Source of the DNA: Naegleria gruberi
Taxonomy: Eukaryota
Direction: 5' to 3' (one strand)
Length of the DNA: 64,000 nucleotides
Assembly: GCA_000004985.1 (NCBI GenBank)
Contig: GG738903.1
Positions within the stretch are counted from its first letter, which is position 1. The number at the start of each line of letters is the position of its first letter. Below, piece after piece: positions 1 to 64,000 of this stretch. A program made the translations under genes and the position numbers. The notes under the pieces are model-generated. The model searched no databases. It worked only from the letters and a program-made list of their open reading frames with translations, and had not been told where the DNA came from.

Positions 1-510
1 TGATGGTGGTGGTTTCAATGTCAAGGTTGGAATCATCACCGGTTGATTATTAGCTTTCATGATGATTCAACCTGCAAGTTATGAAATTTTTTTTTGATGA
101 TGGTTGAAAATTGTCAAATTTCTGCCGTCAACCAAAAAACCGACCGACATGCAAAAGTGCGAACTAACAAATTTGTACAAATTGAGGTTGGTTAGGGTTT
201 TGAATTGTGTTGACCTTGAAAATTTAAGGGTGTGTGATTTTACTGTTACATCGCAAGGTGTTGGAAAATCTTTTTAATTTTTCAAATTGGAAAGGAGAAA
301 CTGTTAAAACTAAAGCTGAATAAGTTGAGCGAGTTCTAATCTTGGAATGAGATGCTTTTAACCAATACTTTGTAATCATGATTTTTTCATGCAATTATTT
401 CTTACAATCAAAAGTTTCATTCCTATAAGGAAGTACTAAGGAAGACCTGAAACTTTTCAATAATAAAACAATTTCCAAAAAGTAAACTAACTGGGTTTAA
501 AAATAAATAA

Positions 511-3390
511 TTATTTAAATATTTGTACACGATGATTGTGATAATCTACTACAACGAGATGACCTTCACTTGTGATTGAAACTCCATTAGGTCCATCGAA
601 TTGTCCATCTTCAGAACCATAACATCCAAATTGTTTGATAATTACACCCTCTCTCAAGTTCCAAATTTGAATTCTATTGTTTGCATAATCGCAAATGGCT
701 GCAAAATTGAGACCAATATTTTTCTTCAAACAACAAATACCAGTTGGGTCACATTCAGAATTTTCTTGTTTCTTGACAGAGAATTTTCTAACAAAGGTAC
801 CATCCAATGTAAAAACTTGGACTCTACAATTGTATCTATCAGTGATTACCAAATTACCATCAATGTCAATATCCAAACTGTTAGGTCCATAGAAATAACC
901 TCCTTCCATTTCTGGATTAGTACCATTAGTTCCAAAAGATTTGAGGAATGAGCCATACTTGTCAAACATTTGAATTCTGTGATTATGATGGTCACATACA
1001 ATAATTTTACCAGGTATTTGAGACTTGGTCTCTGAAACAATAATACCAGTTGGATAACTGAAATGACCATACTCTGCTCCCTTTGAACCAAACTTTCCAA
1101 CCTCAGTTCCAGACTTATCAAAGGCATACACACAATGATCATCACTAGTAACAAGGATTACACCCTCCTTGGCATCAAAAGTGACACCGTATGGTTTAGG
1201 GACTGAGAACTTTCTCAAAAACTTTCCTTGCTTGTCGAATATTTGAACACGATTGTTCTCATTATCACAAATTATGATATTATCACTCGGATCTATGGCG
1301 ATATCGGTTGGGCTGGAAAATTGACCGTCTTCTGTTCCTTTTCCACCAAAACCTAAAACGAATTTACCCTCAATTTTACATTTGATTTCTTGGGTAGGTA
1401 TTACAGGAGTGTTTGGACTACTGTGAACGGATGGAGAGCTTGTACAGCTTGAGGATGATACATTACTATTAGCATTGGATGAAGGAGCATTCTTTGGACC
1501 AATGGCACCAAGTTTGTCTATTGATTCCATGAGTTCTTTCATCGAATCAAAATTTACACAAACATCCAAAGTATCAGACAAGTAACTTCTATCAATCTTT
1601 CTTAAATTTTCTTGGAATTGTTGAACAAGTACAGGAATGAGTAAACTCTTCTTGGTCTTGGATTGAATAAATTCAGCCAAGTCCATCTTGGAAAGATTTT
1701 CCATAAAACCGTCTGTCAAAAACTTAATTTGAGATAATTGTTGCATTCCACTGTTCAAAATCTTTTCACAAATTTCATCTTCACAACAAATTTTCCACTT
1801 TTCTGTCAATTCCTTTCTCTTTTGAGCCAACCTCTTTTCCAAGATATCAAAATTTTCATTGATCGACTTGACGCCATCTTCATAAGTGTGAGATATTGTT
1901 CCCTTGTCACGAGCTAATTTTTCCATTTTTTCTGAAATGTTTTGTTGCATTTGGAAAATTTGGTTTTTAAGCTCTTGTTTTTCTTTTTGATAAACTTCTT
2001 CAACTAGGTCACAGTCATGTCCCTTGTGCTTTGAAATGGCACAGATAGCACAAATCAATTCATCTCCACAAGTATGACACCAAGTGTTCAACTTTTGGTC
2101 TTTGTGGGTTTCACAACAATCAGTCAATGGTCTTAAATTATGGTGGTTAGTACTGACACTTGTTGGGGAAGTAACAGTTTTGTCCACATTTGATGATACT
2201 GATGATGAATTAGAAACAGTGCCACTAGTATTAGAAACAGTGCTACTAACAGACAAGGAAGCAGACAAAGTAGAAGCAATGGATGAAATTGCCGAACCGA
2301 TCGAATTGGCGAATCCTGATGATGTAGTCGGAGTGGAAGCTACACTTCCAGTTGGTGTTGAAGTGTTGCTACTCATTGATACTGTAGCTACTGATGGTTT
2401 GTTTGTTGTTGTTGCACTTGTATTGGTAACAGGGATAAGACCAACAGGTGTTCCGTTTGAGAATTTTCTTTTTGATTGTGGAGATCCAGGTGTAGCTTGG
2501 ACAGATGAATTATTGGCTGTGGTTGGAGAACCTTGTGGTTGTGGCTCCTTCTTTGGGATGTGAAGTCGAGGAGAGGTGTTAGATGGACTTTGGTGTTGTT
2601 GTTGCTGCTGTTGTTGTTCCATAATTTGGTGCATGGCTGATCCGAGCATAATAGGAGAGGATGAAAGAAGGGCAGCTGCACTAATATTCGAAGTTGAAGT
2701 TCCATGAACTGGAGTCATGGATGATGGAGTACTGGTAGAGTTGATTCCTTGTGATTGAACTGAAGATGGTAGCGTCTTGATATTAATTGGTGTCAAGTTG
2801 AGAATATCACTCTCCTTGCTGGATGGACTCATCATGATATTATTATTATTCATTGTTATTCCTTTTGATGGACTTCCAATAATTGCAACTCCACTATTGA
2901 AATTGTTAATTGGAGTATTATTTGATGATTGTGTTGTTATTGTTGAAGAGGATGATGAAGATGGAGAGTTTCTTGTTGGTGTTGCACTTGAAGGTGATTG
3001 ATATTGTTGAGTGGGAGAACGAACGCTTCCATTGGTTGGAGTGGTTGTTGGAGTTGAGTGATCAATCACTGTTGGTGAATTATTGGTAGGACTCTTCATA
3101 TTATGTGCTGGAGGTGGACTAGATGAAAACAGATGAAGCGCCTGAGGTCTTCTTTCATCCAAAATACATTCTTCACTCTCATCGACTTGTTTTACATTAT
3201 CAATAATAACTTCTTCTAACATTGGAGATTGTGGTTCAATATCTATTGATCTATTGTTGGAGGAGGAGGTAGAAGAACTGTGGGTATGATGTTGAAAATC
3301 ATCAGAATCATCAAAGTGAAACAATTCTTCTTCTACAATAGTTTCCGAATATCCTGTATGTTGTTGAAAATCATCAGCCTGATCAGACAT
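511..3390 (-). CDS. B-box / coiled-coil / NHL-repeat protein (TRIM-NHL-like, no RING visible)
   Basis: 959-codon ORF. B-box-like zinc finger CHTCGDELICAICAISKHKGHDC. Long predicted coiled-coil region in the middle. C-terminal NHL repeats with repeated motifs, e.g. DGQFSSPTDIAIDPSDNIIICDNENNRVQIF, GHFSYPTGIIV, HNHRIQMFDKYG, NNRIQIWN. N-terminal Ser/Thr/Asn-rich low-complexity region. Domain calls are from motif recognition, no search was run. Confidence 0.8.
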   Translation of the reverse strand: MSDQADDFQQHTGYSETIVEEELFHFDDSDDFQHHTHSSSTSSSNNRSIDIEPQSPMLEEVIIDNVKQVDESEECILDERRPQALHLFSSSPPPAHNMKSPTNNSPTVIDHSTPTTTPTNGSVRSPTQQYQSPSSATPTRNSPSSSSSSTITTQSSNNTPINNFNSGVAIIGSPSKGITMNNNNIMMSPSSKESDILNLTPINIKTLPSSVQSQGINSTSTPSSMTPVHGTSTSNISAAALLSSSPIMLGSAMHQIMEQQQQQQQHQSPSNTSPRLHIPKKEPQPQGSPTTANNSSVQATPGSPQSKRKFSNGTPVGLIPVTNTSATTTNKPSVATVSMSSNTSTPTGSVASTPTTSSGFANSIGSAISSIASTLSASLSVSSTVSNTSGTVSNSSSVSSNVDKTVTSPTSVSTNHHNLRPLTDCCETHKDQKLNTWCHTCGDELICAICAISKHKGHDCDLVEEVYQKEKQELKNQIFQMQQNISEKMEKLARDKGTISHTYEDGVKSINENFDILEKRLAQKRKELTEKWKICCEDEICEKILNSGMQQLSQIKFLTDGFMENLSKMDLAEFIQSKTKKSLLIPVLVQQFQENLRKIDRSYLSDTLDVCVNFDSMKELMESIDKLGAIGPKNAPSSNANSNVSSSSCTSSPSVHSSPNTPVIPTQEIKCKIEGKFVLGFGGKGTEDGQFSSPTDIAIDPSDNIIICDNENNRVQIFDKQGKFLRKFSVPKPYGVTFDAKEGVILVTSDDHCVYAFDKSGTEVGKFGSKGAEYGHFSYPTGIIVSETKSQIPGKIIVCDHHNHRIQMFDKYGSFLKSFGTNGTNPEMEGGYFYGPNSLDIDIDGNLVITDRYNCRVQVFTLDGTFVRKFSVKKQENSECDPTGICCLKKNIGLNFAAICDYANNRIQIWNLREGVIIKQFGCYGSEDGQFDGPNGVSITSEGHLVVVDYHNHRVQIFK

Positions 3391-4175
3391 TTCTCGAAAG
3401 TTTAATAAATTATATTTGTAAAATTATTGTTGTTGTTGTTGATTCTCTCTTATAAGAGTTTGATAAATAAATAAATATTGAATGATCACGTTTGTTCTTG
3501 ATTATACTATTGTATTATTATTATAATATTCGTTTTTTTTATCTTCGGAGATTTTAAATATGATATTATTATTGTTACTATTATTGTTGTTGTTGTAGTT
3601 GAGCAGCTATAACGGTTGCTGTTATTTGATGATGATAATATTATGTATTCTTCAAGAGTTTCAAAAAGCGAGCAAATTAATGACAACTTTAAAATCTTAC
3701 GAAAAATGGGGAACGTGTAGTGTAGAGATAATTTTTTGAAAATGGATGAGGAACTTCTATGCTTGTTATCTTATTAACAAATGTGAAATGTCAACCAAAT
3801 ATCTTGTAATTATCACTACAATACAATAATTTCCATGTTTGTGCACTAACTTTTGATGCGTTTTCATTCAAATTCATAAAATTTTGCAATGGACAAGTGT
3901 TCGATTCCTTAACTTGCACCAGCTCATTTTCTTTAAGAAAGGCACTAGGTACAGAACCAAGGTCTATTATTTTCTAATGTTTCTTATTGACATCCTAAAA
4001 CAATCCTGCTCGTACGTTTTAATTTCCCTCAACACTTACAAACTGCGTGCGCACCAATTTTTCTTTTCGGTAATTTAAAAACTTTTTCAAATCTCTCAAA
4101 TAATTTCAAAAAAAAACAAAACAAACAACATCTCTCTCATAGCTAATCATCTCTACAAATTTATCAAGAAACAAA

Positions 4176-5036
4176 ATGGCTACTAAACAAGCACTGTGTG
4201 TTGGAGGTACATCAGGTATCGGAAGAGCATTGGCAATTAAATTTGCCTCTCAAAAATTCAATGTTTCAATCATGGGAAGAAGTGAAGAAGCAGGAAAGGA
4301 AATTATTGAAGAAATGAAAAAATTGAATCCAGAAGGAAAGTTTGAAATGATTAAAGTGGATGCCTCTCTCATGAAGGATATTGAAAAAGTGTGTGAGGAA
4401 TATAAACAAAATCATGATCGATTGGATTATTGTGTTCTTTCACAGGGAATTGCAAGTATGAATGGAAGAACAGAAACAAAGGAAGGAATTGATGTAAAAT
4501 TGGCACTTCATTATTATGGAAGAGTTATGTTTGTGAGACAATTGCAAGATTTATTGAGATTGACATCAAAAAATTCAGATGTGAGAGTCTTGACAGTTTT
4601 ATCAGCTGGTGTTCATTCACCTTACACCAAATTGGATGATTTGGATTTGAAACATAACTTTACATTGAAGAATGCAGCAGATGCAGCTGGATTTTACAAT
4701 GATCTCGCCATGGATCAATTATCCAAAGAGGAAGGCAATCAAAATATTGCATTCATTCATCAAGCTCCTGGAATTGTGGCTACTCAATGGGGTCGTGATT
4801 TTCCAACTGTTTTGAGATGGGCATGTGAAGTTGTCAAGGTAGTGGCTGCTAAATCTCCTGAGAAATATGCTGAATATACTTATAATGCATTGAGTTCAGA
4901 TTCTACACGAAAGGGCTTCCATTTATTGAATCAATACGGAGAGCCAGCAAGTGTGACAAAGAGTCATACTGATAATATCAGAGAAACAGTTTGGAAACAC
5001 ACTGTAGAATTGTTAAATAAGGCCCTTGGAAAATAA
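4176..5036 (+). CDS. Short-chain dehydrogenase/reductase family protein (NAD(P)-binding Rossmann fold)
   Basis: 286-codon ORF with AAAATGG start context. N-terminal TGxxxGIG dinucleotide-binding motif (CVGGTSGIGRALAIKF). No clear classical YxxxK catalytic motif seen, so it may be an atypical SDR. Confidence 0.8.
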   Translation: MATKQALCVGGTSGIGRALAIKFASQKFNVSIMGRSEEAGKEIIEEMKKLNPEGKFEMIKVDASLMKDIEKVCEEYKQNHDRLDYCVLSQGIASMNGRTETKEGIDVKLALHYYGRVMFVRQLQDLLRLTSKNSDVRVLTVLSAGVHSPYTKLDDLDLKHNFTLKNAADAAGFYNDLAMDQLSKEEGNQNIAFIHQAPGIVATQWGRDFPTVLRWACEVVKVVAAKSPEKYAEYTYNALSSDSTRKGFHLLNQYGEPASVTKSHTDNIRETVWKHTVELLNKALGK

Positions 5037-5169
5037 TCATTTAAAAACTAATAATTTGTAAATAATAAACTAAAACTAAATTAATTTCCTAATTTCATTT
5101 GGATAGCTCTTCAAATTTTTATAGTATTAATGTCACAAAGCAAAACTTATTTATTGAACTTCAGATCAA

Positions 5170-6051
5170 TTAAAGAGAGTAAACTTCGTAATCTAGAGTG
5201 GTAAATTCACGAGTTGATCCAGTCAAGTAATCCTTTCCCAAATTTGAATAAGTGAATGGATTAGTGAAACTTTTCTTGGTACCTCTAGCAATGAAAATAT
5301 CATGTCCACCTCCAAAAGTTGGATGATCAACAGATCTATGATAAACTGAATAATTGACATATGCAGAATGTGGTCCATCTTGAATCAATTTCTTGAATCT
5401 TTCATCTCTCTTTGGTCCAATTAAACTAAATAAGAAAGCTTTGGAATCTGGGAAGAAATCCAACATTGCTGAACTCCAACTCACTGAAGTATAACCTCCA
5501 AAGATAGCTCCTGAGCTTGCCTTAATAATTGTTACAGTTGGTCCTTGATTATCACATTTTGAATGGAAAGATCTGGCTCTGAATCCATCCTTAGATGCAT
5601 TATAAAGTAATTTCATTGGTCTAGTTTTAACATCTTTCAACAATTCATCAATAAATCTCTTAGATTGATTTGCAGTTAAAAAAGTTGATTTTGACAAATC
5701 TCCAATTAATCCCAAATCCACCTTTGATTCCGTTTTCCTCTTACTTGTTCTCTTTTTAAGAATTTTCAGTTTAACGCTCTTTGATTTTGTTGGGTTGCCA
5801 TCCTTATTAGCATTCAAGGTAACCCGAGGAGCATTTCTATTCCTAACAACAACTGCTTGTTTACGCATCACCTTCTTACCATGTTGGTTTTGTTGTTGTT
5901 TTGATCGTTTTATTAATCTTGCTGTTGCCTTAATAGAAGCCTTGGTAGTTCCCTTAGCTTTCTTCCCCTCAACAGCAGAAACAACAACAACACTCAACAC
6001 GACCAACAGCAACAACAATAACAAGAAGAAAACGCCTCTCCTCATCATCAT
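5170..6051 (-). CDS. TLDc-domain protein with N-terminal signal anchor
   Basis: 293 codons. N-terminus MMMRRGVFFLLLLLLLVVLSVVVVSA is hydrophobic (signal peptide or type II anchor). A basic linker follows. The C-terminal 160 residues match the TLDc pattern: LLYNASKDGF..FHSKCDNQGPTVTIIK..GAIFGGYTSVSW...AFLFSL...FGGGHDIFI...EVYSL. Confidence 0.6.
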   Translation of the reverse strand: MMMRRGVFFLLLLLLLVVLSVVVVSAVEGKKAKGTTKASIKATARLIKRSKQQQNQHGKKVMRKQAVVVRNRNAPRVTLNANKDGNPTKSKSVKLKILKKRTSKRKTESKVDLGLIGDLSKSTFLTANQSKRFIDELLKDVKTRPMKLLYNASKDGFRARSFHSKCDNQGPTVTIIKASSGAIFGGYTSVSWSSAMLDFFPDSKAFLFSLIGPKRDERFKKLIQDGPHSAYVNYSVYHRSVDHPTFGGGHDIFIARGTKKSFTNPFTYSNLGKDYLTGSTREFTTLDYEVYSL

Positions 6052-6308
6052 ATCGTTTTGCTTTAATTTTTTAATGATGAACTGTAAAGGTGAATGGTAG
6101 CGGACAGTAAAGGAAGAATTTTGTCAATGCACTCTATGGCCAGAGTTGAGATAATAGAATTGAGAGAAAAAGAACAAGTATATGAATTTGTTTAAGGAGC
6201 CTGATTCTCATAGTGATTTTAATTTTATGATTAAAAAACATGTTGTGATGATGAACGCGGGAGATTAGTACGATTTCCTCAAAATTAAAGAAAATTGATG
6301 TAAAAAAA

Positions 6309-9300
6309 ATGTCGGCATCAGCAGATTATGATTCAAAGAAGAGAAAAATTTTGGAGGCTTCTGATTCAGTTGATCAAATTGTTTCGGATGAAAATGATAG
6401 ACTCATTGATCAAGTTTCTGATGCGCTTCATCGATTGACTCTACAAAAACGAGCTGATTCAATGGTAATGGCATTGGTCGATGATAAAAGACAAGTTTCA
6501 TCATCATCATCTTCCCGTGATGAAAGGCTTGATTCTCTCCAGCAAATGCAACAAGAAAAAGTTGTTGTGTTGAAAGTTGGTGGTAAGTTCTATCAACTTC
6601 ATCTTTATTCGAATTTAATATATTTTGATCATCCATAGGAAAATTCTTTAACACAACAATGAGAACTTTGGTGGGAGAAAGAGGAAGAAAATTAGAAAAT
6701 TTGGATAATGACGAAGAAATGAAGGAAGGTGAAGAAGAAAAACAAGATGAAGACGAAAACGATGAAAAAGAAGAAACAAAAGATGATGATTGTGAATATG
6801 TCACAGCACAACCGAACTTGTTCAAAGTCATGTTTGATTCTGGAATTGGCATTGAGAGAGATGAAGCAAACAAGTCTGCAATTTCATTCCCTGATAGAAA
6901 TCCAGACTATTTCGAATATGTTTTAGAGCACTTGAGACAGGGAGGAAAAGTTAAATCGCTTGGTGTTGAGAAATTGAATGCCAATCAGTTGGAGAACATT
7001 TTGGAAGAGTCCAATTATTTTGCAACTGAAAAGTTATCAGAGTACATTCTATTCTTACTCGAAAAGTATCACAAGTTACATGGGTCGAATTTGGGCAAGT
7101 TTGCTGAAACAGAAGATCAGAATTCAGAATCTAAATCATTAATAGTACCTCAAAAGGTTGAAATTCCAATTGAACAAGTTAGACAAAGACTCCTTCTAGT
7201 TGAAGATTCCATCAATGAATCAAAGAAGGTGGCCAAAGAATTATCACTCAAATTAGTTAGCAAGTACCAGAACTTCATCTTGGGAAATGATTTAGAGACT
7301 GACCTGTCTGTTAAAATTGATGTTTCTGGTCAAATTTTCACAATTCCTTTTGCCATTTTGCAACAGCATGAAACTTTCCTCATTTCCAAGTACATTTTAG
7401 CACCAAATTTTTGTTTGAATGAGAATGGGTGCATCTTTATTGATAGAAGTCCAAAGTTATTCGCCCTTATTCATTCATATATGATTAGTGGCAAATTTAC
7501 TCATTTCCCAAAAAACCTCTCAAGGGAAAAGAAACATCAATTGAAGCAAGAAGCAGAATTTTATGGTGTCATCTCTATTATTAATGATTATCTTGATCCA
7601 TTACGTTACCCAGTTGAAAAGATTGGCCAAGACAATATTGAATTGAAAGAAAAGGAAGACAAATTGAGAGAAATATATGCAAAGGAAAGAGAATCACCAT
7701 TATTGAACGATCCATATCTATTACTATCACCTCTCTTCCAAAATTTAGAAGAAATTAATGATCAAGAAAAGTACAGAATTGATTTTGGAGAATGTCCTAA
7801 ATTATTAGATTTATCTGACAAAACCAGATATTCCAGACAAGTTTCTAAACCTCAACTTTTAACTAATTTGGGCGCTTTCAAATTGAATTGGCATAGATTC
7901 ACGCAAGGAGCACTCAAAGGTCTGGATTGGAACAATGTAATTGCTGCAGGTGAGTTCAATTAATTCTTCGATTTTAATTTATAATATTTAAATTAGGTGG
8001 TGGTATTCTTGCTTGTTGTTTGAAACCTGACACTTCCGAAAATATCAGTACCGTTGGTCTTAATTTACCACGCAATGGTTCTGAAAGAAAAAAGTCTTCC
8101 AAACCAATGATGGATGATAATGAAGAGAATGATGTTTCAGATTTTGGTTATTGGAAAAGATTGAAAAAAGAATCATCAGCAGAGGAAGGTGAGTCATTAA
8201 CACAAACAAAGCTTGATAAGGATAGATATCTTAGGGGGGACACGACTATATACAGGTTTCTTAGTTACACAACAGACGATAAGAGAACAAATTTGAGAAA
8301 TCTTGAGAAAATATATACACCCATCATTTCTAAAACAACAGCTGTTCCTGTGGTGGATGAAAAGAAAGAAGACGCTTTTTTCATTCCAGAGGCAAATATT
8401 CCAAGCTCATTTAAAAATTCAGATATTGATCTCTTTCTGTATGCTCTAAGTGAAGAACAAGCAGAAGAAAAAATCAATCACATTTATCAAACCATTAAGA
8501 AAAATATGAGATCTAGATTAATTACAAAATATTCTGAAAAAACTAATAGTCAAGATTTCTTAAGCGGAGAAATGGTCAGGGCTTATGAGGATGGTGTTAT
8601 CAGAACTGAAGAATGTACGGTTAATGATGATGTTCTGGTTGTTAGAACTAAATTTGCTGTTACATTCTATTGTTACAAACTCAGACCAATTCAAGTTGTT
8701 TTGAGAATTTACAAATCACCTGCTGAAGTTTTGTTAGGTTTTGACATTGATTGTGCTACTATGGGGTATGATGGATATCAAGTTTGGTCAAGTGAAAGAG
8801 CAAGAAGAGCTTTAATGTATCATACTAATCTTGTTGATGTTGATAGACAATCTACAACTTATGAATATAGATTATACAAGTACAGTAAGAGAGGTTTCTC
8901 TGTTTCAATTCCAGGTTATGATACTGCTAAAGTTCAAAATCAATTGTTGCAATATCCACGAAGATATTCATTTAATTCTACTGAGTATTTATTGCATGGC
9001 TTGGCAAGACTTATTGCTTTCGATAACTCTTGTCGCTCTAGATACCCACAACGTGTTTTAGGCGCGTATGACAGAGATAACCAAGCACAGTCAATTGAGG
9101 AAAATTCAGTACTTGTACTTTCTGGTGAGCTAAATGTCAAGTCAGATTATCTTGATCTGAACATCATCAAATCACACAAATACCCTCCAAGTATTATCTT
9201 TGAAACTTTGGAAAGAGCTCGCAAGGTTGTTGCCAAGATTAATTTAGAAAAAGAAGATACCTTTACGCGCTCACTTGATACGTTTGTTTTAGACAGCAGA

Positions 9301-9981
9301 TTGAAAGAAAATACATCTAACATTATAAGAAAGAGAAATCCAGATTGGAAACCACACTTTATTTATACTTTAAATGATATTGATACCATAATTAATAATG
9401 AAATATTTGATTCCAGACTCTCCAAGAAGATTGAGTTTCTTACAGTTGATCCAGGAACTCAAAAAATTGGTTCTTTCCATCCTAAGGATATTAACTTTTA
9501 TAGAGATGCCTATCAACCAGTTCCATCCACTAATTTACCTGTTTTAGGTGATGAATATTCCACAAATACATACATTTGGTACAAGTCAATGACTTCACCT
9601 CCAGAACAAGTAATTAGCAAAACGGACAAAAGATATCAAAAATTACCTGTTAGAACTGCTCCTTTTTATTCACTTACCAATGAAGTAGTATGGTTCGAAG
9701 TGTTGACACCAGAAGAAAGCAACACAATAGAGACTGAATACAGAAAGTACCTTATTTACAAGAGTCCTGAAAGATTTGCACTTTCAGAATGTGAAATAGT
9801 TGATTTTTCATTGAATAGACTTTTCTGTGTGATACTACTCATCCCTTCCAACCAAATACCTTTAAATTATTATTCCGAAAAGAATTTTCTGATTACAATG
9901 GCTATCATGATGATGAGGGTACCAATAAGGTTGATATTCTGGCTTTCAATGCACACTATTAAATATCAACATTTTATTTAA
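6309..9981 (+). CDS. Tandem BTB/POZ (KCTD/T1-type) domain protein, three exons, with a large conserved C-terminal region of unknown function
   Basis: The ORF-track entries 6309-6638, 6659-7963 and 8020-9981 join in frame through two short introns. Intron 1 is about 6583-6638: GTAAGT donor placed right after VLKVGG in the middle of a BTB/T1 motif, CATAG acceptor, and the motif continues as KFFNTTMRTLVGERG. Intron 2 is about 7950-7996: GTGAGT donor and TTAG acceptor, phase 1 at both junctions. The downstream reading frame is open from the acceptor and has no ATG of its own. A first T1 domain carries an acidic insert (SFPDRNPDYFEYVLEHLRQGG). A second T1 domain is DVSGQIFTIPFAILQQHETFL. The C-terminal ~650 residues contain the motif VLLGFDIDCATMGYDG. 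Confidence 0.7.
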
Positions 9982-9994
9982 TCTAATATATTAT

Positions 9995-10519
9995 TTAGAA
10001 AGAATGCATCAACTTTTCAGCTTCAGTATCAGAACTTGGAAGATAACCACAATTTCCTTCAGTCATCAAAACTGGAACATTGCATTCCAAAGTGACATCC
10101 AATTCAGTTCCATTAACCTTATAGGAATAACCTTCAAAATCATTGGCTTCCTTGTTTGGATTGTGAACAATCTTCAAAGTCATCTTGGTTAATCCAAGGA
10201 AAGCTTCCTTACAATCAGGATCCTTCATAAATTCTTCTGGAATGTCAGAACACAATCTGGCAATTCTTCTTGACTTCATCAAGAATTTGACAACACCAGT
10301 GACGGCTGGAGCATCTTCAGTGTCCCATGAACCAAACTTGTACTTGAGATCACCTGGGAGTGAGGTAACACTATCCCAATCCAATAAGAAGACCATTTGA
10401 GGATTGAGCTTTTGCAAATCACTATTCCAACCCTTAACTTCAGCATACAATTCACGAGCTAATTTCTTGAATGGAAGAGAACCAGACTTTGGGAGGAATT
10501 GGGCTTCGTAGTCAGACAT
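9995..10519 (-). CDS. Hypothetical small acidic protein (174 aa), strong high-expression codon bias
   Basis: Clean ATG start. No low complexity. Codon choice dominated by aag, ttc, gtc, cca, ggt, gaa, which are the preferred codons in highly expressed dictyostelid genes. No recognisable family motif. Confidence 0.6.
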   Translation of the reverse strand: MSDYEAQFLPKSGSLPFKKLARELYAEVKGWNSDLQKLNPQMVFLLDWDSVTSLPGDLKYKFGSWDTEDAPAVTGVVKFLMKSRRIARLCSDIPEEFMKDPDCKEAFLGLTKMTLKIVHNPNKEANDFEGYSYKVNGTELDVTLECNVPVLMTEGNCGYLPSSDTEAEKLMHSF

Positions 10520-11144
10520 GTTGATTTGTTGTTTTGTTGTTTTTTGTTTGTTTTTGTTGTGGAAAAATAGTTCTGTGAGAGTTGCGTGCTATTTAAGGCC
10601 TGTAAAATTGTAAGAAATCTTGCGCCTGTACTTTGAACTGTATCGACACAAATCATTTTACGGTAGGGGCGGAATTGGATTGGTCGTTAAAATCAGCCAG
10701 GGAAATCTCTATACTTGTCCTTATTCCTTCCTTAATAGCGAACGATACATCTTGTTATCTCTGGAAATTGGGAAGGAATATGCTTCGAATCGTGAAATTT
10801 ACACTTCATCAACGAGGAATAACACAATTTTATCAGTTGAATCATATTACAGTTGTTGTTGATGTAACATTACGTAAAATCAATAGTAAGGCCTTACTAA
10901 AAGCACAACGTGTTTTAGTGCATGCTTAATTACAAGTTTATTAATAATATTTGGTGGTGATAATATTCAACCTTAATGATAAGGTTAAATATGAAGATAT
11001 GAATTATCATCAACAACAAGAACATGAAATCAAGATTCAAAGAAATTGACTTCCAATTCTTGTTGGATCATTACCAAACAAACTTGTTTGCATAATGAAA
11101 ATGCAATCATGTTAAATTTCTTTAGGTTTATAAATTTTAAAAAA

Positions 11145-11978
11145 ATGACTGAAAATCATCAGGTGGAAATGGATGACTTGTTTTCATCGTCATCATCCGA
11201 TGATGAAGAATACAACAATACTACACTATCATCAACAACAAGAACAAAAAATCAAAAAGAAGAAAAGTCTGAAGATGAAGAAGAATTGGATTACATGGAC
11301 GATCAATTTATCAAATCCCTTGAATCCGTTGATCACGAAAGGCTTCCAAATATTCATCCATCAGAAGCCTTTCCGTCCAAGAAACTCTCCTTCCGAAATG
11401 TTCCTCTCGAATTGATTCAAGCCTACAACACGGCTCGAGAGGAGAAACAATTTAAAAAGGCTCATCATTTGAAGAAACAAATTCGTGATTATAACATCAA
11501 GGAGGAAATGTTGGAAAAGGCAAAATTGTCTCTTTCAAAGAGTTTGATTGTACAGGAGGAGGAAAAGGAAGCTGGAAAACAATCGGTTGGACTCAAATTG
11601 TTGAAAAGAATGGGATTTGAGCAAGGATCTGGATTGGGAAAGAATAATCAGGGAAGTGTTGCTCCAATTAGTATTGATAAACAGTTGGATTACTTGATGG
11701 AGAGTATGGATTCAAAGATGAAGAAACCAATTATTGGACTTGATGAAGTGCAAGTAATGAAGAGAGACGAGATTGAGAAATTTAAAAGTGAAATGGAACA
11801 AAAGCAAGAAAAAAAAGCTCCCCTCACTGAGGAGGAATTTACCAAAATTATGAGGGAAAAACATAAGGAACAAAAGAAGAAACGTAAAATTAGAATGGCT
11901 TTGACTGAGGATGCTGCTGAGGCAGTTGCTAAAAAGGTAAAACAAGATGAAGAATGGGAAGAGTTTGAGGATTTTTAA
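11145..11978 (+). CDS. G-patch domain protein with acidic N-terminus and Lys/Glu-rich C-terminus
   Basis: AAAAATG start at 11145; the track ORF begins earlier at a non-ATG codon. G-patch motif GLKLLKRMGFEQGSGLGKNNQGSVAPISI. Confidence 0.75.
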   Translation: MTENHQVEMDDLFSSSSSDDEEYNNTTLSSTTRTKNQKEEKSEDEEELDYMDDQFIKSLESVDHERLPNIHPSEAFPSKKLSFRNVPLELIQAYNTAREEKQFKKAHHLKKQIRDYNIKEEMLEKAKLSLSKSLIVQEEEKEAGKQSVGLKLLKRMGFEQGSGLGKNNQGSVAPISIDKQLDYLMESMDSKMKKPIIGLDEVQVMKRDEIEKFKSEMEQKQEKKAPLTEEEFTKIMREKHKEQKKKRKIRMALTEDAAEAVAKKVKQDEEWEEFEDF

Positions 11979-12087
11979 ATATTGTGCTGAAAACTTCCTT
12001 TCAACTTCCCTTCAAAATTAACTATTTTGAAATAGATGAAAATAATGGAAGAAATATTTGAAAAAGCGCCCAAATTAGAATTGTTTA

Positions 12088-13947
12088 TCAGAGCTTGAAC
12101 AGCTTGGAATTGAGAAAGGCAGTAGCTGACCTTCTTTTTTCATTGAACGATTGTGTTAGGGATTGACGAAGTGAGAGTCTACGATTGGCTCGTTGCCTAT
12201 CAGAAGCAACATCAATATTAGCAACGGAGTCACCTCTTCCAAAGAGAGCTCCACTAGCTTCTGGTGTAACAATCGTTTGTTCTCCATTCTTATCCGTAAA
12301 TATAATATTCGAAAGATTCACACTACTCCTCTTTTGATTCTTGATATAATCTGAAGATCCCTGTAGATCTGTCCCACAAATTACTGAAGTCAATGTCATT
12401 GAAGCTCTCTTATTATTCAGAAAACCAGAAGAGGAAGCTGACAATTTTGCAGATCCTCTCGGAATCACCACATCAATATTTTGTAAATGTTCAAAATTTT
12501 CATAAATTGCATTCAGTGACTTTCGTTTTCTATCTTGTTCTTCCTCCTCAATTTCATCCCAATATTTAGTTGGTGGTTCTTGATTCAAATCATTTTCCTC
12601 ATTCTGTGGTGTTTGTGACTCAAATTTACGAATCTCCTCCCGCAATGAATCAATATCTCCTCCCTTAATATCACTCACACTAGTTCTGCTCTTTCGTTTC
12701 GAATTGTTGTTTTGATTTGGAGGAGGTGGTGGTGAATTATTCTCAGAATCTTGTGTTGGACTTTTTGGTGAAATAAACCATGGCAATGATCGTGTCGATC
12801 TGTGAGTGGCACCTGTCACTGTAGAAGCATCACTGTTGACTTCTGTAGATACTGGAATGGCTGTTGGGAGAGGTGAATTCTTAGGTGTGGAATGAGCTGA
12901 TAAAGCACCACCAGATGGTGAGTTAACATTCGAAACTTGTTTCAATTTGAGTGGTGGAATGTTCCTAGATGATGAATTGTTAATATTTGGTGAATTATTT
13001 ACAAGGGTATCGATCAATAATGGTGAAGAATCATTAGAATCAGGAGGATTCAATTCTTTAGAGCTCTGAACTGCCAAATTGTTTCGTCTAGTTTCCACAA
13101 AATCATCACTTATTAAATGTTTCAAATGTGAAATGGATGCATCGACAGAATCTGATAAACCAATAGACGAATCCTTGACATATCGAGGTGTAATTAAGGG
13201 CTGTGAAAAATCAATCTTTTCCTCTTCCAAATATTTAGGTATCGAAGGTTGAATATTCGAAACTGAACTTGCACTTCTTTTAGTTTCCTTTTCATTATTC
13301 GAATGATTAATAATCGAATTTTTCTTATTCTTATAATTGGTAATTGCTTGAAATGCAGAAGGTGATGCCTTTCTTTCTTTTTTCACATTATTCGAAAGTC
13401 CATCAACATCAATTGCTGGACTAGTCGCCGAAATGACATCCATTGTTATTCCACTAATATATTCATCAAATATTGAAGATCTAGGACCTGTCAGAGATGA
13501 CGAATGACTGTTAATATCCAAAGATGAAGGTTTCTCGAAAATATTCGAATCAATATTCGAATGTTGTAAATGTTGAGGTGGAGTATTTAATAGAAACCAA
13601 AACTTTTCAGTTGCTGGAGAATCCATTTTAGGTGTTGGTGTTCCAATCTTTAAATTTGTGGGTAAACTCTTTCGTTTTGATGAAGAAGAAGAATTATTCG
13701 AATCTGTACGAAAGGTTTCTTTTTGTTGATTAAATTGAAGTTTATCCAGAGAGAGTGATGGTGTGGTTTCTGGGCTCTTATTTCCTTGTTGTTGTTCCGA
13801 AAGTTGTGTTTCGTTTCCGTTAGACGAATCTTCTTTCATTGAATGCCTTTTATTCGAACCATGTTTATTTCCACCTCCTCCAACATTTTCTCCAATAAAA
13901 CTATTTGCTCTCCTATGAGAATGTTTATTTCCCATTATTTCTGTCAC
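12088..13947 (-). CDS. Ser/Asn/Pro-rich low-complexity protein, unknown function
   Basis: 619-codon ORF that is mostly low complexity. The sequence MTEIMGNKHSHRR contains MGNKHS, an N-myristoylation-type context if translation starts at the second Met. No domain recognised. Confidence 0.5.
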   Translation of the reverse strand: MTEIMGNKHSHRRANSFIGENVGGGGNKHGSNKRHSMKEDSSNGNETQLSEQQQGNKSPETTPSLSLDKLQFNQQKETFRTDSNNSSSSSKRKSLPTNLKIGTPTPKMDSPATEKFWFLLNTPPQHLQHSNIDSNIFEKPSSLDINSHSSSLTGPRSSIFDEYISGITMDVISATSPAIDVDGLSNNVKKERKASPSAFQAITNYKNKKNSIINHSNNEKETKRSASSVSNIQPSIPKYLEEEKIDFSQPLITPRYVKDSSIGLSDSVDASISHLKHLISDDFVETRRNNLAVQSSKELNPPDSNDSSPLLIDTLVNNSPNINNSSSRNIPPLKLKQVSNVNSPSGGALSAHSTPKNSPLPTAIPVSTEVNSDASTVTGATHRSTRSLPWFISPKSPTQDSENNSPPPPPNQNNNSKRKSRTSVSDIKGGDIDSLREEIRKFESQTPQNEENDLNQEPPTKYWDEIEEEEQDRKRKSLNAIYENFEHLQNIDVVIPRGSAKLSASSSGFLNNKRASMTLTSVICGTDLQGSSDYIKNQKRSSVNLSNIIFTDKNGEQTIVTPEASGALFGRGDSVANIDVASDRQRANRRLSLRQSLTQSFNEKRRSATAFLNSKLFKL

Positions 13948-14591
13948 TTGACAGTTATTGATGTCAAAATGTTAACAAGAATCTTGCTTTCGAATATAAA
14001 AATTAAAAAACACAACGAGAGTGTTATTGTTAATTAGTTTGTTTGTATTTTTTTCTATTTGGTGCACATTTTCGTAAATTGACTTTTGGCATTTTGTTTG
14101 ATGTCTTGACATGCTCGATTATTTTAGGATGTCAACCAAATTTACTTAGTAAAGTGCATGACAAGATGAAGCACTTTTGTAGCTCTCACCCGCTTCAGTT
14201 TTTGTGTATGGTATTTATTTGCTAAGAGAACTAAATGAGGTTTATTTTGGAGGATCAAAGTTTCTGATAGAAGAATCTAAAAGAAGGTTTTCTTGTATGA
14301 TAGTGTGCTCATGTGTAGTATAGTGTAGTAAGAAATAAAGAGTTAGAAGGTTTCTAATAATGTTATAAGAAATTTACATTCTTGAGCATGTTAACAACAT
14401 ATAGATTGATTGCCTTGCTGTGTATTTGCTCCAATTGACCTATTCCTTCATCACTTACTTTATAACTCAAATCCAAACTGGTCAACTGATCTATTCCAGA
14501 AAAAATTATTTTCAATTTTGTTATTGTAAATATTGAGAAATTTCAAGTTTTTCAAGTTGCTGATTAACTGTTGCTTGTTGTAATAATATTT

Positions 14592-15800
14592 TTATAATTG
14601 AGAGATGGCTGATTCTTGAGGTTTTGATAAGGAAAATATGCTAATTTTGTCCCAAAGTGGAATTTCAGTGAAAATTTCTGATTGGTCAACTAGGATTGGT
14701 ATTCCACTAGTGTTTGATTTGGTTTCACTATTCACATATTCTCTAAAGTCTTCCTTTCTAATAATCTGATCTGAATTCAACGCAGATTGAGAAATGTCAT
14801 CTCGTTTCTGAATAATTTCGACACTTGTCACAGATTGTGAGCTAGCGCTGTTAAATTCAATCAATACAAAGTCCAAAGGACCAAATGAAAATGTTACAAT
14901 AATGCAAAATAAGAGGAGGGATATTTTGTGGATGAATAAACAAATAGGATAAAGTGGAATATAGTAAGCGAAAGCAAATCCTCCAAAACTCATTGAAATT
15001 AAGTTGAGAAGAGCCATGTAGAGTTGACCAAATGTTAGTAGGAGCATTTTACGACATGATTTTCTTCTCTGATCGGTTACTGGAAACTTTTGATTGAGAA
15101 TTAGCTTTCTAATTAGTAAAACAACAATTACCATATTTAGTATGGGAAAGAAGATGGTTGCCAAACAAATGATTGAAATGTAAAATCCGAAAATAACCCT
15201 TGAAATGTTGGACATGATGGTAAAACCTTCAGAATCTATCCATTTCCTTTCGGTGTCATAATATTTGAAAAGACTATAGGTTATTACTAATGGTATTACA
15301 ATTACAATAATCAAGTTGACTATTACAATAAGTGTAATACTTGTTATTTTGATAAAATCTCTCAGCCTCTGATTACCCTTATTCATTCTCATCCACTCAT
15401 GTGATTTGTTAAAATACAATCCATACAAAATTTTTGTAACAACACCAAGGCAATTGGTGCACATTACAATTGACAAGAAAAAAAGCGACTGTTCCAATGA
15501 CGCGCTAATTACTATAAGAATTTCTCCAAAATCTACAAGAATTGAAGTACCAGTCACTATCCCCACTATCTGGAACACTTCTTCCAAAGCAAAAACCAAT
15601 AAAACCATTGAATATAGCAATTTCTTATTGTAAACCATTTTTTTGTAATTCATAATGAAAATGACAAACATAAATACAGAGCAACTGGAAAATATGATGA
15701 ATCCGATACCATTCAATGGTATTCCAATGCTTGATGTCACTATATCTTCCATAGGAATCGTTGAATTGCTGCTCAGAGTTGCAAAAACGTCATTTGCCAT
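14592..15800 (-). CDS. Lineage-specific 7TM receptor-like protein, array member 1
   Basis: 402 codons. Seven predicted hydrophobic helices with the N-terminus outside (N-glyco sequon NST). Family motifs are shared with 17028-18128, 18277-19394 and 21810-23207: WMR after TM3, TDQ[RK]RK.CRK in loop 3, FGQ in TM6, and SFGPLD after TM7. Confidence 0.75.
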   Translation of the reverse strand: MANDVFATLSSNSTIPMEDIVTSSIGIPLNGIGFIIFSSCSVFMFVIFIMNYKKMVYNKKLLYSMVLLVFALEEVFQIVGIVTGTSILVDFGEILIVISASLEQSLFFLSIVMCTNCLGVVTKILYGLYFNKSHEWMRMNKGNQRLRDFIKITSITLIVIVNLIIVIVIPLVITYSLFKYYDTERKWIDSEGFTIMSNISRVIFGFYISIICLATIFFPILNMVIVVLLIRKLILNQKFPVTDQRRKSCRKMLLLTFGQLYMALLNLISMSFGGFAFAYYIPLYPICLFIHKISLLLFCIIVTFSFGPLDFVLIEFNSASSQSVTSVEIIQKRDDISQSALNSDQIIRKEDFREYVNSETKSNTSGIPILVDQSEIFTEIPLWDKISIFSLSKPQESAISQL

Positions 15801-16312
15801 TTTTTTTTTGATATGACTTATCTCTGTAAATGCAGATACTCGTTCTGACCTGCCATGCAGACATTTGCTTTCTGGAATGGTGTTGTCATTTCTAATTTAA
15901 TAAAAGAGATACATCACCATTAAAAGAGGTACCATATGTCCTCAAAACAGTGCACATCAAATGGTTGAGTGAAGATTCTCAATAAAGACTTGACAGCCAG
16001 AGGTTTTGAATTCTCAGTTGACCAAAACATTCAATCAAAGAGATATGAAACACGAAAAAATGTCCGATGATGATGATAAGGATGATGATAAGGAGAATCG
16101 GGAGGGATGTAGTTTGTGTGTTAGTAGCAAAAAGAGGAGCAATACAAACACAGAGTCACCACCACCCACTGAATCAATGGAAAGGTTTACTCAAAGGTGA
16201 AACTAACTCTTGGAAGGTGTTTTGTAAAGAATCTGATGAGAATAGTATGGATTTTTTAATTTGTTATCTTGACTTTTTAACTTTGTAACTCCTTAATAGC
16301 AGACATGGTCTA

Positions 16313-16863
16313 GTGTTATTGGAAGGTCAACAAGTTTCGACTATTTTCGATTCAGCTGAGGTCATACGGCTGATTTGTGATTTATTAGTGCAACTTGCAA
16401 AATTAAAGAACCAGCGAATCATTCACATCGATTTAAAGCCAAATAATATAGTGAAATATGGTGGCCATTATTTTATAACTGATTACGGATTGTCAATTTG
16501 TTATCATTCATTGGATGGAGAGGTTTGCAGGGATGAGACTAATGAAATTATCAAATCAACAGCAGGCTCTCTTTTTTATGAATCACCTGAGAAGGAGGAG
16601 GGTTTATATCTCCGAAAAGTGATATATTCTCATTGGGATGCACTATTGATGAGATAATCAACTATTCCAAAGATAATAATTCTACTAATGGAAATCAATT
16701 TAATAACAATGTAATAGAACTTATTTCGCATATGAAAGACCCATCGATTAAGACTAGATGGTCAATTGAACAATGTGTTACACTCCTGAAATCTCAATAC
16801 AAAACAGAGCTAAAGACAAGTGTTGATCTTTTCTTGCAAAAGGAAAAGTATGTTAAACGATAA
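16313..16863 (+). pseudogene. Protein kinase catalytic-domain fragment (C-lobe only), frameshifted
   Basis: Subdomains VIb to XI are present: IIHIDLKPNNIV, FITDYGLS (DFG-like), GSLFYESPE (APE), then in another frame SDIFSLGCTIDEII (subdomain IX) and KDPSIKTRWSIEQCV. A one-nucleotide frame change lies between APE and subdomain IX (about 16605-16615). No Gly-loop, VAIK or Glu motifs are found in the 300 bp upstream; the reading frames 16006-16290 are unrelated low-complexity sequence. Confidence 0.55.
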
Positions 16864-17027
16864 CAATTGTTCGGACGATTCATTGTTCTATTAAGCACTA
16901 TAGGTTTCAATAAACCAAAAAATATGACTCAATTACTACTATTTAGATGGTGGTTTCAACATGTCTATATCTTGGAATCGTCATTTGTAGGTAGTAAAGT
17001 AATTGTCCCTATATATGGAGAGATAGG

Positions 17028-18128
17028 TTACACTTTATTTGGGTCAATTGTTTCGTTTGTTTCGTCTTTTTCCACCACAATTTCTGAAACTACCTTAGTA
17101 GAAACATTTGCTTTCACATCCCTTTCCTCAATCTCAATCTTATTCATTGATTTCCTTTTTACAATATTTGCCAATTGATGTCCAAATTCAGAAACATTAT
17201 CCAGTGGTCCAAAAGAAAAGTTTACAACAATACAAAAAATGAAAATTGATGATCTGTGAATTAAAATTGAAATTACACTGAGTGGCATGACAGCACTAGC
17301 AACTCCGGCAGTAATGACACCCACTGCATTCATCATAGACATTATAACTTGACCAAAGTTCAGAATTAGCAAGTTTCGGCAGACTTTCCTTTTTTGGTCG
17401 GTTATGACACTTTGATTTTGACCAAGTAGCTTTCTAATCAACAAGACGGTGATTGTAAAGTTGAGAATTGACAAATAAAAGAATGCTGCAGATATTACAC
17501 TTCCAAGAGTTGGATGAAATATTTTTGTAAACTGTTGTATAGTAAGAACTTGACTCAAGCTCAGAATTTTCCTTCCCGGATCAATAAAAGTCAATAATGA
17601 TGAGATAAACGCATAGGGCATGCTCAAAATCAACAGCAAATTGAAAAATGCAACAATTCCAATCGTTGAAATAAGCACCACTTTCTTACCAATCGAATGA
17701 AGTTTCGAATTTCTCATCCAAGTTTGATTTTCATTAAAATACACTGCATAAAGTACTTTCGTTATAACAGCCTGACAATCCAAACATAATGTCAAGCTCA
17801 ATAAATATCCAGCAAACTCAAATCCAAGAAAAGTTCCGGTCAACCCAAGTGGACCAACAAGCAGAGCTGAAGTATACCCAATTAAACCACATAATTGATA
17901 AATCTGCTGATTTAAACAGGTAAATATCAAGAGTAGGTACATTAATCTCTTGTTTTTCACCATTTTCTTCCATTTATAGATTAGTAGAATCGTCATGGAA
18001 AGTAGAAGAAACAAGAAGAATAAAGCTCCGAGAGAATTGAGAGTAATGATGGAAATAAAGGTGCCAAGATAATCTGATTTGGCTGTAGGTGAGGCAGATG
18101 TTGTAGAGTTGGTCAATGTCGAGTTCAT
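17028..18128 (-). CDS. Lineage-specific 7TM receptor-like protein, array member 2
   Basis: 366 codons, 7 TM. Same family motifs: WMRNSK, TDQKRKVCRNLLILNFGQ, NFSFGPLDNVSEFGHQLANIVKRK. Confidence 0.75.
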   Translation of the reverse strand: MNSTLTNSTTSASPTAKSDYLGTFISIITLNSLGALFFLFLLLSMTILLIYKWKKMVKNKRLMYLLLIFTCLNQQIYQLCGLIGYTSALLVGPLGLTGTFLGFEFAGYLLSLTLCLDCQAVITKVLYAVYFNENQTWMRNSKLHSIGKKVVLISTIGIVAFFNLLLILSMPYAFISSLLTFIDPGRKILSLSQVLTIQQFTKIFHPTLGSVISAAFFYLSILNFTITVLLIRKLLGQNQSVITDQKRKVCRNLLILNFGQVIMSMMNAVGVITAGVASAVMPLSVISILIHRSSIFIFCIVVNFSFGPLDNVSEFGHQLANIVKRKSMNKIEIEERDVKANVSTKVVSEIVVEKDETNETIDPNKV

Positions 18129-18276
18129 TCTTTTTTTTTGATGTCTTGAAATGTCAAACTGTCAAGAGATAATTTAGAGACGAATCTAAAAACAAATTGG
18201 GAGAGACATTGTCATTTTCAGTTTTTCATTAGTTTTCATTCAATTTTCGCGAAATAGATACATATTTGTAGAAATC

Positions 18277-19394
18277 TTAAACTTTATTTTCTGATTCCTT
18301 ATTCGAAAGCTCTGCCTCCTTATCCTTAATATGAACATCAGTCTTAATAGAAAGAGATCTCCTCTTCACAACATTTGCCAACTGCTCACCCAATTCTGAA
18401 ACATCATCCAATGGTCCAAAAGAAAAGTTTACAAAAATACAAAAAAGGAAAATCGAAATTCTATGAGAAGCCAATCCAATCACAAATAAAACAAGAGGAA
18501 TTACAGTAGCCACTCCCATTATTATAATTCCAATGATATTGAGCAGTGCCATTAACACTTGTCCAATGCTTAAAATTATTAACTTTCTGCAACATTTCCT
18601 TTTTTGGTCAGTTATGATACTTTGACAAAGATAGAGTTTTCTGATTAGTGAAATTGAGAGAGAAAGATTAAGCACGCAAAAATATAGGAAGGAAAGTGAA
18701 ATGAGAGCTCCCAAAACTGGATGGAAAATTCCAGTAAATTGGCGAAGTGAGCTACTTTGAGATGGAGTGAGAATATCAACTTTGACAATTATGGAAAATA
18801 TAAAGGCGAAGGGGATGCTTAGTACTAATTGTAAATTAAAGATTGTTACTATGAAATACTTGTAAACTTTACAAAATTTCTAAATATGGAATTTTCTTTT
18901 GAATTTCTCATCCATGTTTGTGATTCATTAAAATATACTCCAAAAAGAACTTTAGTAATAATCGCCTGACAATTCAATAATAATGTCAAGCTCAATAAAT
19001 ATCCAGCAAACTCAAATCCAAGAAAAGTTCCATTCAACTGAGGCGGACCTTTCAAGAATGAAGTTAAATATCCAACCAATCCACAAGTTTGATAAACAAA
19101 CTGATTCAAACATGTAATTATCAACGCTATCGACATGATTCTCTTATTTTTAACCATTCCTTTCCATTGAACTATCAAGAGAATGGTCATGAAAAGAACA
19201 AGAATGAAAAAGAGAAAACTTCCCACAGAATTCAAAGTAATGAGAGATATTACTTGGGCATTGTTAGTGGATGAAACTGTAGAGTTTTCTGTTGTGTTGG
19301 TAATGTTTGATATAATCGTCGAGTTGAATATCATCTTGTTTTTTTTTATATTTGAGTTTCGTATCTCTTTTGGATTCAATTGACCTATATACAA
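18277..19394 (-). pseudogene. 7TM receptor-like paralogue (array member 3) split by a 1-nt frameshift
   Basis: The N-terminal ORF 18849-19394 carries TM1-3 plus the WMRNSK motif. The C-terminal ORF 18277-18714 carries TDQKRKCCRK, FGQ and SFGPLD. The TM4 region between them reads through in a second frame (KYFIVTIFNLQLVLSIPFAF). One missing base near 18849-18852 (TTTCA-TAG versus expected TTTCAATAG) restores a continuous protein collinear with the paralogues. This is either a pseudogene or a draft-sequence error. Confidence 0.6.
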
Positions 19395-19539
19395 ATATCT
19401 CTAATTGGTTGAATATCAACAACAAGCGTGATCTTTCTTTACATGCAATGATGGAGTTGTTCTGTAATTCTAAATATCTTGTTCGGTCAATTTGTCAACC
19501 TGTCATATTAAATTATCTCTTTAAATCATAAACAATTTA

Positions 19540-19690
19540 ATCTTTTCAAATAGTTTTACATTCGGTATTAAAGTTTTCAATTCTTTCAATTCAACCTTAC
19601 TTTCGGCCACAATCTCAATCGAAGCAAATGTTTTAATTGTCTTGGCCAATTCAATGCCCAACTCTGAAACATTATCCAGAGGTCAATTGG
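19540..19690 (-). pseudogene. Relic 3-prime fragment of a further 7TM-family paralogue
   Basis: The minus strand encodes PLDNVSELGIELAKTIKTFASIEIVAESKVELKEL..., homologous to the post-TM7 tail (SFGPLDNVSEFGHQLANIVKRK) of the neighbours. The DNA is similar to 17161-17230 and 18361-18430. An in-frame TGA directly precedes it and a frame change lies upstream. It abuts the stop codon of the GT61 gene. Confidence 0.5.
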
Positions 19691-19707
19691 GTGTGATGCC
19701 AATAGAT

Positions 19708-21285
19708 TTACTTGGCTCTTGAATTTCTCAAAGTTGTTAAGAAAATACCAAATGTCTGAAGAAATGATTCTAGTTTGACAGTCAGATTATCTCCATTAAT
19801 AGCTTTCATATCCATGTTTGTCCATAGTGTATATTCATTCCCTTTCCATCTAGAATACTGTTCAAATGATCTCATACTTCGTGTCTTGTAAGTTTTCCAA
19901 ATTTCCAATAGTCCTGAAGTTCCATCTGGAAGAAACAAACTATTTGTCAATCCAAGATCATGATAACCAATAAGAAAATCAGCTTGATGAACTCGTTTCA
20001 CTTGCTCTACAAATGAAAACTTATTGAGATCAATTCGTTCTAAAGTAAAGGTATAACCATACTCTGGATGCTTTTTCAAATTGATTAAAACTTCATCTTC
20101 GTTTGTGATTTTTCCCGAGCTCACAAAAAGTCCTCTAATCATTTCATCTGATGATGAGAAAGAAGGTCTTCTCTTTTCTATTCCTAGAGTGCTTAGAATT
20201 CTATCTGAAAAGGCAGTTACGAGTCTAACTTTGGATTTGCATTGGCTTGGATCAAACTCTGAAAAATCTAACAAATTGGATTTGAGTTGAGTGGCCACTC
20301 CAGCATGTTGAAAGATGGCTCTTTCAAATCGAACTGTTTTTTCCTTGAAATAGGAAGCTTTTCTAGCAGGTCTCTTCAAGGAGAAGGTAGAATTCCACAA
20401 AAAGTCATATGGAGATTCGTAATGTTCATCCAACAATACAATTTGAACATTCTTACTATCCAATTTGAACATTTCAATCATTTGAAAAGTTGCAAAGAAA
20501 TCTGACAAGGCATGAAACAAATTGGCGTGATCATCTTGTTCTCTAGTAACGAAAATAGTCACTCCATCAATGTATTCAACCTTATCCTTCTTTTCCTTAA
20601 AATTTTCTTCCTTAAATGTTTTGAAACTTGAGAAAATTTCCTTTCCAAAGTGTTTTGAAAATTGAGAAAGATCCAAATTCACTGGATTTCTCTTACACTT
20701 GCCAAGAAGAGCTCCTGCCAAGTATGTGTAATAGGTTTTCCTTTTACAATTATAACCAGGTCTGTACTTTAAACATGGCACTCGTTTCAATTTTGAAAAA
20801 TCCATCACCAAATTACTTGATTCACAAACAGTGTGTGGAAATGTATCCGAATCAACATGTTTGTTATTGTTCTTGTAACATGTGAGAGTGGCTTGATTAG
20901 TTTCCATCTCCTTCTTCTTTTCCAAATCAATAAGACCAGAACTTGGAATGACATAATCGTCCTTTTCACACATTTCAATAGCTTGTTGCTTCCATGTTTG
21001 CAAAAGACCACATCCATACTCTCTTTCACACAATTCCTTCTGCTTTTCTTCTTCAGATAGGTTAACACTTGATGGTAGATTGTTCATTGAGATTGGTTTA
21101 GTACATATGAGTGGTGGAATCCTAGAAGGACGAAACTTTTCATCATCTGTTGAAACATCTTTCAAAGATGATGTTTCCTTAGAGTTTGTCGTTTCAATAG
21201 TTACTGAAAATTGCTCTCTCCTAGTTCCCTTCCCAACAGCAGTATTCACCAAACCAATAGTACGAGCATTCTCATGGATATTCAT
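19708..21285 (-). CDS. Glycosyltransferase family 61 (DUF563) EOGT/POMGNT2-like protein
   Basis: 525 codons. Conserved blocks HANLFHALSDFFATF and the C-terminal HQADFLIGYHDLGLTNSLFLPDGTSGLLEIW match the GT61 signature of O-GlcNAc and beta-1,4-GlcNAc/Xyl transferases. No N-terminal signal or TM in this ORF; an upstream exon is not excluded. Confidence 0.6.
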   Translation of the reverse strand: MNIHENARTIGLVNTAVGKGTRREQFSVTIETTNSKETSSLKDVSTDDEKFRPSRIPPLICTKPISMNNLPSSVNLSEEEKQKELCEREYGCGLLQTWKQQAIEMCEKDDYVIPSSGLIDLEKKKEMETNQATLTCYKNNNKHVDSDTFPHTVCESSNLVMDFSKLKRVPCLKYRPGYNCKRKTYYTYLAGALLGKCKRNPVNLDLSQFSKHFGKEIFSSFKTFKEENFKEKKDKVEYIDGVTIFVTREQDDHANLFHALSDFFATFQMIEMFKLDSKNVQIVLLDEHYESPYDFLWNSTFSLKRPARKASYFKEKTVRFERAIFQHAGVATQLKSNLLDFSEFDPSQCKSKVRLVTAFSDRILSTLGIEKRRPSFSSSDEMIRGLFVSSGKITNEDEVLINLKKHPEYGYTFTLERIDLNKFSFVEQVKRVHQADFLIGYHDLGLTNSLFLPDGTSGLLEIWKTYKTRSMRSFEQYSRWKGNEYTLWTNMDMKAINGDNLTVKLESFLQTFGIFLTTLRNSRAK

Positions 21286-21809
21286 GGATGGAAGTTCTTC
21301 ATGTTGTTCTTCTTGAAGAGTAGTAGTAGTAAGTAAATCCCCTCTACTCTACTCCATATATTATCCTCCGCACTAGAATCCACGAAAATATAATAAACAC
21401 CAAGCATATAACAAGATAAACCTTAATCAATCGTTTGATCTTGACTAAATTAAACAAACTCTTATTCATGATTGCTGCTAATTACACTAATATAACAAGT
21501 TACTCCTTCTTAATGTACAATGTGTGAGATTTAGCAATGAAATGCTCGCTTAGATGTTGTTGATTTTTTTTTCATTGAGTAAAATAATCAACGCTCTCTC
21601 ACGCTTAATTTGGCAACTGGTTGAATGACCCTAAAAGAATCTTTTTACCGACCCTTAGTTACTTGCTGAGAACATTGTTCGTGGAGCTGAGATTGGCGAG
21701 TATTAAGGCGCAACAACATTCATGTGGAAAGCTGATTGTGAGATTGCCAGTCAATGAGTTTTAAAGAGTGATGGTCCTGTTCTGGGTGTTGTTGATTGTT
21801 GTTGGGTTA

Positions 21810-23207
21810 TTAATCATTGAGAGGAATATCAACAAAGATATCTTCATATTGTATATTATCGATTTTCGTCGTAGTAGTTTGATGATGATCAGTAGCAGTA
21901 CTCATAGTGGTATTACTGTCATTACTTTTCTTACTGTCATTACAATTGGTTGGAGCACGCAACTGATCAGTTGCAATCGCCTCCTGAGGCCCAAAGGAGC
22001 TAGTAATGTTGAAGGGTGAGTAAATGGGCTGCTTGTTTGTTGCTGTATACTTGATCATCATCATGGAAGATATTTCGCTGGCTTTTCTAAATGCCTTTGA
22101 ATCAATATTGAAAGAGTTTGAAGTTTTTTGATTGGTGAGTTGAATTTCACTGGTTTGACATGAGGATTGAGTATTATCCCCATGTGGCTTCTTCTTACCT
22201 TCCAATTTTAATTCATAATGAAAGTAATCCATAGGTCCAAAACTGAAACTCACACAAATGGCAAATAACAGAAACACAAATCTATGAATGACACCAGTCA
22301 ATATGAACAAGTATGGATACCATATACCAATAGCTCCCAAAATAATTGAGATTGAATTAATAATTGCCATGTAGAATTGACCAAATGTTAAGAGTACCAA
22401 CTTTTTACATGCATTTCTGCGAGGGATTGGGACTGGCCTGTTTTGGAGAAGGTATCTTGAGAGTAGAAGAACCAAAGTTAAATTTAACACTCCTGTAATG
22501 ATGGCACATCCAGAGTTTACAAGACCAACAATGGCCACAGAAATAATTGACCAAATGCCAAGAATACTTCCAACTCGTGTATTTCCTCCATCCATATAAT
22601 ATACCATTGAACAGATCAGAGTGAATGGAACGAGAATAATGAATGCAATAGTCCAAATTAATGTCATTCCAATTGTGTAATATTTTGTAAATATTCTAAA
22701 CTTTTCATTGAATGAATAGCTTTCTGCTCCCTTCCTCATCCATGAATGAGATTGATGAAAGTAAATTCCATACAATACTTTTGAAACCATTGCTTGAAAA
22801 TAGGTACACATTACAACAGTTGACACGAGTCCACAATAATAAATAACGAAAAATAATTGACTCAAAAATTCCTGAATATGAGTCAGTGCTCCAACATCGT
22901 GAGCTATTCCAACTCCCTGTGAGAGAATTTGCAAGATGGCTGTAAATATTAAGGAAATGTAAAAGAATCTCTTGAAGGGAATCATTTCCTTCCATCGTTT
23001 GATGAGGAGAGTGGTCATTATAATGGTCAGTATCAGATAACTCAGTATTCCAATTCCATGAGTAGTAACAGAAATGTAGTATCGTTCTATTGCAGAAGTA
23101 AAAGTTGATGATGAAATATTGTATTGATGGAAAACTATTCCTGGATTCAATGAGCCATGCTGATGCTGGTCAACAATAGAAACAGTCATCTCACGATTAT
23201 TATTCAT
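21810..23207 (-). CDS. Lineage-specific 7TM receptor-like protein, array member 4, with long C-terminal tail
   Basis: 465 codons, 7 TM. Motifs WMRKGAESYSF, RRNACKKLVLLTFGQFYMAI, SFSFGPMDYF. Confidence 0.75.
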   Translation of the reverse strand: MNNNREMTVSIVDQHQHGSLNPGIVFHQYNISSSTFTSAIERYYISVTTHGIGILSYLILTIIMTTLLIKRWKEMIPFKRFFYISLIFTAILQILSQGVGIAHDVGALTHIQEFLSQLFFVIYYCGLVSTVVMCTYFQAMVSKVLYGIYFHQSHSWMRKGAESYSFNEKFRIFTKYYTIGMTLIWTIAFIILVPFTLICSMVYYMDGGNTRVGSILGIWSIISVAIVGLVNSGCAIITGVLNLTLVLLLSRYLLQNRPVPIPRRNACKKLVLLTFGQFYMAIINSISIILGAIGIWYPYLFILTGVIHRFVFLLFAICVSFSFGPMDYFHYELKLEGKKKPHGDNTQSSCQTSEIQLTNQKTSNSFNIDSKAFRKASEISSMMMIKYTATNKQPIYSPFNITSSFGPQEAIATDQLRAPTNCNDSKKSNDSNTTMSTATDHHQTTTTKIDNIQYEDIFVDIPLND

Positions 23208-23349
23208 AGATATTTGTCAATGAGGTATTTGTTTTGAATAGTATTATCTCTCCGCTCTCAATGATATGCAACAAATCTTACAAGACAGGCATTGATGTGT
23301 AGTAACTTAATCTTACAATAGAAATTCGAAAGGGTGACCTTACCTTTAT

Positions 23350-25206
23350 TTAATCACTGAAAGAACCTTCTTCATCAGAAATGGTAGCTTCTTGATTTTC
23401 TTCATTTTGAGATGTTGGTGATTGAGCATCTGAGTTATCCTCACGAATGATATCGTTCCATGTATGTTCCTCCTCTTCTTCACTTGAAGAGTCAACACTG
23501 CTCAATTCCATTCCATCATCAACATAATCCTCATCATTACGATCATTCTCCTCTGTCATTTCCTCATCCGAATCCATTCCCATTTCTCGCATTAATATTC
23601 TTCTCTGAATGTCAGCCAAAAATTGATTAGCTGTTTCAATTCTATTTCTCAATGAAGTCAGTTTCTCAACGAGTCCTGACATTTTCTCTTCATCAGTGTA
23701 GGTCATTTCAGAATCATATAAATGATGGGCGAAACTTTCTGAATCATCGAAATATCTACTAATATCATCAAGTGATTTGGAAATATCATATCGAAAAGGT
23801 TCACTTCCAAAATTACATTTTGCTTTCATATTCTTCCAAAATCCAAGTCCAAAACGCATATCTTCTTTGAGAGTATGGAGAATAACTGGAGAGGTTAAAA
23901 AGGTGCCATTCAATGTAAAGAATACAGCCTTGTGATGTGAAGAAAATCCACATCCCAACACATCTCCAACAATAATTTCCTTTCCATCAGTGTTAACTTT
24001 GAATTTCGAGCTTCCTTCCTCAAGGAAAAATCCTGCATCATCAGTGTGAAAACCTGTTGATAAATCATCCCACCCAACTTGTCTATTTCCCAAATATCTG
24101 TTATGCATAATACCAATAGAGTTTCTACCATCCTTTACCTTCTTCTTGGTGGCCATCATCTTCTTCCAGAATGAATTTCCAGAACTAGATGAAGTACTAG
24201 ACAAGGGAGTAATCGGAGTTACTGGTTCAGGTTTCTCCAAGACAAAAGTTTCAACTTCGAAATAATAGATAGGAACTAAATACTCGAGAAGATAATTTGA
24301 TGAAAGTTGTTTTTCTATTGTTGTTGTTGTTGAAGAGGATGATGATACCAATGTTGATATTGATGTTGTTAGTGGAGCAACTTGTATTGGTTCTACCAAT
24401 GTTGTTGTTGATGAAGAAGCTTGAGGTTGAGCATCCACTTCAGTTGAAGAAATCTTCTTCTTTGGTGGCTTGTAAGGTAGATTAGGAATACGTTTGTCTG
24501 TTCTCAAGTTAATATCATAGGAAAAGGCACGAAACGTATCAGAATTTCCCTTACTATAGATTAACAAGTTTGTATCTTTGGAATCCCTAGATATGAGATC
24601 TCTCAAATGAAATTCTCTATCGGTATCCTCGGAAGGAGTGATAAATGTTGTTGGGAAGTAATCGGGAATTATGTACAATAATCTTTTCAAAATATATACA
24701 TCATCAGATAATAGCAATGACAATGATGAATCATCAGTAGGGAATGGTGATGACTTTTCATGAGGTCCATCATCCTCTTCTTCTTCACTGCTCATTATTT
24801 GGCTCTGTTTTTCACTCTTCAATTTACACAAATATTTACAATTATTTACATAGGATGACAGAACGGAAGAATGTAATTTGCTTTCCTTCAGGACAATATC
24901 ATACCAAATTGATGTCTTGTTGCTCATGTTTTTCCATTTGTTACAAACAAGCGGAATGGTCATGATTGCTTCTCTATATTCTACAAAGGGTAAAACGCAA
25001 TGCTCAATTACATCATCCGTAATTAATCCAAAACTTCCATCATATTTGATGAGAGAAGATTCATCATTGTTATTATTATTATTATCATTTTGTTGTTGGA
25101 GAGTGGTTAATGATGCTACTCCGGTCGTGATGTTGTTAATTTGTTGGTCATCATGAAATGATGAAAGCTTAACGGACGGTTTGTCCCATTGTAGCTCATC
25201 TTCCAT
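23350..25206 (-). CDS. F-box / SPRY (B30.2) domain protein with acidic C-terminus
   Basis: AAAAATGG start at 25206 (MEDELQW). F-box-like LITDDVIEHCVLPFVEYREAIMTIPLVCNKWKNM. SPRY signature GWDDLSTGFHTDDAGFF...GDVLGCGFSSHHKAVFFTLNGTFL. Asp/Glu-rich tail. Confidence 0.7.
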   Translation of the reverse strand: MEDELQWDKPSVKLSSFHDDQQINNITTGVASLTTLQQQNDNNNNNNDESSLIKYDGSFGLITDDVIEHCVLPFVEYREAIMTIPLVCNKWKNMSNKTSIWYDIVLKESKLHSSVLSSYVNNCKYLCKLKSEKQSQIMSSEEEEDDGPHEKSSPFPTDDSSLSLLLSDDVYILKRLLYIIPDYFPTTFITPSEDTDREFHLRDLISRDSKDTNLLIYSKGNSDTFRAFSYDINLRTDKRIPNLPYKPPKKKISSTEVDAQPQASSSTTTLVEPIQVAPLTTSISTLVSSSSSTTTTIEKQLSSNYLLEYLVPIYYFEVETFVLEKPEPVTPITPLSSTSSSSGNSFWKKMMATKKKVKDGRNSIGIMHNRYLGNRQVGWDDLSTGFHTDDAGFFLEEGSSKFKVNTDGKEIIVGDVLGCGFSSHHKAVFFTLNGTFLTSPVILHTLKEDMRFGLGFWKNMKAKCNFGSEPFRYDISKSLDDISRYFDDSESFAHHLYDSEMTYTDEEKMSGLVEKLTSLRNRIETANQFLADIQRRILMREMGMDSDEEMTEENDRNDEDYVDDGMELSSVDSSSEEEEEHTWNDIIREDNSDAQSPTSQNEENQEATISDEEGSFSD

Positions 25207-26102
25207 TTTTTTACTTTTTGATTTTTTATTAAAAATTAATTTTATTTTCAATTTAATTTGAGATTTCGTTTTTTGTTTTGTGATCATCCTAAACTTTGCT
25301 AATTATTGAACAATTTCAATAACAAATCCTTTCAAAAAATAGTGAATTATCATAATAGACTTAGCATTGTATACATTAGTAACTTTAGAAAACTGGTCTT
25401 TTCATCAAAATTTACGAAAATCTCTTAAATTGTCCATCAATCCAAAAAATCTCTATTTCCCATCAACAGTCAGCAAAAAATTAAATCCATCAAAAAAAAA
25501 TGCTTGGAAAGCTAACGAAGAAGGTAACGCCGGTGAAGTTTGCCTTCAATTTCTCTATCGACTACTTGTTCGTTGAGACTATGGGTAACAATACAGTGAT
25601 TCTTGATGATAATTTGTATTCGGTAGGTTTCGAATATAACAGTTTCTAATTGCTTGACTTGTCCGAATCGAAATTCCTTGTTAACAACTGTTGTTATTAT
25701 TGGATTCATATCTCTTTCCATCATCATCATCACCCATTAAAATATGATTGACATATGACTTTCGAATAGATTCAATGGAAAAGAGGTAGAAAACGAAAGG
25801 GTGAAACAGAATTTGTTCATCCACCACCAGGTTCCAAACACACAACCAAAATTAAAGTCATTTACAATCGTGCCTTTAGATTTGGTGGAACACTTTACAA
25901 AAATGAAAAGAAGAATGAATGGCAAAAGAAAGATTTAGTAATTAGTATTGAAGAAGTTGTTGCTGGAAAGGATATTGAACTTGCCAAACAGTATAATCAA
26001 TATTTGCAACAATTGCAACATGGTATGTTCTCAGATTCATTGTTAAGATTGTTAATATTTTAATGTTCCTTTCAATATTTAAATGTTTACAAAAAAAAAT
26101 TA

Positions 26103-29100
26103 ATGAAAAATTTGTTAATGTGGAAAATAGAAAAGGAAAAGGGTTCTAAAAAGAAGGAAGAACCAAAAAAGCCAAATTTTGAAGTGAAAACACTTGCGAA
26201 GCATTCGTTGGATTTGACTGAATTTGTAAACGAAACTCAAGAAACCACAACCACTCGAGAATTACTTCTCACTCCAGAAAATAAGAAATTCAATTCAGGA
26301 CTCAAAATTCTTGTCAAACTCGTGATGAATTGTAAATGTTTGAAAGATGTTCAGGATGATGAAGATTTTGAAAATGTCAGTACATTTTCTGGAACTTATC
26401 GTGAAGGAGAATTGGACGATGATGAGAAATCTGAAGATGAGGATGATTTGGCAGAAGCTGAAAAGACATTTGAAAGTACCATGATTAAGAATAGTAGTTT
26501 ATATTACAATAGTGTTTATGGAAATAATTCAAATTCAACCACCGCTAGTAGCACAACTCAAGCACCACCAACAAGTGGTGCTACCACCTCAACTGTTCAG
26601 AATGTAGTCTCCCAGAGTAGTACTATCAGTAGCAGTAGCAATTCTTCAGCAAGTCAACATGAGACTCCAAGTAGAGAAATGCAAGAAAAGTTGCACTTCC
26701 TCCAAATTGAAAATGAACAATTGAAACAAAATCTGGAAACTTCACAAGAGGCTGCTCAACAAGCAGAATCAAAATTATTTGAAATTCAACTCAAAATGCA
26801 AATGGTTCAATCAAAGGCCGATAAGGAAATCAAAGCAGTTGAAGATAAGATTAAAGAGATTGAAAAGGAAAATGAAGACCATGAAAAGCAGTTGAATTTC
26901 AAACACCAAGATCAAGTCAAACGTTTGGAAAGTGACATTGAAAAGATCAAGAGTGATTTGAGTAAGAAGAATTTGGATCTCCAAAATGATAAGGAAAAAA
27001 CTGAAAAGAATTTGAAAAATGAAATTGAAAGATTGAATCTTGAACTCAAACAATCTAATGAGAGATTCTCTTCAAACTTGAACTCTTCTCAATCCTCTCA
27101 TCAACAAGAAATTCAACGTTTGCAAGGAGAAATTTCCGAATTGAACAAAAAGAAGGACTCTGAAGTGAAAGAACTCCAAAAGCAACTCTCAGAAGTTACT
27201 GCTCTCAAAAAGTCAATTGAAAACAAAAAGTTGGAATTGGAAAATTCTCTCAGTGACATGACTAAAAAGTTCCTCCAAGTTGAGAAGGAAAATAAGGAAA
27301 AGCAACAAGAGCTTTTCAATGCTTCTCAACAATTACAAAAGGAAATTAAGGAAAGAGAGACAATTACTGACAAACTTCAAAATGAAAACAAGCTTCTCAA
27401 TATTGAAATTCAAGAACTCAAGGTGAAACAATCCGAAAATGAAAAGAAGGGAAGTTTGGCCACTTCTGAAAATTCTAAACTTGTCGAAACTTTAAAGAAT
27501 GAAAGAGAAACTCTCAATAATCAACTCACTAAACTTGAGCAAACTCACAAGCAATTAGAAATGGACAAGTCAAATCTCTCCTTCCAAATCACAACTCTTG
27601 AACAAGCATCTCAAGATAAGGAAAAGCAAATTTCCCAACTCAAGCAAGATTTGGAAAAGATCAAACAAGAATCTTCACAACAAATTCAAACAGCTAACAC
27701 CAAGATTGATCATTTGGAAATCGATCTTAATAACCTAAAGGAAAAGGAATCTAAGTTAGAAAAGTCTGTATCCGAACAGACTTTACAAATCAACCAACTC
27801 AAACAAATTGTCACTGAGAAGGAACAATCGCTCCAAGAAAAGGATCAAGAAATTAGAAAGAATGAAAGTCAAATTTCCAATTTGAATCAAGAAATTGATG
27901 ATCTCAATTCCAAGATTAAATCTCTTGAGGAGAAACTTTCTGAAACTGAAAATTCTCTCAGAAAGGAATCTGAAAAGCTCAAATCGACTTCATCAGAATT
28001 GACAGCAAGTTTGATTTCTATCAAGAATCTTGAATCTGAAGTTGAGGAAAAGGAAGACAAGATTACTGAACTTGAAAACCAAATCAGACAATTAGAATCC
28101 AGTTCATCCAATGTTGGAAAGGAAAGTGCTGAAAAGATTAATGAAAGAAATGAGAGAATTCTCGACTTGCAAAATGAGCTTTCAAAGCTCAAGTCACAAA
28201 AGAAAAAGTCTGACAAAAAGATTGAAGAACTTGAAGAGCAAAGCAAATCCTTGCAAGATGAAAATGTTGAATTAACTGATCTTATTGAAAAATGTTCCAA
28301 GCGTATGGATGATAAGGAAAAACAAGTCAAGAAATTGGAAGAATCTCACAAGAAGGCAATCGAAAGTGTCGAACAAAAATGTGCTCAAGAGAAGGTCCTC
28401 GTAGAACGTGAGGTTGAAAAGGTCAAGATTGATCTATTGGCAGTTCAATATGCTACTCTAGAGCAATTCATTTTGGATAGAACTGTTTTGAATAGTGTCA
28501 CCAATGACTTCCTTCCTTTGGAAAATCTTTCCAAGATTTACTTTAAGAACATCATGGTAAAGGACTTTTTATCTGATACCTATCCAACACCAGCCAAGAT
28601 TCTCCTCAAGTGCATTCTTCAATGGAATCCAGACGAAGTCAAGAGTGCCACCGTCGATTCAAAGATTATTCTCGGCACTACTTTCTGCACCAATCTCAAT
28701 ATTGCTCTGAAATATCTCGTTGAAAAATTCAAGACCACTAGACACAAGGTCAATATCTATGCAGCTGGTGCAAGCGAATCTGGAGAAATTGAAAACTCTA
28801 CCAGTCTCATTCTCTTCTGGATTCATACCTTGTACAGATTATTGCACGATTTGGAGCTCAAGAAGAAGGATCTCAAATTACCAACTACATTCTCTGAAGT
28901 TATTGCCAAGAGCTTTAAATTGGATGCAGCTCTCTTGTGTGGCGATGAAACTCAAGTTCCTAAATTTGCCACTCCTCCATACTTTGTCAAGTATAATGAA
29001 ATGGAGAAAGTGGATGAGACTTTTACTGTCAAGAGTCTTCAACAATTGGTTGGTAGCATTTCAGAAATTATGGCACAAATGTACACTGAACTATTTAGAC

Positions 29101-30356
29101 ACATTGCTGTGAGATTGAGACCTTTCCTCATCAAGGCCATTTTCAATACCAAATTGACCAGTTCTAAATCAACTGATGGTGGTTTGGAAACAAGACAACT
29201 TCATGCCTTCTTAAACAGGGTATTCGATTTATTCAAACAATTACGTATCGAACCAAGAATTACTCAACACTTTTTCGAAAACTTGGCCAAACTCTCTGAT
29301 GCTCTAATTTTCAATCATTTCATTTATAAGGAACAAATTGGAGCTGCCATTGCATTACCTGTCAAGATGGGTCTCGTATTTACTGAAAATTGGTTCAATT
29401 CAAAGAATATTACAGAAACAACCGATCAAGGCACACAATCAATTGCCCTTCATTTGTCTAGAGAGGTCAGTGATGTGTGTATCCTTGCCCAGAGACAAGT
29501 TCTCACTGATGAATCTATGAAAAATATGGTTTGCCCACATCTGAATAAGGCACAATTGACTCACATTTTTGCAAACATTCATGATGAGGAATTCAAAACA
29601 TCACCACCAACCAATGAAGGAAATGTCAGCTCTAGAGTTACTTCACCAAAATCCAATTACACTGCCAGTGATTCTAATCTCTTCCATCAGGATTCTACTT
29701 CCTCTGTTGGTCAATTATTGACACCTAAACGTCCAACTCTTCAATCATCTCTTTCTTCATCAAATGTCAGCACTCCTCCACAAGGATCTCTCTCTGCCAG
29801 AAGAAAATCAGTTCGTGGCTCAATTCCTAATCTTGCCGATCTTGAAGGTAAATCCAATGATCAAATTACAGCCAATCCAGAAATTCAACTCTTCCAATAC
29901 ACAGACAGAGAAAGCTACGGAACTGATCCAACTCTATTCTATGGCTCATTGACTCCACTTGCAGGAATGCTTTCTAGATCTTCATCTCTATCTAAAGGAT
30001 TGGACAAGGATTCACCACGTGTTAAATTGAATAAGGACATTGAAAGTACTCAAATTCAAAAGGAAAATAACTTTTCAATTGTGGATGGAAAATTCCTATT
30101 CTATTTTTCAAGTTTACCAAATGTTGAAGGATCCAAATTGATTATTGAAGAGTGGCTCTTCTCAGTTATTTCAAATTATGGAGGAAAACGTGAGAATGGC
30201 GTTGAAGGTATTGTAAAGGTTACAAAGGAAAGAATCTTTAGTTCAGTTCTTAATGTTTTTGCAAATTCACCTGAACAACCTCCTCAATCCAGTCGTAAAT
30301 CAAAGAAACCAACCTTCTCAATGGAAGACGAACTTGCCTTCCTATTCGATATTTAA
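26103..30356 (+). CDS. Long coiled-coil protein with C-terminal DIL (myosin-V cargo-binding-type) domain
   Basis: 1417 codons. About 700 residues of heptad-repeat sequence (E/K/Q/L-rich) are followed by a globular region with DIL-like blocks: ILLKCILQWNPDEV, LILFWIHTLYRLLHDL, IALHLSREVSDVCILAQRQVLTDESMKNMVCPHLNKAQLTHIFANI. No motor domain in the window. Possible small 5-prime exons at about 25500-25620 and 25770-25990 (GTATGT donor at about 25990); these are unverified. Confidence 0.65.
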   Translation: MKNLLMWKIEKEKGSKKKEEPKKPNFEVKTLAKHSLDLTEFVNETQETTTTRELLLTPENKKFNSGLKILVKLVMNCKCLKDVQDDEDFENVSTFSGTYREGELDDDEKSEDEDDLAEAEKTFESTMIKNSSLYYNSVYGNNSNSTTASSTTQAPPTSGATTSTVQNVVSQSSTISSSSNSSASQHETPSREMQEKLHFLQIENEQLKQNLETSQEAAQQAESKLFEIQLKMQMVQSKADKEIKAVEDKIKEIEKENEDHEKQLNFKHQDQVKRLESDIEKIKSDLSKKNLDLQNDKEKTEKNLKNEIERLNLELKQSNERFSSNLNSSQSSHQQEIQRLQGEISELNKKKDSEVKELQKQLSEVTALKKSIENKKLELENSLSDMTKKFLQVEKENKEKQQELFNASQQLQKEIKERETITDKLQNENKLLNIEIQELKVKQSENEKKGSLATSENSKLVETLKNERETLNNQLTKLEQTHKQLEMDKSNLSFQITTLEQASQDKEKQISQLKQDLEKIKQESSQQIQTANTKIDHLEIDLNNLKEKESKLEKSVSEQTLQINQLKQIVTEKEQSLQEKDQEIRKNESQISNLNQEIDDLNSKIKSLEEKLSETENSLRKESEKLKSTSSELTASLISIKNLESEVEEKEDKITELENQIRQLESSSSNVGKESAEKINERNERILDLQNELSKLKSQKKKSDKKIEELEEQSKSLQDENVELTDLIEKCSKRMDDKEKQVKKLEESHKKAIESVEQKCAQEKVLVEREVEKVKIDLLAVQYATLEQFILDRTVLNSVTNDFLPLENLSKIYFKNIMVKDFLSDTYPTPAKILLKCILQWNPDEVKSATVDSKIILGTTFCTNLNIALKYLVEKFKTTRHKVNIYAAGASESGEIENSTSLILFWIHTLYRLLHDLELKKKDLKLPTTFSEVIAKSFKLDAALLCGDETQVPKFATPPYFVKYNEMEKVDETFTVKSLQQLVGSISEIMAQMYTELFRHIAVRLRPFLIKAIFNTKLTSSKSTDGGLETRQLHAFLNRVFDLFKQLRIEPRITQHFFENLAKLSDALIFNHFIYKEQIGAAIALPVKMGLVFTENWFNSKNITETTDQGTQSIALHLSREVSDVCILAQRQVLTDESMKNMVCPHLNKAQLTHIFANIHDEEFKTSPPTNEGNVSSRVTSPKSNYTASDSNLFHQDSTSSVGQLLTPKRPTLQSSLSSSNVSTPPQGSLSARRKSVRGSIPNLADLEGKSNDQITANPEIQLFQYTDRESYGTDPTLFYGSLTPLAGMLSRSSSLSKGLDKDSPRVKLNKDIESTQIQKENNFSIVDGKFLFYFSSLPNVEGSKLIIEEWLFSVISNYGGKRENGVEGIVKVTKERIFSSVLNVFANSPEQPPQSSRKSKKPTFSMEDELAFLFDI

Positions 30357-30416
30357 ATATTTAAATAAAAATTGTAAAAATTTTTGTAAAATATTTAAAA
30401 AAAATTGCAGAAAAAA

Positions 30417-33293
30417 ATGTTTCGACTCGTAAATGAAGAAACCAACAATGAAAGCAGCGCCGAAACTCCCACCACTCCCATCGTTCCCATTGTTCGGGAT
30501 GGTCTAGAAGTTGATCAAATCCTACAACTGCCCGATGATGACGAAAATTCAAGTCTCGATTTAAAATTATTTTGTAAATTATTTGCATTAGATTATGGAC
30601 AACAGAATTTACTAGAACATGCAGAAAGCAATGAGAAACAAATTAGAAAAATTGAGGAATTTATATTTGAGTTTACGCGTGTTGAATCGGAGGAGGATGG
30701 ATCGTCGTCGTCATCATCTTCTGAAGAAGAAGAGGATGAAGATTCTGATAATGAAAGGAATGATGATGATCGTGATCATTCGGAAGAGAGAAGAGATCAT
30801 TCTGATGATGAAGATGTCATCACAGAGGAACAAATATCAAACGTAATGCAAGAAATTAAGAATGATATTAAAAAAGAGCAAGATAATCGTACTTTAAATC
30901 ATCATCATCATCATCAGGCATCAGCATCATCATCACAAGAGCCTAGCAGTAGTAATAGTACTAATAGTAATGAAGTAAATATTCAAATGATTGATCGAGA
31001 AGATTCCGAAAAGGATCATAATGATGATGATGACGATGACAATGACGAATGTTCAATTTACAAGACAGAACCAACAAGTACCAAGCTTAACATTCTCACA
31101 CTTTCTTCCTTAAATTATTCACCCTATGAACATCCAGATAGATTCGAGGTTAGAAATATCATGTATTTTAGTAATGTAACAAAATGTAAATTATTCAAGG
31201 AGAAGCAATTTATTGGGATTTCGGAAATTATTGATACCTTCTACAAACAGAAGAAGGTTCAATTGCCAAACTTTATAATTTTCCAAATTCTATTTGCAAT
31301 TGTGGAAAAGTTGTATGAAATGAATGAAGCAGGTTTACTTAAGAGAATTCCAAATATTGAACAAGATGAACACTTGTTTTATTTGAATAGAAATAGACAC
31401 GTCGAGAAATACCATGTCATTGAAAGATTATTTTTGGATAATGTTGAAATTTCACCAAAATTTAAGACTGTATTCCACTTTCAAGATCAAGTTGGATATT
31501 CTCAATTTGTTGATGTAAATATTAATGATAATTTTGAAAAGACAATCAAAAATTTAGACATGTACGAGAGTGATATCATATTTTGTTTGGGAATATTCAT
31601 TTTGGAAATAATGTTCTCCACAACAAGTGCACATAGAATGATTTTCAAAATATTATCACAACCATATAATGAACCACTCGTCTGTGAAATGATGTTACAG
31701 GAGAATCGTAACAATTGGTGCATGATTAGAATTATCCTGTCCATGTTGAGAATTAACGAGCCATACAGACTTGTACCGAAACCATTTTATGAAAATCCAA
31801 CAATTGAGGATGTCAACTTTGTGCCCAGAATTACGTTGGAGAATTTAATTGGTATTGAATTGCCACACGTTTGTACAATTTTAGCAGAAGATAGAAAAAT
31901 TTTCGAATACTTTCTTGCCCCAGTGCTTTCCAAGCTCACAATTCCATATCCTTCCCACATGCTCAATAATCCACTTCATCCCTCCTCATACAAGTACATA
32001 GCCACATTGGAAAATGGAAATGTAATTGACCTATACTTTAGCTTCCTAGCTGGTATCGTACTCTATGGTTCTAAAAGTATGCAAGCAGCAGACATGTATT
32101 TGAGACAGTCAGTACTACATCCACCTGTTGAGCATGATAAATATGTCCGTATGATAACAGATCTCTACGATATGTTGGACAATAAGGAGAATGCTGGCAA
32201 GTTGATATCAGAAATTGAAAATATTTGTGAAATGAATTTGAAGTCCATGCACGCTGATATTACTGCTCGCTTTGCAAAGGCAAAAACATCAATTCCATTC
32301 TTTTCCTTTGTATCCTATTCATTCCTTGGAAAGGCACTTGCAGAAATGAAAAAGTATCCACTCTCGCTTTACTATACCGAGTATTCAATGGTCTGCTCCA
32401 AGTTACAACAATCAGCCTCATTGCCACTCTTTAATTCGTCTGCAATTTTCACAAAGGCATACATTGTTCACAAATATGATGTTTTTGATGTTTCAAACAA
32501 ATTATATGAGCAAGTTATTTCAAATTTCAAAGGTCACTCTATGGCTCACAATAATAGAGGAATCTGCTTGAAACGACTCAAAATGAATGAAGAGGCAATC
32601 AAGGCCTATGAAATGAGTTTGAGAATTGATCCTTCCAATCACTTGGCTTATAACAATAGAGCCATGTACTTTTATTCGGATGAGGAACATGAAAATTCAA
32701 TGCTCTATTACAAGATGGCCATTCGTTTGAAACCAACCTATCAGTGAGTATTTATTGATTAGTTTTGATATGAATATTTAATTATAATAATTTATTAATT
32801 ATACAATGTATTAAATAGATTGCCAATTACCAATCTTGGACTCACTCTAACTCAATTGACCAAATATGCAGATGCCATAGAGCTGCTAACTATAGTATTG
32901 GAATGGTCTCCTGCCAATGTGAATGCTCTCATTACAAGAGGATTCTGTTATATGAGGAGAACTGATTTTGAGGAAGCCCTCGCTGACTATAACAAACTTG
33001 TTAACGAGCTTGAATCAGAAGAACGAAGCACCCTCTTCAATATGGCACTCTGCTACTATCATACCAGCAGATTAAGAGAGGCCATCTATTATGCAAGTAA
33101 GATTATCTCTAAAAATCCAAACGATGACAGAGCAAGATATTACAGAGCTCTCTTTTACGAAAAATATGAGAAATTTGAGGAATCCTTTGAAGATGTCAAT
33201 ATTTTCCTTCAACTCTCTCCAGCCAATACTGCTGGAACCATCTTGAGAGATAGACTTTTGGTAATTATCAAGAAAATCACTCGTGTTTGTTAA
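30417..33293 (+). CDS. Acidic-region / pseudokinase-like / TPR-repeat protein, two exons
   Basis: ATG at about 30417 (MFRLVNEE). Intron about 32744-32818: GTGAGT donor overlapping the apparent stop, AAATAG acceptor, and the frame continues into the track ORF 32820-33293. TPR repeats span the junction. The central region has a kinase-like spacing (IIFQILFAIVEKLYEMNEAG, FQDQVGYSQFVD, SDIIFCLGIFILEIMFS) but lacks HRD and DFG catalytic residues. Exact coordinates near 30400 may be off by 1. Confidence 0.65.
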
Positions 33294-33466
33294 CAAGATT
33301 CAACATTTTGATTTCCAATAAAAAACCCAAAGTCACACAACTTGCAAAGATCATTAAGGGATGGTGTTGTATTTTTACCTTCCCTTGGAAATGCAGATTC
33401 ATATTTTGAAGGGTCAATTATTAGTTTGATGTTTATTCAATGATTATACCATGGTCTTCACAATAT

Positions 33467-34756
33467 TCAACCAGTGAAGGAATAGCAGAAATTGGAATAA
33501 TCTGTTTCTGGTAGAACAATAAAGTTGAAGAATTCAATAAATGGCTTTGAATGGACCGAAAGACTTTTGGAATACGAAATTGGATTATGGAAATTCTCAG
33601 AATCATTGAGGCACTTTTCACAAATTCGCAAGTTTCCAATCTCTGAGGAATAAATACCCACCACTGATCCATCTTCTTTCATTGATTGGTAATACTCTCT
33701 TAGACAATCACTGCATCTTACAAACCCTCCACCCTCATGAATTCCATGAAATTCAACCAAAATAAAATTGTTAACATGGTGAACTTTACAAGATTTAGAA
33801 ATCATTACACCCCCAGAGCTACCAAAAGTAAGACATTCAGAACTGGCTAAACACTCTTGAGTGGAGTGGTCGTATTGGAATTCTTCGTTTTTCTCCCATA
33901 TATCATTATTGGAAACTTGGAAAGGATGAAGAATTTTGCCAACACTGGCACACAAACTTCCATTACCATTAAAGATGTTGTTCTTTAAGAACGAATCTGT
34001 TGGAGCCCACTCTGCATAATTATGATAATCTATTAAAGGGGAAACAGAGTTTTCATTTCCAGGATACGAAAGTGTGATTATTTCATCTCCAGGTTGCAAA
34101 ATGGTTGAAGAGGGAATAAAGAAAACATTGTTTGGTTGGCCAGAGTACTTGTTAGCTGCAAAATCAAAATACGAAAAATCCCCAATCTTTCCAGTAATTG
34201 GATCTCTACCAATCCATTCTTTTGTTTGTTTAAACTTTGTTGGAAAGGGTGCATCCTTATATACTTGACCAGAAAAGAAAAGTTGTTTCTGCTCTGGAAG
34301 ATCTTTCAATCTAGCCAAGGCGTCTTCATAATTGCTAATGTTCCATGCATTGCTGTAGGCAAAACAAAGGTTAGATCCAGTAGCACTTTGCAATTTGTTA
34401 TTCACATGACAATTAGTTATCACCACATTCGGGAGCACATAAAAACCAGAAGCAGCATATACTAATCTCCCTGTTTGCTTCTCAACTGAACATAATCTAA
34501 CAACAGCCTTTGAGCCTTCCTTTGCACTCTCTAGGGACTTTAAAACATCCAAATATTCGATTAGATATTTGCAATTTGGTGCTGTCCAGTTTAGTTGTTG
34601 ATTAAACCAAAAAACATTGAAACATGTATTGGGAGGAAAATGAGCCTTATTGTCTTGACTTGGTGGAACTTTTTCAAAATTCTCTTCCGAAACAATTTCA
34701 TTCCCCGAAGGAATGTAGCAAGTAATTACTTCTAAACGCTCCTTGAAGAATCTCAT
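33467..34756 (-). CDS. Trypsin-like (S1 family, bacterial S1B/Trypsin_2-like) serine peptidase
   Basis: ATG MRFF at 34756. His motif VLPNVVITNCHV. Ser motif TFGSSGGVMISK (GxSGG). Asp candidates in between. No signal peptide. Extra C-terminal Cys-rich segment CSDCLREYY...CEKCLND. Confidence 0.6.
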   Translation of the reverse strand: MRFFKERLEVITCYIPSGNEIVSEENFEKVPPSQDNKAHFPPNTCFNVFWFNQQLNWTAPNCKYLIEYLDVLKSLESAKEGSKAVVRLCSVEKQTGRLVYAASGFYVLPNVVITNCHVNNKLQSATGSNLCFAYSNAWNISNYEDALARLKDLPEQKQLFFSGQVYKDAPFPTKFKQTKEWIGRDPITGKIGDFSYFDFAANKYSGQPNNVFFIPSSTILQPGDEIITLSYPGNENSVSPLIDYHNYAEWAPTDSFLKNNIFNGNGSLCASVGKILHPFQVSNNDIWEKNEEFQYDHSTQECLASSECLTFGSSGGVMISKSCKVHHVNNFILVEFHGIHEGGGFVRCSDCLREYYQSMKEDGSVVGIYSSEIGNLRICEKCLNDSENFHNPISYSKSLSVHSKPFIEFFNFIVLPETDYSNFCYSFTG

Positions 34757-35235
34757 TGTAGCAATAAGTTTGTTTTTTTTCAAGTTTTTAATAAGGTTTG
34801 TAATAAGGTGAATAACTGCGCAAGCATTTTATTAAATTCGCGCTCAAAATCTACAGTAAAATACAACAAAATTTCAAGTTAAAAAAAATAACTCAAAATC
34901 TGTGTGGTATTGTTTTTGCTGCTCGGTTCGAACATTATAACATGTGCTTATCAGATTCTTCATCAACATCCTCTCTGATACACATTCGAATATTACAAAC
35001 ATATTTGTTTCTAACACGAAATCCAAAACTCATCGTGTAATAAGGGCTCATCCGTTAATACAACCTGATAGCACTTTTGATTCGTGCTTTGACTTTGTTT
35101 GTTAACTCCTCCTAGGCGAGTCACTTCACAAGTCAGATCCAAATTCTATCAGTGACACTTGGTGAAAAGATAAAAGCTGTCAAATTGTGAGTAACGATCT
35201 GGTTCATCAGCTAAAAAAAACCAAACAAACACAAC

Positions 35236-37439
35236 ATGAACAGCAAGAGTATCATCTCATTGTTGCTCGTTGCCGTTTTGGCCATCGTTTTCATGTCAAG
35301 TGGAATTGATGCCAGAAAGAGCAAGGCAAAGAGAGCTGCTGAAGCAACACTGAAACGTTGCCAAGCATTAGGTGACCCACACTACAAAACTTTCAATGGA
35401 AAATTCGATTTCTACGGAGTTGGTGATTACGTTTTTGCTCAAACCAATGACGGTAATCTTATTATTCACACTAGAACTGGAAAGTGGAACAAGGCTTCAG
35501 TCAATACCGCTGTTGGTATGTAATTTAATTATTATTCCAATATCATGATTTTAACAATAATTATTCACATAATACATTTCATGATGCAATTTATTTTCAA
35601 CTGATGACATTTGACATGTGGAAATTATTACTTCATATTTTTTCATGATGCATCCAATTCTTCTTTTAAAACTATTTATCAAAAACAACAGCTGTTAAAC
35701 TTGAAGGATCAAGAATTTTCGAATATGATGTTGTTTCTGATAAATTCTTCTTGAACAAGGTCCCAACCAAGATTAACGTTGGTGAAACCGTCTCTTTGGG
35801 AACCAAATCATCAGTTAAGAGAGCTTCACAAACTTCATTCGTTGTCACTGCATCAAATGGTGCCATCTTGTCTGCCTCTTATTCCAGAAGCCCAGCTTAT
35901 TTGAAGACTGGATCAATTGGTCACATTAACTTGATTCTCGATTCACCAAAGTCTGTTGACTACACTGAAGGATCATTGTGTTCAAGAGCAAAGGTTAACG
36001 CCAGAACCCGATTGCCACGTGCTATTGGTATTTTGCATAACCACAAGATTAGAAAATTCAGAAAGGTTCCATCAACCAAGGATTTCCCAGCTGATAAGGT
36101 CAAGAAGGCCAGATCTGTCTGTAGAAAGGCTGGTATCAAGTTGAAGAAGCATCCAAATGCTTTCAAGGCTTGTGTTAAGGATCAACTTTTGACTGGTAAG
36201 AAATTGGGTAAGAAGATTGCCAAGAAGATCGCCAAGGTTGAAAAACTTGAAGATAAGAAGAAGAAGAAACTCGTCAAGAAGATTATCAAGAAGGCCAAGA
36301 AGGCTGCCAAGAAGAGACTTGTCAAGAAGAAGAAGTTGTTGAAGAAGTTGAAGAAATTGTTAAAGAAGAAGTCTCGTGCTGCTAAGAAGGCTGTTAGAAA
36401 ATTGAAGAGAAAGCTCAGAAAGTTGAAGAGAAAGCCAAAGAAGGTCTCCACCAAGACTAAGAAGGCTAAGAGAGCTTCAAGAAAATTGAAGAGAAAGCTC
36501 AGAAAGTTGAGAAGATGTGCTAAGAAGGCTAAATCTTTGAAGAAGAGAAAGGCTTGCAGAAAGCTCTTGAAGAGAATTAGAAAGTTGAGAAAGCTCAGAA
36601 AGTTGAGAAGAAGAGGTGCCAGAAGAGGTGCTAGAAGACCAAGACGTGTTATCATCATCAAGAAATGCAAGAGATCTCCAAGAAGAAGAGGTGTCAGAAG
36701 ACCAAAGAGAAGAACTTCTAGAAAGATCAAGAAGGCCCAAAAGAAGAGAGCTAAGAAACTCGTTAGAAAGCTCAGAAAGATCAAGAAGGCTCAAAAGAAG
36801 AGAGTTAAGAAGGCTAAGAGAGCTGCTAGAAAGGCTAGACGTGCTGCTAGAAAGTTGAAGAGAAAGCTCAGAAGATTGGCTAGAAGACTCAAGAAGGCCA
36901 AGTCTTTTAAGGCTGCCAGACGTGCTAGACGTGCTTTGAGACTTGTTAAGAGACGTGCTAGACGTGCTGCTAAGCGTGCTTGTAAGCTCCGTAAGAGAGC
37001 CAAGAAGGTCAAGAAGGCTCTTAAGAGAAAGGTCAAGAAGGCCAAGAGAGCTGCCAGAAAGGCTAGAAAGGCTAGAAGAAACAGAAGACTCTCCAAGAAG
37101 GTTAAGAAGATCGTCAAGAGAACTTCTAGAGTTGTTGTCAAGAAGACAACTGCTAGAAAGATCAGAAAGTTGTTGAGAAAGGTCTTGAAGTTGAAGAAGA
37201 GATTGGGTAGAAAGTTCTGTCCAAAGAAGCACTTGCCAAGAAAGCTCAGATTGCTCTTGAAGAAATTGAAGGTCAAGATTGTTGCTTGTAAGAGAGGTAG
37301 AAGAGTTTCTAAGAGAAGAATCAACAAGAGAAAGCTCAGAAAACTCAGAAAGGTTAGAAAGGTCAGAAGAAACAGAAGAGGTGTTACTGTCATTGGTAAG
37401 AGACTTGCCAGACAATTGGTTAAGGTTTCTAGATGTTAA
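35236..37439 (+). CDS. Secreted von Willebrand D-domain protein with giant polycationic Lys/Arg/Leu heptad tail
   Basis: Exon 1 35236-35515: signal peptide MNSKSIISLLLVAVLAIVFMSSGIDA, then CQALGDPHYKTFNGKFDFYGVGDYVF (VWD hallmark including a GDPH Asp-Pro site). Intron 35516-35691 (GTATGT...AACAG), phase 1. Exon 2 35692-37439 continues the VWD domain, then about 420 residues (from ~36186) of KKLLKKLKKLLKKK / RKLKRKLRKLRR-type sequence with 8 spaced Cys. Codons aag and aga dominate. Confidence 0.7.
36186..37439 (+). repeat. Low-complexity coding repeat (AAG/AGA/TTG codon iterations) encoding the polycationic tail
   Basis: Imperfect reiteration of KLRK, KAKKA and RRAARKA units. It generates spurious long Leu/Ser/Phe ORFs on the opposite strand. 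Confidence 0.8.
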
Positions 37440-37568
37440 TTTAACTCTTAATAATATAATTTAATTTATTCAAAATTTCTCATATGTAAATATTGTTCTG
37501 TTAGCATGTAGATTGGGAGGTAGATGTCGAAATGTTGAATTTTATTTTTATTAAAAATTAAAAAAAAA

Positions 37569-39730
37569 ATGAAGAAGGTTCTTAGTCCATCATCTCTTCA
37601 ACTCAATTTGAAAATTGCTTCGGGAGCTATTGCTTCATCATCAAAACATGCAACACAAATTGTAAAATATCTTGCTCAACAACAGCTGGCATCTGTTAAT
37701 TCTTCCTATCATCAATCTAGTCGAGTTTCAACAAGCAAAAAAAAGGATAACGATGATGATGAATTTAAAAAGAACATGAACAACATATTTGGAGCATTGG
37801 GAGGCTCGGAACAAGTGAAAGGACATTTGAATGATATATTCAATGCTTTTTTAAAACCTGGAGCAAATATTCATACTTCAGGTGCTTCGAATTCTTCATC
37901 TTCATCATCTAAAAAGAGTGAACAACAAACAACGGAAAATGATGAAGCAAACAAGCCAAAGAATACCTTCATTCAAGATGAAGAACGATTAAACGAGAAT
38001 TTCCACAAGATTGTCTTTGAAGCCTATCACATGCAACGTAAACAATTTGAAAACAAATTGACACCACAAGAAATTGTGAATTGTCTTGATAAACATATTG
38101 TTGGACAAAAGGATGCAAAGAAGGCTGTCAGTGTAGCCCTTCGTAATAGATATAGAAGAAAGATTTTGATTGATTGGGCAAAGAGTGAAAAAACTTTACT
38201 TGATCCTTCTGAGATAATTCCAAAGAATATTTTAATGATTGGATCAACAGGTTGTGGTAAAACTGAAATTGCAAGAAGATTGGCAAAATTAGTTTCTGCT
38301 CCATTCTTGAAGGTTTGTTTAATTCAATGTTCTCTATTAATTTATTATTATTATTTTATTATTATTATTATTATTGGAATGTTCTTAATGAAAAAATTAT
38401 ATAGGTGGAAGCAACTAAATATACAGAACTTGGATATCATGGAAGAGATGTGGATACTATTGCTAGAGACTTGGTGGATGTTTCTATCAATGTTTTGAGA
38501 AATAATATTACTGATCTTTTCAAACAATTTTTAAATAGACCACCATCATCAACACCATCCGAACAAGAAGAAGGAACTTTGGAAGAACCAGACTTGTTTG
38601 GATCCTATCTTCAACAATTAATAGAGTATAGAATCATTCACTTGATGATTGGAACAAAAAATATAGCAAATTTGAGAAATGGTACCATTAAGGATTATTT
38701 GAACATGTTAAGAAATGGAGAATTGGACGATAGAAAAATTGAAGTGAGCATGCCTGAAAAGAAATCATCATTAGGATTATCTCAATTCAGTGACGTGTTT
38801 GATGCTGTCAAGGGTTCATTTGGATCATCTCTTGATAATTCCAAATTTTCAATGCCAGATGTTGCCAACTTGTCAGATCATCAAACACCACTTGACTCAA
38901 TGTTAGGTCAATTAAATCCACAAAAATATAAAAAGGTTGAAATGACAATTAAGGAAGCCAAAGTGAGATTAGTAGAGTTGGAAATGGATAAATTTTTGAA
39001 TAGCCCATTATTCATTGAAGAGGCAAGAAAGATTGCTGAAAGTGATGGAATTGTCTTTATTGATGAAATTGACAAGATTTGTGGAAGTCCTGAAAAGAAG
39101 GCCGTTCAAGGAGATGCCTCAGGAGAGGGAGTGCAAAGGGATTTATTACCACTGTTAGAGGGTTGCACAATTAATACTAAATATGGTCCAGTCAAGACGG
39201 ATCATGTTTTGTTTATTGCTAGTGGTGCTTTCCATCAACAAAAGCCATCTGATTTAATGTCTGAATTCCAAGGTAGATTGCCAGTAAGAATCATGTTAAC
39301 TGCACTTAATACGCCTGAAGAGCTCTATCAAGTATTAACAATGCCAGAATTCAACCTTGTGAGACAAAATATTTCCCTTATGAATAGTGAGGGTATTTCT
39401 TTGGTCTTTAGTGACGCAGCTAATAGAGAAATTGCCAATTTCAGTGCCTTGTGTAATGCAGGAAATGATAATCTTGGTGCAAGAAGATTAATTGGAATTA
39501 TTGAAAAGGTAATTGATGAAATGTCTTTTATTATTCCAGACTTAGTGAGAATGGAGGATACTGAAAAAGCTGCACAAGAATTGAGAAATATTGGATTTAA
39601 CACTTTTGAAATATCAAGACAAGATAATAGAAATGCTATTACAATCACAATAACAGCCGAAGATGTGCAAAAGAAACTGGAAAAGAGCTCACAATTTAAA
39701 AAGTTGGATGTGAAGAAGTTTATGATTTAA
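37569..39730 (+). CDS. hslU: HslU-type AAA+ ATPase (ATP-dependent protease HslVU ATPase subunit), probable mitochondrial
   Basis: Exon 1 37569-38312, intron 38313-38404 (GTTTGT...TATATAG, phase 0), exon 2 38405-39730. The junction restores the canonical [23 protein letters not shown] sequence. Other motifs: [25 protein letters not shown], Walker [18 protein letters not shown], sensor/arginine-finger region [11 protein letters not shown], an I-domain insert, and an N-terminal presequence-like [24 protein letters not shown]. Confidence 0.85.
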
Positions 39731-39749
39731 TAAATTTTGAAATTTAAAG

Positions 39750-42700
39750 TTAAAGTTCAAATCTTGCATTTGCTTTCATTCTTTGTTTGAGTTCGTTCAC
39801 AATAGCAAATGATTTGTACTCATCTGTGAAAATAAACCTAGAGAAGGTATCACTCAAGTTCATAACAATTTGTTGATAGAGAGAATCAGCACATCCATTA
39901 ATCATTCTTTGATAACCAACCCACATTACTTTGTTTTCTGTATTGTTTGCTTCTGCCTTCTTTTGTTCATCAACCAATTTTACACTTGATTGACTAAAGT
40001 CAAGTTTGATTGGCTGGGCATTCATGGATTGCATTGGAATTGACTTTGTCTTTTTAGTATTCAACTCTCCATACAGAATGCTTTCATAAACCTTATCCAC
40101 AAATGGCTTGTCTTTACCTTGCTCGACAACCATCTTGAATAAGAGTAAGAATGAATTTCTTGAATGTGATGGAATATTCACTTCCATAGTTGCTCCTAAT
40201 TTGATGTAAACCTCGTAGGTGCTGACACAGTACGAGTAGAGATGTTTCAAGAACTCTTCAGAATCGTCCATCTTATTCTCCAAAGTATCCATAAAGAGCT
40301 TGATATCAACATACATGTAAAGATTTTCCAAAGACCATTCCTTTTTACAGAACTCCTCAAATAGAATAATACCTTCAGAGTCTGACATTACTTGAGAGAG
40401 TTCCTCATTTTCTAATTCCACTGCTTCTTCTTTCTTATTGTCATTAGGTTTTTCAGTTGTAATCTTCTTGTAGAAATTATAAAGTGAAACCAAGGAAACA
40501 AATCCACCAAATGCTAAAATATAAAATACAATATAGACAGTTTCAATGGCAAATCTGGCTGAGTCAAAGACAAGCCCAATTGTGAATTGTTTAGTGTCAG
40601 AGCTGGAGAATTTTCCATCAATACTGGCAAGACCTAACGCTTGAGAAACAATGAGGAAGATAAAGAATGCCACAAAGAATATCATTTCCAAACGGTAGAA
40701 CAGTGGAGTATCTCTTCTAACAAACCATTTCCATACTGTGTGTAATACTGTTGATATTTGAATTGTTTCCTTTCCTTTACCTGATGAAGTATCAGCACTA
40801 ATTGGTTTAGTTTCTAATTTCTTTTGTCCTTTTCCTTCAGTAGTCGCTCCTTGATTTGTAAGTCTTGCAGAAATTGAAGACTCCTTTGAATCGTCATCAA
40901 ATTTGTAAGTCAAAATCATATCAGCAACGAAAATTAAAGCAACAATCAAGGCAAATGTCAAAATGACAACACAATAGGATACAGAAACAATAGTAGTGTA
41001 GTCATTAGCACCAATAACTCCAGTATACTTGAGAACAAACCACAAAGTCCAATAGAGAATGTTAGCTACAGCAAACAAACATAAAATAGCATAATAGATT
41101 GGATTTGAGGTCAATCTCTTGAATGTTGTAATCTTCTTTGCATAATTTGCTAAAAGATTACCTTCCTTATTTCTCATCACATTCATTAAATTGTAAAGAT
41201 GCTTCATGAATAAGTAACGAACCACTTGTAAGAGGAAGGCGAGAATGGCTGTTAAATTGAGAGTGTTGACAATAATTGAAGCTATACCACCAAACCAATT
41301 GACTACATTAGTGACATCAGTTTCATAAGCTGCCGATTTCAATGTATTACTCAATAATTCATTAACAAGAATGGAATTTCTAATAATTGAAATCAAAACA
41401 CATTCAGTCAACAGGGCAATCATACCCAAGTATGGAGCAACAAGTCTACTCTTAATAGGTTGCTTATTTTTAAATATTGTGAGCAATACCAAAACAATAA
41501 CAGCCACAATTCCATAAATTCCTCCAAAAACTATTTCAGCAATGTAATAACTGGCAACTTGTAATTTGTAGCTACTATTAACAGCACTAGTCAAATTGAA
41601 TTGCAAGAAAGTACCAAATCTTGTGGTATGGTCACACTTACAAACAACATCACCATTAACAAATGAAGAGACGTAACAACCATTTCCTAACCAAGCATTT
41701 TCGGTTTCATTCCAATATCTGCACTCCATTGTGGTATTGGTAATATTCTTATTTGATGTCAAGGTAGAAAGTGATGTCTTGTCGAGAGAGAACGTCAAAG
41801 CAATAGGATTTTTGAGATTTCTCAATTCAACTTGACTGTCTGACATACTGAGTGTGAATTCCGTTAGAGGTGCAAGAATATAACTCTTCTTTGAGAAGGA
41901 ATCAACCTTTGAGTTGATAGAGTAGGCTATGAATGATAAGCCAAAGGATCCAGTTGTTTCATTTGAAATTTGTTGGAAAATAGAATTCATATCCAAACTA
42001 ACTTGATTAATACCAGTTGAAAGAGTTTGATTGGTAGTTGTTGGAGTTGACTTATCCAGAGAGAATGCAGAAATTGTAATATTGACCATATCAGTTGCAA
42101 ATGAAAGAGTTGGAACTGATCCAGTTGTAACCAATGTTGGAATTTCACCAATGAGAGCTGTATCAGCTGTACTTTCTGCAGTTGATTCCACCTTTTCAGA
42201 GTTTAGTCCAGTTTCCAATAAATTTGAAACAAGTTTTAGTGTTGAAAATGTGACAGTTGAATCCAAAATCTTTGTCTTGACAAATGAATACAATGCCTTT
42301 TCTTCTAAATATTGAGCTGTAACATTTGAAACGAAATTGGCTAACTTGGTGTTTACCTTGTCGACCATTTCAGAGCTCATCTTTGAAGGATCTGAAGTAA
42401 TGGTAAGGAAAGAATCCAATGCACTTTGTGGATTCTTAATATCAAATTGAACATTGTCAATTAATTGATTCAAAACGGCTTGTGATTCATTGGTTGAAAT
42501 TGATCGAGTAGAAATGGATGTATCATAAGAGTAAAGAACTGATTGCTCAGAAGAGCTAGCACTACTCAATAAATTCAATAATTCCGAAACTGTTCCATTG
42601 TAAGGCGAAACTGTGACTGTTGAAGAATATGTCCACTCTTCATTACCATACTTATCGGCAACAAAGAGAATAACAGTGACAGTCTCATCGTTGGTGCTTC

Positions 42701-45700
42701 TACTCTTCTTTGTTTGAGTCAAATAAGGAAGAATGGAACTGAAAGTGGAATTAGTAGTGTATGAAGTGATTCTGACAGGTTTTTGTTGTGTAGAATCATA
42801 AACACCTAAAGCATACGTGAGTGGTTTGAGAGAATCGGCAGCTGACCATTCCTGAACTGTGAAAACGAAATTTTCAATAAGTGCCATACCTTGAGTTGGC
42901 ATTATAGTGACGAGTTTTGTTGTATTCTTTGGAGCTGATGCTGGTGGGATGATTGGATAAGTTGAGGTGATTGAAAAACTGGAATTACTGTCCTGATTTC
43001 TAAATTCCAAAATAATTTCCAAAATTGATTCTTCAGCAGTGTTCTGTGTGAGATTTGTAATTTGCGATTTGAAATTGGAAACAGAATAGGAAAGATATGG
43101 AGAGCAAGTAAATCCATCAAGAGCAGAGTTTGGAACAATGGTTACATTTCCAGAAATGTCTAACATGTTAAGAGTTTGATTGAATCTAACGACAAGTGAG
43201 TATTCAACTTTCTTTGCTGCACAACCACCATTGTTACATCCCAAGAATCTTACCAAAGCACTTTGATTCAAAGAAACTGTCGGTACAACAATATCCAAAC
43301 TAGTTGGTAAGGTATTGGTTGTGTAAGCTTCCTTCACACCAACAACAGATACAGAGTATGATTCTGGCACTTGAATAATGGTAATATTAAAACTAAATGT
43401 GTTTGATTGTCTGTAGAAGAAAACACCATCCTCTGAGGTTACAGCCATAGCCGACAATTCAAGATTGAAAGTTCCTGTTGGTAATACATAAACATTGAAT
43501 AGGGCAATTGATTGAGTAATATTTGAAAGATAATCACTTCCATTATTTCCTTGACAATTAGTACATGTCCAATTGTAAATCACATTTTCCAACAAGTATG
43601 GTTGTGGAAGAATCTCACCTAGAACAGCATGAAGTGACAAACTAGAAATATTGTTGTAGACACTATAACTCTCTACCGTGTAACCTCCAATTTTAAGTGA
43701 GACTGTAATTGGAGATTGTGTGATATTACAATTCTTACCAAACCATGGATAACTGCATTCACAAGTATTAGGACTATTACAGATACCATTTTGTGAGCAA
43801 ACATCCAAAGAAGTTGCATTCACACCAAAGCAAATTGGTGTTTGACAATTTTCTCCAGTGAAACCATTTGTGCATTCGCAATTATTTGGCGATTTGCATT
43901 GACCATGTCCAGAACAAACATTCAATGTATCATTAAAGTACAAAGAATAGCATTGGTACAGAGTACATTCCTCTCCAAAGTAACCTTGTACTTGACAAGA
44001 GCAAGTATTTTCAGAATTACATTGACCTTTTCCATTACAAACTTGTGGATCGGTTGAATTCTTTCCGAAACACGTTGAGAATTGACAATTATTACCAGAG
44101 TATGTTGAAGTACAATTACAGAAATCGACACCAATGCAGCTTCCTCTTTGGTTACAAACATTTGAAGAGTTGGCAAGAATATTTTCACACTTGAAGATTT
44201 CACAATTTGAACCGCCATATCCATAGCCACATGAACACAAATCAGTGTCAATACATTGACCAAAACCTGAACAAACTGATGGCATAGTTGAATTGATTCC
44301 GTAACAAATTGGGTATTGGCACTTGTCTCCAGTGTATCCTGTAACACAAGAACACTTATCAGGAGAAATACATGAACCCTTTCCACTACAAATAAACTTG
44401 GAATCTTGTGAAGTATTATTTCCAAAGCAAGAAACATATTGACAGTTATTTCCACTATATCCTAAATTACATGAACAATTATTTGGTAAAATACATTTAC
44501 CAAATCCAGAGCACACAGTATTATTGAGATAGTTCAATCCATAACAATTGTAATCTGTGCAATTCTTTCCATAGTAATTATAATCTGTACAGTAACAAAC
44601 GTCTGGAGAAGTACAAATACCTTTTGCATTACATTGTGTTGGATCATCAAAGGTTCTATTATAACAAATTGGTTTGTTACATTGTCCACCAGACGAAAAA
44701 CCAGATAGACATTGGCATGTATCTGGTGCAACGCAGCTACCATTATTGGAACAGACATTTGGATCTAGAGCCGAGAGTGAGTAACAAACTGGAATGTCAC
44801 ATCTGGAACCTGTGTATTGAGAGGTACAATTACATAAATTGGCACCAGTACAATTTCCCTGAGAGCTGCAATATGCAACACCATCACATGAGTAGGCAGA
44901 ACATTCTGCATTGCCTTTCCATCCAGTGTTGCACTGACAAGTATTATTGGAAATACACAAGCCATTTCCATGACAGTTGTCAGAGGCATCACATGTGAAA
45001 GTATTACAATTTGAACCTGTCCAGCCAGATCTACATTGGCATGTGTTATTTCCAATACATTGACCATTTTGAGAACAAGAATTAACTCCGTCACAACTAA
45101 TAACTGAACAATTGGAACTTCCTTTCCATCCACTTTGACATTGGCAAGTATTGTTTGAAATACATAAACCATGATCGTAACAATTAAGCACACCATCGCA
45201 TGTGAAAATGTCACATTTTGGTCCAGACCATCCAGATCTACATTGACATGTGTTATTTCCAATACATACTCCATTTTGAGAACAGCCACTAACACCATCA
45301 CATGAGAATTGGGAACATTCTGCATTGCCTTTCCAGCCACTATAACATTGGCAAGTGTTGTTGGAAATACACAAGCCATTACTGTTACAATTTGAAGAGG
45401 CATCACAAGTGAAAACATTGCAACTTGCTCCTGTCCAACCAGACCTACATTCGCATGTGTTATTTCCAATGCATTGACCATTTTGAGAGCATGAATTAAC
45501 ACCATCACAAGTAATTGCCGAACAATTCGAGTTACCTTTCCATCCACTAACACAGTTGCATGTATTAGCGCCTGTACACGTACCATGTCCTGAGCAGAAA
45601 TCTCTATCCTTACAAGTAAAAGTATTACAATTAGCTTCTGTCCATCCACTGTTACAATTACAAGTATTATTTGAAATACAAGTACCGTGTCCATTACAAG

Positions 45701-47882
45701 CTCCTAATGCATCACAACTGATTGCTGAACAATTTGCATTACCTTTCCATCCACTATCACAAGTGCATGTATTTGCGCCTGTACACGTACCATGTCCAGA
45801 ACAGTAATTTCTTTGATCACAAGTGAAAACTGAACAATCGACAGCACCTCTCCAACCTGTTTTACAACTGCAAGTGTTATTCGAAACACAAGTACCCTTA
45901 CTGGCACCTCCACAATTACTTAAGGCATCACAACTAATTGCTGAGCAATTTGCATTTCCTTTCCATCCACTTTCACAAGTGCATGTATTAGCACCTGTAC
46001 ACGTACCATGTCCTGAACAATAATTAGTTCCGTCACAAGTGAATTCAGAGCAGTTACTAGCTCCTCTCCATCCTGAATTACAGGTGCAGGTATTTGGACC
46101 GCTGCATATTCCGTGTCCATAACAACCTCCAACTAGCTCACAACTCACTGAATTACAACTTGTGTCTCCCTTCCAACCATCATTACATGAACAAGTATTT
46201 GCACCAACACATTCACCATGCCCAGAACAATAATTGCGCGAATCACACGAGAATATTGAGCAATTACTAGCTCCTCTCCATCCTGAATTACAGGTGCAGG
46301 TATTTGGGCTGCTGCATATTCCATGTCCATAACAACCTCCAACTAGCTCACAACTCACTGAATTACAACTTGTATCTCCCTTCCAACCAGCATAACAAGA
46401 ACAATTATTGGGTCCAATACAGTCACCATGAGATGAACAATAATTGCGCGAATCACACGAGAATATTGAGCAATTGGCAGCTCCTCTCCAGCCAGTAACA
46501 CAAGAGCATGTATTAGCAGAAGTACATGTTCCATGGTTTGAACAAACATTTGCTGTATCAGTTGCATTGTAAGAGTAACAAATTGGAATGTTGCACGAAA
46601 TTCCAGTCCAATCAGTATTACATGAACAATATGTTTCTGAAGCACAAGAACCATGTCTTCTCCAACATTGTAGAGATGGCGAACACAATTCATAGGAACA
46701 ATCAAGTCCTGTATAGTTGGTGGCAGTACAGTTACAACTGTTCGGAGCAATGCAATCTCCCTTATTGTAACAAACATTTGGTGATGGATAATAGTAACCG
46801 TAGCAAATATTGTATTGGCATTCAGAACCAGTATAACCAGTATTGCAGGAACAAGTATTCGGTGAAGTACAGGTACCTCTCACAGATCCAGAGCAAGCAT
46901 TTGCTGTATTATTGGAAGGTATTCCATAGCAAATTGGATATTGACATTTTGGCCCAGTGTATGTCGAATTACATTGACATGTGTCAGTATCAATACAGTT
47001 ACCATGCCCTGAACAAATAACTGATGAGATATTTTTAAAGGTACTCACTCCAAAACATATTGGAATTTCACAATTATTTCCTGTGTAACCTTGTGGACAT
47101 TGACATTGATTAGTAAAAACACAAGTTCCTCTTCCTGAACAAACAGTAGTATCATTTTGTAAAATTCCATTACAAATAGTAACATTACAATCATTTCCAA
47201 ACCAATTGGCTTTACAATTACAAGTATCCAAATCAGTACAATTACCATGTGAATTACAGACATTTGAGGCATTCTGAACTATTCCAAAGCATGAAGGAGT
47301 GCCACATTGAGTACCACTCCATCCATCATCACATTTACACACATTGGTATCGATACAATCTCCATTTCCTTTACAAACAGAATTTGTTTCATTCTGTAAT
47401 ATTCCAAAACAGGAGGTAACATTACAATCAATTCCATACCAATTTGATGAGCATGAACAAGTATCAGTACCAGAACAAGTTCCATGCCCATTACATACAG
47501 CACTTGTTTCATTCTGTAATATTCCAAAACAGGAGGTGATTTGACATTGAGTGCCATACCAATCTGGATCACATTCACAATTATCTTGTTCGGTACAGTT
47601 TCCTCTTCCGTTACAAACTTGGGTTGTGTTTGACAATTTTCCAAAGCAATAGATGAGTGTATTGTTGTTGGATTCTTGTGCTTGTGTGAAAAGGAAACTC
47701 TCTTTAGTTTCGAATATTTGTTGTTGGTCTTGATGGAATAAAAACATCATGATGAAACAAGTTGACAAAATTGATGCATATAAAATTATATTCATCAGAA
47801 AGGAATGATTACCCGGAGAAGATTGTTTCCTCCTTGTCATTCCAATACGAGAAAACCCATTATTATTATTGCTTCTCATCAT
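39750..47882 (-). CDS. Giant EGF-repeat / REJ-module / GPS-motif 7TM receptor with C-terminal RGS domain
   Basis: Single 2710-codon exon with N-terminal signal anchor. About 1100 residues of tenascin-type EGF repeats (CNGHGTC...C.C..GW.G..C). REJ-like signature IIPPASAPKNTTKLVTIMPTQGMALIENFVFTVQEWSAADSLKPLTYALGVYD. Ser/Thr-rich stalk. GPS motif CRYWNETENAWLGNGCYVSSFVNGDVVCKCDHTTRFGTF. Seven hydrophobic helices. Cytoplasmic RGS signature FEEFCKKEWSLENLYMYVDIKLF...EVNIPS. Confidence 0.8.
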   Translation of the reverse strand: MMRSNNNNGFSRIGMTRRKQSSPGNHSFLMNIILYASILSTCFIMMFLFHQDQQQIFETKESFLFTQAQESNNNTLIYCFGKLSNTTQVCNGRGNCTEQDNCECDPDWYGTQCQITSCFGILQNETSAVCNGHGTCSGTDTCSCSSNWYGIDCNVTSCFGILQNETNSVCKGNGDCIDTNVCKCDDGWSGTQCGTPSCFGIVQNASNVCNSHGNCTDLDTCNCKANWFGNDCNVTICNGILQNDTTVCSGRGTCVFTNQCQCPQGYTGNNCEIPICFGVSTFKNISSVICSGHGNCIDTDTCQCNSTYTGPKCQYPICYGIPSNNTANACSGSVRGTCTSPNTCSCNTGYTGSECQYNICYGYYYPSPNVCYNKGDCIAPNSCNCTATNYTGLDCSYELCSPSLQCWRRHGSCASETYCSCNTDWTGISCNIPICYSYNATDTANVCSNHGTCTSANTCSCVTGWRGAANCSIFSCDSRNYCSSHGDCIGPNNCSCYAGWKGDTSCNSVSCELVGGCYGHGICSSPNTCTCNSGWRGASNCSIFSCDSRNYCSGHGECVGANTCSCNDGWKGDTSCNSVSCELVGGCYGHGICSGPNTCTCNSGWRGASNCSEFTCDGTNYCSGHGTCTGANTCTCESGWKGNANCSAISCDALSNCGGASKGTCVSNNTCSCKTGWRGAVDCSVFTCDQRNYCSGHGTCTGANTCTCDSGWKGNANCSAISCDALGACNGHGTCISNNTCNCNSGWTEANCNTFTCKDRDFCSGHGTCTGANTCNCVSGWKGNSNCSAITCDGVNSCSQNGQCIGNNTCECRSGWTGASCNVFTCDASSNCNSNGLCISNNTCQCYSGWKGNAECSQFSCDGVSGCSQNGVCIGNNTCQCRSGWSGPKCDIFTCDGVLNCYDHGLCISNNTCQCQSGWKGSSNCSVISCDGVNSCSQNGQCIGNNTCQCRSGWTGSNCNTFTCDASDNCHGNGLCISNNTCQCNTGWKGNAECSAYSCDGVAYCSSQGNCTGANLCNCTSQYTGSRCDIPVCYSLSALDPNVCSNNGSCVAPDTCQCLSGFSSGGQCNKPICYNRTFDDPTQCNAKGICTSPDVCYCTDYNYYGKNCTDYNCYGLNYLNNTVCSGFGKCILPNNCSCNLGYSGNNCQYVSCFGNNTSQDSKFICSGKGSCISPDKCSCVTGYTGDKCQYPICYGINSTMPSVCSGFGQCIDTDLCSCGYGYGGSNCEIFKCENILANSSNVCNQRGSCIGVDFCNCTSTYSGNNCQFSTCFGKNSTDPQVCNGKGQCNSENTCSCQVQGYFGEECTLYQCYSLYFNDTLNVCSGHGQCKSPNNCECTNGFTGENCQTPICFGVNATSLDVCSQNGICNSPNTCECSYPWFGKNCNITQSPITVSLKIGGYTVESYSVYNNISSLSLHAVLGEILPQPYLLENVIYNWTCTNCQGNNGSDYLSNITQSIALFNVYVLPTGTFNLELSAMAVTSEDGVFFYRQSNTFSFNITIIQVPESYSVSVVGVKEAYTTNTLPTSLDIVVPTVSLNQSALVRFLGCNNGGCAAKKVEYSLVVRFNQTLNMLDISGNVTIVPNSALDGFTCSPYLSYSVSNFKSQITNLTQNTAEESILEIILEFRNQDSNSSFSITSTYPIIPPASAPKNTTKLVTIMPTQGMALIENFVFTVQEWSAADSLKPLTYALGVYDSTQQKPVRITSYTTNSTFSSILPYLTQTKKSRSTNDETVTVILFVADKYGNEEWTYSSTVTVSPYNGTVSELLNLLSSASSSEQSVLYSYDTSISTRSISTNESQAVLNQLIDNVQFDIKNPQSALDSFLTITSDPSKMSSEMVDKVNTKLANFVSNVTAQYLEEKALYSFVKTKILDSTVTFSTLKLVSNLLETGLNSEKVESTAESTADTALIGEIPTLVTTGSVPTLSFATDMVNITISAFSLDKSTPTTTNQTLSTGINQVSLDMNSIFQQISNETTGSFGLSFIAYSINSKVDSFSKKSYILAPLTEFTLSMSDSQVELRNLKNPIALTFSLDKTSLSTLTSNKNITNTTMECRYWNETENAWLGNGCYVSSFVNGDVVCKCDHTTRFGTFLQFNLTSAVNSSYKLQVASYYIAEIVFGGIYGIVAVIVLVLLTIFKNKQPIKSRLVAPYLGMIALLTECVLISIIRNSILVNELLSNTLKSAAYETDVTNVVNWFGGIASIIVNTLNLTAILAFLLQVVRYLFMKHLYNLMNVMRNKEGNLLANYAKKITTFKRLTSNPIYYAILCLFAVANILYWTLWFVLKYTGVIGANDYTTIVSVSYCVVILTFALIVALIFVADMILTYKFDDDSKESSISARLTNQGATTEGKGQKKLETKPISADTSSGKGKETIQISTVLHTVWKWFVRRDTPLFYRLEMIFFVAFFIFLIVSQALGLASIDGKFSSSDTKQFTIGLVFDSARFAIETVYIVFYILAFGGFVSLVSLYNFYKKITTEKPNDNKKEEAVELENEELSQVMSDSEGIILFEEFCKKEWSLENLYMYVDIKLFMDTLENKMDDSEEFLKHLYSYCVSTYEVYIKLGATMEVNIPSHSRNSFLLLFKMVVEQGKDKPFVDKVYESILYGELNTKKTKSIPMQSMNAQPIKLDFSQSSVKLVDEQKKAEANNTENKVMWVGYQRMINGCADSLYQQIVMNLSDTFSRFIFTDEYKSFAIVNELKQRMKANARFEL
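45550..46520 (-). repeat. Near-identical tandem EGF-pair coding repeats (about 216-bp units)
   Basis: Protein units SCDSRNYCSSHGDCIGPNNCSC..GWKGDTSCNSVSCELVGGCYGHGICSSPNTCTCNSGWRGASNCS recur with few substitutions. Antisense mini-ORFs 45704-45913, 45920-46132 and 46145-46342 are near-copies of one another. Coordinates are approximate. Confidence 0.6.
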
Positions 47883-48187
47883 TGTTGATACGAAAAGTGA
47901 AGATGATGAAATAACTTCTGTTAAGAAGTGAAGGGTTTTTTTTTGTTAGGTGATGTTCGGTATTTCTTGACTAAAGCAACATGTCAATCTGTCCAACGTT
48001 GGCTTTGTTAGTGTGAAAAAATTAGAATGGAAAGTAATCCGCCCTTGACTAGTGACAAAAACACTAATAGATTAGGTTTTAGTCTGCAATTAGAATGTAA
48101 GCCGTAAATTGTCACTTATCTCAATCGATTATAAACTCAATGATTTAAGGTGTGTACAAAATATATTGAGACAATATCATTTTAATA

Positions 48188-50695
48188 CTAAAAAATGTGA
48201 TCATCAGAATCATCATCATCGTCATCATCTTCATCATAGTAATTACCATATATATAACCCATATCAAGATCATCAGAATCATCAGAGTTATAATCCTCAT
48301 CAGATGTGTCTTCTTCCATGCTGTCTGTGTTAACCTGTACTTCTAATTGCTGTGTAATCCTTTTCAAAAGGGATGTCACATACAGGCTTCTCGACTCATT
48401 GAATGAAATGCAATCTGTTATAGCATCAAAAATGTCATCAACATTCAAATGTTTTGGTCTTACATCTAGATTGTGCTCTAAAATATTTAAAAAATTTGTT
48501 AAAACAAGCTCAGATAATACATCGGTATCATTTTCATAGAGGAATCCACAGGGACAGCCAAACTGGCCCATGCCAGTGGAAATCTTTCCAAAATCTCCAA
48601 AATGAGCAACTGAATAGATGAATCTTTGATTCTCTATTTCATGTATTTGAGGACATTCTAATTTTTCATTAATAAGTCTGTCAATTTCTGATTGAGGAAG
48701 TATCGCGACACCTGTTGAAAGAAAATAATTGTTCAAAATACGTCCCAACGTGATATGAGCGTCTTTAGATTTGGATTTGGCAAGAGATTTAACAATAACT
48801 TCTTCATTTCCTATTTCAGGATGAATACGAACACCCTTAAAAAATTTGACATCAAAAAAGAAGCTCACTACAATTGGTGATAACTCTCTATCATTCTCAA
48901 CTAAAAAACCCAACATTTCTGGAATTTGAAAATGCTTTGATATTTCATTCAATCGATCCTCGCATTCTTTTGTTTCAGGTAGATTGTTTCTATGGACAAT
49001 ATTTCCTAAATTTTTGAAAACCAACTTAGTAAGCTCTGTGTTCAACAAGGACTCAACCAATTTTTGAACAATATCCACTACTTCCAAAGATTTAGAATCT
49101 ATTGCTCCACGAACAATCTCATCAAGTGGACGTACAAGTGTCTCACTAAAAACAGAGGGCAGAGCAGGTATGTTCAGCAAGGCCTGAATACTGTCGGCAA
49201 CCTGTAAAAAATAGTCCTGCTCTTTCATACATTCAGCTACTTTTTGAATAACCTCGAGAGCTTTTTCTGAAAAAATACTTTCTGTACAACAATACTTAAA
49301 TGCTGCTGTGAATATTTTCAGATAATTAACTTTTGGTATTGGATTGAGAGAAAAGGCTTTCAAAATCTTGTGCATTATCTGAGAGTCGTATGCATAATCA
49401 AATGTCAAGTGTTTGGCACCACAATTATATGCCTCCTCTCTTACTATTAAAGATTCCCTTTCTAGCAATGGCAATATAGCTTGAACAACATTCTTACATC
49501 TAGAAAAATTTCTGTTGAAAACATGTTAGCAAGAAATAATATGATCCACTACTAACCTTTGATTATTACTCGGTGATGAAAGAGCTCTCAAACAATCTAT
49601 TACTAATTCTTCATCAGAATATTTCAATAGTCTCGTTAAGAAGCTTGAAATGCTTTCAACAATATTATTATCACCTCTTTGATCAATTATTTCCATTATA
49701 GAAATTATCTTTCTAACTCTCTTGTACTTTTCCTCTTTTGGAAATATTTTGATGCTTTCTTTTTCTATAACATTGATATCATATGAAACTTCCTGATAGA
49801 GAGTAAAGAAGGGATGTAAATCTTTGGCTGATTTATAAGCCTCACGAATTGAAGGTATTTTTGGATTGTCTATATGTTGATAAGCAGTCTTTCCTAATCT
49901 TGTTATACACATTGATCTTTGATCCTCATCTTTTGACTTGTAAATTAAATCTAATAATATGCAATCCATGTCATTCATATCAATATAACTACCTTCCCAG
50001 TTAGATGCATTATAATAGGTAACTATTAGAGACTTGAAATGTTTTAAGAAATATTTGACCTGTAAACTTGGTACACCTGCTTCTGCAATCTTGATGGTTG
50101 CCACAAAGAGTGAAATCTTCCAATCAGGTATTTTCATTGATTGTGTGGTATAAAGTGTTATTGGCTGTTCAGTCTGACCTATTGCCACATTCAAGAAATT
50201 TAACATGTTTGTTCCGAATGTAGAATCCAAACAATAGATATGCTTTAAAAATCCTCTTGCTGTGTTCTGGTTATTTTCTTCAAATAGGAAAGCATTCGGA
50301 AGTGCCTCGGCAGCCATCATACATATTTTGTAATTTACAATCATTTCATCATCGCTTGATTCAATTTTAAAAGTATCATCTTCAGTACAGCCAAAACTCC
50401 ACTCCTTTCCATTTGATACTGTTTTATACATTTCAATTAAATTTTGTACAAGTGTTTTACATGGCTCCTTTCGGTAAGAGGCTTGATTTATCACTCTATT
50501 TCTCATCTCCTTTAAATGTTGTAATAATTCCTCTGATGTATATGTTGGCCAAGCCTCTGCCTTTTGATTTATATCCTGTTGAGTTTCATCAGAGTAATAA
50601 TCAGAGTCATCATCACTCGAAGAATAATCCCGTCCATGCATATGATAACCAAACGAATGACCAAATCTTCGCACCAATCCCATATGATTGAACAT
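48188..50695 (-). CDS. Large hypothetical protein (about 815 aa) with acidic termini; two track ORFs joined by a short intron or an in-frame TAA
   Basis: ORFs 49526-50695 and 48188-49474 are in the same frame and separated only by TAA. A minus-strand GTTAGT donor at 49556 with acceptors CAACAG (49512) or TTCTAG (49500) removes the stop while keeping frame (45 or 57 nt). No domain recognised. Asp-rich C-terminus DEDDDDDDDSDD. Confidence 0.5.
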
Positions 50696-51635
50696 GTTGT
50701 ATTTTCTTTTGTTTGATTTTTTTCAAATTTTAAAAAAAAAATTAAGCGCGAAAATATTGTTATTATATTAACAAAATATTATGTACTGTCTCGGAAGTGA
50801 ATTGATCGTTGTCGGAATGGTTTTTCATCGGGAAGGTCTAGGAAGTGGATAGTATTTGCTCAACAACACTTGAATGGTAGTGGTAATGGAAATCTTAAAG
50901 ATTTGGGTCAACATCATGGAATTGGAAATTATTTTCTTGTTGGGAAAATAAAGGCAACACCATCATCATGAGTTCTTCATCAAATTATTAAAAATTATTA
51001 ATTATGATGAATATCAAACAGCTGTTTTCAATTATGAATTGATGGCAATCTACACTTTGAAACAAAATCCGTTAATTTAGTACTAATTTAACCTGTTCCG
51101 AGTATTAAAACAGCACAACTGCTTCATTGAATTGAACACTTACAACATGTTCAATTTCTTTGACGTCAAAGCTTAGCTCCTCACAAATTTGAACATCAAC
51201 AACAATTCGGAATTTGGAATAAATTGAAGTTCAGTCAATTAACCAGCGATATATTTCATTAATCATAGCTTAACATTTTCAACAGAGAGACTGCTGACAT
51301 CTTGGCCAACAAGATTATCTCTCGGCAAAATCAATACCATGTGTTGATGTTGAACAGTGTCATCTCCAACAACATAATGTCACAATCAACTACCGTAGTT
51401 TAGATTAGTCTAGAACTTGAATAATCATTGGAAACTACTTCCAATTTGTTAGAATTTAGGTTTCAATTGTCCTTTCATCACTTGGTTTCTAAGGTAAAGA
51501 ATTGTGCACAGTATCACTTTTCAAGTCAAATAAATAAACTTGTTCCTTCTTTCGTCCAGAATCGCCATTTTAAATTGTAAAATCACAAGCTTTGACGTCT
51601 TTCACACACTTTAAAAAATTAAAACAACGTAAGCT

Positions 51636-53213
51636 ATGAAATTCAAGAGGAATAAAACGTTAGACGAAACCGTTGTGTCTCCTTCCTCGTCAACACCAAC
51701 CAATACATCATCTTCTTCTACATCCTCTTCAAAGAAAAGACCTAGCAGTGTGAATAGTGACTTTGATGTTTCGAATTATGCCATTGTTTTTGAAGAAATG
51801 ATGGATTCGAAAGAAACTCGTGATTTATTCTATGAATATTTGCAGCTTAATCGTTCGGTGGAATCTCTCATGTTCATGAATCAAGTTGAAGAATATCGTG
51901 CGGAATATAACAAGAAATTCGAGAATGTTATTTGTGGTGAAAATGTTGATAAAAAGCAAGTTCATACCAAGATTGTGGAAATCTATTCGAAAGCAAGGGG
52001 TATTCTTGATCAGTTTGTGTTTCAAGGAGGTCAATTCGAGTTGAATTTGGCCTTTGCTAACAAGGATAAGATTCGAGAACTTTGGGAAACAAAAGTTTGT
52101 GAAAGTTTTGAAAAATTGGACAAGGAAAGATTGGAGGTTGAGAAACTTTCGAAAATCATTTCCATGTTGGAAACTGATACATTGTTTGGACTTGCAATGT
52201 TTAGTGTGAATTTGGATTTGAGGTTTGATCAATTTCCAAGATTTTCCAGATCTGAAATGTTAATGAAATTCCTCGAGTCGAAAGGAGAACGATTCACCAG
52301 AGCCATTGCAACAGATATTTCTAAAGGTTTCCAATTAGATATTCGATTCAAACCTCATCATTTACAAGATTCAACCATTGATGACAAGTTTATTTACTTT
52401 GGTTTCACCCTCGCTGAGGACACACCTGATTGGGAATTGACCTATTCAGATAAGAAGAATACCTGTGAATTGTACCAATCCAAAACTTCCTATGTATTCG
52501 ATACTGAAACATTGAAAGGTTTGAGATTGAGTAAGGTTGTCACTCGTGTACCATATCCAATTGAAGAAGTCTGGGCATGCTTCTGGAATATAGATCTCCA
52601 TAAGGTGATAGATCCTATGGGAGGTGCAGAAACTTTCAAATTAATGGATTACATTTCACCTGTATCTGAAGCTGAAGGAAAACCAAATTATTCGAATCAA
52701 CAAGTTTCATGTTGTACGAAATTCCCAATTCCATTCATGAAGAAGAGAGATTTACCAATCACCATGACAGCAATCAGAGATCCAGAACTTAACATGATCA
52801 TGGTTGCAGGACACACTTGTTCACTAATCGAAACTAGAGAAGATTGCATCCCAGCTCAACTCATGTTTTACTACATGTTCTATAAGGTCAGTGATAATGA
52901 AACTCGTTTCATTCACACTGTGTATACTGATTTGAAGTTGCCTCTAAATCCTTCCTTAATGCTCAAAGTAATCATGTTGAAGAGAGCTAAGGATTATAAG
53001 AAAGGTTTCGAGCAACAAATTACTCGCCTTCGTAAGGAAAAAAGTACAAAGGATGGTCTGATGGATACTTCCCAATTTGTGGATGCTATGAAATATAATT
53101 TGGCCATTGAGGAGAATACTAAATTATATCCTAATAGATCGTGGTATAATGAATGGCTTCAGTTGAGAGAGAAACGACTCAGCTTGAACATGTCAGATGC
53201 AAAATCAAATTAA
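51636..53213 (+). CDS. RGS-domain protein with C-terminal START/SRPBCC-like domain
   Basis: 525 codons. RGS signature FYEYLQLNRSVESLMFMNQVEEYR...EIYSKARGILDQF. The C-terminal ~220 residues have START-like spacing (WELTYSDKKNTCELYQS...PYPIEEVWACFWNIDLHKVIDP...DLPITMTAIRD). The START call is tentative. Confidence 0.65.
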   Translation: MKFKRNKTLDETVVSPSSSTPTNTSSSSTSSSKKRPSSVNSDFDVSNYAIVFEEMMDSKETRDLFYEYLQLNRSVESLMFMNQVEEYRAEYNKKFENVICGENVDKKQVHTKIVEIYSKARGILDQFVFQGGQFELNLAFANKDKIRELWETKVCESFEKLDKERLEVEKLSKIISMLETDTLFGLAMFSVNLDLRFDQFPRFSRSEMLMKFLESKGERFTRAIATDISKGFQLDIRFKPHHLQDSTIDDKFIYFGFTLAEDTPDWELTYSDKKNTCELYQSKTSYVFDTETLKGLRLSKVVTRVPYPIEEVWACFWNIDLHKVIDPMGGAETFKLMDYISPVSEAEGKPNYSNQQVSCCTKFPIPFMKKRDLPITMTAIRDPELNMIMVAGHTCSLIETREDCIPAQLMFYYMFYKVSDNETRFIHTVYTDLKLPLNPSLMLKVIMLKRAKDYKKGFEQQITRLRKEKSTKDGLMDTSQFVDAMKYNLAIEENTKLYPNRSWYNEWLQLREKRLSLNMSDAKSN

Positions 53214-53394
53214 CTTCAAATAAATGTTGTGTTGACTGTACAAATTATAGAAGAAGTATCAAAAATCCTTGCGTAAAATTATTTCAACTCCTGCTCCCGC
53301 AGATTCTCCGTTGTAACAAATTTTACTCCGCAAACACAGTGTGCATAAATCAGGCGCAAGCATTGAACATCTCTCGATAACACTCAACAAAAAA

Positions 53395-54165
53395 ATGCAA
53401 ACACTCCACCTTGCCATCATTGCTGTCTTGTTAATGACCTTGGCCGTCATCTCTCATGGCCAAAACTCCAAGATTAACATAAAGACTCCAAAGTATACTT
53501 GCTGTATGCCTCGTGCTCACACTGTCCACGCCAAAGTCACTAGAATGGGACTTTCCAACTGTAATCCATCAAATGGTGATTGTCACTTTGATGGAATGAA
53601 GATTATTCGTGAAAAACACATGCCAGATTTCTTCCATCGTCGTTATCGTTTAGATTTACAAATTGAAGTGAATGGAAAGGTGGTGAGTGATGAAACTACA
53701 TTAGGTTTCATGGATACTTATCCATCTAACTTTGGTGTGGAATATGTTTTTAACAAAACTACTTGTTCCTGTAAACAATTGACTAGACAAGCTGCTTACT
53801 TGATGGTTTCATGTGTTGATGCTGATTATCAATTGGAAGGACATGTTGATATCGGAATTAAGAGTGAAGATCATATTAAATCCCAGAAATTCGTTCGTAC
53901 AAAGCAATTGCACTCCAATACTACACAAATTGATGTGATGGTCGTTCAACCAGTTCAAACTAAACCCCAACCACTTCCATATCCAGATCCATATCCATCA
54001 GATTATAATTGTGCTATTGTTTATTCCGATACTAGAATTGAAAGTAGAGACACCAAAGGTCAATTGAATAATTTGGAAACTATTTCAAGTGAATGTTGGG
54101 ACTTTTTGCCTTTTAACACTGATAGTGATTATGTGCTTCCATCTTATTGTCCAAAATGTCATTAA
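53395..54165 (+). CDS. Secreted cysteine-containing protein, unknown family
   Basis: AAAAATG start. Signal peptide MQTLHLAIIAVLLMTLAVISHG. About 10 Cys including a CC pair and a C-terminal CPKC. No confident family assignment. Confidence 0.55.
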   Translation: MQTLHLAIIAVLLMTLAVISHGQNSKINIKTPKYTCCMPRAHTVHAKVTRMGLSNCNPSNGDCHFDGMKIIREKHMPDFFHRRYRLDLQIEVNGKVVSDETTLGFMDTYPSNFGVEYVFNKTTCSCKQLTRQAAYLMVSCVDADYQLEGHVDIGIKSEDHIKSQKFVRTKQLHSNTTQIDVMVVQPVQTKPQPLPYPDPYPSDYNCAIVYSDTRIESRDTKGQLNNLETISSECWDFLPFNTDSDYVLPSYCPKCH

Positions 54166-55583
54166 ATTCTTTTAATCCTTGTAGTATGTTAATATTCAAC
54201 ACGTGTTGAAAATGTTGTTGTTTTATTGTTAAAACAATGTTTTCATTCATCTGATAATAAATATGATGTTTATTATCTATTTAAATAGTAGTACTAAAAG
54301 ACGATTCAAGTTGGTGAAGTACATGTTGAGTTATGGTCCATGTACTTTTTCAAAATTCACATGTACCAATCCCTATCAAACTTGACCAAAATTGATAAGA
54401 GAAAGCTCTCTTACCTACTATTGACCATTCCGAACAATACTACATTGACAGTTTTCCAAGTTGTCCAGTAGATCCAGCAGTGATGATGAATTTAGTGAAA
54501 ATTTTGACATTTCACCAAAATTACATTACTAAAAATTAAATTTCCACAAATACTATTATTATATTGATAATGAAACAATAGTATTGATGATGGTTGGTGA
54601 ATGATCGGATAATGGCACCAGGTTGTGATTTTCCATCATGATGAAAAATAAATTCCAATTTCATAATGATAATAAAAATTACTATTATTACTATTCAGAT
54701 GTTGAGATGGTGATGTGAAAGTTTGATAGCTTCAAGATGTGAAACCACTCCTAAAATCAGCATTACCACAAATTACATTTGTTGATTTTAAAAATATTTT
54801 TTATAAATATTTTTAATGCATTTACCACCAAAAACCGTTGCGTTTTCAAAATCAAGAAAAAAACAACAATGCATTAAATAGACTTTCATCATTATTAATT
54901 TTGATAAAATAAATAGACTTCACCAGATGGCGGCTTCGTCTATTGTATCCAATTCAATCATCGTCATCAAGAGAGAGTTCAACTTTAACAAGCAGCGTCT
55001 AGGCATGAAAATACACTCATCAACATTCAGAGATTACCAGTTGCATCTCTTCATCACAATATTTAATTTAAATAATGTATAGAATATTGTGGCCGTGTTC
55101 ATCTAATTGGTGATATCTACAATCTCTTCCCATCACGATTATTCTTCGTACGCTACATTTTCAACGAATATTGCTGTTGAAACCATCGAGGAATCAACAA
55201 TTAAGAGCAATTGGTATCAAAAGAAGTTTAATCACTATCTGTTAACCAATTTATCATTCAATCTAATTATCGACTGAAGTGTATTGGAGACGAGATGCAT
55301 TACTATGAACATTAAAATTCCAGAATGGTTCTCTAAATTCCAAAACAAATATCCTTGGATAATATTGTATCAGCAATTTCTCTTACAGTTTTGTATTGCA
55401 TTCCATAAATGGAAGATTCGCGAGTAGTTTAGTTCATGTTAGTAGTATCCTAATGTCATCTATCACCATCAAGTAAGCAATAGTTTACAACATACAAAAC
55501 TTTATTCGATACTCGAGATACAAAATTCACAAACAAGTTAAAAAGGTCACTTTGGATGCTATTACTACAATTCAAACAAAAAA

Positions 55584-58500
55584 ATGTCTCTTGACTACTG
55601 TATGGTCTCTAACAGAGTAAAACTCTGTAAGGTTACTGTTTGTATGCTTGTGACCCTAGTTATCTTGTCCATTTTGGCTTCTAATACTAATGCATTTGAA
55701 TGTACAGGTACAGATTCTTGTAATGGTAGAGGTTTTTGTTCAACCACAGGTGATTCTTGTCAATGTTTGACAACTCTCAACTATGATTTGAATAATAATG
55801 CCAATACTATGGTTGCTAACTCTTCCCTTTCATTCTATACTCTAGGTTCAAGTGATGGAGAAGAACCATCCTATACTTTCATTTCTGGTAATACTACCTA
55901 TGTTTCCAAAATTACTTTTGATGGTACTAATGTAAATGTTATTGTAAAGAATCAAAGTATTTTGACTCAAGATGTTGGTAGTGGATATCAATACCTCACT
56001 CTCAAAATTGATGGTAGTTTAGGAATGTGTCAAAGTGATAAGATTGATTGTGTTGCTCTCACTAGTAACGGTGGTGTTAATTCTGCTGCTTGTAATGGAA
56101 CTGGTCCTTTCTATTTCTTCTTTAGAAAGGATGGTTTAATCTCTGTTTTAGATAGTACTGGTGCAGAATGTTGGAACAGTAATGTTTTCGATTCATCAGT
56201 TAAATATCAAGATTTTGCTGGTACTAGTTGTCAAGATTCATTGTATTATTGTAATGGTATTGTAAATACTGATGCTAATGTTTGTAGTGGTAAGGGAAAG
56301 TGTGGTTCTACTGGTTGTACTTGTAACAATACAACTCAATGGACTGGATCTGATTGCTCAACCCCTATTTGTTATGGTTTACCTTCTACTGATGCTAACG
56401 TTTGTAAAGGAAGAGGTTCATGTGCTGCTCCAGATTCTTGTTCATGCACTATTGGTCAAGCTCCATATTGTAATGTAACTTGTGGAAATGTTTCTGAAAG
56501 TTCTCCTAGTGTCTGTAATGGATTTGGTCAATGTATTTCCCAAGATACTTGTCAATGTACAAATCCAAATTATTCTGGTAAGAATTGTGATGTTTATAGT
56601 TGGGTATGTCAAGATGTCAATTCTTGTAACTCTAAAGGTTTCTGTGCCAATAGTACTTTGTGTGATTGTTCCTATGATTACATGAATATTGTTAATGGTG
56701 GTGCTACTCTCTATCGTGATGTTGTTACTAATGCTTTTGCTAATTCTCCAAATTTCAATTGTTCCCTTCGTCAAGTTGCTACTGTTGTAAATAATCAAAC
56801 TGTATATCCATTGGTAGGAATTTGTGGTGGTGTCACTATTTGGACTTATCCAATTACTACTTTTACTAGTTTACTTGAATATCTCACAATTACAGCAAAT
56901 GGTCACGTTCTTGTTGAAGGTAACACTCAACTCTTAGATTTCAATTCTAATATGGCAATTAATACAACCACTCCTGTTTACAGTATGGGAAATGATGGTG
57001 TATTCAGAATTTACTCATCCACTGGTACAAATACCTATTCTCTTGGTACTTCAAATGGTCTTACAGGTTGGACTCTTGCTTATGGTCAACAATGTCAATC
57101 TTCACACAGTTTTTGTAATGGTCTCCTCGATACTGATCCAAATGTTTGTAGTAGACGTGGTTCATGTGTTATGGGAAGTTATTGTGATTGTAAGCATGGT
57201 TTTGGTGGTACTAATTGTGAAAAGGAAGCCACTTGTGATGGAATTCCTCAATCATCCAACTTAACTTGTTCAGGACATGGTAATTGCACTTTCCAGGGAT
57301 GTACTTGTACTGCTCCATACTATGGAAGTAATTGTTCTCAAAGATATTATACCTGTTATGGTATTGCTTCAACAAATCCATCTACTTGTAGCGCTAATGG
57401 TAAATGTGTTGAAGACAATACTTGCGTTTGTAATAATGGTTTCAGTGGATCAATGTGTCAAAGTCTTTCATCTAACAATGGAACTAACAATGGTACAATC
57501 AACAATAATGGTACAATTAATAACAATGGTACTGTTAATAATAATGGAACTATTAACAATAATGGTACAACCAATAATAATGGTACTGCTAACAATGGTA
57601 CTGTTAATAACAATGGAACAATTAACAACAATAATGGTACATCTAATAATGGTACTTCCAATAATAATGGAACCGTTGTTGATCCATGTAAGAATATCAC
57701 TTGTCAATATGGTATTTGCTCTGCAGGCAAGTGTATCTGTAGTTATAGTACCGATTATTTCTATTATGGACCTACTTGTTCAAAATACAGTGCAGTTATG
57801 TGTCAAAGCTTAATGCAAGCTTCCACAGCTCCATTCTGTGCCTCAGTTGGTGTAACTCCTAATATTATGAATTTTGTTTCTGAACTTGGTTATAATCTTC
57901 TTGCTAAATATAATGGTGCGCTTAATGAAAGCGTTGTCAGTGCTCAAGCTGTTTCAGAACTAGATAATGCTGCCTTGTTAATGTCTCAAGCATTCGTCAA
58001 AGCTTGTACCAATGATGCTTGCCGTCTTGCCTATAAGAGATATGCTTGCTATTCACAATTCCCAATTTGTTCTGCAAATACTTACATGCCAGTTTGTAAT
58101 GGTGCTTGTACTACTGCCCTTAGTCCATATCCACTTCCAAATGTTAATTTGACAAGTTTGTGTGGATCTCTTCCATCTAAATATTGTACCAATGATATTA
58201 ACTATGTAGATGCCAAGTGTGTTGGTGTAACTTGTTCTGGTCGTGGATCTTGTTCAAATGGAACTTGTAATTGTGCAAGTGGCTATACTGGTGCTAATTG
58301 TGAACAAGTTATCATTCCATACTCTCTCACTCCTGCCTGTGTAAATGTAATGTCCTCATCTTCAACTCCTTTCTGTGCCTCTGCTGGAGTTGTTCTCCCA
58401 TTGTATAATGTTAATTTAATGAATGGTGCTAAGAGTGAAAGCCAAGCTGCTAGTATGCTTGCTGCTAGTTTAGCTCAATTAGATGCCCAAGCTAATGCTA

Positions 58501-61500
58501 CCTTCTTAACTGGATCTTCTTATAATCCTAATTGTGCAACTGCTGATTGCTTGATTCATATTAAGAGATATGCATGTTATACTACATTCAAGTCTTGTAT
58601 TAATACTACTTCAACTGCTGTTCCATGGTGTAAATCTGCATGTCAAATCATGTATACTCAAGCTAGTACTATTGCTAATTTTAGTTATCCAATGAATGCT
58701 ACATGTGACTCATTCCCTGACTCCAACTGTAACTACGGTGTCTACCTTCCTTCCACTACCACTTGTTTTGGTAAATCAATTAAGGATGCTACTGTATGTT
58801 CAGGAAAAGGATCATGTATTTCTCAAGATACTTGTAATTGTGCAAATGGTTATTCTGGAAGCAATTGTGAAAAGGCAGTTTGTTTCTCAAAGATTAGTTC
58901 TGATTCATCAGTTTGTTCAGGAAGAGGTTCATGTGTTGCTCCAAATAGTTGTACATGTAAAACAGGATACACAGGAGAAAAATGTGAACTTCCAACATGT
59001 AATGGTAAGAGTGATGTTTTGGGTGGTTGTTCATTCCGTGGATCTTGTAATACTACTGATTCTTGTATCTGTAATGGTAATTTTGATTCATCAACATTCT
59101 GTTCTAAATGTAAGAGTGGTTATGTTGGATCAAATTGTGATGTTCCAGTATGTTTCTTAATTTCTGCCACTGATAGTACTGTTTGTGGAGGTCAAGGTTC
59201 TTGCATTAGTCCAAACACTTGTAAATGTAAATCAGGATATTCAGGCACTGCTTGTCAAACCTTCTCTTGTTATGGTATTTCAAAGACTGACAGTAATGTC
59301 TGTGGTGGAAGTACAAGAGGTTCATGTATTGGTCCAGACAATTGTAAATGTGTTACCAATTGGAACAATAAGAATAATACTTGTACTAGTTGCAGTCCTG
59401 CATACACTGGTTCTTCATGTACTACTCCAGTTTGTAGTGCAACTGATACATGTAATTCTCATGGTACTTGTGATTCTAATTTCAAGTGTGTCTGTACTGG
59501 TAATTTCATTGGTGATTATTGTTCATCATGTGCCACTGGATTTGTTGGTGCAAATTGTGATATTTCTTGCTCAGCTGCCAAGACATGTAATTCACACGGT
59601 TCATGTACCAATACTGGTTCTTGTACTTGTAATGGTAATTTTGATCCTTCTTTCAATTGTGCATCTGCTAAATGTCTTAATGGTTTCTTGGGTGATGGAT
59701 GTAATTACAAGGTTGATACATCTTCTTTCAAGTTCAATGCTAATGGTGATAGAATTACTGCTACCATTTATAATGCTGTCAAGACTCAAGTTGCCTGTTC
59801 TCAAATTATTTCATCTCTCTCCAAGCTTGGTACTGGTCCAATTTGTAACATGGATGGTAAATCATCTATTGAAATTATTTTAGGTGTTGGTGCTACCATT
59901 GTTACTGGTGATTCATTAACTCTTTATTCATTGATTGGTGACTCTAGCTCAACTGTTAATGCTGTTGTTTCTGCTGGTGAATTTGTTGCTTTAGCACCAA
60001 CTTCTGCATTGACTTCTGACAAGTCTCTTGTTTCCCAATGTGATGTTTTGAATTTGAATGCATTTGATTCTGTTTCTCTTGATCGTCGTCCTCTTACATT
60101 CTCTTGGACTTGTACTGCTGGTCCATCATCAGATGATCAAACCAAATTGAATTCTTTAATTTCCTCTACTACATTGAGTGGTATCNNNNNNNNNNNNNNN
60201 NNNNNNNNNNNNNNNNNNNNNNNNNNNNNNNNNNNATTGCTCAAGCAGCTCCAACTCTTTCAATTAAGGAAGGTACTTCTGTTAAATTCCTCATTGGAAC
60301 TACAAGTCTCATTACACCAGTAATTTCATTCCCAACTTGTTATACTGGTACAGGTGCTACAACTTATACATTTACACTTGATGGATCTGTTTCAAAGGTT
60401 TCATCCTTATCAGTTTCTACCAAGAATAACTTGTTGGTCCTTGGTTCTAGTTTTACCAATATTAATCAAGAAGGTGATTATTACTTTATTGTAACTGCAT
60501 CTGCTGATAGTGCTCAAGCAGTTAGTACAACTGTTAAAGTTAGTGCTGTTGCTCAACCTATTTCAGTTGCATTCAGTGTTCCAGATATGACTCAATCTAA
60601 GGATGACCCAGTTGCCTTCTCTATTTCTGTTACTGATCCAAGTAATACTCAAGATACATTGACTCTCTCAACAACATGTATTGATTCAACTGGTACTTCT
60701 TGTTCTAATCCAGGTTCTGCTTCATCATTCAGTTCTTCATTCGCAGCTGGTACTTATATCTTTACTACCACTGCTACTAAGGGTTCAAGAACTTCAAGTG
60801 CCAAATTGACAATTACAGTTCTCGATACTTCAAAGAGTTTAATTGTCAGAGTTTCAATTACTTCCAATGTTGATTTGACAACTGTTGATCCAACAAAGGA
60901 CTTGTATTTGACCTATAATACTTTGGATTCCTTGTCTGCTCCAACATTCTCTTGGACCTCTGCTACTGGTGATGTTTCTTCAAGTTCTCTTCTCATCATT
61001 CCAAGCTCTAATCTTGTTCCTGGTTCTTCCTATGTTGTTTCTTTATCAGTTGTTGATGGTGCTAAATCCGGTACTGCATCTGTCACAATTACAGTCAACT
61101 CTCCTCCAACAGTTGGTGTCTTTGAAGTTTATCCAACTAGTGGTGTTGCTTTGAGTGATTCATTCAGTCTCAAGTGTGGTAATGGTTGGTCTGATCCACA
61201 AACTCCATTATCATTCCAATTCTTCTTCTATGATTCTGTATCTATGAAGTGGAATTCACTCACTGAAAAGTCTCAACAACAAAGTGCCAACATTCAACTT
61301 CCATCACCAAGTTCAGGTTCAACATTGACTATTAAGGCTGTTGTTTATGATGCTTTGGGAGCTTCTTCTGAATCTAGAACAAATATTACCATTACTCAAC
61401 CAAGTAATGCCGACGTTGCAAGTACTTTAACTTCAATGGCAAAGGGTACTAATACTGTTACCTTGTCTGGTGTTAGTGCTGCAATGTTTGTTATTGGTGC

Positions 61501-62524
61501 TGTTAGTAATCCAACTGATGCTGAAAAGGCAGCCATTCAACAAGCTTCTACTGCACTTGCCAATTCATTCTTATTACAACAAGCTCAAAGTGCTGCTGTT
61601 ACATCACTTTCTTCATCAGCAGCTGAAAGTAGTATCTCCTTCTCAAGCTCTGTTGCTGGTTCAGTTTCAAAGGGTCTCTTTGCTGATTCAACAACTTCTC
61701 AAGTTATTTCAAGCTTGTCAAATACTACATCTTCTGTAACATCAAGTTCTTCTGTTAGTCTTTCTGATGATGCTATTGCAAGTACTTTGGCAACTGCTAA
61801 TAATTTCCTTGCCTACATCAAGTCCAAATTATCAAAGAGATCTTTCAGTTCTGCTGATCTTACTAATTTGAATGCTGTCTTTGCAAGTGTTGCTTCTATC
61901 AAGACTAAGAATGTTGTTCCTGATGCACCAGCTGCTACTGTAACTGCCAATGGTGTCACAACTTCTTCTCGTAAGGTCAATCTTGCTTCTTTGAATTCTA
62001 TGGCTCAAAATACTACAGGAAAGGATCAAATCAAGTTCAAGAATAATATTGCCGCATTGACTGCCTTTGCTAATGCCAAATCTGTTAGTGTTACAGTCAA
62101 GACAACTAGTACATCTGTTACTAATGCTGTCACCAATGCCATGACATTCTCATTTGCTGATGGAACTAGTTCTGCAACTATTTCAGTTTCTAGCTCTTCT
62201 CCAATTGCTGATTTGGTATTTGGTACAACCAAGAGTTTGACAAGATCAATCACTGCAACCCAAGTCATCTGTAAATCTGTCGATTCAAGTGGTGCTGCTT
62301 CAGATGCTTCAGGATGTACTGTTGTAATTGGAAGTGATGGTACTGCCACAGCAACTGTTTCAAGTACTGGTACTTATTTGTTGACTCAACAAACAATTAC
62401 TGCTACATCGAGTGGTAAAACTGTTACTCCTAAACCTTCAAAGCTCAGTAGTGCTCCAGCAAGTACTTTCTCAATGATGTTGACTCTTTTCATTGCTGCT
62501 ATTACATTGATTATTTTACAATAG
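55584..62524 (+). CDS. Giant membrane-anchored (probably GPI) EGF-repeat / double Frizzled-type CRD / REJ-module protein, spanning an assembly gap
   Basis: Signal peptide, then tenascin-type EGF repeats. Two Fz-CRD-like 10-Cys modules (CQSLMQASTAPFCASVGV...YKRYACYSQFPICSAN...PVCNGAC...LCGSLPSKYC and CVNVMSSSSTPFCASAGV...IKRYACYTTFKSC...WCKSAC). NNGT sequon repeats. REJ-like block LTFSWTC...SPPTVGVFEVYPTSGVALSDSFSLKCGNGWSDPQTPLSFQFFFYD. Ser/Thr/Ala-rich stalk. Terminal hydrophobic FSMMLTLFIAAITLIILQ. The ORF-track entries 55584-60323 and 60431-62524 are the same gene across the 50-N gap; the frame offset is unknown. Confidence 0.7.
57471..57680 (+). repeat. Tandem NNGT/NNNGT coding microrepeat (about 15 consecutive N-glycosylation sequons)
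   Basis: SSNNGTNNGTINNNGTINNNGTVNNNGTINNNGTTNNNGTANNGTVNNNGTINNNNGTSNNGTSNNNGT, encoded by aat/ggt/act iterations. Confidence 0.85.
60186..60235. other. Assembly gap (50 N)
   Basis: Run of n characters inside the coding region of the 55584-62524 gene. Confidence 1.
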
Positions 62525-62662
62525 ATAATAAACAATTTACAATTCTTCTAACTCATTACTATTACTCATCATATTAAGTATTGGCTTTAATGACTCTAAA
62601 TTTGTTAGAATTGGCATTATTAACACTTTACAAAATCAATCAATACGTCAAGTGTTAAAAAA

Positions 62663-64000
62663 ATGAAAACGCTTGTCAACAAGGTTCTCTCATCATCGAT
62701 TATTACTGCTTCTCGAAGATCCTCATCATCATTATCATCTCTCAATAATGGTTCTATTCTTATTGGTGGATTGAATAATTCCGTACCACTGATCAATGTC
62801 TTTGGAAAACATCATCAATTAAACTTTTCAATAATGGAAAATGCAAATGGAAGAAATTATCATGCAACAAGTAAAATGTTGAAAAAGGCTAAACAACAAG
62901 CACCAGAGACAACAGTTTATTCCGAACAAGAACAGAATGAATTGATCAAAAATTATATAGAACTTGAGGACAAATTTAAGAAATTAACTGAAAATATTAT
63001 TGAATATCGTAGAAATCATCCTACTCCTGTTCAATTATTGGAAACTAATCACTTATTTGTTCAAGTTTGTGATTTAGTTAATTTTTGTTACAAAACCTTT
63101 CCAAAAACTAATGATCCAGTTAATATGCAAGTTAGATACTTCAAATCAAATGTTGGTATGAAGTTATATGTCTTGATGAAGAAGGTTGAATTGTTAATGT
63201 TAAAGATTGTGAATCAGGAATGGTTCCCAGTTGAAACAATCAGAACTCAATTCAATGAGGAAAATATCATGCAATCCCTTCCTACTGTTTATCATGTTGC
63301 TACACCTGTTGACGATACACTCTTCTTGTTTGCTGCTTATGAGGCAGCACTTTCTTATGCAGCTTTCATTCCAAACATGAGAGATATTGTGAGACCAACC
63401 ACAAAAGAAAATCTAATTGCTGCAGCTTTATTCTTGTTTAATAGATTGAAGGATTTCCCAATTTTGAATGATGGTATTCGAAATTATGCAGATATGGTCT
63501 TTTCAGATTATGAAGCAGCCAAATTGGCCTACACTACTGCAAAGCCAATTGAAAATGAACCAGATTTCCATTATAATGCTGATAAGAATGCTTATTCTTA
63601 CTTGGGAAAGACATTTACAGAGCACGAGTTTGATTGGTTCGAAGATATTGAAACAAATATTCCAATTCATCTTGGAAACTTTATCAAAGCTTTGAAGGTT
63701 GCTGCTTATGATGGTGATAGAAAGCAAAGTATGGATGTTTTGGATGAATGTATCAAAACTGATCCAAATAATATTTATATTCACTATTTGAAGGCATCTC
63801 GTTTGGACATTCTCACTGATTCAGAGCCAGACCTCAATATTGCTCACAATAATTACTCAAATGCCATTCATCATTTGGAGATGGCATTGGCCTATCTTGC
63901 AAAAACTCCAAAGTTGCCACTCCCTACTCTTGCAAAGACCAATTTTTCACCTGACATTGAAGTACCAGAAAAACAGGTTGAAAGAATTAACGATCTCAAA
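62663..64000 (+). CDS. Hypothetical protein, 5-prime partial in window (runs off the 3-prime end), not present in the supplied ORF track
   Basis: AAAAATG at 62663 followed by 446 stop-free codons to the window edge. N-terminus MKTLVNKVLSSSIITASRRSSSSLSSL resembles a mitochondrial presequence. Typical codon usage. No domain recognised. Confidence 0.55.
   Translation, partial: MKTLVNKVLSSSIITASRRSSSSLSSLNNGSILIGGLNNSVPLINVFGKHHQLNFSIMENANGRNYHATSKMLKKAKQQAPETTVYSEQEQNELIKNYIELEDKFKKLTENIIEYRRNHPTPVQLLETNHLFVQVCDLVNFCYKTFPKTNDPVNMQVRYFKSNVGMKLYVLMKKVELLMLKIVNQEWFPVETIRTQFNEENIMQSLPTVYHVATPVDDTLFLFAAYEAALSYAAFIPNMRDIVRPTTKENLIAAALFLFNRLKDFPILNDGIRNYADMVFSDYEAAKLAYTTAKPIENEPDFHYNADKNAYSYLGKTFTEHEFDWFEDIETNIPIHLGNFIKALKVAAYDGDRKQSMDVLDECIKTDPNNIYIHYLKASRLDILTDSEPDLNIAHNNYSNAIHHLEMALAYLAKTPKLPLPTLAKTNFSPDIEVPEKQVERINDLK

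Follow-up and report, generated by a model that had tools for sequence, protein, structure and literature searches.

Examination of positions 6,309 to 9,981 of the window, by which we mean the whole stretch of 64,000 nucleotides analysed from contig GG738903.1 of Naegleria gruberi (assembly GCA_000004985.1), revealed three open reading frames on the plus strand that are joined in one frame by two canonical GT-AG introns, each of phase 1 (6583-6638 and 7950-7996). The spliced coding sequence is 3570 nt long, which is divisible by 3, and encodes a protein of about 1,185 amino acids. Exon 1 (6309..6582; aa 1-91 plus 1 base) codes for an N-terminal low-complexity region containing KKRK and for the start of a first BTB_2 domain. 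Exon 2 (6639..7949; aa 92-528) contributes the remainder of this domain, a coiled linker, a second BTB_2 domain and the N-terminal part of a Gad2-type module, which continues in exon 3 (7997..9981, frame 0) up to a stop codon at 9979-9981, the true 3' end being uncertain. The ATG at 6309 is preceded by a run of A residues and the closest in-frame stop codon upstream is found at 6252-6254.

Intron 1 (56 nt) runs from GTAAGT to CATAG and its excision restores VLKVGGKFFNTTMRTL; intron 2 (47 nt) runs from GTGAGT to ATTAG. After splicing, the first junction reads VVVLKVGG|KFFNTTMRTL, the core motif of BTB_2 (T1/KCTD) domains, and the second reads LDWNNVIAAG|GGILACC. The corresponding motifs V.VGG..F.TT..T and DW.N..(A/V)AGG.(V/I)LA are unbroken over both junction sites in four homologues (P0001, P0007, P0008 and P0009), the first of which, a protein of 1109 aa with matching architecture, is encoded by a single uninterrupted ORF. 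Each downstream frame opens shortly before the acceptor site, that of exon 2 at 6629 (10 nt ahead of it) and that of exon 3 at 7978 (19 nt ahead). The first in-frame ATG of the third ORF, at 8107 (codon 37), is downstream of the invariant G-loop and therefore cannot be the natural start. Short GT-AG introns appear to be normal in this genome, since one of 92 nt (38313-38404) was found independently in the HslU gene of the same window. This HslU shares 59% identity with that of Naegleria lovaniensis, in agreement with a Naegleria-related heterolobosean source.

A metagenome contig (L001) that is 98% identical to the locus allowed the constraint on each segment to be compared. Its exon indels relative to the locus, of 9, 9, 3 and 3 nt, each amount to whole codons; just 5' of the ATG the indels are of 10 and 1 nt, whereas that within exon 1 is of 9 nt. 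Intron 1 of L001 carries a 12-nt insertion and intron 2 a 3-nt insertion. Codon differences between the two sequences comprise 11 synonymous and 16 non-synonymous changes. Splice-site signals, motif continuity in homologues and this indel pattern together confirm, at the level of sequence, the model of one spliced gene. A preliminary description of this DNA had proposed a single spliced gene with junctions at 6582/6639 and 7949/7997, and these coordinates proved exact. The comparison with orthologues which it had called for also bore the model out, all four homologues being continuous at both junctions and P0001 intact as one ORF. Two of its details had to be corrected: the downstream ORF had been described as devoid of in-frame ATGs, which in fact exist from 8107 onwards, and the frame of exon 3 had been placed as opening exactly at the acceptor instead of 19 nt earlier.

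The N-terminal half of the protein carries two BTB_2 domains of the T1/KCTD type. Domain 1 (6561..7069, plus strand; aa 85-235) has two interruptions, intron 1 and an inserted acidic stretch of 42 aa (6674-6799; aa 104-145). Domain 2 (7301..7594, plus strand; aa 313-410) includes the best Pfam BTB_2 stretch (aa 316-403). Pfam BTB_2 (PF02214) matched the spliced protein in two stretches, and the score of 68.9 bits (E 5.1e-19) exceeds the gathering cut-off of 21.4. The core strand motif (V/I)x(L/I)NVGGxxFxTxxxTL is present in domain 1 as VVLKVGGKFFNTTMRTL, only once intron 1 is removed, and in domain 2 as VKIDVSGQIFTIPFAIL. KCTD9 (5bxh) aligns to aa 87-106 and again to aa 158-229 of domain 1, and its segment 'LNVGGRYFTTTRSTL' extends over the first junction, in agreement with the earlier proposal that intron 1 splits a T1 motif (VLKVGG|KFFNTTMRTL once restored). 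Sequence matches in the PDB include 4yy8, a 'Kelch protein' (K13), for domain 2 (E 4.5e-6) and also KCTD5; similarity to KCTD5 and KCTD9 is modest (E 1e-3 to 4e-5). The two potassium-channel-tetramerisation-type BTB domains of the preliminary description are thus upheld by Pfam and by the KCTD9, KCTD5 and K13 matches. Since the BTB_2 fold and motifs, common to KCTD5, KCTD9 and other T1-type BTB proteins, occur in both N-terminal domains, oligomerisation of the protein is expected. In contrast to KCTD proteins, the window protein has a tandem pair of BTB_2 domains, with the acidic insert inside the first, and its C-terminal partner is an enzyme-like domain.

This C-terminal module can be divided into four parts, all on the plus strand. 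The N-terminal helical part and the motif-A G-loop (7595..8019) span intron 2 and include VIAAGGGILACC (aa 525-536). A variable, mostly disordered insert of 132 aa follows (8020..8415; aa 537-668), between the G-loop and the DxD strand, where canonical spacing is 9-13 residues; its length differs among homologues, phage Gad2 having only about 12 residues there. The nucleotidyltransferase core (8416..8919; aa 669-836) holds SDIDLFLY, with D671 at 8422-8424 and D673 at 8428-8430, as well as IQVVLRIYKSPAEV, GFDIDCATMGYDG and DRQSTTYEYRLYKYSKRGF. IQVVLRIYKSPAEV includes the invariant Q761, and GFDIDCATMGYDG includes F777, D778 (8743-8745), D780, D787 and G788. Finally, a C-terminal region specific to the eukaryotic family (8920..9678; aa 837-1089) carries GLARL (aa 863-867) and GSFHP..NFY.DAY (aa 1020-1034), and lies outside the match to phage Gad2. 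In an alignment of 80 sequences (A2), A528, G529, D671, D673, D778 and Q761 are invariant or near-invariant, and the C-terminal region has conserved columns G456, L457, L460 and Y506.

Structures were predicted for exon 3 alone, which is without strand 1 and the G-loop, and for a complete homologue, P0002. In the P0002 model the helical and G-loop region has pLDDT above 90; in the exon 3 model much of the insert falls below 50 and the C-terminal region is of mixed pLDDT. The models show a Pol-beta-superfamily nucleotidyltransferase fold, which comes nearest to class-II tRNA CCA-adding enzymes and to poly(A) polymerases of bacteria, in their head and neck; the signature of that superfamily, hG(G/S)...Dh(D/E)h, is found on the correct fold. 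The closest structures are the A-adding enzyme 3wfo, the poly(A) polymerase 3aql and the CCA-adding enzymes 3h37, 1miv and 9kma, at 7-14% identity. As the G-loop (A528 G529) and the DxD motif (D671, D673) are intact, the module is likely to be an active nucleotidyltransferase rather than a passive recognition module, and the large, conserved and enzyme-like module anticipated earlier is borne out by this metal-binding motif A (hGG ... DxD).

Sequence comparison allows this module to be assigned to the catalogued Gad2 family, Pfam PF26128. The model set used for the Pfam scan of the spliced protein was without PF26128, and only BTB_2 was returned; membership rests instead on homologues and on hhalign. 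There were 123 homologues at E<=1e-3 (best E 2.4e-70), and nearly all of the 120 listed carry a precomputed PF26128 annotation. The eukaryotic profile, with the window protein as its first row, matched the verified Gad2 of B. laterosporus at 91.5% (E 8.5e-7) and a 10-sequence Gad2 profile at 96.8% (E 2.1e-10, 160 columns). Two PHROGs, 1614 ('nucleotidyltransferase') and 4400, are matched both by verified Gad2 and by the eukaryotic homologue P0041. The Gad2 invariants A30 G31 G32, D45 D47, F106 D107, R152 and Y156 correspond to A528 G529 G530, D671 D673, F777 D778 and R820...Y824 of the window protein. Homology of the nucleotidyltransferase domain with Gad2 of Bacillus SPbeta-like phages is further reflected in the common motifs (I/V)AGG, (S/N)D(I/L)D(L/V)(F/Y), IQ..L..Y.SP.E(I/V), FD(F/I)(T/D)..(M)G..D and R(V/L).KY..(K/R)G(F/Y). 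Similarity is absent at the BLAST level: tblastn of the window core and of P0041 against 50,697 phage genomes gave no match, and only profile comparison brings out the relationship with phage Gad2. The PHROGs scan of the window module gave no match, PADLOC returned nothing, and neither the single sequence nor the two family profiles retrieved anything meaningful from PDB sequences. The module had been presented as a possibly novel recognition or enzymatic unit that could not be assigned; its enzyme-like nature stands, and its novelty does not, since the homologues are already in Pfam as 'Gad2' and the fold is that of a Pol-beta-superfamily nucleotidyltransferase.

In phages or prophages, Gad2 (Gabija anti-defence 2) occurs as a stand-alone protein of about 200-480 aa and blocks bacterial Gabija, whereas the window protein is cellular, eukaryotic and about 1,185 aa long. 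To our knowledge Gabija has not been described in eukaryotes, so the target of the eukaryotic protein must differ, and anti-Gabija activity is not expected of it. Unlike Gad2, it has two N-terminal BTB domains, its motif A is parted by the 132-aa insert, and it is longer by a helical extension of 100 aa on the N-terminal side and by a eukaryote-specific C-terminal region of about 300 aa. As late as 2026 the mechanism of Gad2 itself was described as 'yet to be elucidated' (PMC12904381).

Pandoravirus 'cluster 7' proteins such as A0A2U7UAG2 have been reported to combine a BTB domain with a class-II-like nucleotidyltransferase; in these proteins DFD stands where RRD is expected, the base-recognition motif EDxxR is unrecognised, and a role in tRNA maturation was proposed (bioRxiv 10.1101/2023.12.02.569716). 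According to that study, the family-specific FD(I/F)(D/T) takes the position of class-II motif B (RRD); GFDID of the window protein would occupy the place of the viral DFD, an equivalence drawn at the level of motifs. We had considered the GFDID aspartate as a 'third catalytic carboxylate' and dropped the idea, given the placement of DFD at motif B. Neither RRD nor EDxxR was seen in the conserved columns of alignment A2, and the class-II head domain (Pfam PolyA_pol) was not matched by the spliced protein at E<=1 or by nine homologues at E<=0.01. Compared with class-II enzymes, the window protein has FD in place of RRD and, where those enzymes hold tRNA with their body and tail domains, an unrelated C-terminal region. 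It differs from the viral 'cluster 7' proteins, which have one classical BTB(-BACK)-type domain, by its two T1/KCTD-type BTB_2 domains and by being encoded by a cellular gene with spliceosomal introns. Insertion from a giant virus was also considered and is unsupported: the locus has spliceosomal introns, a composition like that of the rest of the window and ordinary cellular neighbours.

At 50% identity the family falls into about 8,000 clusters, and it has members in Heterolobosea, Amoebozoa, fungi and giant viruses, with phage anti-defence relatives. It is multi-copy and fast-evolving, with lineage-specific expansions in amoebae and fungi, and its members are fused to ankyrin, BTB, PARP catalytic, PBZ, WWE and VWFA domains. 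The PARP, PBZ and WWE domains, which make a link with ADP-ribose, occur in only a handful of homologues and are absent from the window protein. Its C-terminal tail (9679..9822, plus strand; aa 1090-1137) occupies the site of the WWE domain of some homologues, among them P0004 (29.0 bits) and P0005 (25.2 bits; cut-off 21.1). WWE (Pfam PF02825) had no match in this tail, in either frame version, nor in P0001, and hhalign of the window tail against homologue tails aligned only GSF(N/H)P..NFY.DAY.

The two frame versions arise from a suspected one-base frame problem in a run of T at about 9820-9826. Beyond this point the codon-usage score per codon is +0.15 in an alternative frame, which ends ...LCDTTHPFQPNTFKLLFRKEFSDYNGYHDDEGTNKVDILAFNAHY with a stop at 9958-9960 (feature 9820..9960, plus strand), versus -0.22 in frame 0. 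Codon usage therefore favours a frame shift after about 9826, and the last 50 or so codons of the frame 0 product look non-coding. With one more T in the run of four at 9821-9824, the product would measure 1,182 aa and end in ...AFNAHY. A third intron does not rescue the frame: every GT..AG pair within 9780-9900 was enumerated and none gives a continuous frame. The earlier estimate of about 1190 aa agrees with the 1189-aa product in frame 0 and is weakened by these last codons. A search of the whole window against Rfam returned nothing.

Taken together, these findings make it fairly probable that the plus strand from 6309 to about 9981 carries one nuclear three-exon gene for a tandem BTB_2 and Gad2-family nucleotidyltransferase, with an oligomeric state, an action on RNA ends and a role in conflict as its inferred properties. 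Through its BTB domains the protein would form a homo-oligomer and might dock to a partner such as Cullin-3, while the C-terminal domain would be an active enzyme that takes a nucleotidyl group from an NTP and attaches it to the hydroxyl of an acceptor, the best guess for which, judging by the nearest folds, is an RNA 3' end. The occurrence of the family among phage anti-defence proteins and in giant viruses of amoebae, its lineage-specific expansions in amoebae and fungi, and its fusion partners together suggest that it acts in host-virus conflict or stress signalling and not in housekeeping tRNA maturation.

Many KCTDs are Cul3 adaptors, and BTB_2 domains are also present in proteins that do not bind Cul3, for example as the T1 domains of Kv channels. 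The resemblance of the BTB_2 domains to KCTD5 and KCTD9 would accordingly fit the Cullin-3 substrate receptor raised in the preliminary description, in a form whose Gad2-like domain is catalytically dead and only recognises the ubiquitination substrate, and Cul3 interaction was proposed as well for the classical-type BTB of the pandoravirus proteins (bioRxiv 10.1101/2023.12.02.569716). We regard this as unlikely: 80 diverse homologues show little or no variation at the metal-binding G-loop and DxD and at some 30 further positions, a pattern typical of an active enzyme, most family members carry the module without BTB, either with ankyrin repeats or alone, and not all T1-type BTBs bind Cul3. 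A housekeeping-type tRNA CCA-adding or repair enzyme, or a poly(A) polymerase, with incidental BTBs would agree with the best structural matches (A-adding and CCA-adding enzymes and a bacterial poly(A) polymerase) and with the tRNA maturation proposed for the pandoravirus proteins (bioRxiv 10.1101/2023.12.02.569716). We give it slightly less credence still, as identity is 7-14%, no class-II Pfam match was obtained at E<=1, RRD is replaced by FD and EDxxR is unrecognised in the related viral proteins; moreover, a multi-copy, fast-evolving family fused to ankyrin, BTB, PARP and VWFA domains is unlike a single-copy essential enzyme.

Two other explanations question the gene itself. If the break at about 9820-9826 were real, the locus would be a decaying, non-functional gene or one damaged in assembly; the change of frame in codon usage, for which no intron accounts, would fit this, as would the 11 synonymous against 16 non-synonymous differences from L001, which suggest only mild constraint. 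A frame open for about 3.4 kb over three exons, with all catalytic and family-invariant residues intact and with indels that keep the frame relative to L001, makes decay improbable, and the break touches only the last 45 or so residues, past the conserved module, in a T-run, which is a typical site of sequencing error. That the three ORFs are independent genes is hardly credible and already contradicted by the data: an ENA metagenome annotation does have exon 2 as a protein of 437 aa (P0112) ending inside the intron, but the boundary between ORFs 1 and 2 falls within the BTB motif, an ORF 3 that starts at its first ATG (codon 37) would be deprived of the invariant G-loop strand, and the homologues are collinear over both junctions.

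Returning to the reading as a single oligomerising nucleotidyltransferase, the PF26128 family and BTB-nucleotidyltransferase fusions in pandoraviruses are already known. Judged by the present evidence, the gene adds an ordinary member to a known but uncharacterised family and does not represent a new kind of system. The only relatives studied experimentally are phage anti-defence proteins, and many others reside in giant viruses of amoebae; a cellular member that is predicted to oligomerise and is apparently catalytically intact would be a reasonable entry point to the reaction of the family. More speculatively, and with little expectation of its holding in full, cell-encoded Gad2-type nucleotidyltransferases could be eukaryotic conflict or immune enzymes shared with phages and giant viruses, the tandem-BTB oligomer of amoebae, possibly coupled to Cullin-3, nucleotidylating an RNA end or a nucleotide-derived signal in viral infection. 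If so, the occasional fusion with a PARP catalytic, PBZ or WWE domain would be a sign of cross-talk with ADP-ribose signalling, the BTB- and ankyrin-fused copies of giant viruses would be captured counter-measures, and the eukaryotic enzyme could show how phage Gad2 disables Gabija.

Bacterial promoter and terminator scans found fewer sites than in shuffled sequence and are irrelevant for a eukaryote. Prokaryote-style ORF calling breaks the gene apart, exon 2 being a separate entry (P0112) in the ENA metagenome annotation, and the locus may serve as a gene-finding case of how a spliced gene is fragmented in public annotation.

Three open reading frames on the plus strand (6309-6638, 6659-7963 and 8020-9981 in the mechanical ORF listing) lie in AT-rich (34.6% GC), eukaryotic sequence of uniform composition and, judged from that sequence, form a single gene of three exons and two GT-AG introns, both in phase 1. 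Intron 1 (plus strand, 6583-6638, 56 nt) starts with GTAAGT at 6583 and finishes with CATAG at 6638, and intron 2 (plus strand, 7950-7996, 47 nt) extends from GTGAGT at 7950 to ATTAG at 7996. Excision of both leaves a 3570-nt frame, with VVVLKVGG|KFFNTTMRTL formed at junction 1 and LDWNNVIAAG|GGILACC at junction 2. Such short GT-AG introns appear normal in this genome, since the mitochondrial-type HslU (ClpY) ATPase gene of the same window (37569-39730, plus strand) is interrupted by a 92-nt GT-AG intron at 38313-38404 (GTTTGT...TATAG), which splits the conserved FLKV|EATKY. The frame of exon 2 opens just 10 nt upstream of its acceptor. That of exon 3 starts 19 nt before the acceptor, not exactly at it as the preliminary description stated, and does contain an in-frame ATG, the earliest being codon 37 (8107), located 3' of a family-invariant motif.

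Homologues lend independent support to the proposal of one spliced gene, and the predicted junctions agree to the base with those first proposed. The best homologue, P0001 (1109 amino acids; E 2.4e-70 against the C-terminal part of the studied protein), is encoded by a single unbroken ORF on a 39.9-kb JGI contig and has an identical architecture, two BTB_2 domains plus the C-terminal module. Both junction positions are uninterrupted in four homologues, namely P0001, the Acrasis kona proteins P0007 and P0008, and P0009. L001, an ENA metagenome contig of 2.7 kb, shares 98% identity with window positions 6200-8870; its indels measure 9, 9, 3 and 3 nt in exons, 10 and 1 nt directly 5' of the ATG, and 12 and 3 nt in introns, the latter being non-discriminating. 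Its substitutions affect 11 codons synonymously and 16 non-synonymously, a pattern which indicates mild constraint only. The suspected ORF-splitting artefact can be seen on this contig, where a prokaryotic gene caller annotated exon 2 alone as a 437-amino acid protein (P0112) continuing into the intron.

The two BTB_2 domains claimed earlier were recovered by Pfam in the spliced protein (68.9 bits, two stretches). In the first (aa 85-235), a 42-aa acidic insert breaks the match to KCTD9 into two pieces; for the second (aa 313-410), the matches are KCTD5 and the BTB of a 'Kelch protein', PDB 4yy8 (E 4.5e-6). At the other end of the protein, the frame-0 product finishes in ~50 hydrophobic residues with the appearance of non-coding sequence. 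With the window's own genes as training set, codon-usage log-odds past ~9826 drop to -0.22 per codon for frame 0, against +0.15 per codon for the neighbouring frame, which stops at 9958-9960. Enumeration of GT..AG pairs gave none linking the two frames; one more T in the run at 9821-9824 would merge them, and homologue tails did not discriminate between the two. The gene would thus end either at 9981 (1189 aa) or at 9960 (1182 aa), and the frame change in the T-run within 9820-9960 is due either to a sequencing error in the homopolymer or to a genuine frameshift altering the last ~45 residues. The conserved module terminates well upstream.

Although the spliced tandem-BTB gene of the preliminary description stands, its view of the C-terminal module as unassignable and novel does not: it belongs to a family already catalogued, for which viral parallels have been published. 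Querying with aa ~495-1140 returned 123 proteins at E<=1e-3, and precomputed Pfam annotation places PF26128 (contig index label 'Gad2') on nearly all of the 120 matches listed. Our Pfam scan of the spliced protein gave no match for the module, the release used predating PF26128. Gad2, the Gabija anti-defence protein 2 of SPbeta-like Bacillus phages, is a 400-amino acid nucleotidyltransferase by AlphaFold2 prediction (bioRxiv 10.1101/2023.05.01.538930), whose mechanism had not been elucidated according to a 2026 review (PMC12904381). A profile of 80 eukaryotic homologues, with the window protein first, matched the verified B. laterosporus Gad2 (91.5% probability, E 8.5e-7) and a 10-sequence Gad2 profile (96.8%, E 2.1e-10, 160 columns), the Gad2 sequences being taken from supplementary table 10 of the same preprint. 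The paired motifs are (I/V)AGG, DxD(L/V)(F/Y), IQ..L..Y.SP.E(I/V), FD..C..YD and R(L/V).KY..(K/R)G(F/Y). Verified Gad2 and the eukaryotic homologue P0041 both match PHROGs 4400 and 1614 ('nucleotidyltransferase'). BLAST-level searches of phage genomes with the eukaryotic module gave no matches. These profile-level similarities show that the studied protein is homologous to the Gad2 family.

Structural models predict a nucleotidyltransferase fold for the module. Exon 3 modelled alone (608 aa) had a mean pLDDT of 67, with core residues 140-345 above 90, and P0002, a complete module-only homologue of 674 aa, a mean of 75. The nearest folds, with two scores each, were the A-adding enzyme 3wfo (8.5 and 10.1), bacterial poly(A) polymerase 3aql (7.4 and 9.1), the CCA-adding enzymes 3h37 (7.2 and 8.9) and 9kma (6.8 and 8.0), and TENT5B 6jyj (6.4 and 7.2); cGAS/DncV-like enzymes reached ~3.5 only. 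Sequence searching found no solved structure for the eukaryotic or phage family. Invariant or nearly so in the 80-sequence alignment are A528 and G529 of the G-loop, D671 and D673 of the DxD, Q761, D778/D780, D787/G788 and the motif R820-L-Y-K-Y824...R827-G-F, so that the predicted metal-binding motif is conserved. G-loop and DxD are separated by a mostly disordered 132-aa insert in the window protein, whereas ~12 residues lie between them in phage Gad2. Past the core, aa 837-1089 carry conserved GLARL and GSFHP..NFY.DAY motifs in a region found in the eukaryotic proteins only.

Among 1.84 billion cluster representatives, 8,049 proteins matched a family profile at E<=1e-3 (2,308 at E<=1e-30); many of the best matches are 1,700-1,900 aa long, with an N-terminal module followed by ankyrin arrays. 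In the search with aa ~495-1140, the named matches belong to Acrasis kona, Balamuthia, chytrids, and many ascomycetes and basidiomycetes. Among the top 120 listed homologues, ankyrin repeats are a common partner and classical BTB-BACK also occurs; BTB_2 is present in 11 of the 80 aligned sequences. Single homologues are fused to a kinase (P0104), PP2C (P0031), a PARP catalytic domain (P0011) or a PBZ zinc finger (P0100), and P0004 and P0005 have a C-terminal WWE above the Pfam threshold, a domain not detected in the window protein. Three ADP-ribose-related domains are thus joined to the module in separate lineages, which hints, repeatedly but on few examples, at a connection with ADP-ribose signalling. 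Foldseek against viral models gave 54 matches at E<=1e-3, nearly all from giant viruses of protists, with ankyrin-, VWFA- and BTB-fused proteins in pithoviruses, Fadolivirus, klosneuviruses and pandoraviruses. On the contig of P0001 (L002; JGI 3300062347, Ga0606064_0187, 6001-11392), the gene 3' of P0001 (9368-11392) encodes 674 aa, the length of P0002, with no Pfam on record; tandem family paralogues may be adjacent there.

We propose that the BTB domains would form a homo-oligomer carrying an active nucleotidyltransferase, whose acceptor, by analogy with the nearest folds, could be an RNA 3' end. Kinship with phage anti-defence proteins, frequent occurrence in giant viruses, lineage-specific expansions, partner domains and rapid divergence (the best homologue is only 33% identical) suggest a setting in host-virus conflict or stress signalling. 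A Cul3-adaptor function is possible, but a wholly non-catalytic recognition role is unlikely because the active-site residues are conserved.

The neighbours of the putative transferase gene are unrelated cellular genes, and the 64-kb window holds no paralogue of it. Upstream lie a B-box/NHL protein, a short-chain dehydrogenase and a TLDc protein; downstream, a 174-aa ORF without assignment and a G-patch protein. The B-box/NHL gene (511-3390, minus strand) encodes a 959-aa TRIM-like protein whose long N-terminus is rich in S/T/N/Q and which combines a B-box zinc finger and a coiled coil with an NHL-repeat beta-propeller at the C-terminus (Pfam NHL E 1.4e-29). The TLDc gene (5170-6051, minus strand, 293 aa), divergent and ~260 bp upstream, encodes a hydrophobic signal-like N-terminal segment, a basic linker and the TLDc domain (Pfam TLD E 4.9e-25).

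Elsewhere, HslU is 59% identical to its Naegleria lovaniensis and 44% to its Willaertia magna counterpart, values that identify the organism as a heterolobosean of vahlkampfiid type, and a 441-aa ENA metagenome ORF product (P0121) is identical to the HslU ORF product. Paralogous multi-pass membrane proteins sharing KVLYG.YFN.S..WMR and FSFGPLD form a minus-strand tandem array (14592-15800, 17028-18128, 18277-19394 and 21810-23207); the 14592-15800 member, the sole copy scanned, had no Pfam match, and the 18277-19394 copy comprises two ORFs, probably split by an intron. An extremely K/R-rich ORF (35751-37439, plus strand, 562 aa) overlaps an antisense S/L-rich one (36477-37415, minus strand, 312 aa), and the strongest skews of the window fall at this region (36001-38000; GC skew 0.24, AT skew 0.26). 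Two loci encode very large cysteine-rich surface proteins with EGF-like repeats: 39750-47882 (minus strand; 2,710 aa, multi-pass membrane region at the C-terminus) and 55584-62524 (plus strand), which contains a 50-N assembly gap at 60186-60235.

What the first reader, a model, noticed from the sequence alone, without database searches (positions are those of the whole stretch)
14592..23207. Tandem array of a lineage-specific 7TM receptor-like family with pseudogenised members
Four paralogues sit on the same strand and share a 7TM topology and idiosyncratic motifs: WMR after TM3, a basic TDQ[RK]RK.CRK loop before TM6, FGQ in TM6, and SFGPLD after TM7. One copy carries a 1-nt frameshift and another survives only as a 150-bp relic. 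I cannot place the family in the known dictyostelid GPCR classes (cAR/crl, frizzled-like, GABA-B-like, secretin-like). The motifs do not match the cAMP-receptor sequence I compared. A birth-and-death tandem array is typical of chemoreceptor-like families and could be an undescribed sensory receptor family.
Basis: partly seen in the sequence, partly recalled or inferred. Interest (0 to 1): 0.7.

Follow-up and report, generated by a model that had tools for sequence, protein, structure and literature searches.

The report
Orphan 7TM receptor-like genes in Naegleria
A cluster of four related genes in the amoeba Naegleria gruberi encodes an uncharacterised family of seven-helix membrane proteins. 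They have the shape of G-protein-coupled receptors, occur only in Naegleria and its close relative Willaertia, and are candidates for this organism's largely unidentified signal receptors.

Summary
Four paralogues lie on the minus strand: A 14592-15800, B 17028-18128, C 18277-19334 and D 21810-23207. C has a 1-nt deletion at 18852-18855. A small C-terminal relic (43-80 nt, not 150) lies at 19607-19684.

The interpretation needs three corrections.
- The window is Naegleria gruberi (Heterolobosea), not a dictyostelid.
- The array is interrupted by a kinase-like pseudogene and a GT61 glycosyltransferase gene.
- The C frameshift is absent from a ~98%-identical strain, where the ORF is intact across the covered 3' 586 nt including that site and under purifying selection. 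It is therefore either very recent or a reference error.

The family is small, about 3-8 genes per genome, and is not a large chemoreceptor repertoire. G-protein coupling is inferred, not shown. I rate it a new sequence family within a known fold, of moderate interest.

The parts
14592..15800 (-). Paralogue A, intact 402-aa 7TM ORF. The reference model NAEGRDRAFT_73279 covers only its last 207 aa.
   Evidence: ORF. P0004 is the C-terminal 207 aa. The related-strain orthologue on L011 is intact at 402 aa, with omega 0.21.
17028..18128 (-). Paralogue B, intact 366-aa 7TM ORF. The reference model NAEGRDRAFT_73280 covers only its last 104 aa. This copy was used for structure prediction.
18277..19334 (-). 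Paralogue C, 351 codons after repair, 58% identical to B. One frameshift and no other defect. Unannotated in the reference.
   Evidence: The related-strain contig L008 has an open frame across the site. Omega is 0.04 over 191 codons.
18852..18855 (-). Frameshift site in C. The window reads ATT TC- ATA; the related strain reads ATT TCC ATA (Ser). This is a 1-nt deletion in the reference.
19607..19684 (-). Relic of the C-terminal tail of a B/C-like copy (PLDNVSELG...). It lies directly downstream of the GT61 stop codon.
   Evidence: tblastn E 0.02-0.03. blastn: 43 nt at 79% identity, E 3.9e-4 against the whole window. Also present in the related strain L010.
19708..21285 (-). Unrelated GT61 glycosyltransferase gene (525 aa) that interrupts the array between the relic/C and D.
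   Evidence: Pfam PF04577, E 6.5e-15. Annotated as an N. gruberi protein, P0034.
21810..23207 (-). Paralogue D, intact 465-aa 7TM ORF with a long C-terminal tail. The reference model NAEGRDRAFT_73282 lacks the first 63 aa, including TM1.
   Evidence: The related-strain orthologue on L010 is 469 aa, with omega 0.27.
16313..16863 (+). Unrelated kinase-like fragment between A and B. Not part of the family; probably a pseudogene.
   Evidence: Pfam Pkinase E 2.9e-7, below the gathering score. The C-lobe continues in another frame after a G-run, and no N-lobe is seen.

Best explanation
The four genes belong to an undescribed protein family found only in vahlkampfiid amoebae (Naegleria and Willaertia).

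Shown here:
- The proteins have seven TM helices.
- The short N-terminus carries N-glycosylation sequons.
- The three odd-numbered loops are rich in Lys/Arg, which predicts an N-out/C-in topology.
- The predicted fold superposes best on solved G-protein-coupled receptors.
- All four window copies are under purifying selection between strains.
- The window copies are part of an N. gruberi-lineage expansion produced by local duplication, with decay products nearby.

Inferred:
- They act as plasma-membrane receptors.
- The variable N-terminus, extracellular loops and outer helix halves would bind diverse ligands.
- The strongly conserved cytoplasmic face would engage one shared intracellular transducer. 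That face comprises ICL1 W-K-x-M-V-x-N-K-R, the TM3-ICL2 motif T-K-[VI]-L-Y-x-x-Y-F-N-x-x-Q-x-W-M-R, TM5 N...L-x-R-K-L, the pre-TM6 Q-[RK]-R-K-x-C-R, and the TM7 exit F-x-F-G-P-L-D.
- The most likely transducer is one of Naegleria's many heterotrimeric G-alpha subunits. Some of these are slow nucleotide exchangers that need a receptor-type exchange factor, and only one homology-detectable GPCR candidate has been reported.
For: - Family reality and restriction: 22 hits in an exhaustive HMM search of 1.84e9 representative proteins. All named ones are N. gruberi, N. fowleri, N. lovaniensis or Willaertia magna.
- Topology: K+R is about 15-20 in ICL1-3 against 1-5 in ECL1-3 in all 15 members tested. 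Every full-length member has at least one NxS/T sequon before TM1.
- Conservation asymmetry: mean BLOSUM score is 1.60 on the cytoplasmic side and 0.50 on the extracellular side, Mann-Whitney p = 3e-9. Of 28 positions at least 75% conserved, 27 are cytoplasmic or mid-membrane. Among paralogues, dN of the outer half is about twice that of the inner half.
- Constraint between strains: omega is 0.21 (A), 0.16 (B), 0.04 (C, 3' part) and 0.27 (D).
- Need for such receptors: PMC9283941 reports many N. fowleri G-alpha subunits, including slow exchangers, but a single cAR-like candidate GPCR. It also mentions unlisted 7TM proteins without similarity to known receptors.
Against: - There is no sequence-level link to any GPCR family. 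Pfam finds nothing consistent at E<=10 for 22 members, and PDB profile searches are empty.
- The class A microswitch motifs (DRY, CWxP, NPxxY) are absent.
- There are no expression, localisation, ligand or coupling data.
- The family is small (3-8 per genome), unlike typical chemoreceptor repertoires.
- Topology and structure are predictions.
- The between-strain substitution counts are small (8-18 per gene).
Confidence: 0.55

Rival explanations
1. A seven-helix membrane protein that is not a signalling receptor, for example a trafficking or cargo-type 7TM protein (GOST/TMEM87-like), a PAQR-like hydrolase, or a transporter or channel. In this reading the conserved cytoplasmic motifs serve sorting or catalysis rather than transducer coupling.
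Against: - With the better model, the top-ranked hits are GPCRs (plus de novo GPCR-like designs) and AdipoR2 drops to rank 48.
- The predicted N-out topology is opposite to that of PAQRs.
- There is no Pfam hit to HlyIII/PAQR, Lung_7-TM_R, GOST or any transporter family.
- There is no GOLD or other luminal domain; the N-terminus is only 26-110 aa.
- No conserved His/Asp metal site appears among the conserved positions.
Confidence: 0.25
2. A true cell-surface receptor with a GPCR fold that signals without heterotrimeric G proteins. It might act through its C-terminal tail (the conserved F-[TV]-[ED]-I-P-L motif in the A/D subgroup, or the terminal -K-V/-N-V in others), through arrestin-like proteins, or as a partner of other membrane proteins.
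For: Conserved short tail motifs and hydrophobic C-termini. Arrestin-like genes are reported to be expressed in N. fowleri. Canonical G-protein microswitch motifs are absent.
Against: The strongest conservation is in ICL2, the TM5/TM6 cytoplasmic ends and the TM7 exit. These are the surfaces that contact G-alpha in solved GPCR complexes (established structural knowledge). The tails, by contrast, are poorly conserved across subfamilies.
Confidence: 0.15
3. The cluster is a decaying set of non-functional ORFs, and the family has no present function in N. gruberi.
For: One copy is frameshifted in the reference. B is frameshifted in the related strain. There is a relic and a degenerate copy (L009). 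The reference annotation has only truncated models.
Against: - A, B and D are complete ORFs of 366-465 codons in a 33%-GC genome.
- Between-strain omega is 0.04-0.27 for all four.
- Orthologues are retained in synteny in N. fowleri and N. lovaniensis, and the family reaches Willaertia.
Confidence: 0.04

Closest known systems
Class D fungal pheromone receptor Ste2 (PDB 7ad3)
   Different: Sequence identity is only 7-8%. There is no Pfam STE2 hit. The Ste2 signature residues are not recognisable. The organisms belong to different eukaryotic supergroups. The similarity is at fold level only.
Class A (rhodopsin-like) GPCRs, e.g. GPR55, P2Y1, PAR2
   Different: There is no 7tm_1 Pfam hit. D/ERY, CWxP and NPxxY are absent. 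In their place the family has T-K-[VI]-L-Y...W-M-R, F-G-Q and F-x-F-G-P-L-D.
Dictyostelium cAR/crl family (class E), including the single cAR-like candidate GPCR reported for N. fowleri (NF0059410)
   Same: Both are protist 7TM receptors of similar size. It is the only homology-detectable GPCR type reported for Naegleria.
   Different: No Dicty_CAR Pfam match for any of 22 members at E<=10. The family here is a separate, previously unlisted group.
Naegleria 7TM-RGS proteins (28 reported in N. fowleri; one is encoded in this window at 39750-47882)
   Same: They come from the same organisms, have seven TM helices, and are proposed to sense extracellular cues for G-protein pathways.
   Different: The family here has no RGS domain and no EGF or lectin ectodomain. 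hhalign of the family profile against the 7TM region of the window's own 7TM-RGS protein gives probability 0.2%. No 7TM-RGS protein appears among the 22 HMM hits.
Lineage-specific chemoreceptor arrays (e.g. nematode serpentine receptors, vertebrate OR/TAS2R clusters)
   Same: Same-strand local duplicates and lineage-specific clades. Frameshifted or degenerate copies are present. The extracellular side evolves faster than the cytoplasmic side.
   Different: There are only about 3-8 genes per genome. Most members outside N. gruberi are single-copy syntenic orthologues. No chemosensory role is known.

Membership tests
GPCR superfamily (fold level) | Seven transmembrane helices in one bundle | tested here: met
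   Hydropathy. AlphaFold gives seven long helices, with pLDDT >85-95 across most of the TM core.
GPCR superfamily (fold level) | N-terminus outside, C-terminus inside | tested here: met
   This is a prediction only. K+R is 15-20 in the odd loops against 1-5 in the even loops in 15 of 15 members. NxS/T sequons precede TM1 in all full-length members.
GPCR superfamily (fold level) | Structural superposition on solved GPCRs better than on other 7TM folds | tested here: inconclusive
GPCR superfamily (function) | Ligand-dependent activation of a heterotrimeric G protein | not testable with these tools
   Needs biochemistry or cell assays.
Any curated GPCR sequence family in Pfam (7tm_1, 7tm_2, 7tm_3, Frizzled, Dicty_CAR, STE2, STE3, Git3 and others) | Profile-HMM match at or near the gathering score | tested here: not met
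   No such family matched any of the 22 members at E<=10, apart from one TAS2R match at E 0.87 in a single member. PDB sequence-profile searches were empty at E<=10.
Class A rhodopsin-like GPCR | D/ERY at the TM3 end, CWxP in TM6, NPxxY in TM7 | tested here: not met
   The alignments show T-K-[VI]-L-Y at the TM3 end, F-G-Q in TM6 and F-x-F-G-P-L-D after TM7.
Microbial (type I) rhodopsin | Retinal-binding lysine in TM7 | tested here: not met
   TM7 has no conserved Lys. Its conserved positions are H/Q291, R292, F298 and F304.
PAQR / adiponectin-receptor hydrolases | N-in topology and a conserved His/Asp zinc site | tested here: not met
   The predicted topology is N-out. There is no HlyIII Pfam hit. 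No conserved His triad is among the conserved positions.
7TM-RGS proteins | C-terminal RGS domain after the 7TM region | tested here: not met
   No RGS hit in any member. hhalign against a local 7TM-RGS 7TM region gives probability 0.2%.
Birth-and-death tandem gene array | Same-strand local paralogues, lineage-specific duplication and decayed copies | tested here: met
   - Four copies and a relic lie within 8.6 kb.
- The window copies fall in an N. gruberi-only clade.
- N. lovaniensis has a tandem pair where N. fowleri has a single gene.
- A degenerate copy is found on L009.
- Caveats: two unrelated genes interrupt the array, and the C frameshift may be a sequence error.

The most novel reading that the evidence does not exclude
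This is a new, Heterolobosea-specific class of G-protein-coupled receptors that evolved, or diverged beyond recognition, independently of the GRAFS, cAR and fungal classes. On this reading it supplies the missing exchange factors for the slow-exchanging G-alpha subunits of Naegleria, including the pathogen N. fowleri, which has three members.
Probability: 0.35. Interest if true: 0.7.

Novelty: new variant of a known kind. Interest (0 to 1): 0.5.

Why it matters
Naegleria has an unusually large G-protein toolkit: many G-alpha subunits, more than 100 RGS proteins and 28 7TM-RGS proteins. Only one homology-detectable GPCR candidate has been reported (PMC9283941). What activates its slow-exchanging G-alpha subunits is an open question.

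A conserved, constrained 7TM family with a GPCR-like fold and a conserved cytoplasmic face gives concrete candidates to test. Three of them are in the brain-eating pathogen N. fowleri, where surface receptors would be potential drug targets.

The work also corrects the reference annotation. Three of the four genes have truncated models and one has none. It further shows that the apparent pseudogene may be intact.

Tried and rejected
- Dictyostelid origin is rejected. Copy D is an annotated N. gruberi protein and every named relative is heterolobosean.
- An intron as the explanation for the C split is rejected. The two frames abut within one codon and there are no splice sites.
- Pfam scans of all members at E<=10 gave nothing consistent.
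- PDB sequence-profile searches with 5- and 22-sequence profiles found nothing.
- The word-indexed protein search performed poorly on these TM proteins, giving 1 and 3 hits. The exhaustive HMM search was needed.
- The AFDB Foldseek library was unavailable.
- Relationship to 7TM-RGS proteins: hhalign was negative.
- Synteny of the window locus in N. fowleri and N. lovaniensis could not be tested. Using the GT61 neighbour as a query, only N. gruberi and a Willaertia homologue on a different contig were retrieved.
- N. gruberi scaffolds carrying NAEGRDRAFT_77904 and _65787 were not retrievable. Whether those copies are also clustered is therefore unknown.
- A literature search for the locus tags found no paper.
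- Positive selection on the extracellular side: omega is below 1 everywhere, but dS among paralogues is saturated, so the test is uninformative.
Full report
**1. What is in the sequence**

Between 14592 and 23207 the minus strand carries four related ORFs.
- A: 14592-15800, 402 aa.
- B: 17028-18128, 366 aa.
- D: 21810-23207, 465 aa.
- C: split into 18849-19394 and 18277-18714.

Evidence that they are paralogues:
- tblastn of each against the whole window recovers the other three at E 1e-17 to 1e-95, and nothing else in the 64 kb apart from a short match at 19632-19682.
- In the alignment, B and C are 58% identical; A and D are 29-33% identical to B.
W-M-R is invariant. TDQ[KR]RK.CR[KN] occurs in A, B and C, with IPRRNACKK in D. 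G-Q of FGQ is invariant. FSFGP[LM]D is invariant.
- Hydropathy gives seven hydrophobic segments.

The split in C is a true 1-nt frameshift. B residues 3-156 and 158-345 align to 19310-18855 and 18852-18298 in different frames. The DNA reads ACA AGT ATT TC|A TAG TAA, which leaves no room for an intron.

The relic is real but small.
- 43 nt at 19642-19684 are 79% identical to the GPLDNVSEFGHQLA region of B.
- blastn E is 3.9e-4 against the whole window.
- It reads in frame as PLDNVSELG.
- A collinear 14-mer lies at 19607-19620.
- It begins 24 nt after the stop of the neighbouring gene.

The array is not contiguous. A kinase-like fragment on the plus strand (16313-16863) separates A from B. A GT61 glycosyltransferase gene (19708-21285, Pfam E 6.5e-15) separates the relic and C from D.

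**2. Whose genome it is**

Copy D is 'predicted protein [Naegleria gruberi]' (NAEGRDRAFT_73282) on a 304,373-bp scaffold. The window is therefore heterolobosean, not dictyostelid.

The reference gene models are poor.
- D lacks its first 63 residues, including TM1.
- A is modelled as its last 207 aa (NAEGRDRAFT_73279).
- B is modelled as its last 104 aa (NAEGRDRAFT_73280).
- C has no model.

**3. How big and how old the family is**

A profile of the window copies was searched with HMMER against 1.84 billion representative proteins. It found only 22 hits at E<=1e-3. Every hit that carries a name is from one of four species:
- N. gruberi: also NAEGRDRAFT_77904, _65787 and _63475.
- N. fowleri: FDP41_013725, FDP41_006273 and an unannotated gene, P0020.
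- N. lovaniensis: C9374_013568 and C9374_014057.
- Willaertia magna: two genes.

The remaining hits are unnamed environmental contigs. No paper mentions the locus tags.

A neighbour-joining tree places A, B, C and D in one clade with the other N. gruberi genes 65787 and 77904 and one environmental sequence. That clade has no N. fowleri or N. lovaniensis member. The other clades are conserved orthologue groups:
- P0026 (N. lovaniensis) and P0020 (N. fowleri) sit in the same gene neighbourhood.
- P0007 and P0025 do as well.
- At that second locus N. lovaniensis has a tandem pair (L004 8195-9721 and 10001-11218), where N. fowleri has a single gene.

The family therefore dates at least to the Naegleria-Willaertia ancestor. 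It is small, about 3-8 genes per genome. These counts are lower bounds, because representatives are clustered at 50% identity. The family has expanded locally in the N. gruberi lineage.

**4. Is copy C a pseudogene?**

The ENA metagenome assembly ERZ929261 contains a Naegleria that is 96.6-97.9% identical to the window. Four of its contigs cover the cluster:
- L010: SPRY gene, D, GT61 gene and the relic.
- L011: A.
- L012: B.
- L008: the 3' 586 nt of C plus the start of B.

In L008 the frameshift site reads ATT TCC ATA. The frame is open from the contig start to the normal stop codon. Across these 191 codons the two strains differ by 7 synonymous changes and 1 non-synonymous change, giving omega 0.04.

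C was therefore a constrained gene until very recently. The missing C in the reference is either a strain-specific lesion or a sequencing error.

Conversely, in L012 copy B lacks one A of an A5 run (window ~17957) and is frameshifted there.

The other copies are also constrained between strains: omega is 0.21 for A, 0.16 for B and 0.27 for D. The counts are small, 8-18 substitutions per gene.

The same metagenome also holds a degenerate B-like copy (L009). It is 81% identical at the nucleotide level, has an internal deletion and broken frames, and lies next to a P450 gene. Turnover in the family is real, but 'pseudogenised member' overstates what is known for C.

**5. What kind of protein it is**

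No sequence-level match was found.
- No Pfam family matches any of the 22 members consistently at E<=10.
- Profile searches of all PDB sequences are empty.

AlphaFold2 was run on B. With the 5-sequence alignment it gave pLDDT 70. With a 22-sequence alignment it gave pLDDT 79.5 and pTM 0.75, with pLDDT above 90 across most of the TM helices.

Fold searches against solved structures:
- AdipoR2 fell from 18.1 to 15.6 with the better model. TMEM87A scored 16.3 (first model) and a microbial rhodopsin 15.5 (better model).
- Foldseek against the PDB returned almost only GPCRs (one microbial rhodopsin among the top 50), weakly (E ~1e-3, TM-score 0.4-0.5).

Topology:
- In all 15 non-redundant members, the loops after TM1, TM3 and TM5 hold about 15-20 Lys/Arg. 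The alternate loops hold 1-5.
- Every full-length member has at least one NxS/T sequon in the short segment before TM1.
- Both point to N-out/C-in, the GPCR orientation and the opposite of PAQRs.

There is no conserved TM7 lysine (which argues against a rhodopsin), no His/Asp metal site and no RGS domain. hhalign against the 7TM region of the 7TM-RGS protein encoded in this same window is negative, with probability 0.2%.

**6. The informative pattern**

Conservation is strongly one-sided.
- Mean pairwise BLOSUM score is 1.60 for cytoplasmic loops plus inner helix halves. It is 0.50 for the N-terminus, extracellular loops and outer halves (Mann-Whitney p = 3e-9).
- Of the 28 positions conserved in at least 75% of members, 27 are cytoplasmic or mid-membrane. 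They include W137 (18/18), N223 (19/19), L230 (19/19), Q260 (18/19) and G-P-L-D after TM7.
- Among the window paralogues, dN in the outer half is about twice that of the inner half. Omega stays below 1, and dS is saturated.

In solved GPCR-G protein complexes, ICL2 and the cytoplasmic ends of TM3, TM5, TM6 and TM7/H8 form the transducer interface (established structural knowledge). A family that keeps exactly this face while varying the outside behaves like receptors that share one intracellular partner but differ in ligand.

**7. Mechanism proposed, and its status**

Shown:
- A constrained, lineage-restricted family with seven TM helices.
- A GPCR-like predicted fold and predicted N-out topology.
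- A conserved cytoplasmic face.
- Local duplication and decay.

Inferred:
- Plasma-membrane receptors whose conserved inner face engages a common transducer.
- That transducer is most plausibly a heterotrimeric G protein.

The context comes from PMC9283941. N. fowleri has many G-alpha subunits, some with slow nucleotide exchange that presumably need a GPCR-type exchange factor. Only one cAR-like candidate GPCR was found by homology. [quoted passage not shown] The present family may be among those.

Rivals:
- A non-signalling 7TM protein (trafficking, hydrolase or transport).
- A receptor that signals through its tail or through arrestin-like proteins.
- A decaying, functionless cluster. This is contradicted by the constraint and the retention of orthologues.

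**8. Comparison and novelty**

At fold level this is a GPCR-like protein. At sequence level it belongs to no described class. It fails the motif and profile tests for class A, cAR, Ste2 and the other Pfam families.

It is best described as a new sequence family within a known architecture ('new variant of a known kind'). Lineage-specific orphan 7TM families are not rare in protists, the family is small, and function is untested, so overall interest is moderate.

The interest lies in three points. It offers concrete GPCR candidates for Naegleria, including the pathogen. It corrects the annotation of four genes. It shows reciprocal frameshifts of B and C in two near-identical strains.

**9. Verdict**

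- Observation: confirmed, with a smaller relic and an interrupted array.
- Interpretation: partly supported. The receptor-like lineage-specific family and its duplication and decay hold. The dictyostelid origin is wrong. It is not a large chemoreceptor repertoire. The pseudogene status of C is doubtful.

Noticed in passing
window 39750-47882 (-): A 2710-aa ORF with dozens of teneurin-type EGF repeats, about seven hydrophobic segments at residues ~2117-2467, and a weak RGS-domain match (whole-protein E 4.7e-5, no stretch significant on its own) at 2495-2577. This is the adhesion-GPCR-like '7TM-RGS' architecture described for N. fowleri in PMC9283941. It lies about 17 kb from the 7TM cluster. 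Its 7TM region is not detectably related to the family studied here (hhalign probability 0.2%).
   Followed up: partly
window 51636-53213 (+); 55584-60323 (+); 60431-62524 (+): A 525-aa RGS-domain protein. Next to it is a 1579-aa EGF-repeat ORF, followed directly by a 697-aa ORF with a REJ domain (E 3e-47). The last two may be one gene split by an intron or a frameshift. The window is rich in G-protein-signalling and adhesion-receptor-like genes.
   Followed up: no
window 16313-16863 (+): A kinase-like remnant between copies A and B. Subdomains VIb-VII (HIDLKPNN, TDYGLS) are in one frame. Subdomain IX (SDIFSLGCTI) is in another frame after a G-run. No recognisable N-lobe lies upstream. The region is only about 90% identical, with many indels, to the related strain, against 97-98% for the flanking 7TM genes. 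It is probably a pseudogene.
   Followed up: partly
L012 (ENA ERZ929261), equivalent to window ~17957: In the ~97%-identical strain, copy B has lost one A from the run GTGAAAAACAAG and is frameshifted after TM1, while copy C is intact at its own site (the covered 3' part). The reference shows the reverse pattern. This could be reciprocal loss of redundant paralogues or two assembly errors.
   Followed up: partly
L009 3134-3795 (ENA ERZ929261): A degenerate B-like copy, 81-86% identical at the nucleotide level, with an internal deletion of roughly TM4-TM6 and broken frames. It lies downstream of a cytochrome P450 gene, so it is a dispersed pseudogene at a different locus.
   Followed up: partly
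L004 8195-9721 and 10001-11218 (N. lovaniensis) vs L005 10001-11548 (N. fowleri): N. lovaniensis has a same-strand tandem pair of family members. The syntenic N. fowleri locus, with the same GT_PLOD and C2 neighbours, has one gene.
   Followed up: partly
C-termini of family members (window 17031-17042, 18280-18291, and relatives): Many members end in a hydrophobic residue, commonly -N-K-V, -K-N-V, -K-K-V, -S-S-V, -S-I-V or -V-V. The A/D subgroup instead carries F-[TV]-[ED]-I-P-L near the end. These could be sorting or scaffold-binding signals.
   Followed up: no
window 14592-15800, 17028-18128, 18277-19334, 21810-23207: The N. gruberi reference gene models for these loci are truncated (207, 104 and 402 aa instead of 402, 366 and 465 aa) or absent (C). 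Proteome-based surveys of Naegleria 7TM proteins would therefore miss or mis-score them.
   Followed up: yes
window 19708-21285 (-) vs L010 3643-5403: The GT61 (EOGT-like) gene is called as 525 aa here but 586 aa in the related strain. Its stop codon abuts the 7TM relic, which suggests that its arrival or rearrangement truncated a former family copy. The only other homologue retrieved was in Willaertia (41% identity).
   Followed up: no

Follow-up and report, generated by a model that had tools for sequence, protein, structure and literature searches.

An EOGT-like glycosyltransferase gene of family GT61 in Naegleria gruberi lies inside an array of 7TM receptor-like genes, and what is left of a further 7TM gene, here termed 7TM-X, begins 21 nt after its stop codon. 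On balance, we favour a single explanation for the array position, the relic and the junction between them: they would together be a rearrangement scar, formed when a segment carrying GT61 joined the array at a break in 7TM-X, with the GT61 product now crippled or repurposed. Overall, the locus is a case of ordinary gene turnover, and the scar is real but ordinary. It provides a clean, datable case of lineage-specific receptor-array turnover and indicates how an unrelated gene can come to use its neighbour's remains as a 3′ flank. Coordinates refer to the window, i.e. the whole stretch of 64,000 nucleotides that was analysed.

Identity and extent of the GT61 gene

The gene has already been annotated in N. 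gruberi; the product of the main open reading frame (ORF) is identical to XP_002671775.1 (NAEGRDRAFT_73281). The main ORF and the features directly upstream of it are:

19708–21285 (−): main ORF, the GT61 (EOGT-like) gene NAEGRDRAFT_73281; 525 codons plus a TAA stop at 19708–19710
21344–21469 (−): upstream ORF, MNKSLFNLVKIKRLIKVYLVICLVFIIFSWILVRRIIYGVE followed by a stop, encoding the type II signal anchor of GT61; its frame differs from that of the main ORF in the reference
21339–21355 (−): polymorphic stretch, GGAGTAGAGTAGAGGGG in the reference and GGAGGAGGAGTAGGGG, 1 nt shorter, in a second strain

A preliminary description of this DNA had assigned the gene to GT61/DUF563, and the 525-residue product indeed matches Pfam PF04577 (Glyco_transf_61) with an E-value of 6.5e-15 and 56 bits, above the cut-off of 27; the gathering score is also passed by the second-strain allele and by the protein from Willaertia. 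The same description had called the gene 'EOGT/POMGNT2-like', which holds well for EOGT, the closest solved relative by sequence (9wjk_A; E = 2e-11 with a single sequence and 1.5e-21 with a profile), but only marginally for the sequence of POMGNT2 (E about 0.1 to 1e-3, the latter with a profile). In common with EOGT (mouse, PDB 9WJK; PMC13123520), the protein has the GT61 Pfam domain and a Cys-rich region N-terminal to the catalytic domain. Nevertheless, the alignment is distant and covers the C-terminal ~300 residues only (query 193–490). Whereas EOGT is a soluble enzyme of the ER lumen with a cleaved signal peptide and HDEL/KDEL, GT61 has a type II signal anchor, which is intact in the second strain only; a search for a KDEL-type ER signal at the C-terminus found none, the protein ending in ...LRNSRAK. 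With POMGNT2 (PDB 7E9J, 7E9K, 6XI2 and 8KB7) it shares the GT-B fold and the logic of the UDP pocket. The top 16 Foldseek matches of the GT61 model in the PDB are all POMGNT2 (E = 2.6e-10 to 8e-8, 16/16 at or below 1e-7), although the model is poor (pLDDT 54.6, TM-scores about 0.4). POMGNT2 differs in having a fibronectin-III domain, in acting on O-mannose and in its arginine pair, which is absent from N. gruberi GT61. The GT61 protein is a type II membrane protein of the GT-B class.

The closest homologue found is ABK040_000119 (P0002) of Willaertia magna, a presumed orthologue, which shows 41% identity over 84% of the length and has the same signal anchor, single exon and C-terminal end. Because the C-terminus of N. 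gruberi GT61 aligns with the last residues of this protein, the N. gruberi gene has its entire coding sequence, and the break lies in its 3′ flank. In contrast to N. gruberi GT61, the Willaertia gene has an unrelated neighbourhood without 7TM genes or a relic, and GT61 alone is common to the two loci. Conserved synteny of GT61 with a kinase gene, in which 7TM genes would have invaded the GT61–kinase spacer, was rejected, as tblastx and tblastn gave no match between the Willaertia kinase and a kinase-like fragment in the window. Apart from W. magna, the protein collection, which included the N. fowleri and N. lovaniensis proteomes, yielded one unassigned read-assembly protein as the only other GT61 match. 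The JGI metagenomes contained no closer GT61 locus, only distant relatives of 22–38% identity that were usable for a motif check, and a literature search found no paper pairing Naegleria with EOGT or GT61. We consider GT61 to be a probably vertically inherited, single-copy gene inside what would be an N. gruberi-specific 7TM expansion. The ORF is still under purifying selection, with a pN/pS of 0.18 between the strains (16.5 synonymous and 11.5 non-synonymous changes; binomial P = 4e-6) and a pS of 5.1%.

An upstream signal-anchor exon had also been anticipated. The anchor segment is present at 21344–21469, but it is not a separate exon: in the second strain, anchor and catalytic part form one ORF of 586 codons (P0003, 586 aa), so that the difference is a frameshift rather than an exon structure. 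In its reference version, GGAGTAGAGTAGAGGGG introduces a stop and shifts the frame between anchor and catalytic part, which in the reference strain would additionally uncouple the signal anchor from GT61. Enumeration of GT..AG pairs leaves one 82-nt candidate intron (21271–21352) that keeps the whole anchor, and an intron-joined anchor was rejected in view of the continuous second-strain ORF. A further reference-specific frameshift occurs in the array gene 7TM-18, where a 1-nt deletion lies between 18854 and 18853; the second strain (L014) has an extra C and an open frame there. Both frameshifts could be assembly errors rather than real mutations. The reference gene models are corrected by these results, the GT61 model being without its signal anchor and three 7TM models being truncated.

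The 7TM array

The members of the array around GT61 are:

21810–23207 (−): 7TM-21, divergent member with about 28% identity to 7TM-17 and 7TM-18, immediately upstream of GT61
18277–19334 (−): 7TM-18, 58% identity with 7TM-17
17028–18128 (−): 7TM-17, intact, 366 aa, closest relative of the relic
14592–15800 (−): 7TM-14, adjoining the conserved downstream neighbour at 12088–13947 (−)

GT61 sits between 7TM-21 on one side and 7TM-18 and 7TM-17 on the other, so it interrupts the array, as had been proposed. A 340-nt spacer without 7TM homology separates 7TM-21 from the anchor ATG. The AlphaFold model of 7TM-17 (pLDDT 76.6, pTM 0.73) contains helices at residues 14–51, 58–89, 94–130, 142–182, 191–236, 244–277 and 282–305, and another at 310–339; as predicted, it fits a 7TM topology of seven TM helices followed by the helix at 310–339. 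A hydropathy scan is only roughly compatible with seven TM segments (6–12 peaks, some overlapping). All 50 Foldseek matches listed against the PDB are GPCR entries, but with E-values of at least 1.4e-3 and TM-scores of 0.27–0.45. The neighbouring 7TM proteins have no Pfam match, and one distant N. fowleri member bears the automatic name 'GPCR family 1 profile'. A word-index protein search for homologues came back empty and an exhaustive profile search was needed; the family was found only in Naegleria, in Willaertia and in unassigned metagenome or read-assembly sequences. The N. gruberi copies group together in a neighbour-joining tree that carries no support values and spans very divergent Naegleria species, and these copies appear to be lineage-specific.

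Tandem receptor arrays such as chemoreceptor and olfactory-receptor clusters undergo birth-and-death turnover, which leaves truncated pseudogenes. The N. gruberi array resembles them in its lineage-specific expansion, in the adjacency of intact, frameshifted and fragmentary copies and in a fragment that seems to drift neutrally. The difference is that the fragment here, the last ~15% of a gene, lies 21 nt behind the stop codon of an unrelated gene of like orientation. In the second strain, another degraded 17-type copy lies beside a P450 gene, which shows that the 7TM genes continue to turn over. A tandem-duplication unit common to the spacers was rejected, since no pair of spacers was alignable (all z < 2).

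The 7TM relic after the GT61 stop

Between GT61 and 7TM-18 lie two short features:

19687–19707 (−): spacer of 21 nt from the GT61 stop to the first 7TM-homologous base, the rearrangement junction; 5-nt indel between strains
19521–19686 (−): relic of the lost gene 7TM-X, of the 17/18 subclade, encoding (G)PLDNVSELGIELAKTIK..., i.e. helix 8 and C-tail; TAA at 19521–19523

The relic matches the helix-8/C-tail coding end of both 7TM-17 and 7TM-18. Its Smith–Waterman scores are 28 against the tail of 7TM-17 and 21 against that of 7TM-18, compared with background means of 10.9 and 9.9 over 1224 window tiles (SDs 2.0 and 1.6, maxima 22 and 18); no other part of the window scores as high with either paralogue, and none of 2000 shuffles reaches its scores. 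When an HMM of three 17/18-type tails was run against the 2398 six-frame open segments of the window, the relic obtained an E-value of 1.3e-4 and the next non-family segment one of 11. Thus, the earlier claim of a 7TM 3′ fragment within a few bases of the GT61 stop stands, the fragment beginning 21 nt after the TAA and lying above the window background, and the alignment then suggested (19540–19690 with 17161–17250 and 18361–18430) was essentially right. The edge of homology is sharp and falls inside the motif FSFGPLD at the end of TM7, between FSFG and PLD. In the 45 nt downstream of the edge, the relic is identical to 7TM-17 at 33 positions and to 7TM-18 at 30, with 36 for the two genes themselves; in the 42 nt upstream, relic and 7TM-17 share 11 positions versus 39 for 7TM-17 and 7TM-18. 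No other 7TM relic was found in the window by tblastn or with the family HMM.

The relic is a truncated fragment pseudogene, with its 5′ region missing and its frame unconserved. It is devoid of a start codon, TM7 and a splice acceptor, and a TGA precedes its frame. The relic is also present, in the same gene order, in the second strain, which is 97–99% identical; between the strains it differs by six substitutions in 165 nt (3.6%) and by indels of 1 nt and 42 nt, and the following spacer by 6.2%. The stub would now be non-coding and drifting neutrally. Since it follows the GT61 stop after 21 nt on the same strand, it is probably now the GT61 3′ flank, and its position suggests that it may supply the GT61 transcript with its 3′ untranslated and termination sequences.

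Origin of the junction

Synteny with N. lovaniensis and N. fowleri is anchored by the gene at 12088–13947 (−). Directly upstream of its orthologue lie two 7TM genes in tandem in N. lovaniensis and a single one in N. fowleri. Neither syntenic array includes a GT61, and word-index-limited searches gave no GT61 from either species; a comparison of the locus in sister species had been recommended, and it yields arrays without GT61. As GT61 is absent from the sister arrays and the N. gruberi copies seem to be specific to their lineage, entry of GT61 into the array at a 7TM break is the most likely course. We infer that a GT61-carrying segment became linked to the array where 7TM-X had broken, and that this event, or one shortly after it, would have removed the 5′ portion of 7TM-X, about 0.9 kb; the two edges of the junction would be the FSFG/PLD boundary at the TM7 end and a point 21 nt beyond the GT61 stop. 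According to the preliminary description, GT61 was inserted into, or displaced, a receptor gene. An event of this kind is the more parsimonious reading, but plain insertion is not what is seen, because tblastn and the family HMM detected no 5′ remnant of the broken gene upstream of GT61. Searches around GT61 for target-site duplications, terminal or flanking repeats, mobile-element traces and structured RNAs were also negative, and an intact 7TM-X was not encountered in any outgroup.

A later deletion is a serious though clearly less probable alternative. GT61 would already have stood beside a complete 7TM-X, and one deletion of ~1.1–1.3 kb would have taken the GT61 3′ flank, the spacer and the 5′ 85% of 7TM-X, with no movement of GT61 tied to the scar. 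The lack of target-site duplications, terminal repeats, mobile-element traces and a 5′ 7TM remnant would suit such a deletion, and internal deletions are known in 7TM genes (the L013 copy). The end state is identical to that of GT61 arrival, and we accordingly treat the direction and number of events as inferred. However, this course needs two events, entry of GT61 between array members and then the deletion, and the sister-species arrays are without GT61. Arrival of GT61 at a break in 7TM-X remains the reading that we prefer.

The UDP pocket and the function of GT61

The arginines of the UDP-binding N-R-R triad of GT61 are required for the activity of EOGT and POMGNT2; EOGT is inactivated by R372K, R372L and R377Q, and every GT61 subtype surveyed has both arginines (PMC13123520). 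In our alignment, both N. gruberi alleles are without the two arginines. The first (EOGT R372, POMGNT2 R294) is missing together with a 14-residue loop ('LFVS--SGK'), and the second (EOGT R377, POMGNT2 R298) is Lys ('SGKITNEDE' versus '(G/A)RQI.NEDE', and 'YRKILNQDE' in EOGT), so that FVSSGKITNEDE replaces 'F(I/V)SR...14 aa...(G/A)RQI.NEDE' of the relatives. The Willaertia protein, P0030, L006 and L007 keep the pair, with 'SR(K/R)P...' at the first position; the Willaertia loop at the deletion site is SRKPYNLNGIQHSFMGR, and among the closest relatives compared the deletion occurs in N. gruberi only. In N. gruberi, HDLGLT takes the place of the HGAGLT found in the relatives (HGAGLTH in Willaertia). 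Four residues of the UDP pocket are kept, namely Asn, His, Gln and His (EOGT N245, H248, Q412 and H432); HANLFHA aligns with GINMYHH and thereby retains the Asn in contact with the UDP phosphates (mouse EOGT N245) and the adjacent invariant His (H248). As both phosphate-binding arginines are lost yet purifying selection persists, N. gruberi GT61 is probably a crippled or repurposed enzyme and not a working EGF O-GlcNAc transferase; the arginines were mapped by sequence alignment, and a basic residue, either the Lys in the second place or another, might take over their role. The gene represents a natural loss-of-arginine variant with which it could be tested whether the triad is truly indispensable, while the Willaertia protein, an EOGT-like GT61 with the full N-R-R triad in Heterolobosea, shows the triad to be present outside the groups covered by earlier surveys.

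EOGT transfers GlcNAc from UDP-GlcNAc to Ser/Thr in the sequence C5-x-x-G-x-[ST]-G-x-x-C6 of EGF domains. The window contains two giant ORFs with EGF repeats:

39750–47882: EGF-repeat giant ORF, nine candidate C-x-x-G-x-[ST]-G-x-x-C acceptor motifs
55584–60323: EGF-repeat giant ORF, five such motifs

The preliminary description had singled out the proximity of an EOGT to EGF-repeat proteins. The giants are there, but the functional hint is weakened, with both triad arginines gone, no KDEL-type signal and the reference anchor out of frame; for a GT61–EGF link, co-location is the only support. EGF-repeat proteins may simply be common in the N. gruberi genome. It seems unlikely to us that GT61 is a working EOGT-type enzyme acting on nearby EGF-repeat receptors, which would require that the arginine loss is compensated and that the anchor frameshift is an assembly artefact or is spliced out with the 82-nt intron. 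The low pN/pS, the four retained pocket residues, the intact second-strain anchor, the phase compatibility of the 21271–21352 intron and the acceptor motifs in the giants agree with such an activity, but the abolishing effect of the EOGT arginine mutations, the presence of the pair in all surveyed subtypes and closest relatives, the loop deletion and the HDLGLT change speak against it. Furthermore, GT61 is separated from the EGF genes by 18 and 34 kb and by unrelated genes. More speculative still is a conserved 'dead' glycosyltransferase, which we regard as rather improbable: GT61 might act as a non-catalytic binder or chaperone, for example of EGF-repeat ectodomains such as that of the EGF-7TM-RGS giant 18 kb away, its expression depending on 3′-end signals from the fossil receptor tail.

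Coding potential and authenticity of the relic

That the relic stub still codes, either as a small independent ORF or as a 3′ exon whose splicing to GT61 would add a receptor-like C-tail, is very improbable. In its favour, the window sequence has 53 open codons in the relic frame, four GT..AG combinations would connect this frame with that of GT61 and the first 45 nt of the relic are identical in both strains; the last point is not significant at a neutral divergence of about 4–5%. The candidate introns have weak donors and would delete the Willaertia-conserved C-terminus of GT61, whereas the obvious GTAAAT..TTTCAG pair gives K-V-G-H-stop. The TGA stands directly before the relic frame, which has no ATG, and the second strain carries a 42-nt insertion as well as a 1-nt deletion that closes the frame after 34 codons. 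Read-through from GT61 into the relic was rejected, as an in-frame stop follows after 13 codons.

Least probable of all is that the similarity is a chance or low-complexity resemblance in AT-rich DNA. In favour of this reading, the clearly alignable part is no more than about 45 nt (15 codons), the E-value from tblastn with one paralogue is 0.03 only and an unrelated coding stretch at 8129–8180 scores 21 and 18, but the relic ranks first in the window against both paralogues with no shuffle equalling it, the clade-tail HMM separates it widely from the next non-family match, its strand and frame register are those of the paralogues, its tail is of similar length and its boundary falls exactly in the most conserved motif of the family.

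Organization of the locus

The glycosyltransferase family 61 (GT61) gene and the surrounding 7TM genes, named here by position, lie among short spacers in a window of ~33-35% G+C. Read in minus-strand order, the features are as follows.

23350-25287, SPRY-like gene
21810-23207 (-), 7TM-21
19708-21469 (-), GT61 gene, including its anchor segment
19521-19686 (-), relic of a lost 7TM gene
18277-19334 (-), 7TM-18
17028-18128 (-), 7TM-17
~16006-16863 (+), kinase-like fragment between 7TM-17 and 7TM-14
14592-15800 (-), 7TM-14
12088-13947, Ser-rich gene

The kinase-like fragment matches Pfam Pkinase at positions 93-167 only (E 2.9e-7, slightly under the cut-off), and its subdomain IX runs on in a different frame; it is thus probably a pseudogene, or else part of a gene that contains an intron or was mis-assembled.

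The 7TM genes have no Pfam match, and an exhaustive search of 1.84 billion representative proteins, using a profile built from the window's three intact genes, returned only 23 relatives. The named ones all come from N. gruberi, N. lovaniensis, N. fowleri or Willaertia magna and are labelled 'hypothetical' proteins, and the remainder are metagenome or read-assembly sequences without a species. When the 7TM-17 model was compared with the PDB using Foldseek, 50 of the 50 listed matches were GPCR entries, although weak ones (E at least 1.4e-3, TM-scores 0.27-0.45); '7TM, GPCR-like' is a fair label for the array genes. In the reference annotation these genes are represented by truncated models alone, NAEGRDRAFT_73279 (207 aa), 73280 (104 aa) and 73282 (402 aa), and the full-length ORFs 14592-15800, 17028-18128 and 21810-23207 (-) are absent from the protein collection.

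Identity and constraint of the GT61 gene

The 525-codon ORF 19708-21285(-) is identical to N. gruberi XP_002671775.1 / EFC39031.1 (NAEGRDRAFT_73281), which carries the automatic UniRef name EOGT. Its assignment to GT61, made in the preliminary description, and its 'EOGT-like' label are borne out by a match to Pfam PF04577 (Glyco_transf_61; E 6.5e-15, with 56 bits where the gathering score is 27) and by EOGT 9wjk_A as the top sequence match among solved structures (E 2e-11 with the single sequence, 1.5e-21 with a four-sequence profile). POMGNT2 is matched in sequence at E 0.1 to 1e-3 only; the best 16 Foldseek PDB matches of the AlphaFold model, a poor one built from three sequences (pLDDT 54.6), are all POMGNT2. 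The protein lacks a KDEL-type C-terminus.

In mouse EOGT, an Asn-Arg-Arg triad (N245, R372, R377) binds the UDP phosphates, and activity is abolished by R372K, R372L and R377Q; both arginines are kept in all surveyed GT61 subtypes, and the triad has been put forward as a hallmark of active GT61 enzymes (PMC13123520). The N. gruberi protein retains the triad Asn and the adjoining invariant His (HANLFHA), together with the Gln and His equivalents. Its arginine region compares with those of its relatives as follows.

LFVS--SGKITNEDE, N. gruberi GT61
LFISRKPYNLNGIQHSFMGRQISNEDE, Willaertia GT61
IFVSRRPHNVD-VEHSFMARQIDNEDE, the relative P0030
SR(R/K)PY...HSF(M/V)(A/G)R, L006 and L007, two distant metagenome relatives

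From this alignment, the first triad arginine has gone with a 14-residue deletion and the second is replaced by Lys; in addition, HGAGLT has become HDLGLT. These arginine losses and HDLGLT are common to both N. gruberi alleles, the reference and that of a second strain sampled by metagenome contigs. Judged by its sequence, the protein is best regarded as an EOGT-like member of GT61 that does not conform to the activity hallmark proposed for the family. Despite the triad changes the ORF is under constraint, since the two strains differ by 16.5 synonymous and 11.5 non-synonymous changes (pN/pS 0.18, binomial P 4e-6). The ORF also contains a direct tandem repeat of 34 nt (82% identical) at 20599-20666(-), in the region encoding ...FGKEIFSSFKTFKEENFKE..., a portion of the protein that varies between N. 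gruberi and Willaertia.

The signal anchor

A test for an upstream signal-anchor exon had been suggested for the GT61 gene. An anchor segment is indeed present at 21344-21469(-), encoding MNKSLFNLVKIKRLIKVYLVICLVFIIFSWILV... with a hydropathy peak of 2.7, but a separate exon was rejected: in the second strain the anchor and the catalytic ORF form one uninterrupted reading frame of 586 codons (allele P0003), and the Willaertia gene has an equivalent anchor. At 21339-21355 the reference reads GGAGTAGAGTAGAGGGG, whereas the second strain reads GGAGGAGGAGTAGGGG; the one additional base brings in a stop, and the annotated 525-aa model therefore begins at an internal Met, without the anchor. This frameshift may reflect a genuine mutation of the reference strain or a fault in the assembly; removal of the region by an 82-nt GT..AG intron is less likely. 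A further reference-only lesion lies 2.5 kb away, where 7TM-18 has lost one nucleotide between 18854 and 18853(-) (TTTCC to TTTC), which shifts the frame; in metagenome contig L014 (98% identical) the missing C is present and the frame is open. As for the anchor, the cause is either a mutation confined to the strain or a fault in the assembly.

The 7TM relic downstream of GT61

A spacer of 21 nt separates the GT61 TAA stop (19710-19708, minus strand) from the start of the relic, TTGACCTCTGGATAATGTTTCAGAGTTGGGCATTGAATTGGCCAAG. The relic reads PLDNVSELGIELAK..., where 7TM-17 has GPLDNVSEFGHQLAN and 7TM-18 has GPLDDVSELGEQLAN. That a 7TM relic follows the stop codon had been noticed previously, and both its position and its homology hold: its local alignment scores of 28 and 21 against the 7TM-17 and 7TM-18 tails exceed those of 1224 tiles from both strands of the rest of the window (means 10.9/9.9, SDs 2.0/1.6, maxima 22/18), and none of 2000 shuffles reached them. 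A profile of three 17/18-type tails, run against all 2398 open six-frame segments of the window, recovered the relic at E 1.3e-4, with the next non-family segment at E 11. The finding is real and well localised. Among the best non-family nucleotide matches to the tails is 'NDVSDFGYWKRLKKESS' at 8129-8180(+) (scores 21 and 18, gapped); it lies in an unrelated coding region, ORF 8020-9981, and is most likely a chance similarity.

The homology edge is abrupt. Over the 42 nt upstream of it the relic matches 7TM-17 at 11 positions, whereas 7TM-17 and 7TM-18 agree at 39; over the 45 nt downstream the relic matches 7TM-17 at 33 and 7TM-18 at 30, with 36 for 7TM-17 versus 7TM-18. The AlphaFold model of 7TM-17 (pLDDT 76.6, pTM 0.73) places the end of TM7 at residue 305 and an additional helix at 310-339; on this model the relic would correspond exactly to helix 8 plus the tail.

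The relic is a truncated pseudogene: it has no ATG, no TM7 and no acceptor site, and a TGA directly precedes its frame. No further 7TM fragment was found in the window, including the 340-nt spacer upstream of GT61. Metagenome contig L002 (ENA ERZ929261), from the second strain, is 97-99% identical over 19392-25083 and preserves the order SPRY-like gene, 7TM-21, GT61, relic. The first 45 nt of the relic are identical there; the rest carries six substitutions in 120 nt, a 42-nt insertion and the loss of 1 nt, which limits the open frame to 34 codons, and the 21-nt spacer between GT61 and relic has a 5-nt indel. Overall relic divergence is 3.6%, compared with synonymous values of 5.1% for GT61 and 2.7% for 7TM-21, and with 6.2% in the next spacer. 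Being present in both strains at synonymous-like divergence, the relic is older than the strain split and has not been maintained as coding sequence.

History of the junction

The closest GT61 homologue found, W. magna P0002 (41% identity), is a single-exon gene with an N-terminal signal anchor and is the presumed orthologue. Its neighbourhood shares nothing with the window except GT61 and contains no 7TM gene. In N. lovaniensis, the orthologue of the window gene 12088-13947 comes immediately after a tandem pair of 7TM genes, and in N. fowleri it comes after a single 7TM gene. GT61 is absent from both arrays, and no GT61 relative was returned from either species, whose proteomes are both within the searched collection. 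In a neighbour-joining tree, the N. gruberi copies (7TM-14, -17, -18, -21 and two dispersed paralogues) stand apart from those of N. lovaniensis and N. fowleri. Because GT61 also occurs in Willaertia, it is older than the N. gruberi array that holds it.

The most likely history is that, in one event, a GT61-bearing segment was joined to the array at a break within a 17/18-type gene. Such a join would explain the position of GT61 among array members, its 21-nt spacing from stop to relic and the sharp FSFG|PLD boundary. The 5' ~0.9 kb of the broken gene would have been lost, making the event a replacement; of the preliminary proposal that GT61 was inserted into or displaced a receptor gene, plain insertion is thus abandoned. 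A later deletion in an array already holding GT61 would leave an identical structure but requires one additional step. The junctions carry no target-site duplications, terminal repeats or structured RNAs, and the array spacers are mutually unalignable.

At this locus, an already annotated GT61 gene adjoins a fragment pseudogene within a fast-turnover, lineage-specific receptor array, a matter of ordinary genome dynamics. Turnover of the 7TM genes is still under way, as the second strain carries a degraded 7TM-17-type copy just downstream of a cytochrome P450 gene (contig L013 3134-3771, ERZ929261). This second decaying copy, at a different locus, shows 81-86% nucleotide identity, has lost its 5' end and ~360 nt of internal sequence, and changes frame at several points. 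Three points deserve to be kept: the GT61 gene model, now corrected to include the signal anchor; the Arg-Arg pair, lost naturally from a GT61 gene still under selection; and the likely borrowing of a dead receptor gene's tail as the GT61 3' flank.

EGF-repeat and RGS genes in the window

The proximity of EGF-repeat genes had also been remarked upon, and the window does encode two such giants.

39750-47882 (-), 2710 aa, teneurin-type EGF (E 1e-132), C-terminal RGS domain
55584-60323 (+), EGF-repeat ORF of 1579 aa

The animal EOGT acceptor consensus, C-x-x-G-x-[ST]-G-x-x-C, is matched nine times in the first and five times in the second. They lie 18 and 34 kb from GT61 with unrelated genes in between, and, because the triad arginines are missing, proximity is no evidence for a functional link.

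The 39750-47882(-) ORF has a giant EGF-7TM-RGS receptor-like architecture, in which a signal peptide and teneurin-type EGF repeats covering ~2000 aa precede seven hydrophobic segments (aa 2118-2467) and then the RGS domain (aa 2495-2577). Directly after the 55584-60323(+) ORF, ORF 60431-62524(+) encodes a REJ domain (E 3e-47) and, C-terminally, a hydrophobic segment; the two ORFs probably belong to a single polycystin/REJ-like receptor gene, interrupted by an intron or a change of frame. A second RGS-domain gene, a 525-aa ORF at 51636-53213(+) (E 5.5e-7) with no hydrophobic segments, lies less than 10 kb from the EGF-7TM-RGS giant.

Follow-up and report, generated by a model that had tools for sequence, protein, structure and literature searches.

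The 64,000-nucleotide stretch of Naegleria gruberi DNA analysed here (hereafter the window) harbours a gene at positions where the public N. gruberi protein set holds no protein model on either strand. That the locus is a genuine, so far unmodelled N. gruberi gene is well supported, as is its membership of a small family that has to date been found only in Naegleria and Willaertia. From N- to C-terminus, its predicted product comprises a signal peptide and a VWD domain, then a helical hairpin with two Cys, a tail of polycationic composition and, last, a conserved C-terminal module.

The gene is composed of two exons, and all coordinates below refer to the plus strand of the window. Exon 1 (35236-35515) opens with an ATG that leads directly into the signal peptide, a start shared with the orthologues, and encodes residues 1-93 plus the first base of codon 94, up to a donor GT at 35516. 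It is followed by a 176-nt intron (35516-35691; GTATGT...ACAG; 22% GC) and by exon 2 (35692-37439), which contributes residues 94-675 and includes the TAA stop. Splicing yields 2028 nt of in-frame coding sequence that ends in TAA and specifies 675 amino acids, 11 of them cysteines. The intron and the resulting fusion of the two exons had been proposed in the initial annotation, and both are supported by this intact frame and by orthologues that run collinearly through the junction, where KASVNTAVAVKLEG in the N. gruberi gene corresponds to KVSVNTAFAVKINQ in N. lovaniensis and KVSVNTGIAVKVDR in Willaertia magna. The W. magna orthologue has no intron and is collinear over the N. gruberi exon junction; in N. 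lovaniensis the intron sits 8 codons upstream of the N. gruberi position. Synteny with the W. magna orthologue is partial, with an AAA+ gene (Pfam AAA_2) downstream in both species, which we read, from its sequence motif, as probably HslU-like. The flanking ORFs are exact matches to N. gruberi NEG-M proteins. The host is thus a bacterivorous amoeba, as the initial annotation had surmised, and it belongs to the Heterolobosea rather than to the dictyostelids or amoebozoans.

A sceptic might argue that the locus does not code for protein, that is, that the K/R region belongs to an antisense gene, or is a non-coding purine-rich repeat or an assembly artefact, with the VWD exon spliced elsewhere. 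We regard this reading, for which one could cite the missing gene model and an N. lovaniensis assembly that breaks within the orthologous tail, as exceedingly improbable and effectively refuted: the ORF runs for 562 codons in a genome of 35% GC, W. magna and the paralogues retain both the C-terminal module and its terminal Cys, complete full-length homologues exist in four species, and the antisense ORFs amount to mirror-image S/L or F/L low complexity, the sole ATG-initiated one among them not being found in databases. The DNA itself points the same way. Repeat periods in the tail (9, 12, 21, 27 and 54 nt) are multiples of 3 throughout, and there are two short tandem repeats of 21 nt (7 aa). 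The longest A-run in the tail coding sequence is 4, whereas in 1000 simulated trials the maximum averaged 9.6 and never fell below 6, and both exons strongly favour one and the same codon set (TTC 86%, CCA 100%, with ATA, GTA and GTG absent). That the tail is translated and under selection is shown by three features taken together: the conservation of its composition and C-terminus, the multiples of 3 among its repeat periods, and the avoidance of poly(A). Note that the avoidance of poly(A) tracts also explains, at least in part, the bias towards AAG, so that the earlier proposal that aag/aga codons signal high expression is weakened for AAG; the bias at other amino acids of the VWD exon is still consistent with it.

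Residues 1-25 (35236-35310; MNSKSIISLLLVAVLAIVFMSSGIDA, followed by RK) display the n-, h- and c-region pattern of a signal peptide, with cleavage predicted between IDA and RK. A junction of the form (E/D)(A/S/G) followed by (R/K)(R/K) is kept throughout the family, and the proposal that the protein carries a signal peptide therefore stands, as far as sequence pattern and conservation can tell.

The VWD domain extends from C42 to C190 (35359-35981, with the intron inside). Pfam PF00094 matches residues 42-148 over profile positions 1-109 of 156 (E=4.2e-6; 27.6 bits, above the gathering cut-off of 22.9), and a precomputed PF00094 match is present for the homologues. When compared to PDB sequences, our family profile (A3) matches FCGBP (8rde; E=2.6e-45, best single domain 2e-10) as well as MUC5B, MUC5AC, MUC2 and VWF. 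The fold comparison agrees: a Foldseek search of the PDB, made on the AF2 model of the 44% identical W. magna orthologue, returned VWF D'D3, MUC5B, MUC5AC, MUC2, FCGBP and Cypridina luciferase as its top 21 matches, all of them with VWD or VWD-like domains (E 2e-7 to 3e-4). The beta-sandwich core of this model has a pLDDT of 82-94. With regard to its cysteines, the domain appears to be a depleted variant that retains only two canonical positions, the first (C42) and that of the terminal 'GSLC' (C190, the GxLC position); the Cys of the G-x-C-x-Y motif is replaced, giving GVGDY, in all close family members.

The domain opens with the canonical CxxxGDPHY, and its GDPH motif (G46-D47-P48-H49; 35371-35382) is a candidate site for Asp-Pro autocleavage. 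The motif is invariant among three orthologues and nearly invariant (at least 90%) over an 11-row family alignment. Together with the Pfam score on the N-terminal region, this opening vindicates the initial identification of a VWD domain with GDPH. In FCGBP D10, the Asp and the His of GDPH are both needed for cleavage (PMC10880436). Lang et al. 2016 remark only that VWD is present in Naegleria.

Two further conserved elements frame the tail. After the VWD domain lies a two-helix hairpin with C237 and C254 (36087-36197; A-R-x2-C-x-K-A-G ... C-x2-D ... G-K), the motif columns of which are invariant in the family alignments and the helices of which reach pLDDT >80 in both AF2 models, that of the W. 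magna orthologue and that of the N. gruberi exon-2 product. Pfam gave no match to a C8 or TIL domain here. At the other end, the C-terminal module (LKLKKRLGRKFCPKKHLP...C626...C675; 37143-37436) is defined by an alignment (A5) of 8 family members; it comprises ~65 aa with two Cys and three helices predicted by AF2, follows the consensus LKLKKxLGxK[FW]xPxKHL...C...C, and has no significant match among Pfam or PDB sequence profiles. A 23-residue K/R insertion in the module is private to the N. gruberi gene. The same module is found N-terminally in N. fowleri FDP41_011818 and in P0050. The initial annotation had not recorded this conserved two-Cys module.

Between these elements, the amphipathic tail (residues 263-577; 36198-37142) stands out by its composition, periodicity, hydrophobic moment and predicted structure. 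Residues 281-675 contain 31% K, 25% R, 11% L and 11% A and not a single D or E. K and R thus make up ~55% of the tail, which has a net charge of about +220 (+226 when computed for the family tail comparison), and the mature protein reaches +255 with a pI of 12; for the 315-residue segment (263-577) we estimate a charge of roughly +180 to +220. S and T together account for ~5% of the tail, and no N-glycosylation sequons are found in it. The number of tail cysteines is seven and not eight as previously stated. Apolar residues recur with a period that peaks at 3.60 residues (z about 7 relative to shuffles), which indicates an amphipathic alpha-helix. The mean hydrophobic moment in 18-aa windows is 0.55, compared to 0.30+-0.02 in shuffled sequence, with 40% of windows above 0.6 and segments such as RRAARKLKRKLRRLARRL above 1.0. 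AF2 predicts tail helices at residues 266-317, 322-407, 431-495 and 499-574, mostly with pLDDT 80-90 and in places down to 69-78, although for K/R sequence of low complexity such values may be inflated in both of the models we used. Apart from the C-terminal module, the main break in helicity is a Gly/Pro/Arg-rich hinge (RRRGARRGARRPRRVIIIKKCKRSPRRRGVRRP; 36609-36704; AF2 pLDDT <50), which contains 3 of the 7 Gly and 3 of the 6 Pro in the tail. The extreme cationic and amphipathic character that the initial annotation ascribed to the tail is therefore upheld, whereas the coiled coil it also envisaged is not established: the apolar peak lies at 3.60 rather than at the heptad value of 3.50, and AF2 places the tail in isolated long single helices.

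At least seven Naegleria and Willaertia database proteins combine a VWD domain with a polycationic tail, so that the architecture is not without precedent, as had been supposed; all of them are uncharacterised. They include the annotated paralogue N. gruberi NAEGRDRAFT_59485 (XP_002671385), N. fowleri FDP41_006112, N. lovaniensis C9374_012176 and C9374_004053, and W. magna ABK040_003113 and ABK040_008784, six proteins annotated only as 'hypothetical' or 'VWFD domain-containing'. A word-indexed search recovered only two homologues, the others coming from exhaustive profile and full-length searches. We found no mention of five family locus tags in the literature, and nothing relevant in the literature on Naegleria and VWFD, cyst-wall proteomics or secretomes. 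According to the family plan, a signal peptide precedes either one Cys-poor VWD domain or two, every one of them accompanied by a hairpin with two Cys; a polycationic helical tail follows and, in most members, the C-terminal module. In the unannotated gene the signal peptide, VWD plus hairpin, tail and C-terminal module are all present and alignable. Identity to the family over the N-domain is 42-53%, the closest relative being N. lovaniensis C9374_004053 (49-53%). The group of NAEGRDRAFT_59485 differs in having two VWD domains where the unannotated gene has one.

Comparing the nine full-length family tails, that of the unannotated gene included, we find that tail charge ranges from +59 to +226 (+59 to +221 in the other VWD-polycation proteins) and that the unannotated gene has the highest value, along with the highest K+R (0.55) and the highest Leu; its DE value of 0.01 is equalled only by the two-VWD proteins of N. 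fowleri and N. lovaniensis. The top apolar period falls between 3.45 and 3.65 residues in eight of the nine tails (3.85 in the ninth), and power in the 3.3-3.8 band has z >7 in seven. Since the tails are polycationic and periodic family-wide while their primary sequence is poorly conserved, charge and amphipathicity themselves are what selection maintains.

What might such a protein do? The role we consider most likely, if tentatively and on the strength of sequence features, is to bind polyanions multivalently after secretion, with bacterial envelopes as the target. Following entry into the ER and removal of the signal peptide after Ala25, the VWD beta-sandwich would fold, and a C42-C190 disulfide would tether the N-terminal strand should GDPH self-cleave between Asp and Pro in an acidic compartment. 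Polylysine is a coil until neutralised; the ~315-residue tail, devoid of acidic residues, would similarly be in an expanded or disordered state prior to neutralisation of its charge, and would then, upon contact with a polyanionic surface, fold into long amphipathic helices and bind multivalently. Anionic bacterial membranes are a known target of cationic amphipathic helices, which bind to and disrupt them, and bacteria are the food of Naegleria. Prey bacteria would be the most probable target, by way of the LPS, teichoic acids and anionic lipids of their envelope, and would be agglutinated and/or permeabilised, either in the medium or in the phagosome. The VWD domain at one end and the Cys-bearing C-terminal module at the other would have a stabilising, oligomerising or docking part. 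Several considerations speak against an effector of this kind. At 395 aa, the tail exceeds any known helical antimicrobial peptide by an order of magnitude. The sequence does not specify the target, because at a charge of +255 the protein would adhere to polyanions of any kind and also to the surface of the amoeba itself. Finally, the conserved Cys-bearing modules at the ends are no less in keeping with a role in a polymer or matrix.

The last point leads to the main rival, a 'cationic mucin', cement or matrix protein, in which the VWD domain and the two-Cys C-terminal module assemble the ends, through disulfides or non-covalently in the manner of VWD and CTCK in mucins and VWF, and the polycationic rod cross-links acidic polysaccharides or surfaces. 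Such a protein might work in the wall or ostiole plug of the cyst, in adhesion to the substrate, or in a net that traps bacteria. Ordered Cys-bearing ends around a long charged low-complexity centre do recall gel-forming mucins, the VWD fold matches are exactly to mucin/VWF-type assemblies, seven Cys are spread along the tail, and related Naegleria VWD proteins (P0012, P0013, P0071 and P0074) have S/T/K-rich mucin-like regions; the C-terminal module, moreover, is both conserved and mobile, given its N-terminal location in two other proteins, which suggests a docking or assembly unit. We nevertheless think this reading somewhat unlikely, considering that Pfam detects no C8, TIL or CTCK, that the VWD domain is without the Cys that form intermolecular bonds in mucin D3, and that the tail has no sequons and little S/T. 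More speculatively, and with less likelihood still, the family might constitute a polycationic counterpart of gel-forming mucins, where self-cleaving VWD heads and two-Cys modules assemble +200 helical rods into a net or coacervate that flocculates and kills prey bacteria or cements the cyst wall.

Two other scenarios appear improbable. A counter-ion or packaging protein, which condenses polyphosphate or acidic glycans in secretory vesicles, acidocalcisomes or the contractile-vacuole system, or scavenges extracellular polyP or DNA, would fit the extreme charge density, the lack of acidic tail residues and the targeting to the secretory pathway, and polycation-polyanion condensation is presumably generic physics. 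However, simple charge neutralisation needs no conserved 3.6-residue amphipathic pattern, and neither sequence nor neighbourhood bears a sign of polyP metabolism or an adjacent gene for an acidic partner. We give just as little credence to a polyprotein precursor from which dibasic-specific convertases or lysosomal proteases release many short cationic antimicrobial peptides. Naegleria makes its naegleriapores from multipeptide precursors, the 395-aa tail contains 115 dibasic positions, and segments of the RRAARKLKRKLRRLARRL type have the hydrophobic moment above 1.0 given earlier, but cleavage at dibasic sites this closely spaced would leave di- to hexapeptides and not defined peptides. There is also no regular layout of units and spacers, the repeats being short, degenerate and irregular, and peptide units are not conserved among homologues.

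To our knowledge, its net charge of about +255 places the protein near the extreme among secreted proteins with folded domains, raising the questions of how such a chain is translated (from a gene that avoids poly(A)) and translocated, and of what use it is to a bacterivorous amoeba. If the family were indeed a counterpart of the mucins, it would amount to a class of extracellular material not previously known from protists, and to a giant antimicrobial polycation of natural origin. The tail might offer a natural model for the design of antimicrobial or adhesive polycations, and any role in adhesion or cytotoxicity would be of medical relevance because pathogenic N. fowleri carries family members. 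The known repertoire of VWD architectures outside animals is widened, and the Naegleria gene catalogue gains an unannotated gene along with a new conserved ~65-aa C-terminal module.

How, then, does the protein compare to known systems? It shares a homologous VWD beta-sandwich and secretion with the D assemblies of FCGBP, gel-forming mucins and VWF (PMC10880436, PMC8267560), and its start motif, C-x-a-x-GDPHY-x-TF-x-G-x-x-YDF-x-G, is identical to that of self-cleaving FCGBP domains. Unlike these assemblies, it has no C8, TIL, E or CTCK and has lost the internal VWD Cys (GVGDY versus GxCxY); Pfam finds no domain other than VWD, and the D assembly layout of gel-forming mucins and VWF is not reproduced. 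It also differs from mucins in having no PTS/O-glycan region and in the charge of its long centre, which is polycationic where theirs is polyanionic. The C-terminal domain of RGM/hemojuvelin is a GDPH-bearing partial VWD with known Asp-Pro autocleavage, but the N. gruberi protein is not a member: RGM_C (PF06534) scores 17.6 bits, below the threshold of 27, and matches only residues 40-58 around GDPH. A histone H1- or protamine-like nuclear protein is ruled out by the VWD domain, which is of extracellular type, and by the conservation of the signal peptide. With cationic amphipathic helical peptides (cecropins, magainin, LL-37 and designed LK/KLAK peptides), the tail shares a local grammar (KKLLKKLKKLLKK, RKLKRKLRKLRR), the 3.6-residue apolar period, a high hydrophobic moment and net positive charge, yet it is 10-30 times longer and fused to folded domains at both ends. 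Its likeness to antimicrobial peptides would, by analogy, be one of mode of action rather than of homologous family.

Joining 35236-35515 to 35692-37439, within the 34800-37900 region examined, yields an in-frame coding sequence of 2028 nt (675 codons). The intervening intron (35516-35691, plus strand; GTATGT...ACAG, 176 nt) has 22% GC as compared with 36-41% in the flanking exons, and the Willaertia magna orthologue ABK040_003113, which carries no intron, is collinear over the splice junction. Reading frame and intronless orthologue both agree with the intron proposed in the initial annotation, whose overall description (splicing, signal peptide, VWD, GDPH, cationic tail) is accurate in all material respects. 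The N. lovaniensis orthologue C9374_004053, 49-53% identical to the window protein, has its intron 8 codons further upstream, in phase 2 at the Lys equivalent to K86 (6274-6427 at locus L002) rather than in phase 1 at codon 94; either sliding of the intron or its separate gain or loss accounts for the differences among the three species. The C9374_004053 model ends at the contig end within its K-rich tail. Two N. lovaniensis loci, L001 and L002 (PYSW02000019.1 and PYSW02000045.1; 4534-7050), have identical coordinates and two gene calls in common, one with a Ribosomal_S18 domain and the other the VWD gene, and both terminate at contig position 1 inside that tail. This shared end suggests that the assembly broke or collapsed because of the repeat, so that the protein model is truncated. 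Neither the 675-aa product nor the single ATG-initiated antisense ORF was found in a collection of 15 billion proteins; since the 675-aa product is absent and the top N. gruberi match to the full-length query is a paralogue only 42% identical, the gene is unmodelled in public annotation.

Is the tail translated? Its DNA contains short, degenerate repeats whose periods are 9, 12, 21, 27 and 54 nt, apart from one low-scoring repeat of period 10. Both exons show a strong codon bias (AAG 89%, TTC 86%, CCA 100%; ATA, GTA and GTG unused), AAG usage being 50% in 13 neighbouring ORFs. Ribosomes stall and slip on poly(A) tracts, and the longest A-run in the tail coding sequence is at most 4, when 1000 simulations with local 50:50 AAA/AAG usage give an expectation of 9.6 and never fewer than 6; the absence of longer runs therefore indicates that selection has acted on translation. 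The final ~100 residues, moreover, can be aligned with homologues up to the C-terminal Cys. Repeat periods, codon skew, A-run avoidance, C-terminal alignment and orthologue collinearity together rule out that the tail is a non-coding repeat, an antisense reading or an artefact.

The N-terminus is a predicted classical signal peptide (MNSKSIISLLLVAVLAIVFMSSGIDA, then RK after the predicted cleavage point). The VWD domain that the initial annotation had read in the N-terminal part is recovered by the Pfam VWD model over residues 42-148 (27.6 bits against a curated threshold of 22.9, E=4.2e-6) and starts with C42-x3-G-D-P-H-Y; Pfam RGM_C stays below threshold, its match confined to the GDPH neighbourhood. 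Among 1.84 billion representative proteins, a three-orthologue profile retrieves 1988 with E<=1e-3, of which 27 reach E<=1e-30; the matches include giant proteins with multiple VWD domains and numerous short, highly basic metagenome proteins. In the AlphaFold2 model of the W. magna orthologue the beta-sandwich core reaches pLDDT 82-94, and the best 21 Foldseek PDB matches are all VWD or VWD-like (E 2e-7 to 3e-4). The window VWD is depleted of Cys, having only the first and that of the terminal G-x-L-C; after it comes a conserved hairpin of two helices with two Cys (A-R-x2-C-x-K-A-G...C-x2-D...G-K).

From about residue 263 the protein consists of 31-32% K, 23-25% R, 11% L and 11% A, with no acidic residue past 281 and with 7 Cys; the N-terminal part has a further 4. 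Its extreme basicity, as described initially, computes to a net tail charge of about +220 to +226; the mature chain, with a pI of 12, carries about +255. Apolar residues show a Fourier peak at 3.60 residues over the whole tail (z ~7), and the mean hydrophobic moment in 18-residue windows is 0.55 versus 0.30+-0.02 after shuffling. AlphaFold2, given the exon-2 product (protein numbering used here), predicts helices at 266-317, 322-407, 431-495 and 499-574, mostly at pLDDT 80-90, broken by a Gly/Pro/Arg hinge at 408-430 and followed after 574 by the helices of the C-terminal module. A polyelectrolyte without counter-charges should be expanded until neutralised, so that confidence in the tail model should be read with caution. 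Periodicity, moment and predicted helices fit an amphipathic alpha-helix; they neither prove nor exclude a coiled coil.

The initial annotation knew of no other VWD plus poly-K/R protein, but the architecture is not unique. Full-length and profile searches recovered Naegleria and Willaertia homologues: NAEGRDRAFT_59485 (N. gruberi, 926 aa, two VWD units), FDP41_006112 (N. fowleri, 1055 aa), C9374_012176 (N. lovaniensis, 1082 aa), ABK040_008784 and ABK040_003113 (W. magna, 575 and 455 aa), and a subfamily of FDP41_012263, C9374_001324 and one ENA protein. Tail primary sequence varies among members, all tails are polycationic (+59 to +226), and the window protein has both the maximum charge and the highest K+R fraction (0.55). 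The strongest apolar period is 3.45-3.65 residues in eight of nine full-length tails (3.85 in C9374_012176), with power in the 3.3-3.8 band at z 7 to 19 versus shuffles in seven and z ~2.3 in the other two. Six members, including the window gene with a private 23-aa K/R insertion, end in a conserved ~65-aa module (LKLKKxLGxK[FW]xPxKHL, helix, C, loop, helix, C) that has no match in Pfam or PDB. In the protein P0050 this same module directly follows the signal peptide and precedes a Pro-rich linker and then the VWD, and N. fowleri FDP41_011818 (L004, 8001-9580) has it at its N-terminus. Domain order would thus be permuted within the family, unless the FDP41_011818 model fuses two genes, and because of these N-terminal occurrences the module acts as a unit in its own right, coupled in function to the VWD. 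Seven metagenome/ENA proteins (P0042, P0052, P0055, P0063, P0069, P0070, P0090) join the same VWD-plus-hairpin to other extremely basic segments, among them poly-His/Lys tracts and long arrays of ~40-aa K/R/Cys-rich repeats (C..W....G..G.R..CC......C.G..C), so that the association of this VWD subtype with polycations reaches beyond Naegleria.

Dictyostelids and other amoebozoans had been suggested as the place to look for orthologues; the host is, however, a heterolobosean and not a dictyostelid: of six ATG-initiated ORFs from other parts of the window, looked up by exact sequence, four are N. gruberi NEG-M proteins (XP_002671706, NAEGRDRAFT_73274, 73281 and 73291, on one 304-kb scaffold). The immediate upstream neighbour, divergently oriented, is NAEGRDRAFT_52747 (33470-34756, minus strand, 429 aa), with trypsin-like motifs (TNCHV ... 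GSSGG) by sequence reading. Directly downstream lies an intron-split AAA+ gene, HslU-like by motif (37569-39730, plus strand). In W. magna the second gene downstream of ABK040_003113 is likewise of the AAA+ type (Pfam AAA_2; L003, 10074-11736), and the neighbourhood appears shared because an AAA+ gene is downstream in both. NAEGRDRAFT_73274 (5170-6051, minus strand) likewise has a signal peptide and a Lys-rich basic linker (KKAKGTTKASIKATARLIKRSK...), followed by a domain that by eye resembles TLDc. Three paralogous ORFs for multi-pass membrane proteins, arranged in tandem (14592-15800, 17028-18128 and 21810-23207, all minus strand; shared motifs KVLYG.YFN..H.WMR, LLIRKL, FSFGP.D), constitute a local gene-family expansion, and a large EGF-like-repeat surface protein ORF (55584-60323, plus strand) contains near its 3' end an ambiguous-base run (17 X when translated) that is a scaffold assembly gap.

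The protein unites a secretory-type N-terminus, a VWD fold, a conserved GDPH and a conserved terminal module with an amphipathic polycation selected for charge, amphipathicity and translatability. What might it do? We envisage that the signal peptide is cleaved, that a C42-C190 disulfide forms, that the Asp-Pro bond breaks in an acid-dependent manner, and that the tail would fold upon contact with a polyanion, binding it multivalently. The likeliest target, put forward tentatively, is the envelope of prey bacteria, which would be agglutinated or permeabilised. The main rival, somewhat less probable, is a structural role, in which the two ordered ends would assemble the protein into a cationic mucin, a cement or a cyst-wall polymer. 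Packaging of lumenal polyanions and a precursor of multiple peptides both seem unlikely. Literature searches returned nothing bearing on any of these four roles.

VWD domains have been noted in Naegleria before (PMC4948705), and databases already list members of the family as hypothetical proteins. A VWD joined to a several-hundred-residue helical polycation and a new C-terminal module is itself an uncharacterised architecture. The window protein is real and striking, one of several such proteins, and the roles considered here are proposals drawn from sequence and predicted structure. Against PDB sequences the orthologue profile finds FCGBP (overall E=2.6e-45; best single domain 2e-10) along with MUC5B, MUC5AC, MUC2 and VWF, and its motif CqaxGDPHYvtFxGxxYDFxG aligns with the self-cleaving domains of FCGBP. 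There, Asp-Pro self-cleavage needs the Asp and His of GDPH, the cleaved strand is still held by a disulfide, and the domain becomes more stable once cut (PMC10880436; PMC8267560). Self-cleavage of the window VWD is plausible because that Asp, that His and the upstream Cys are all conserved. After its VWD the window protein has the two-helix, two-Cys hairpin instead of C8/TIL.
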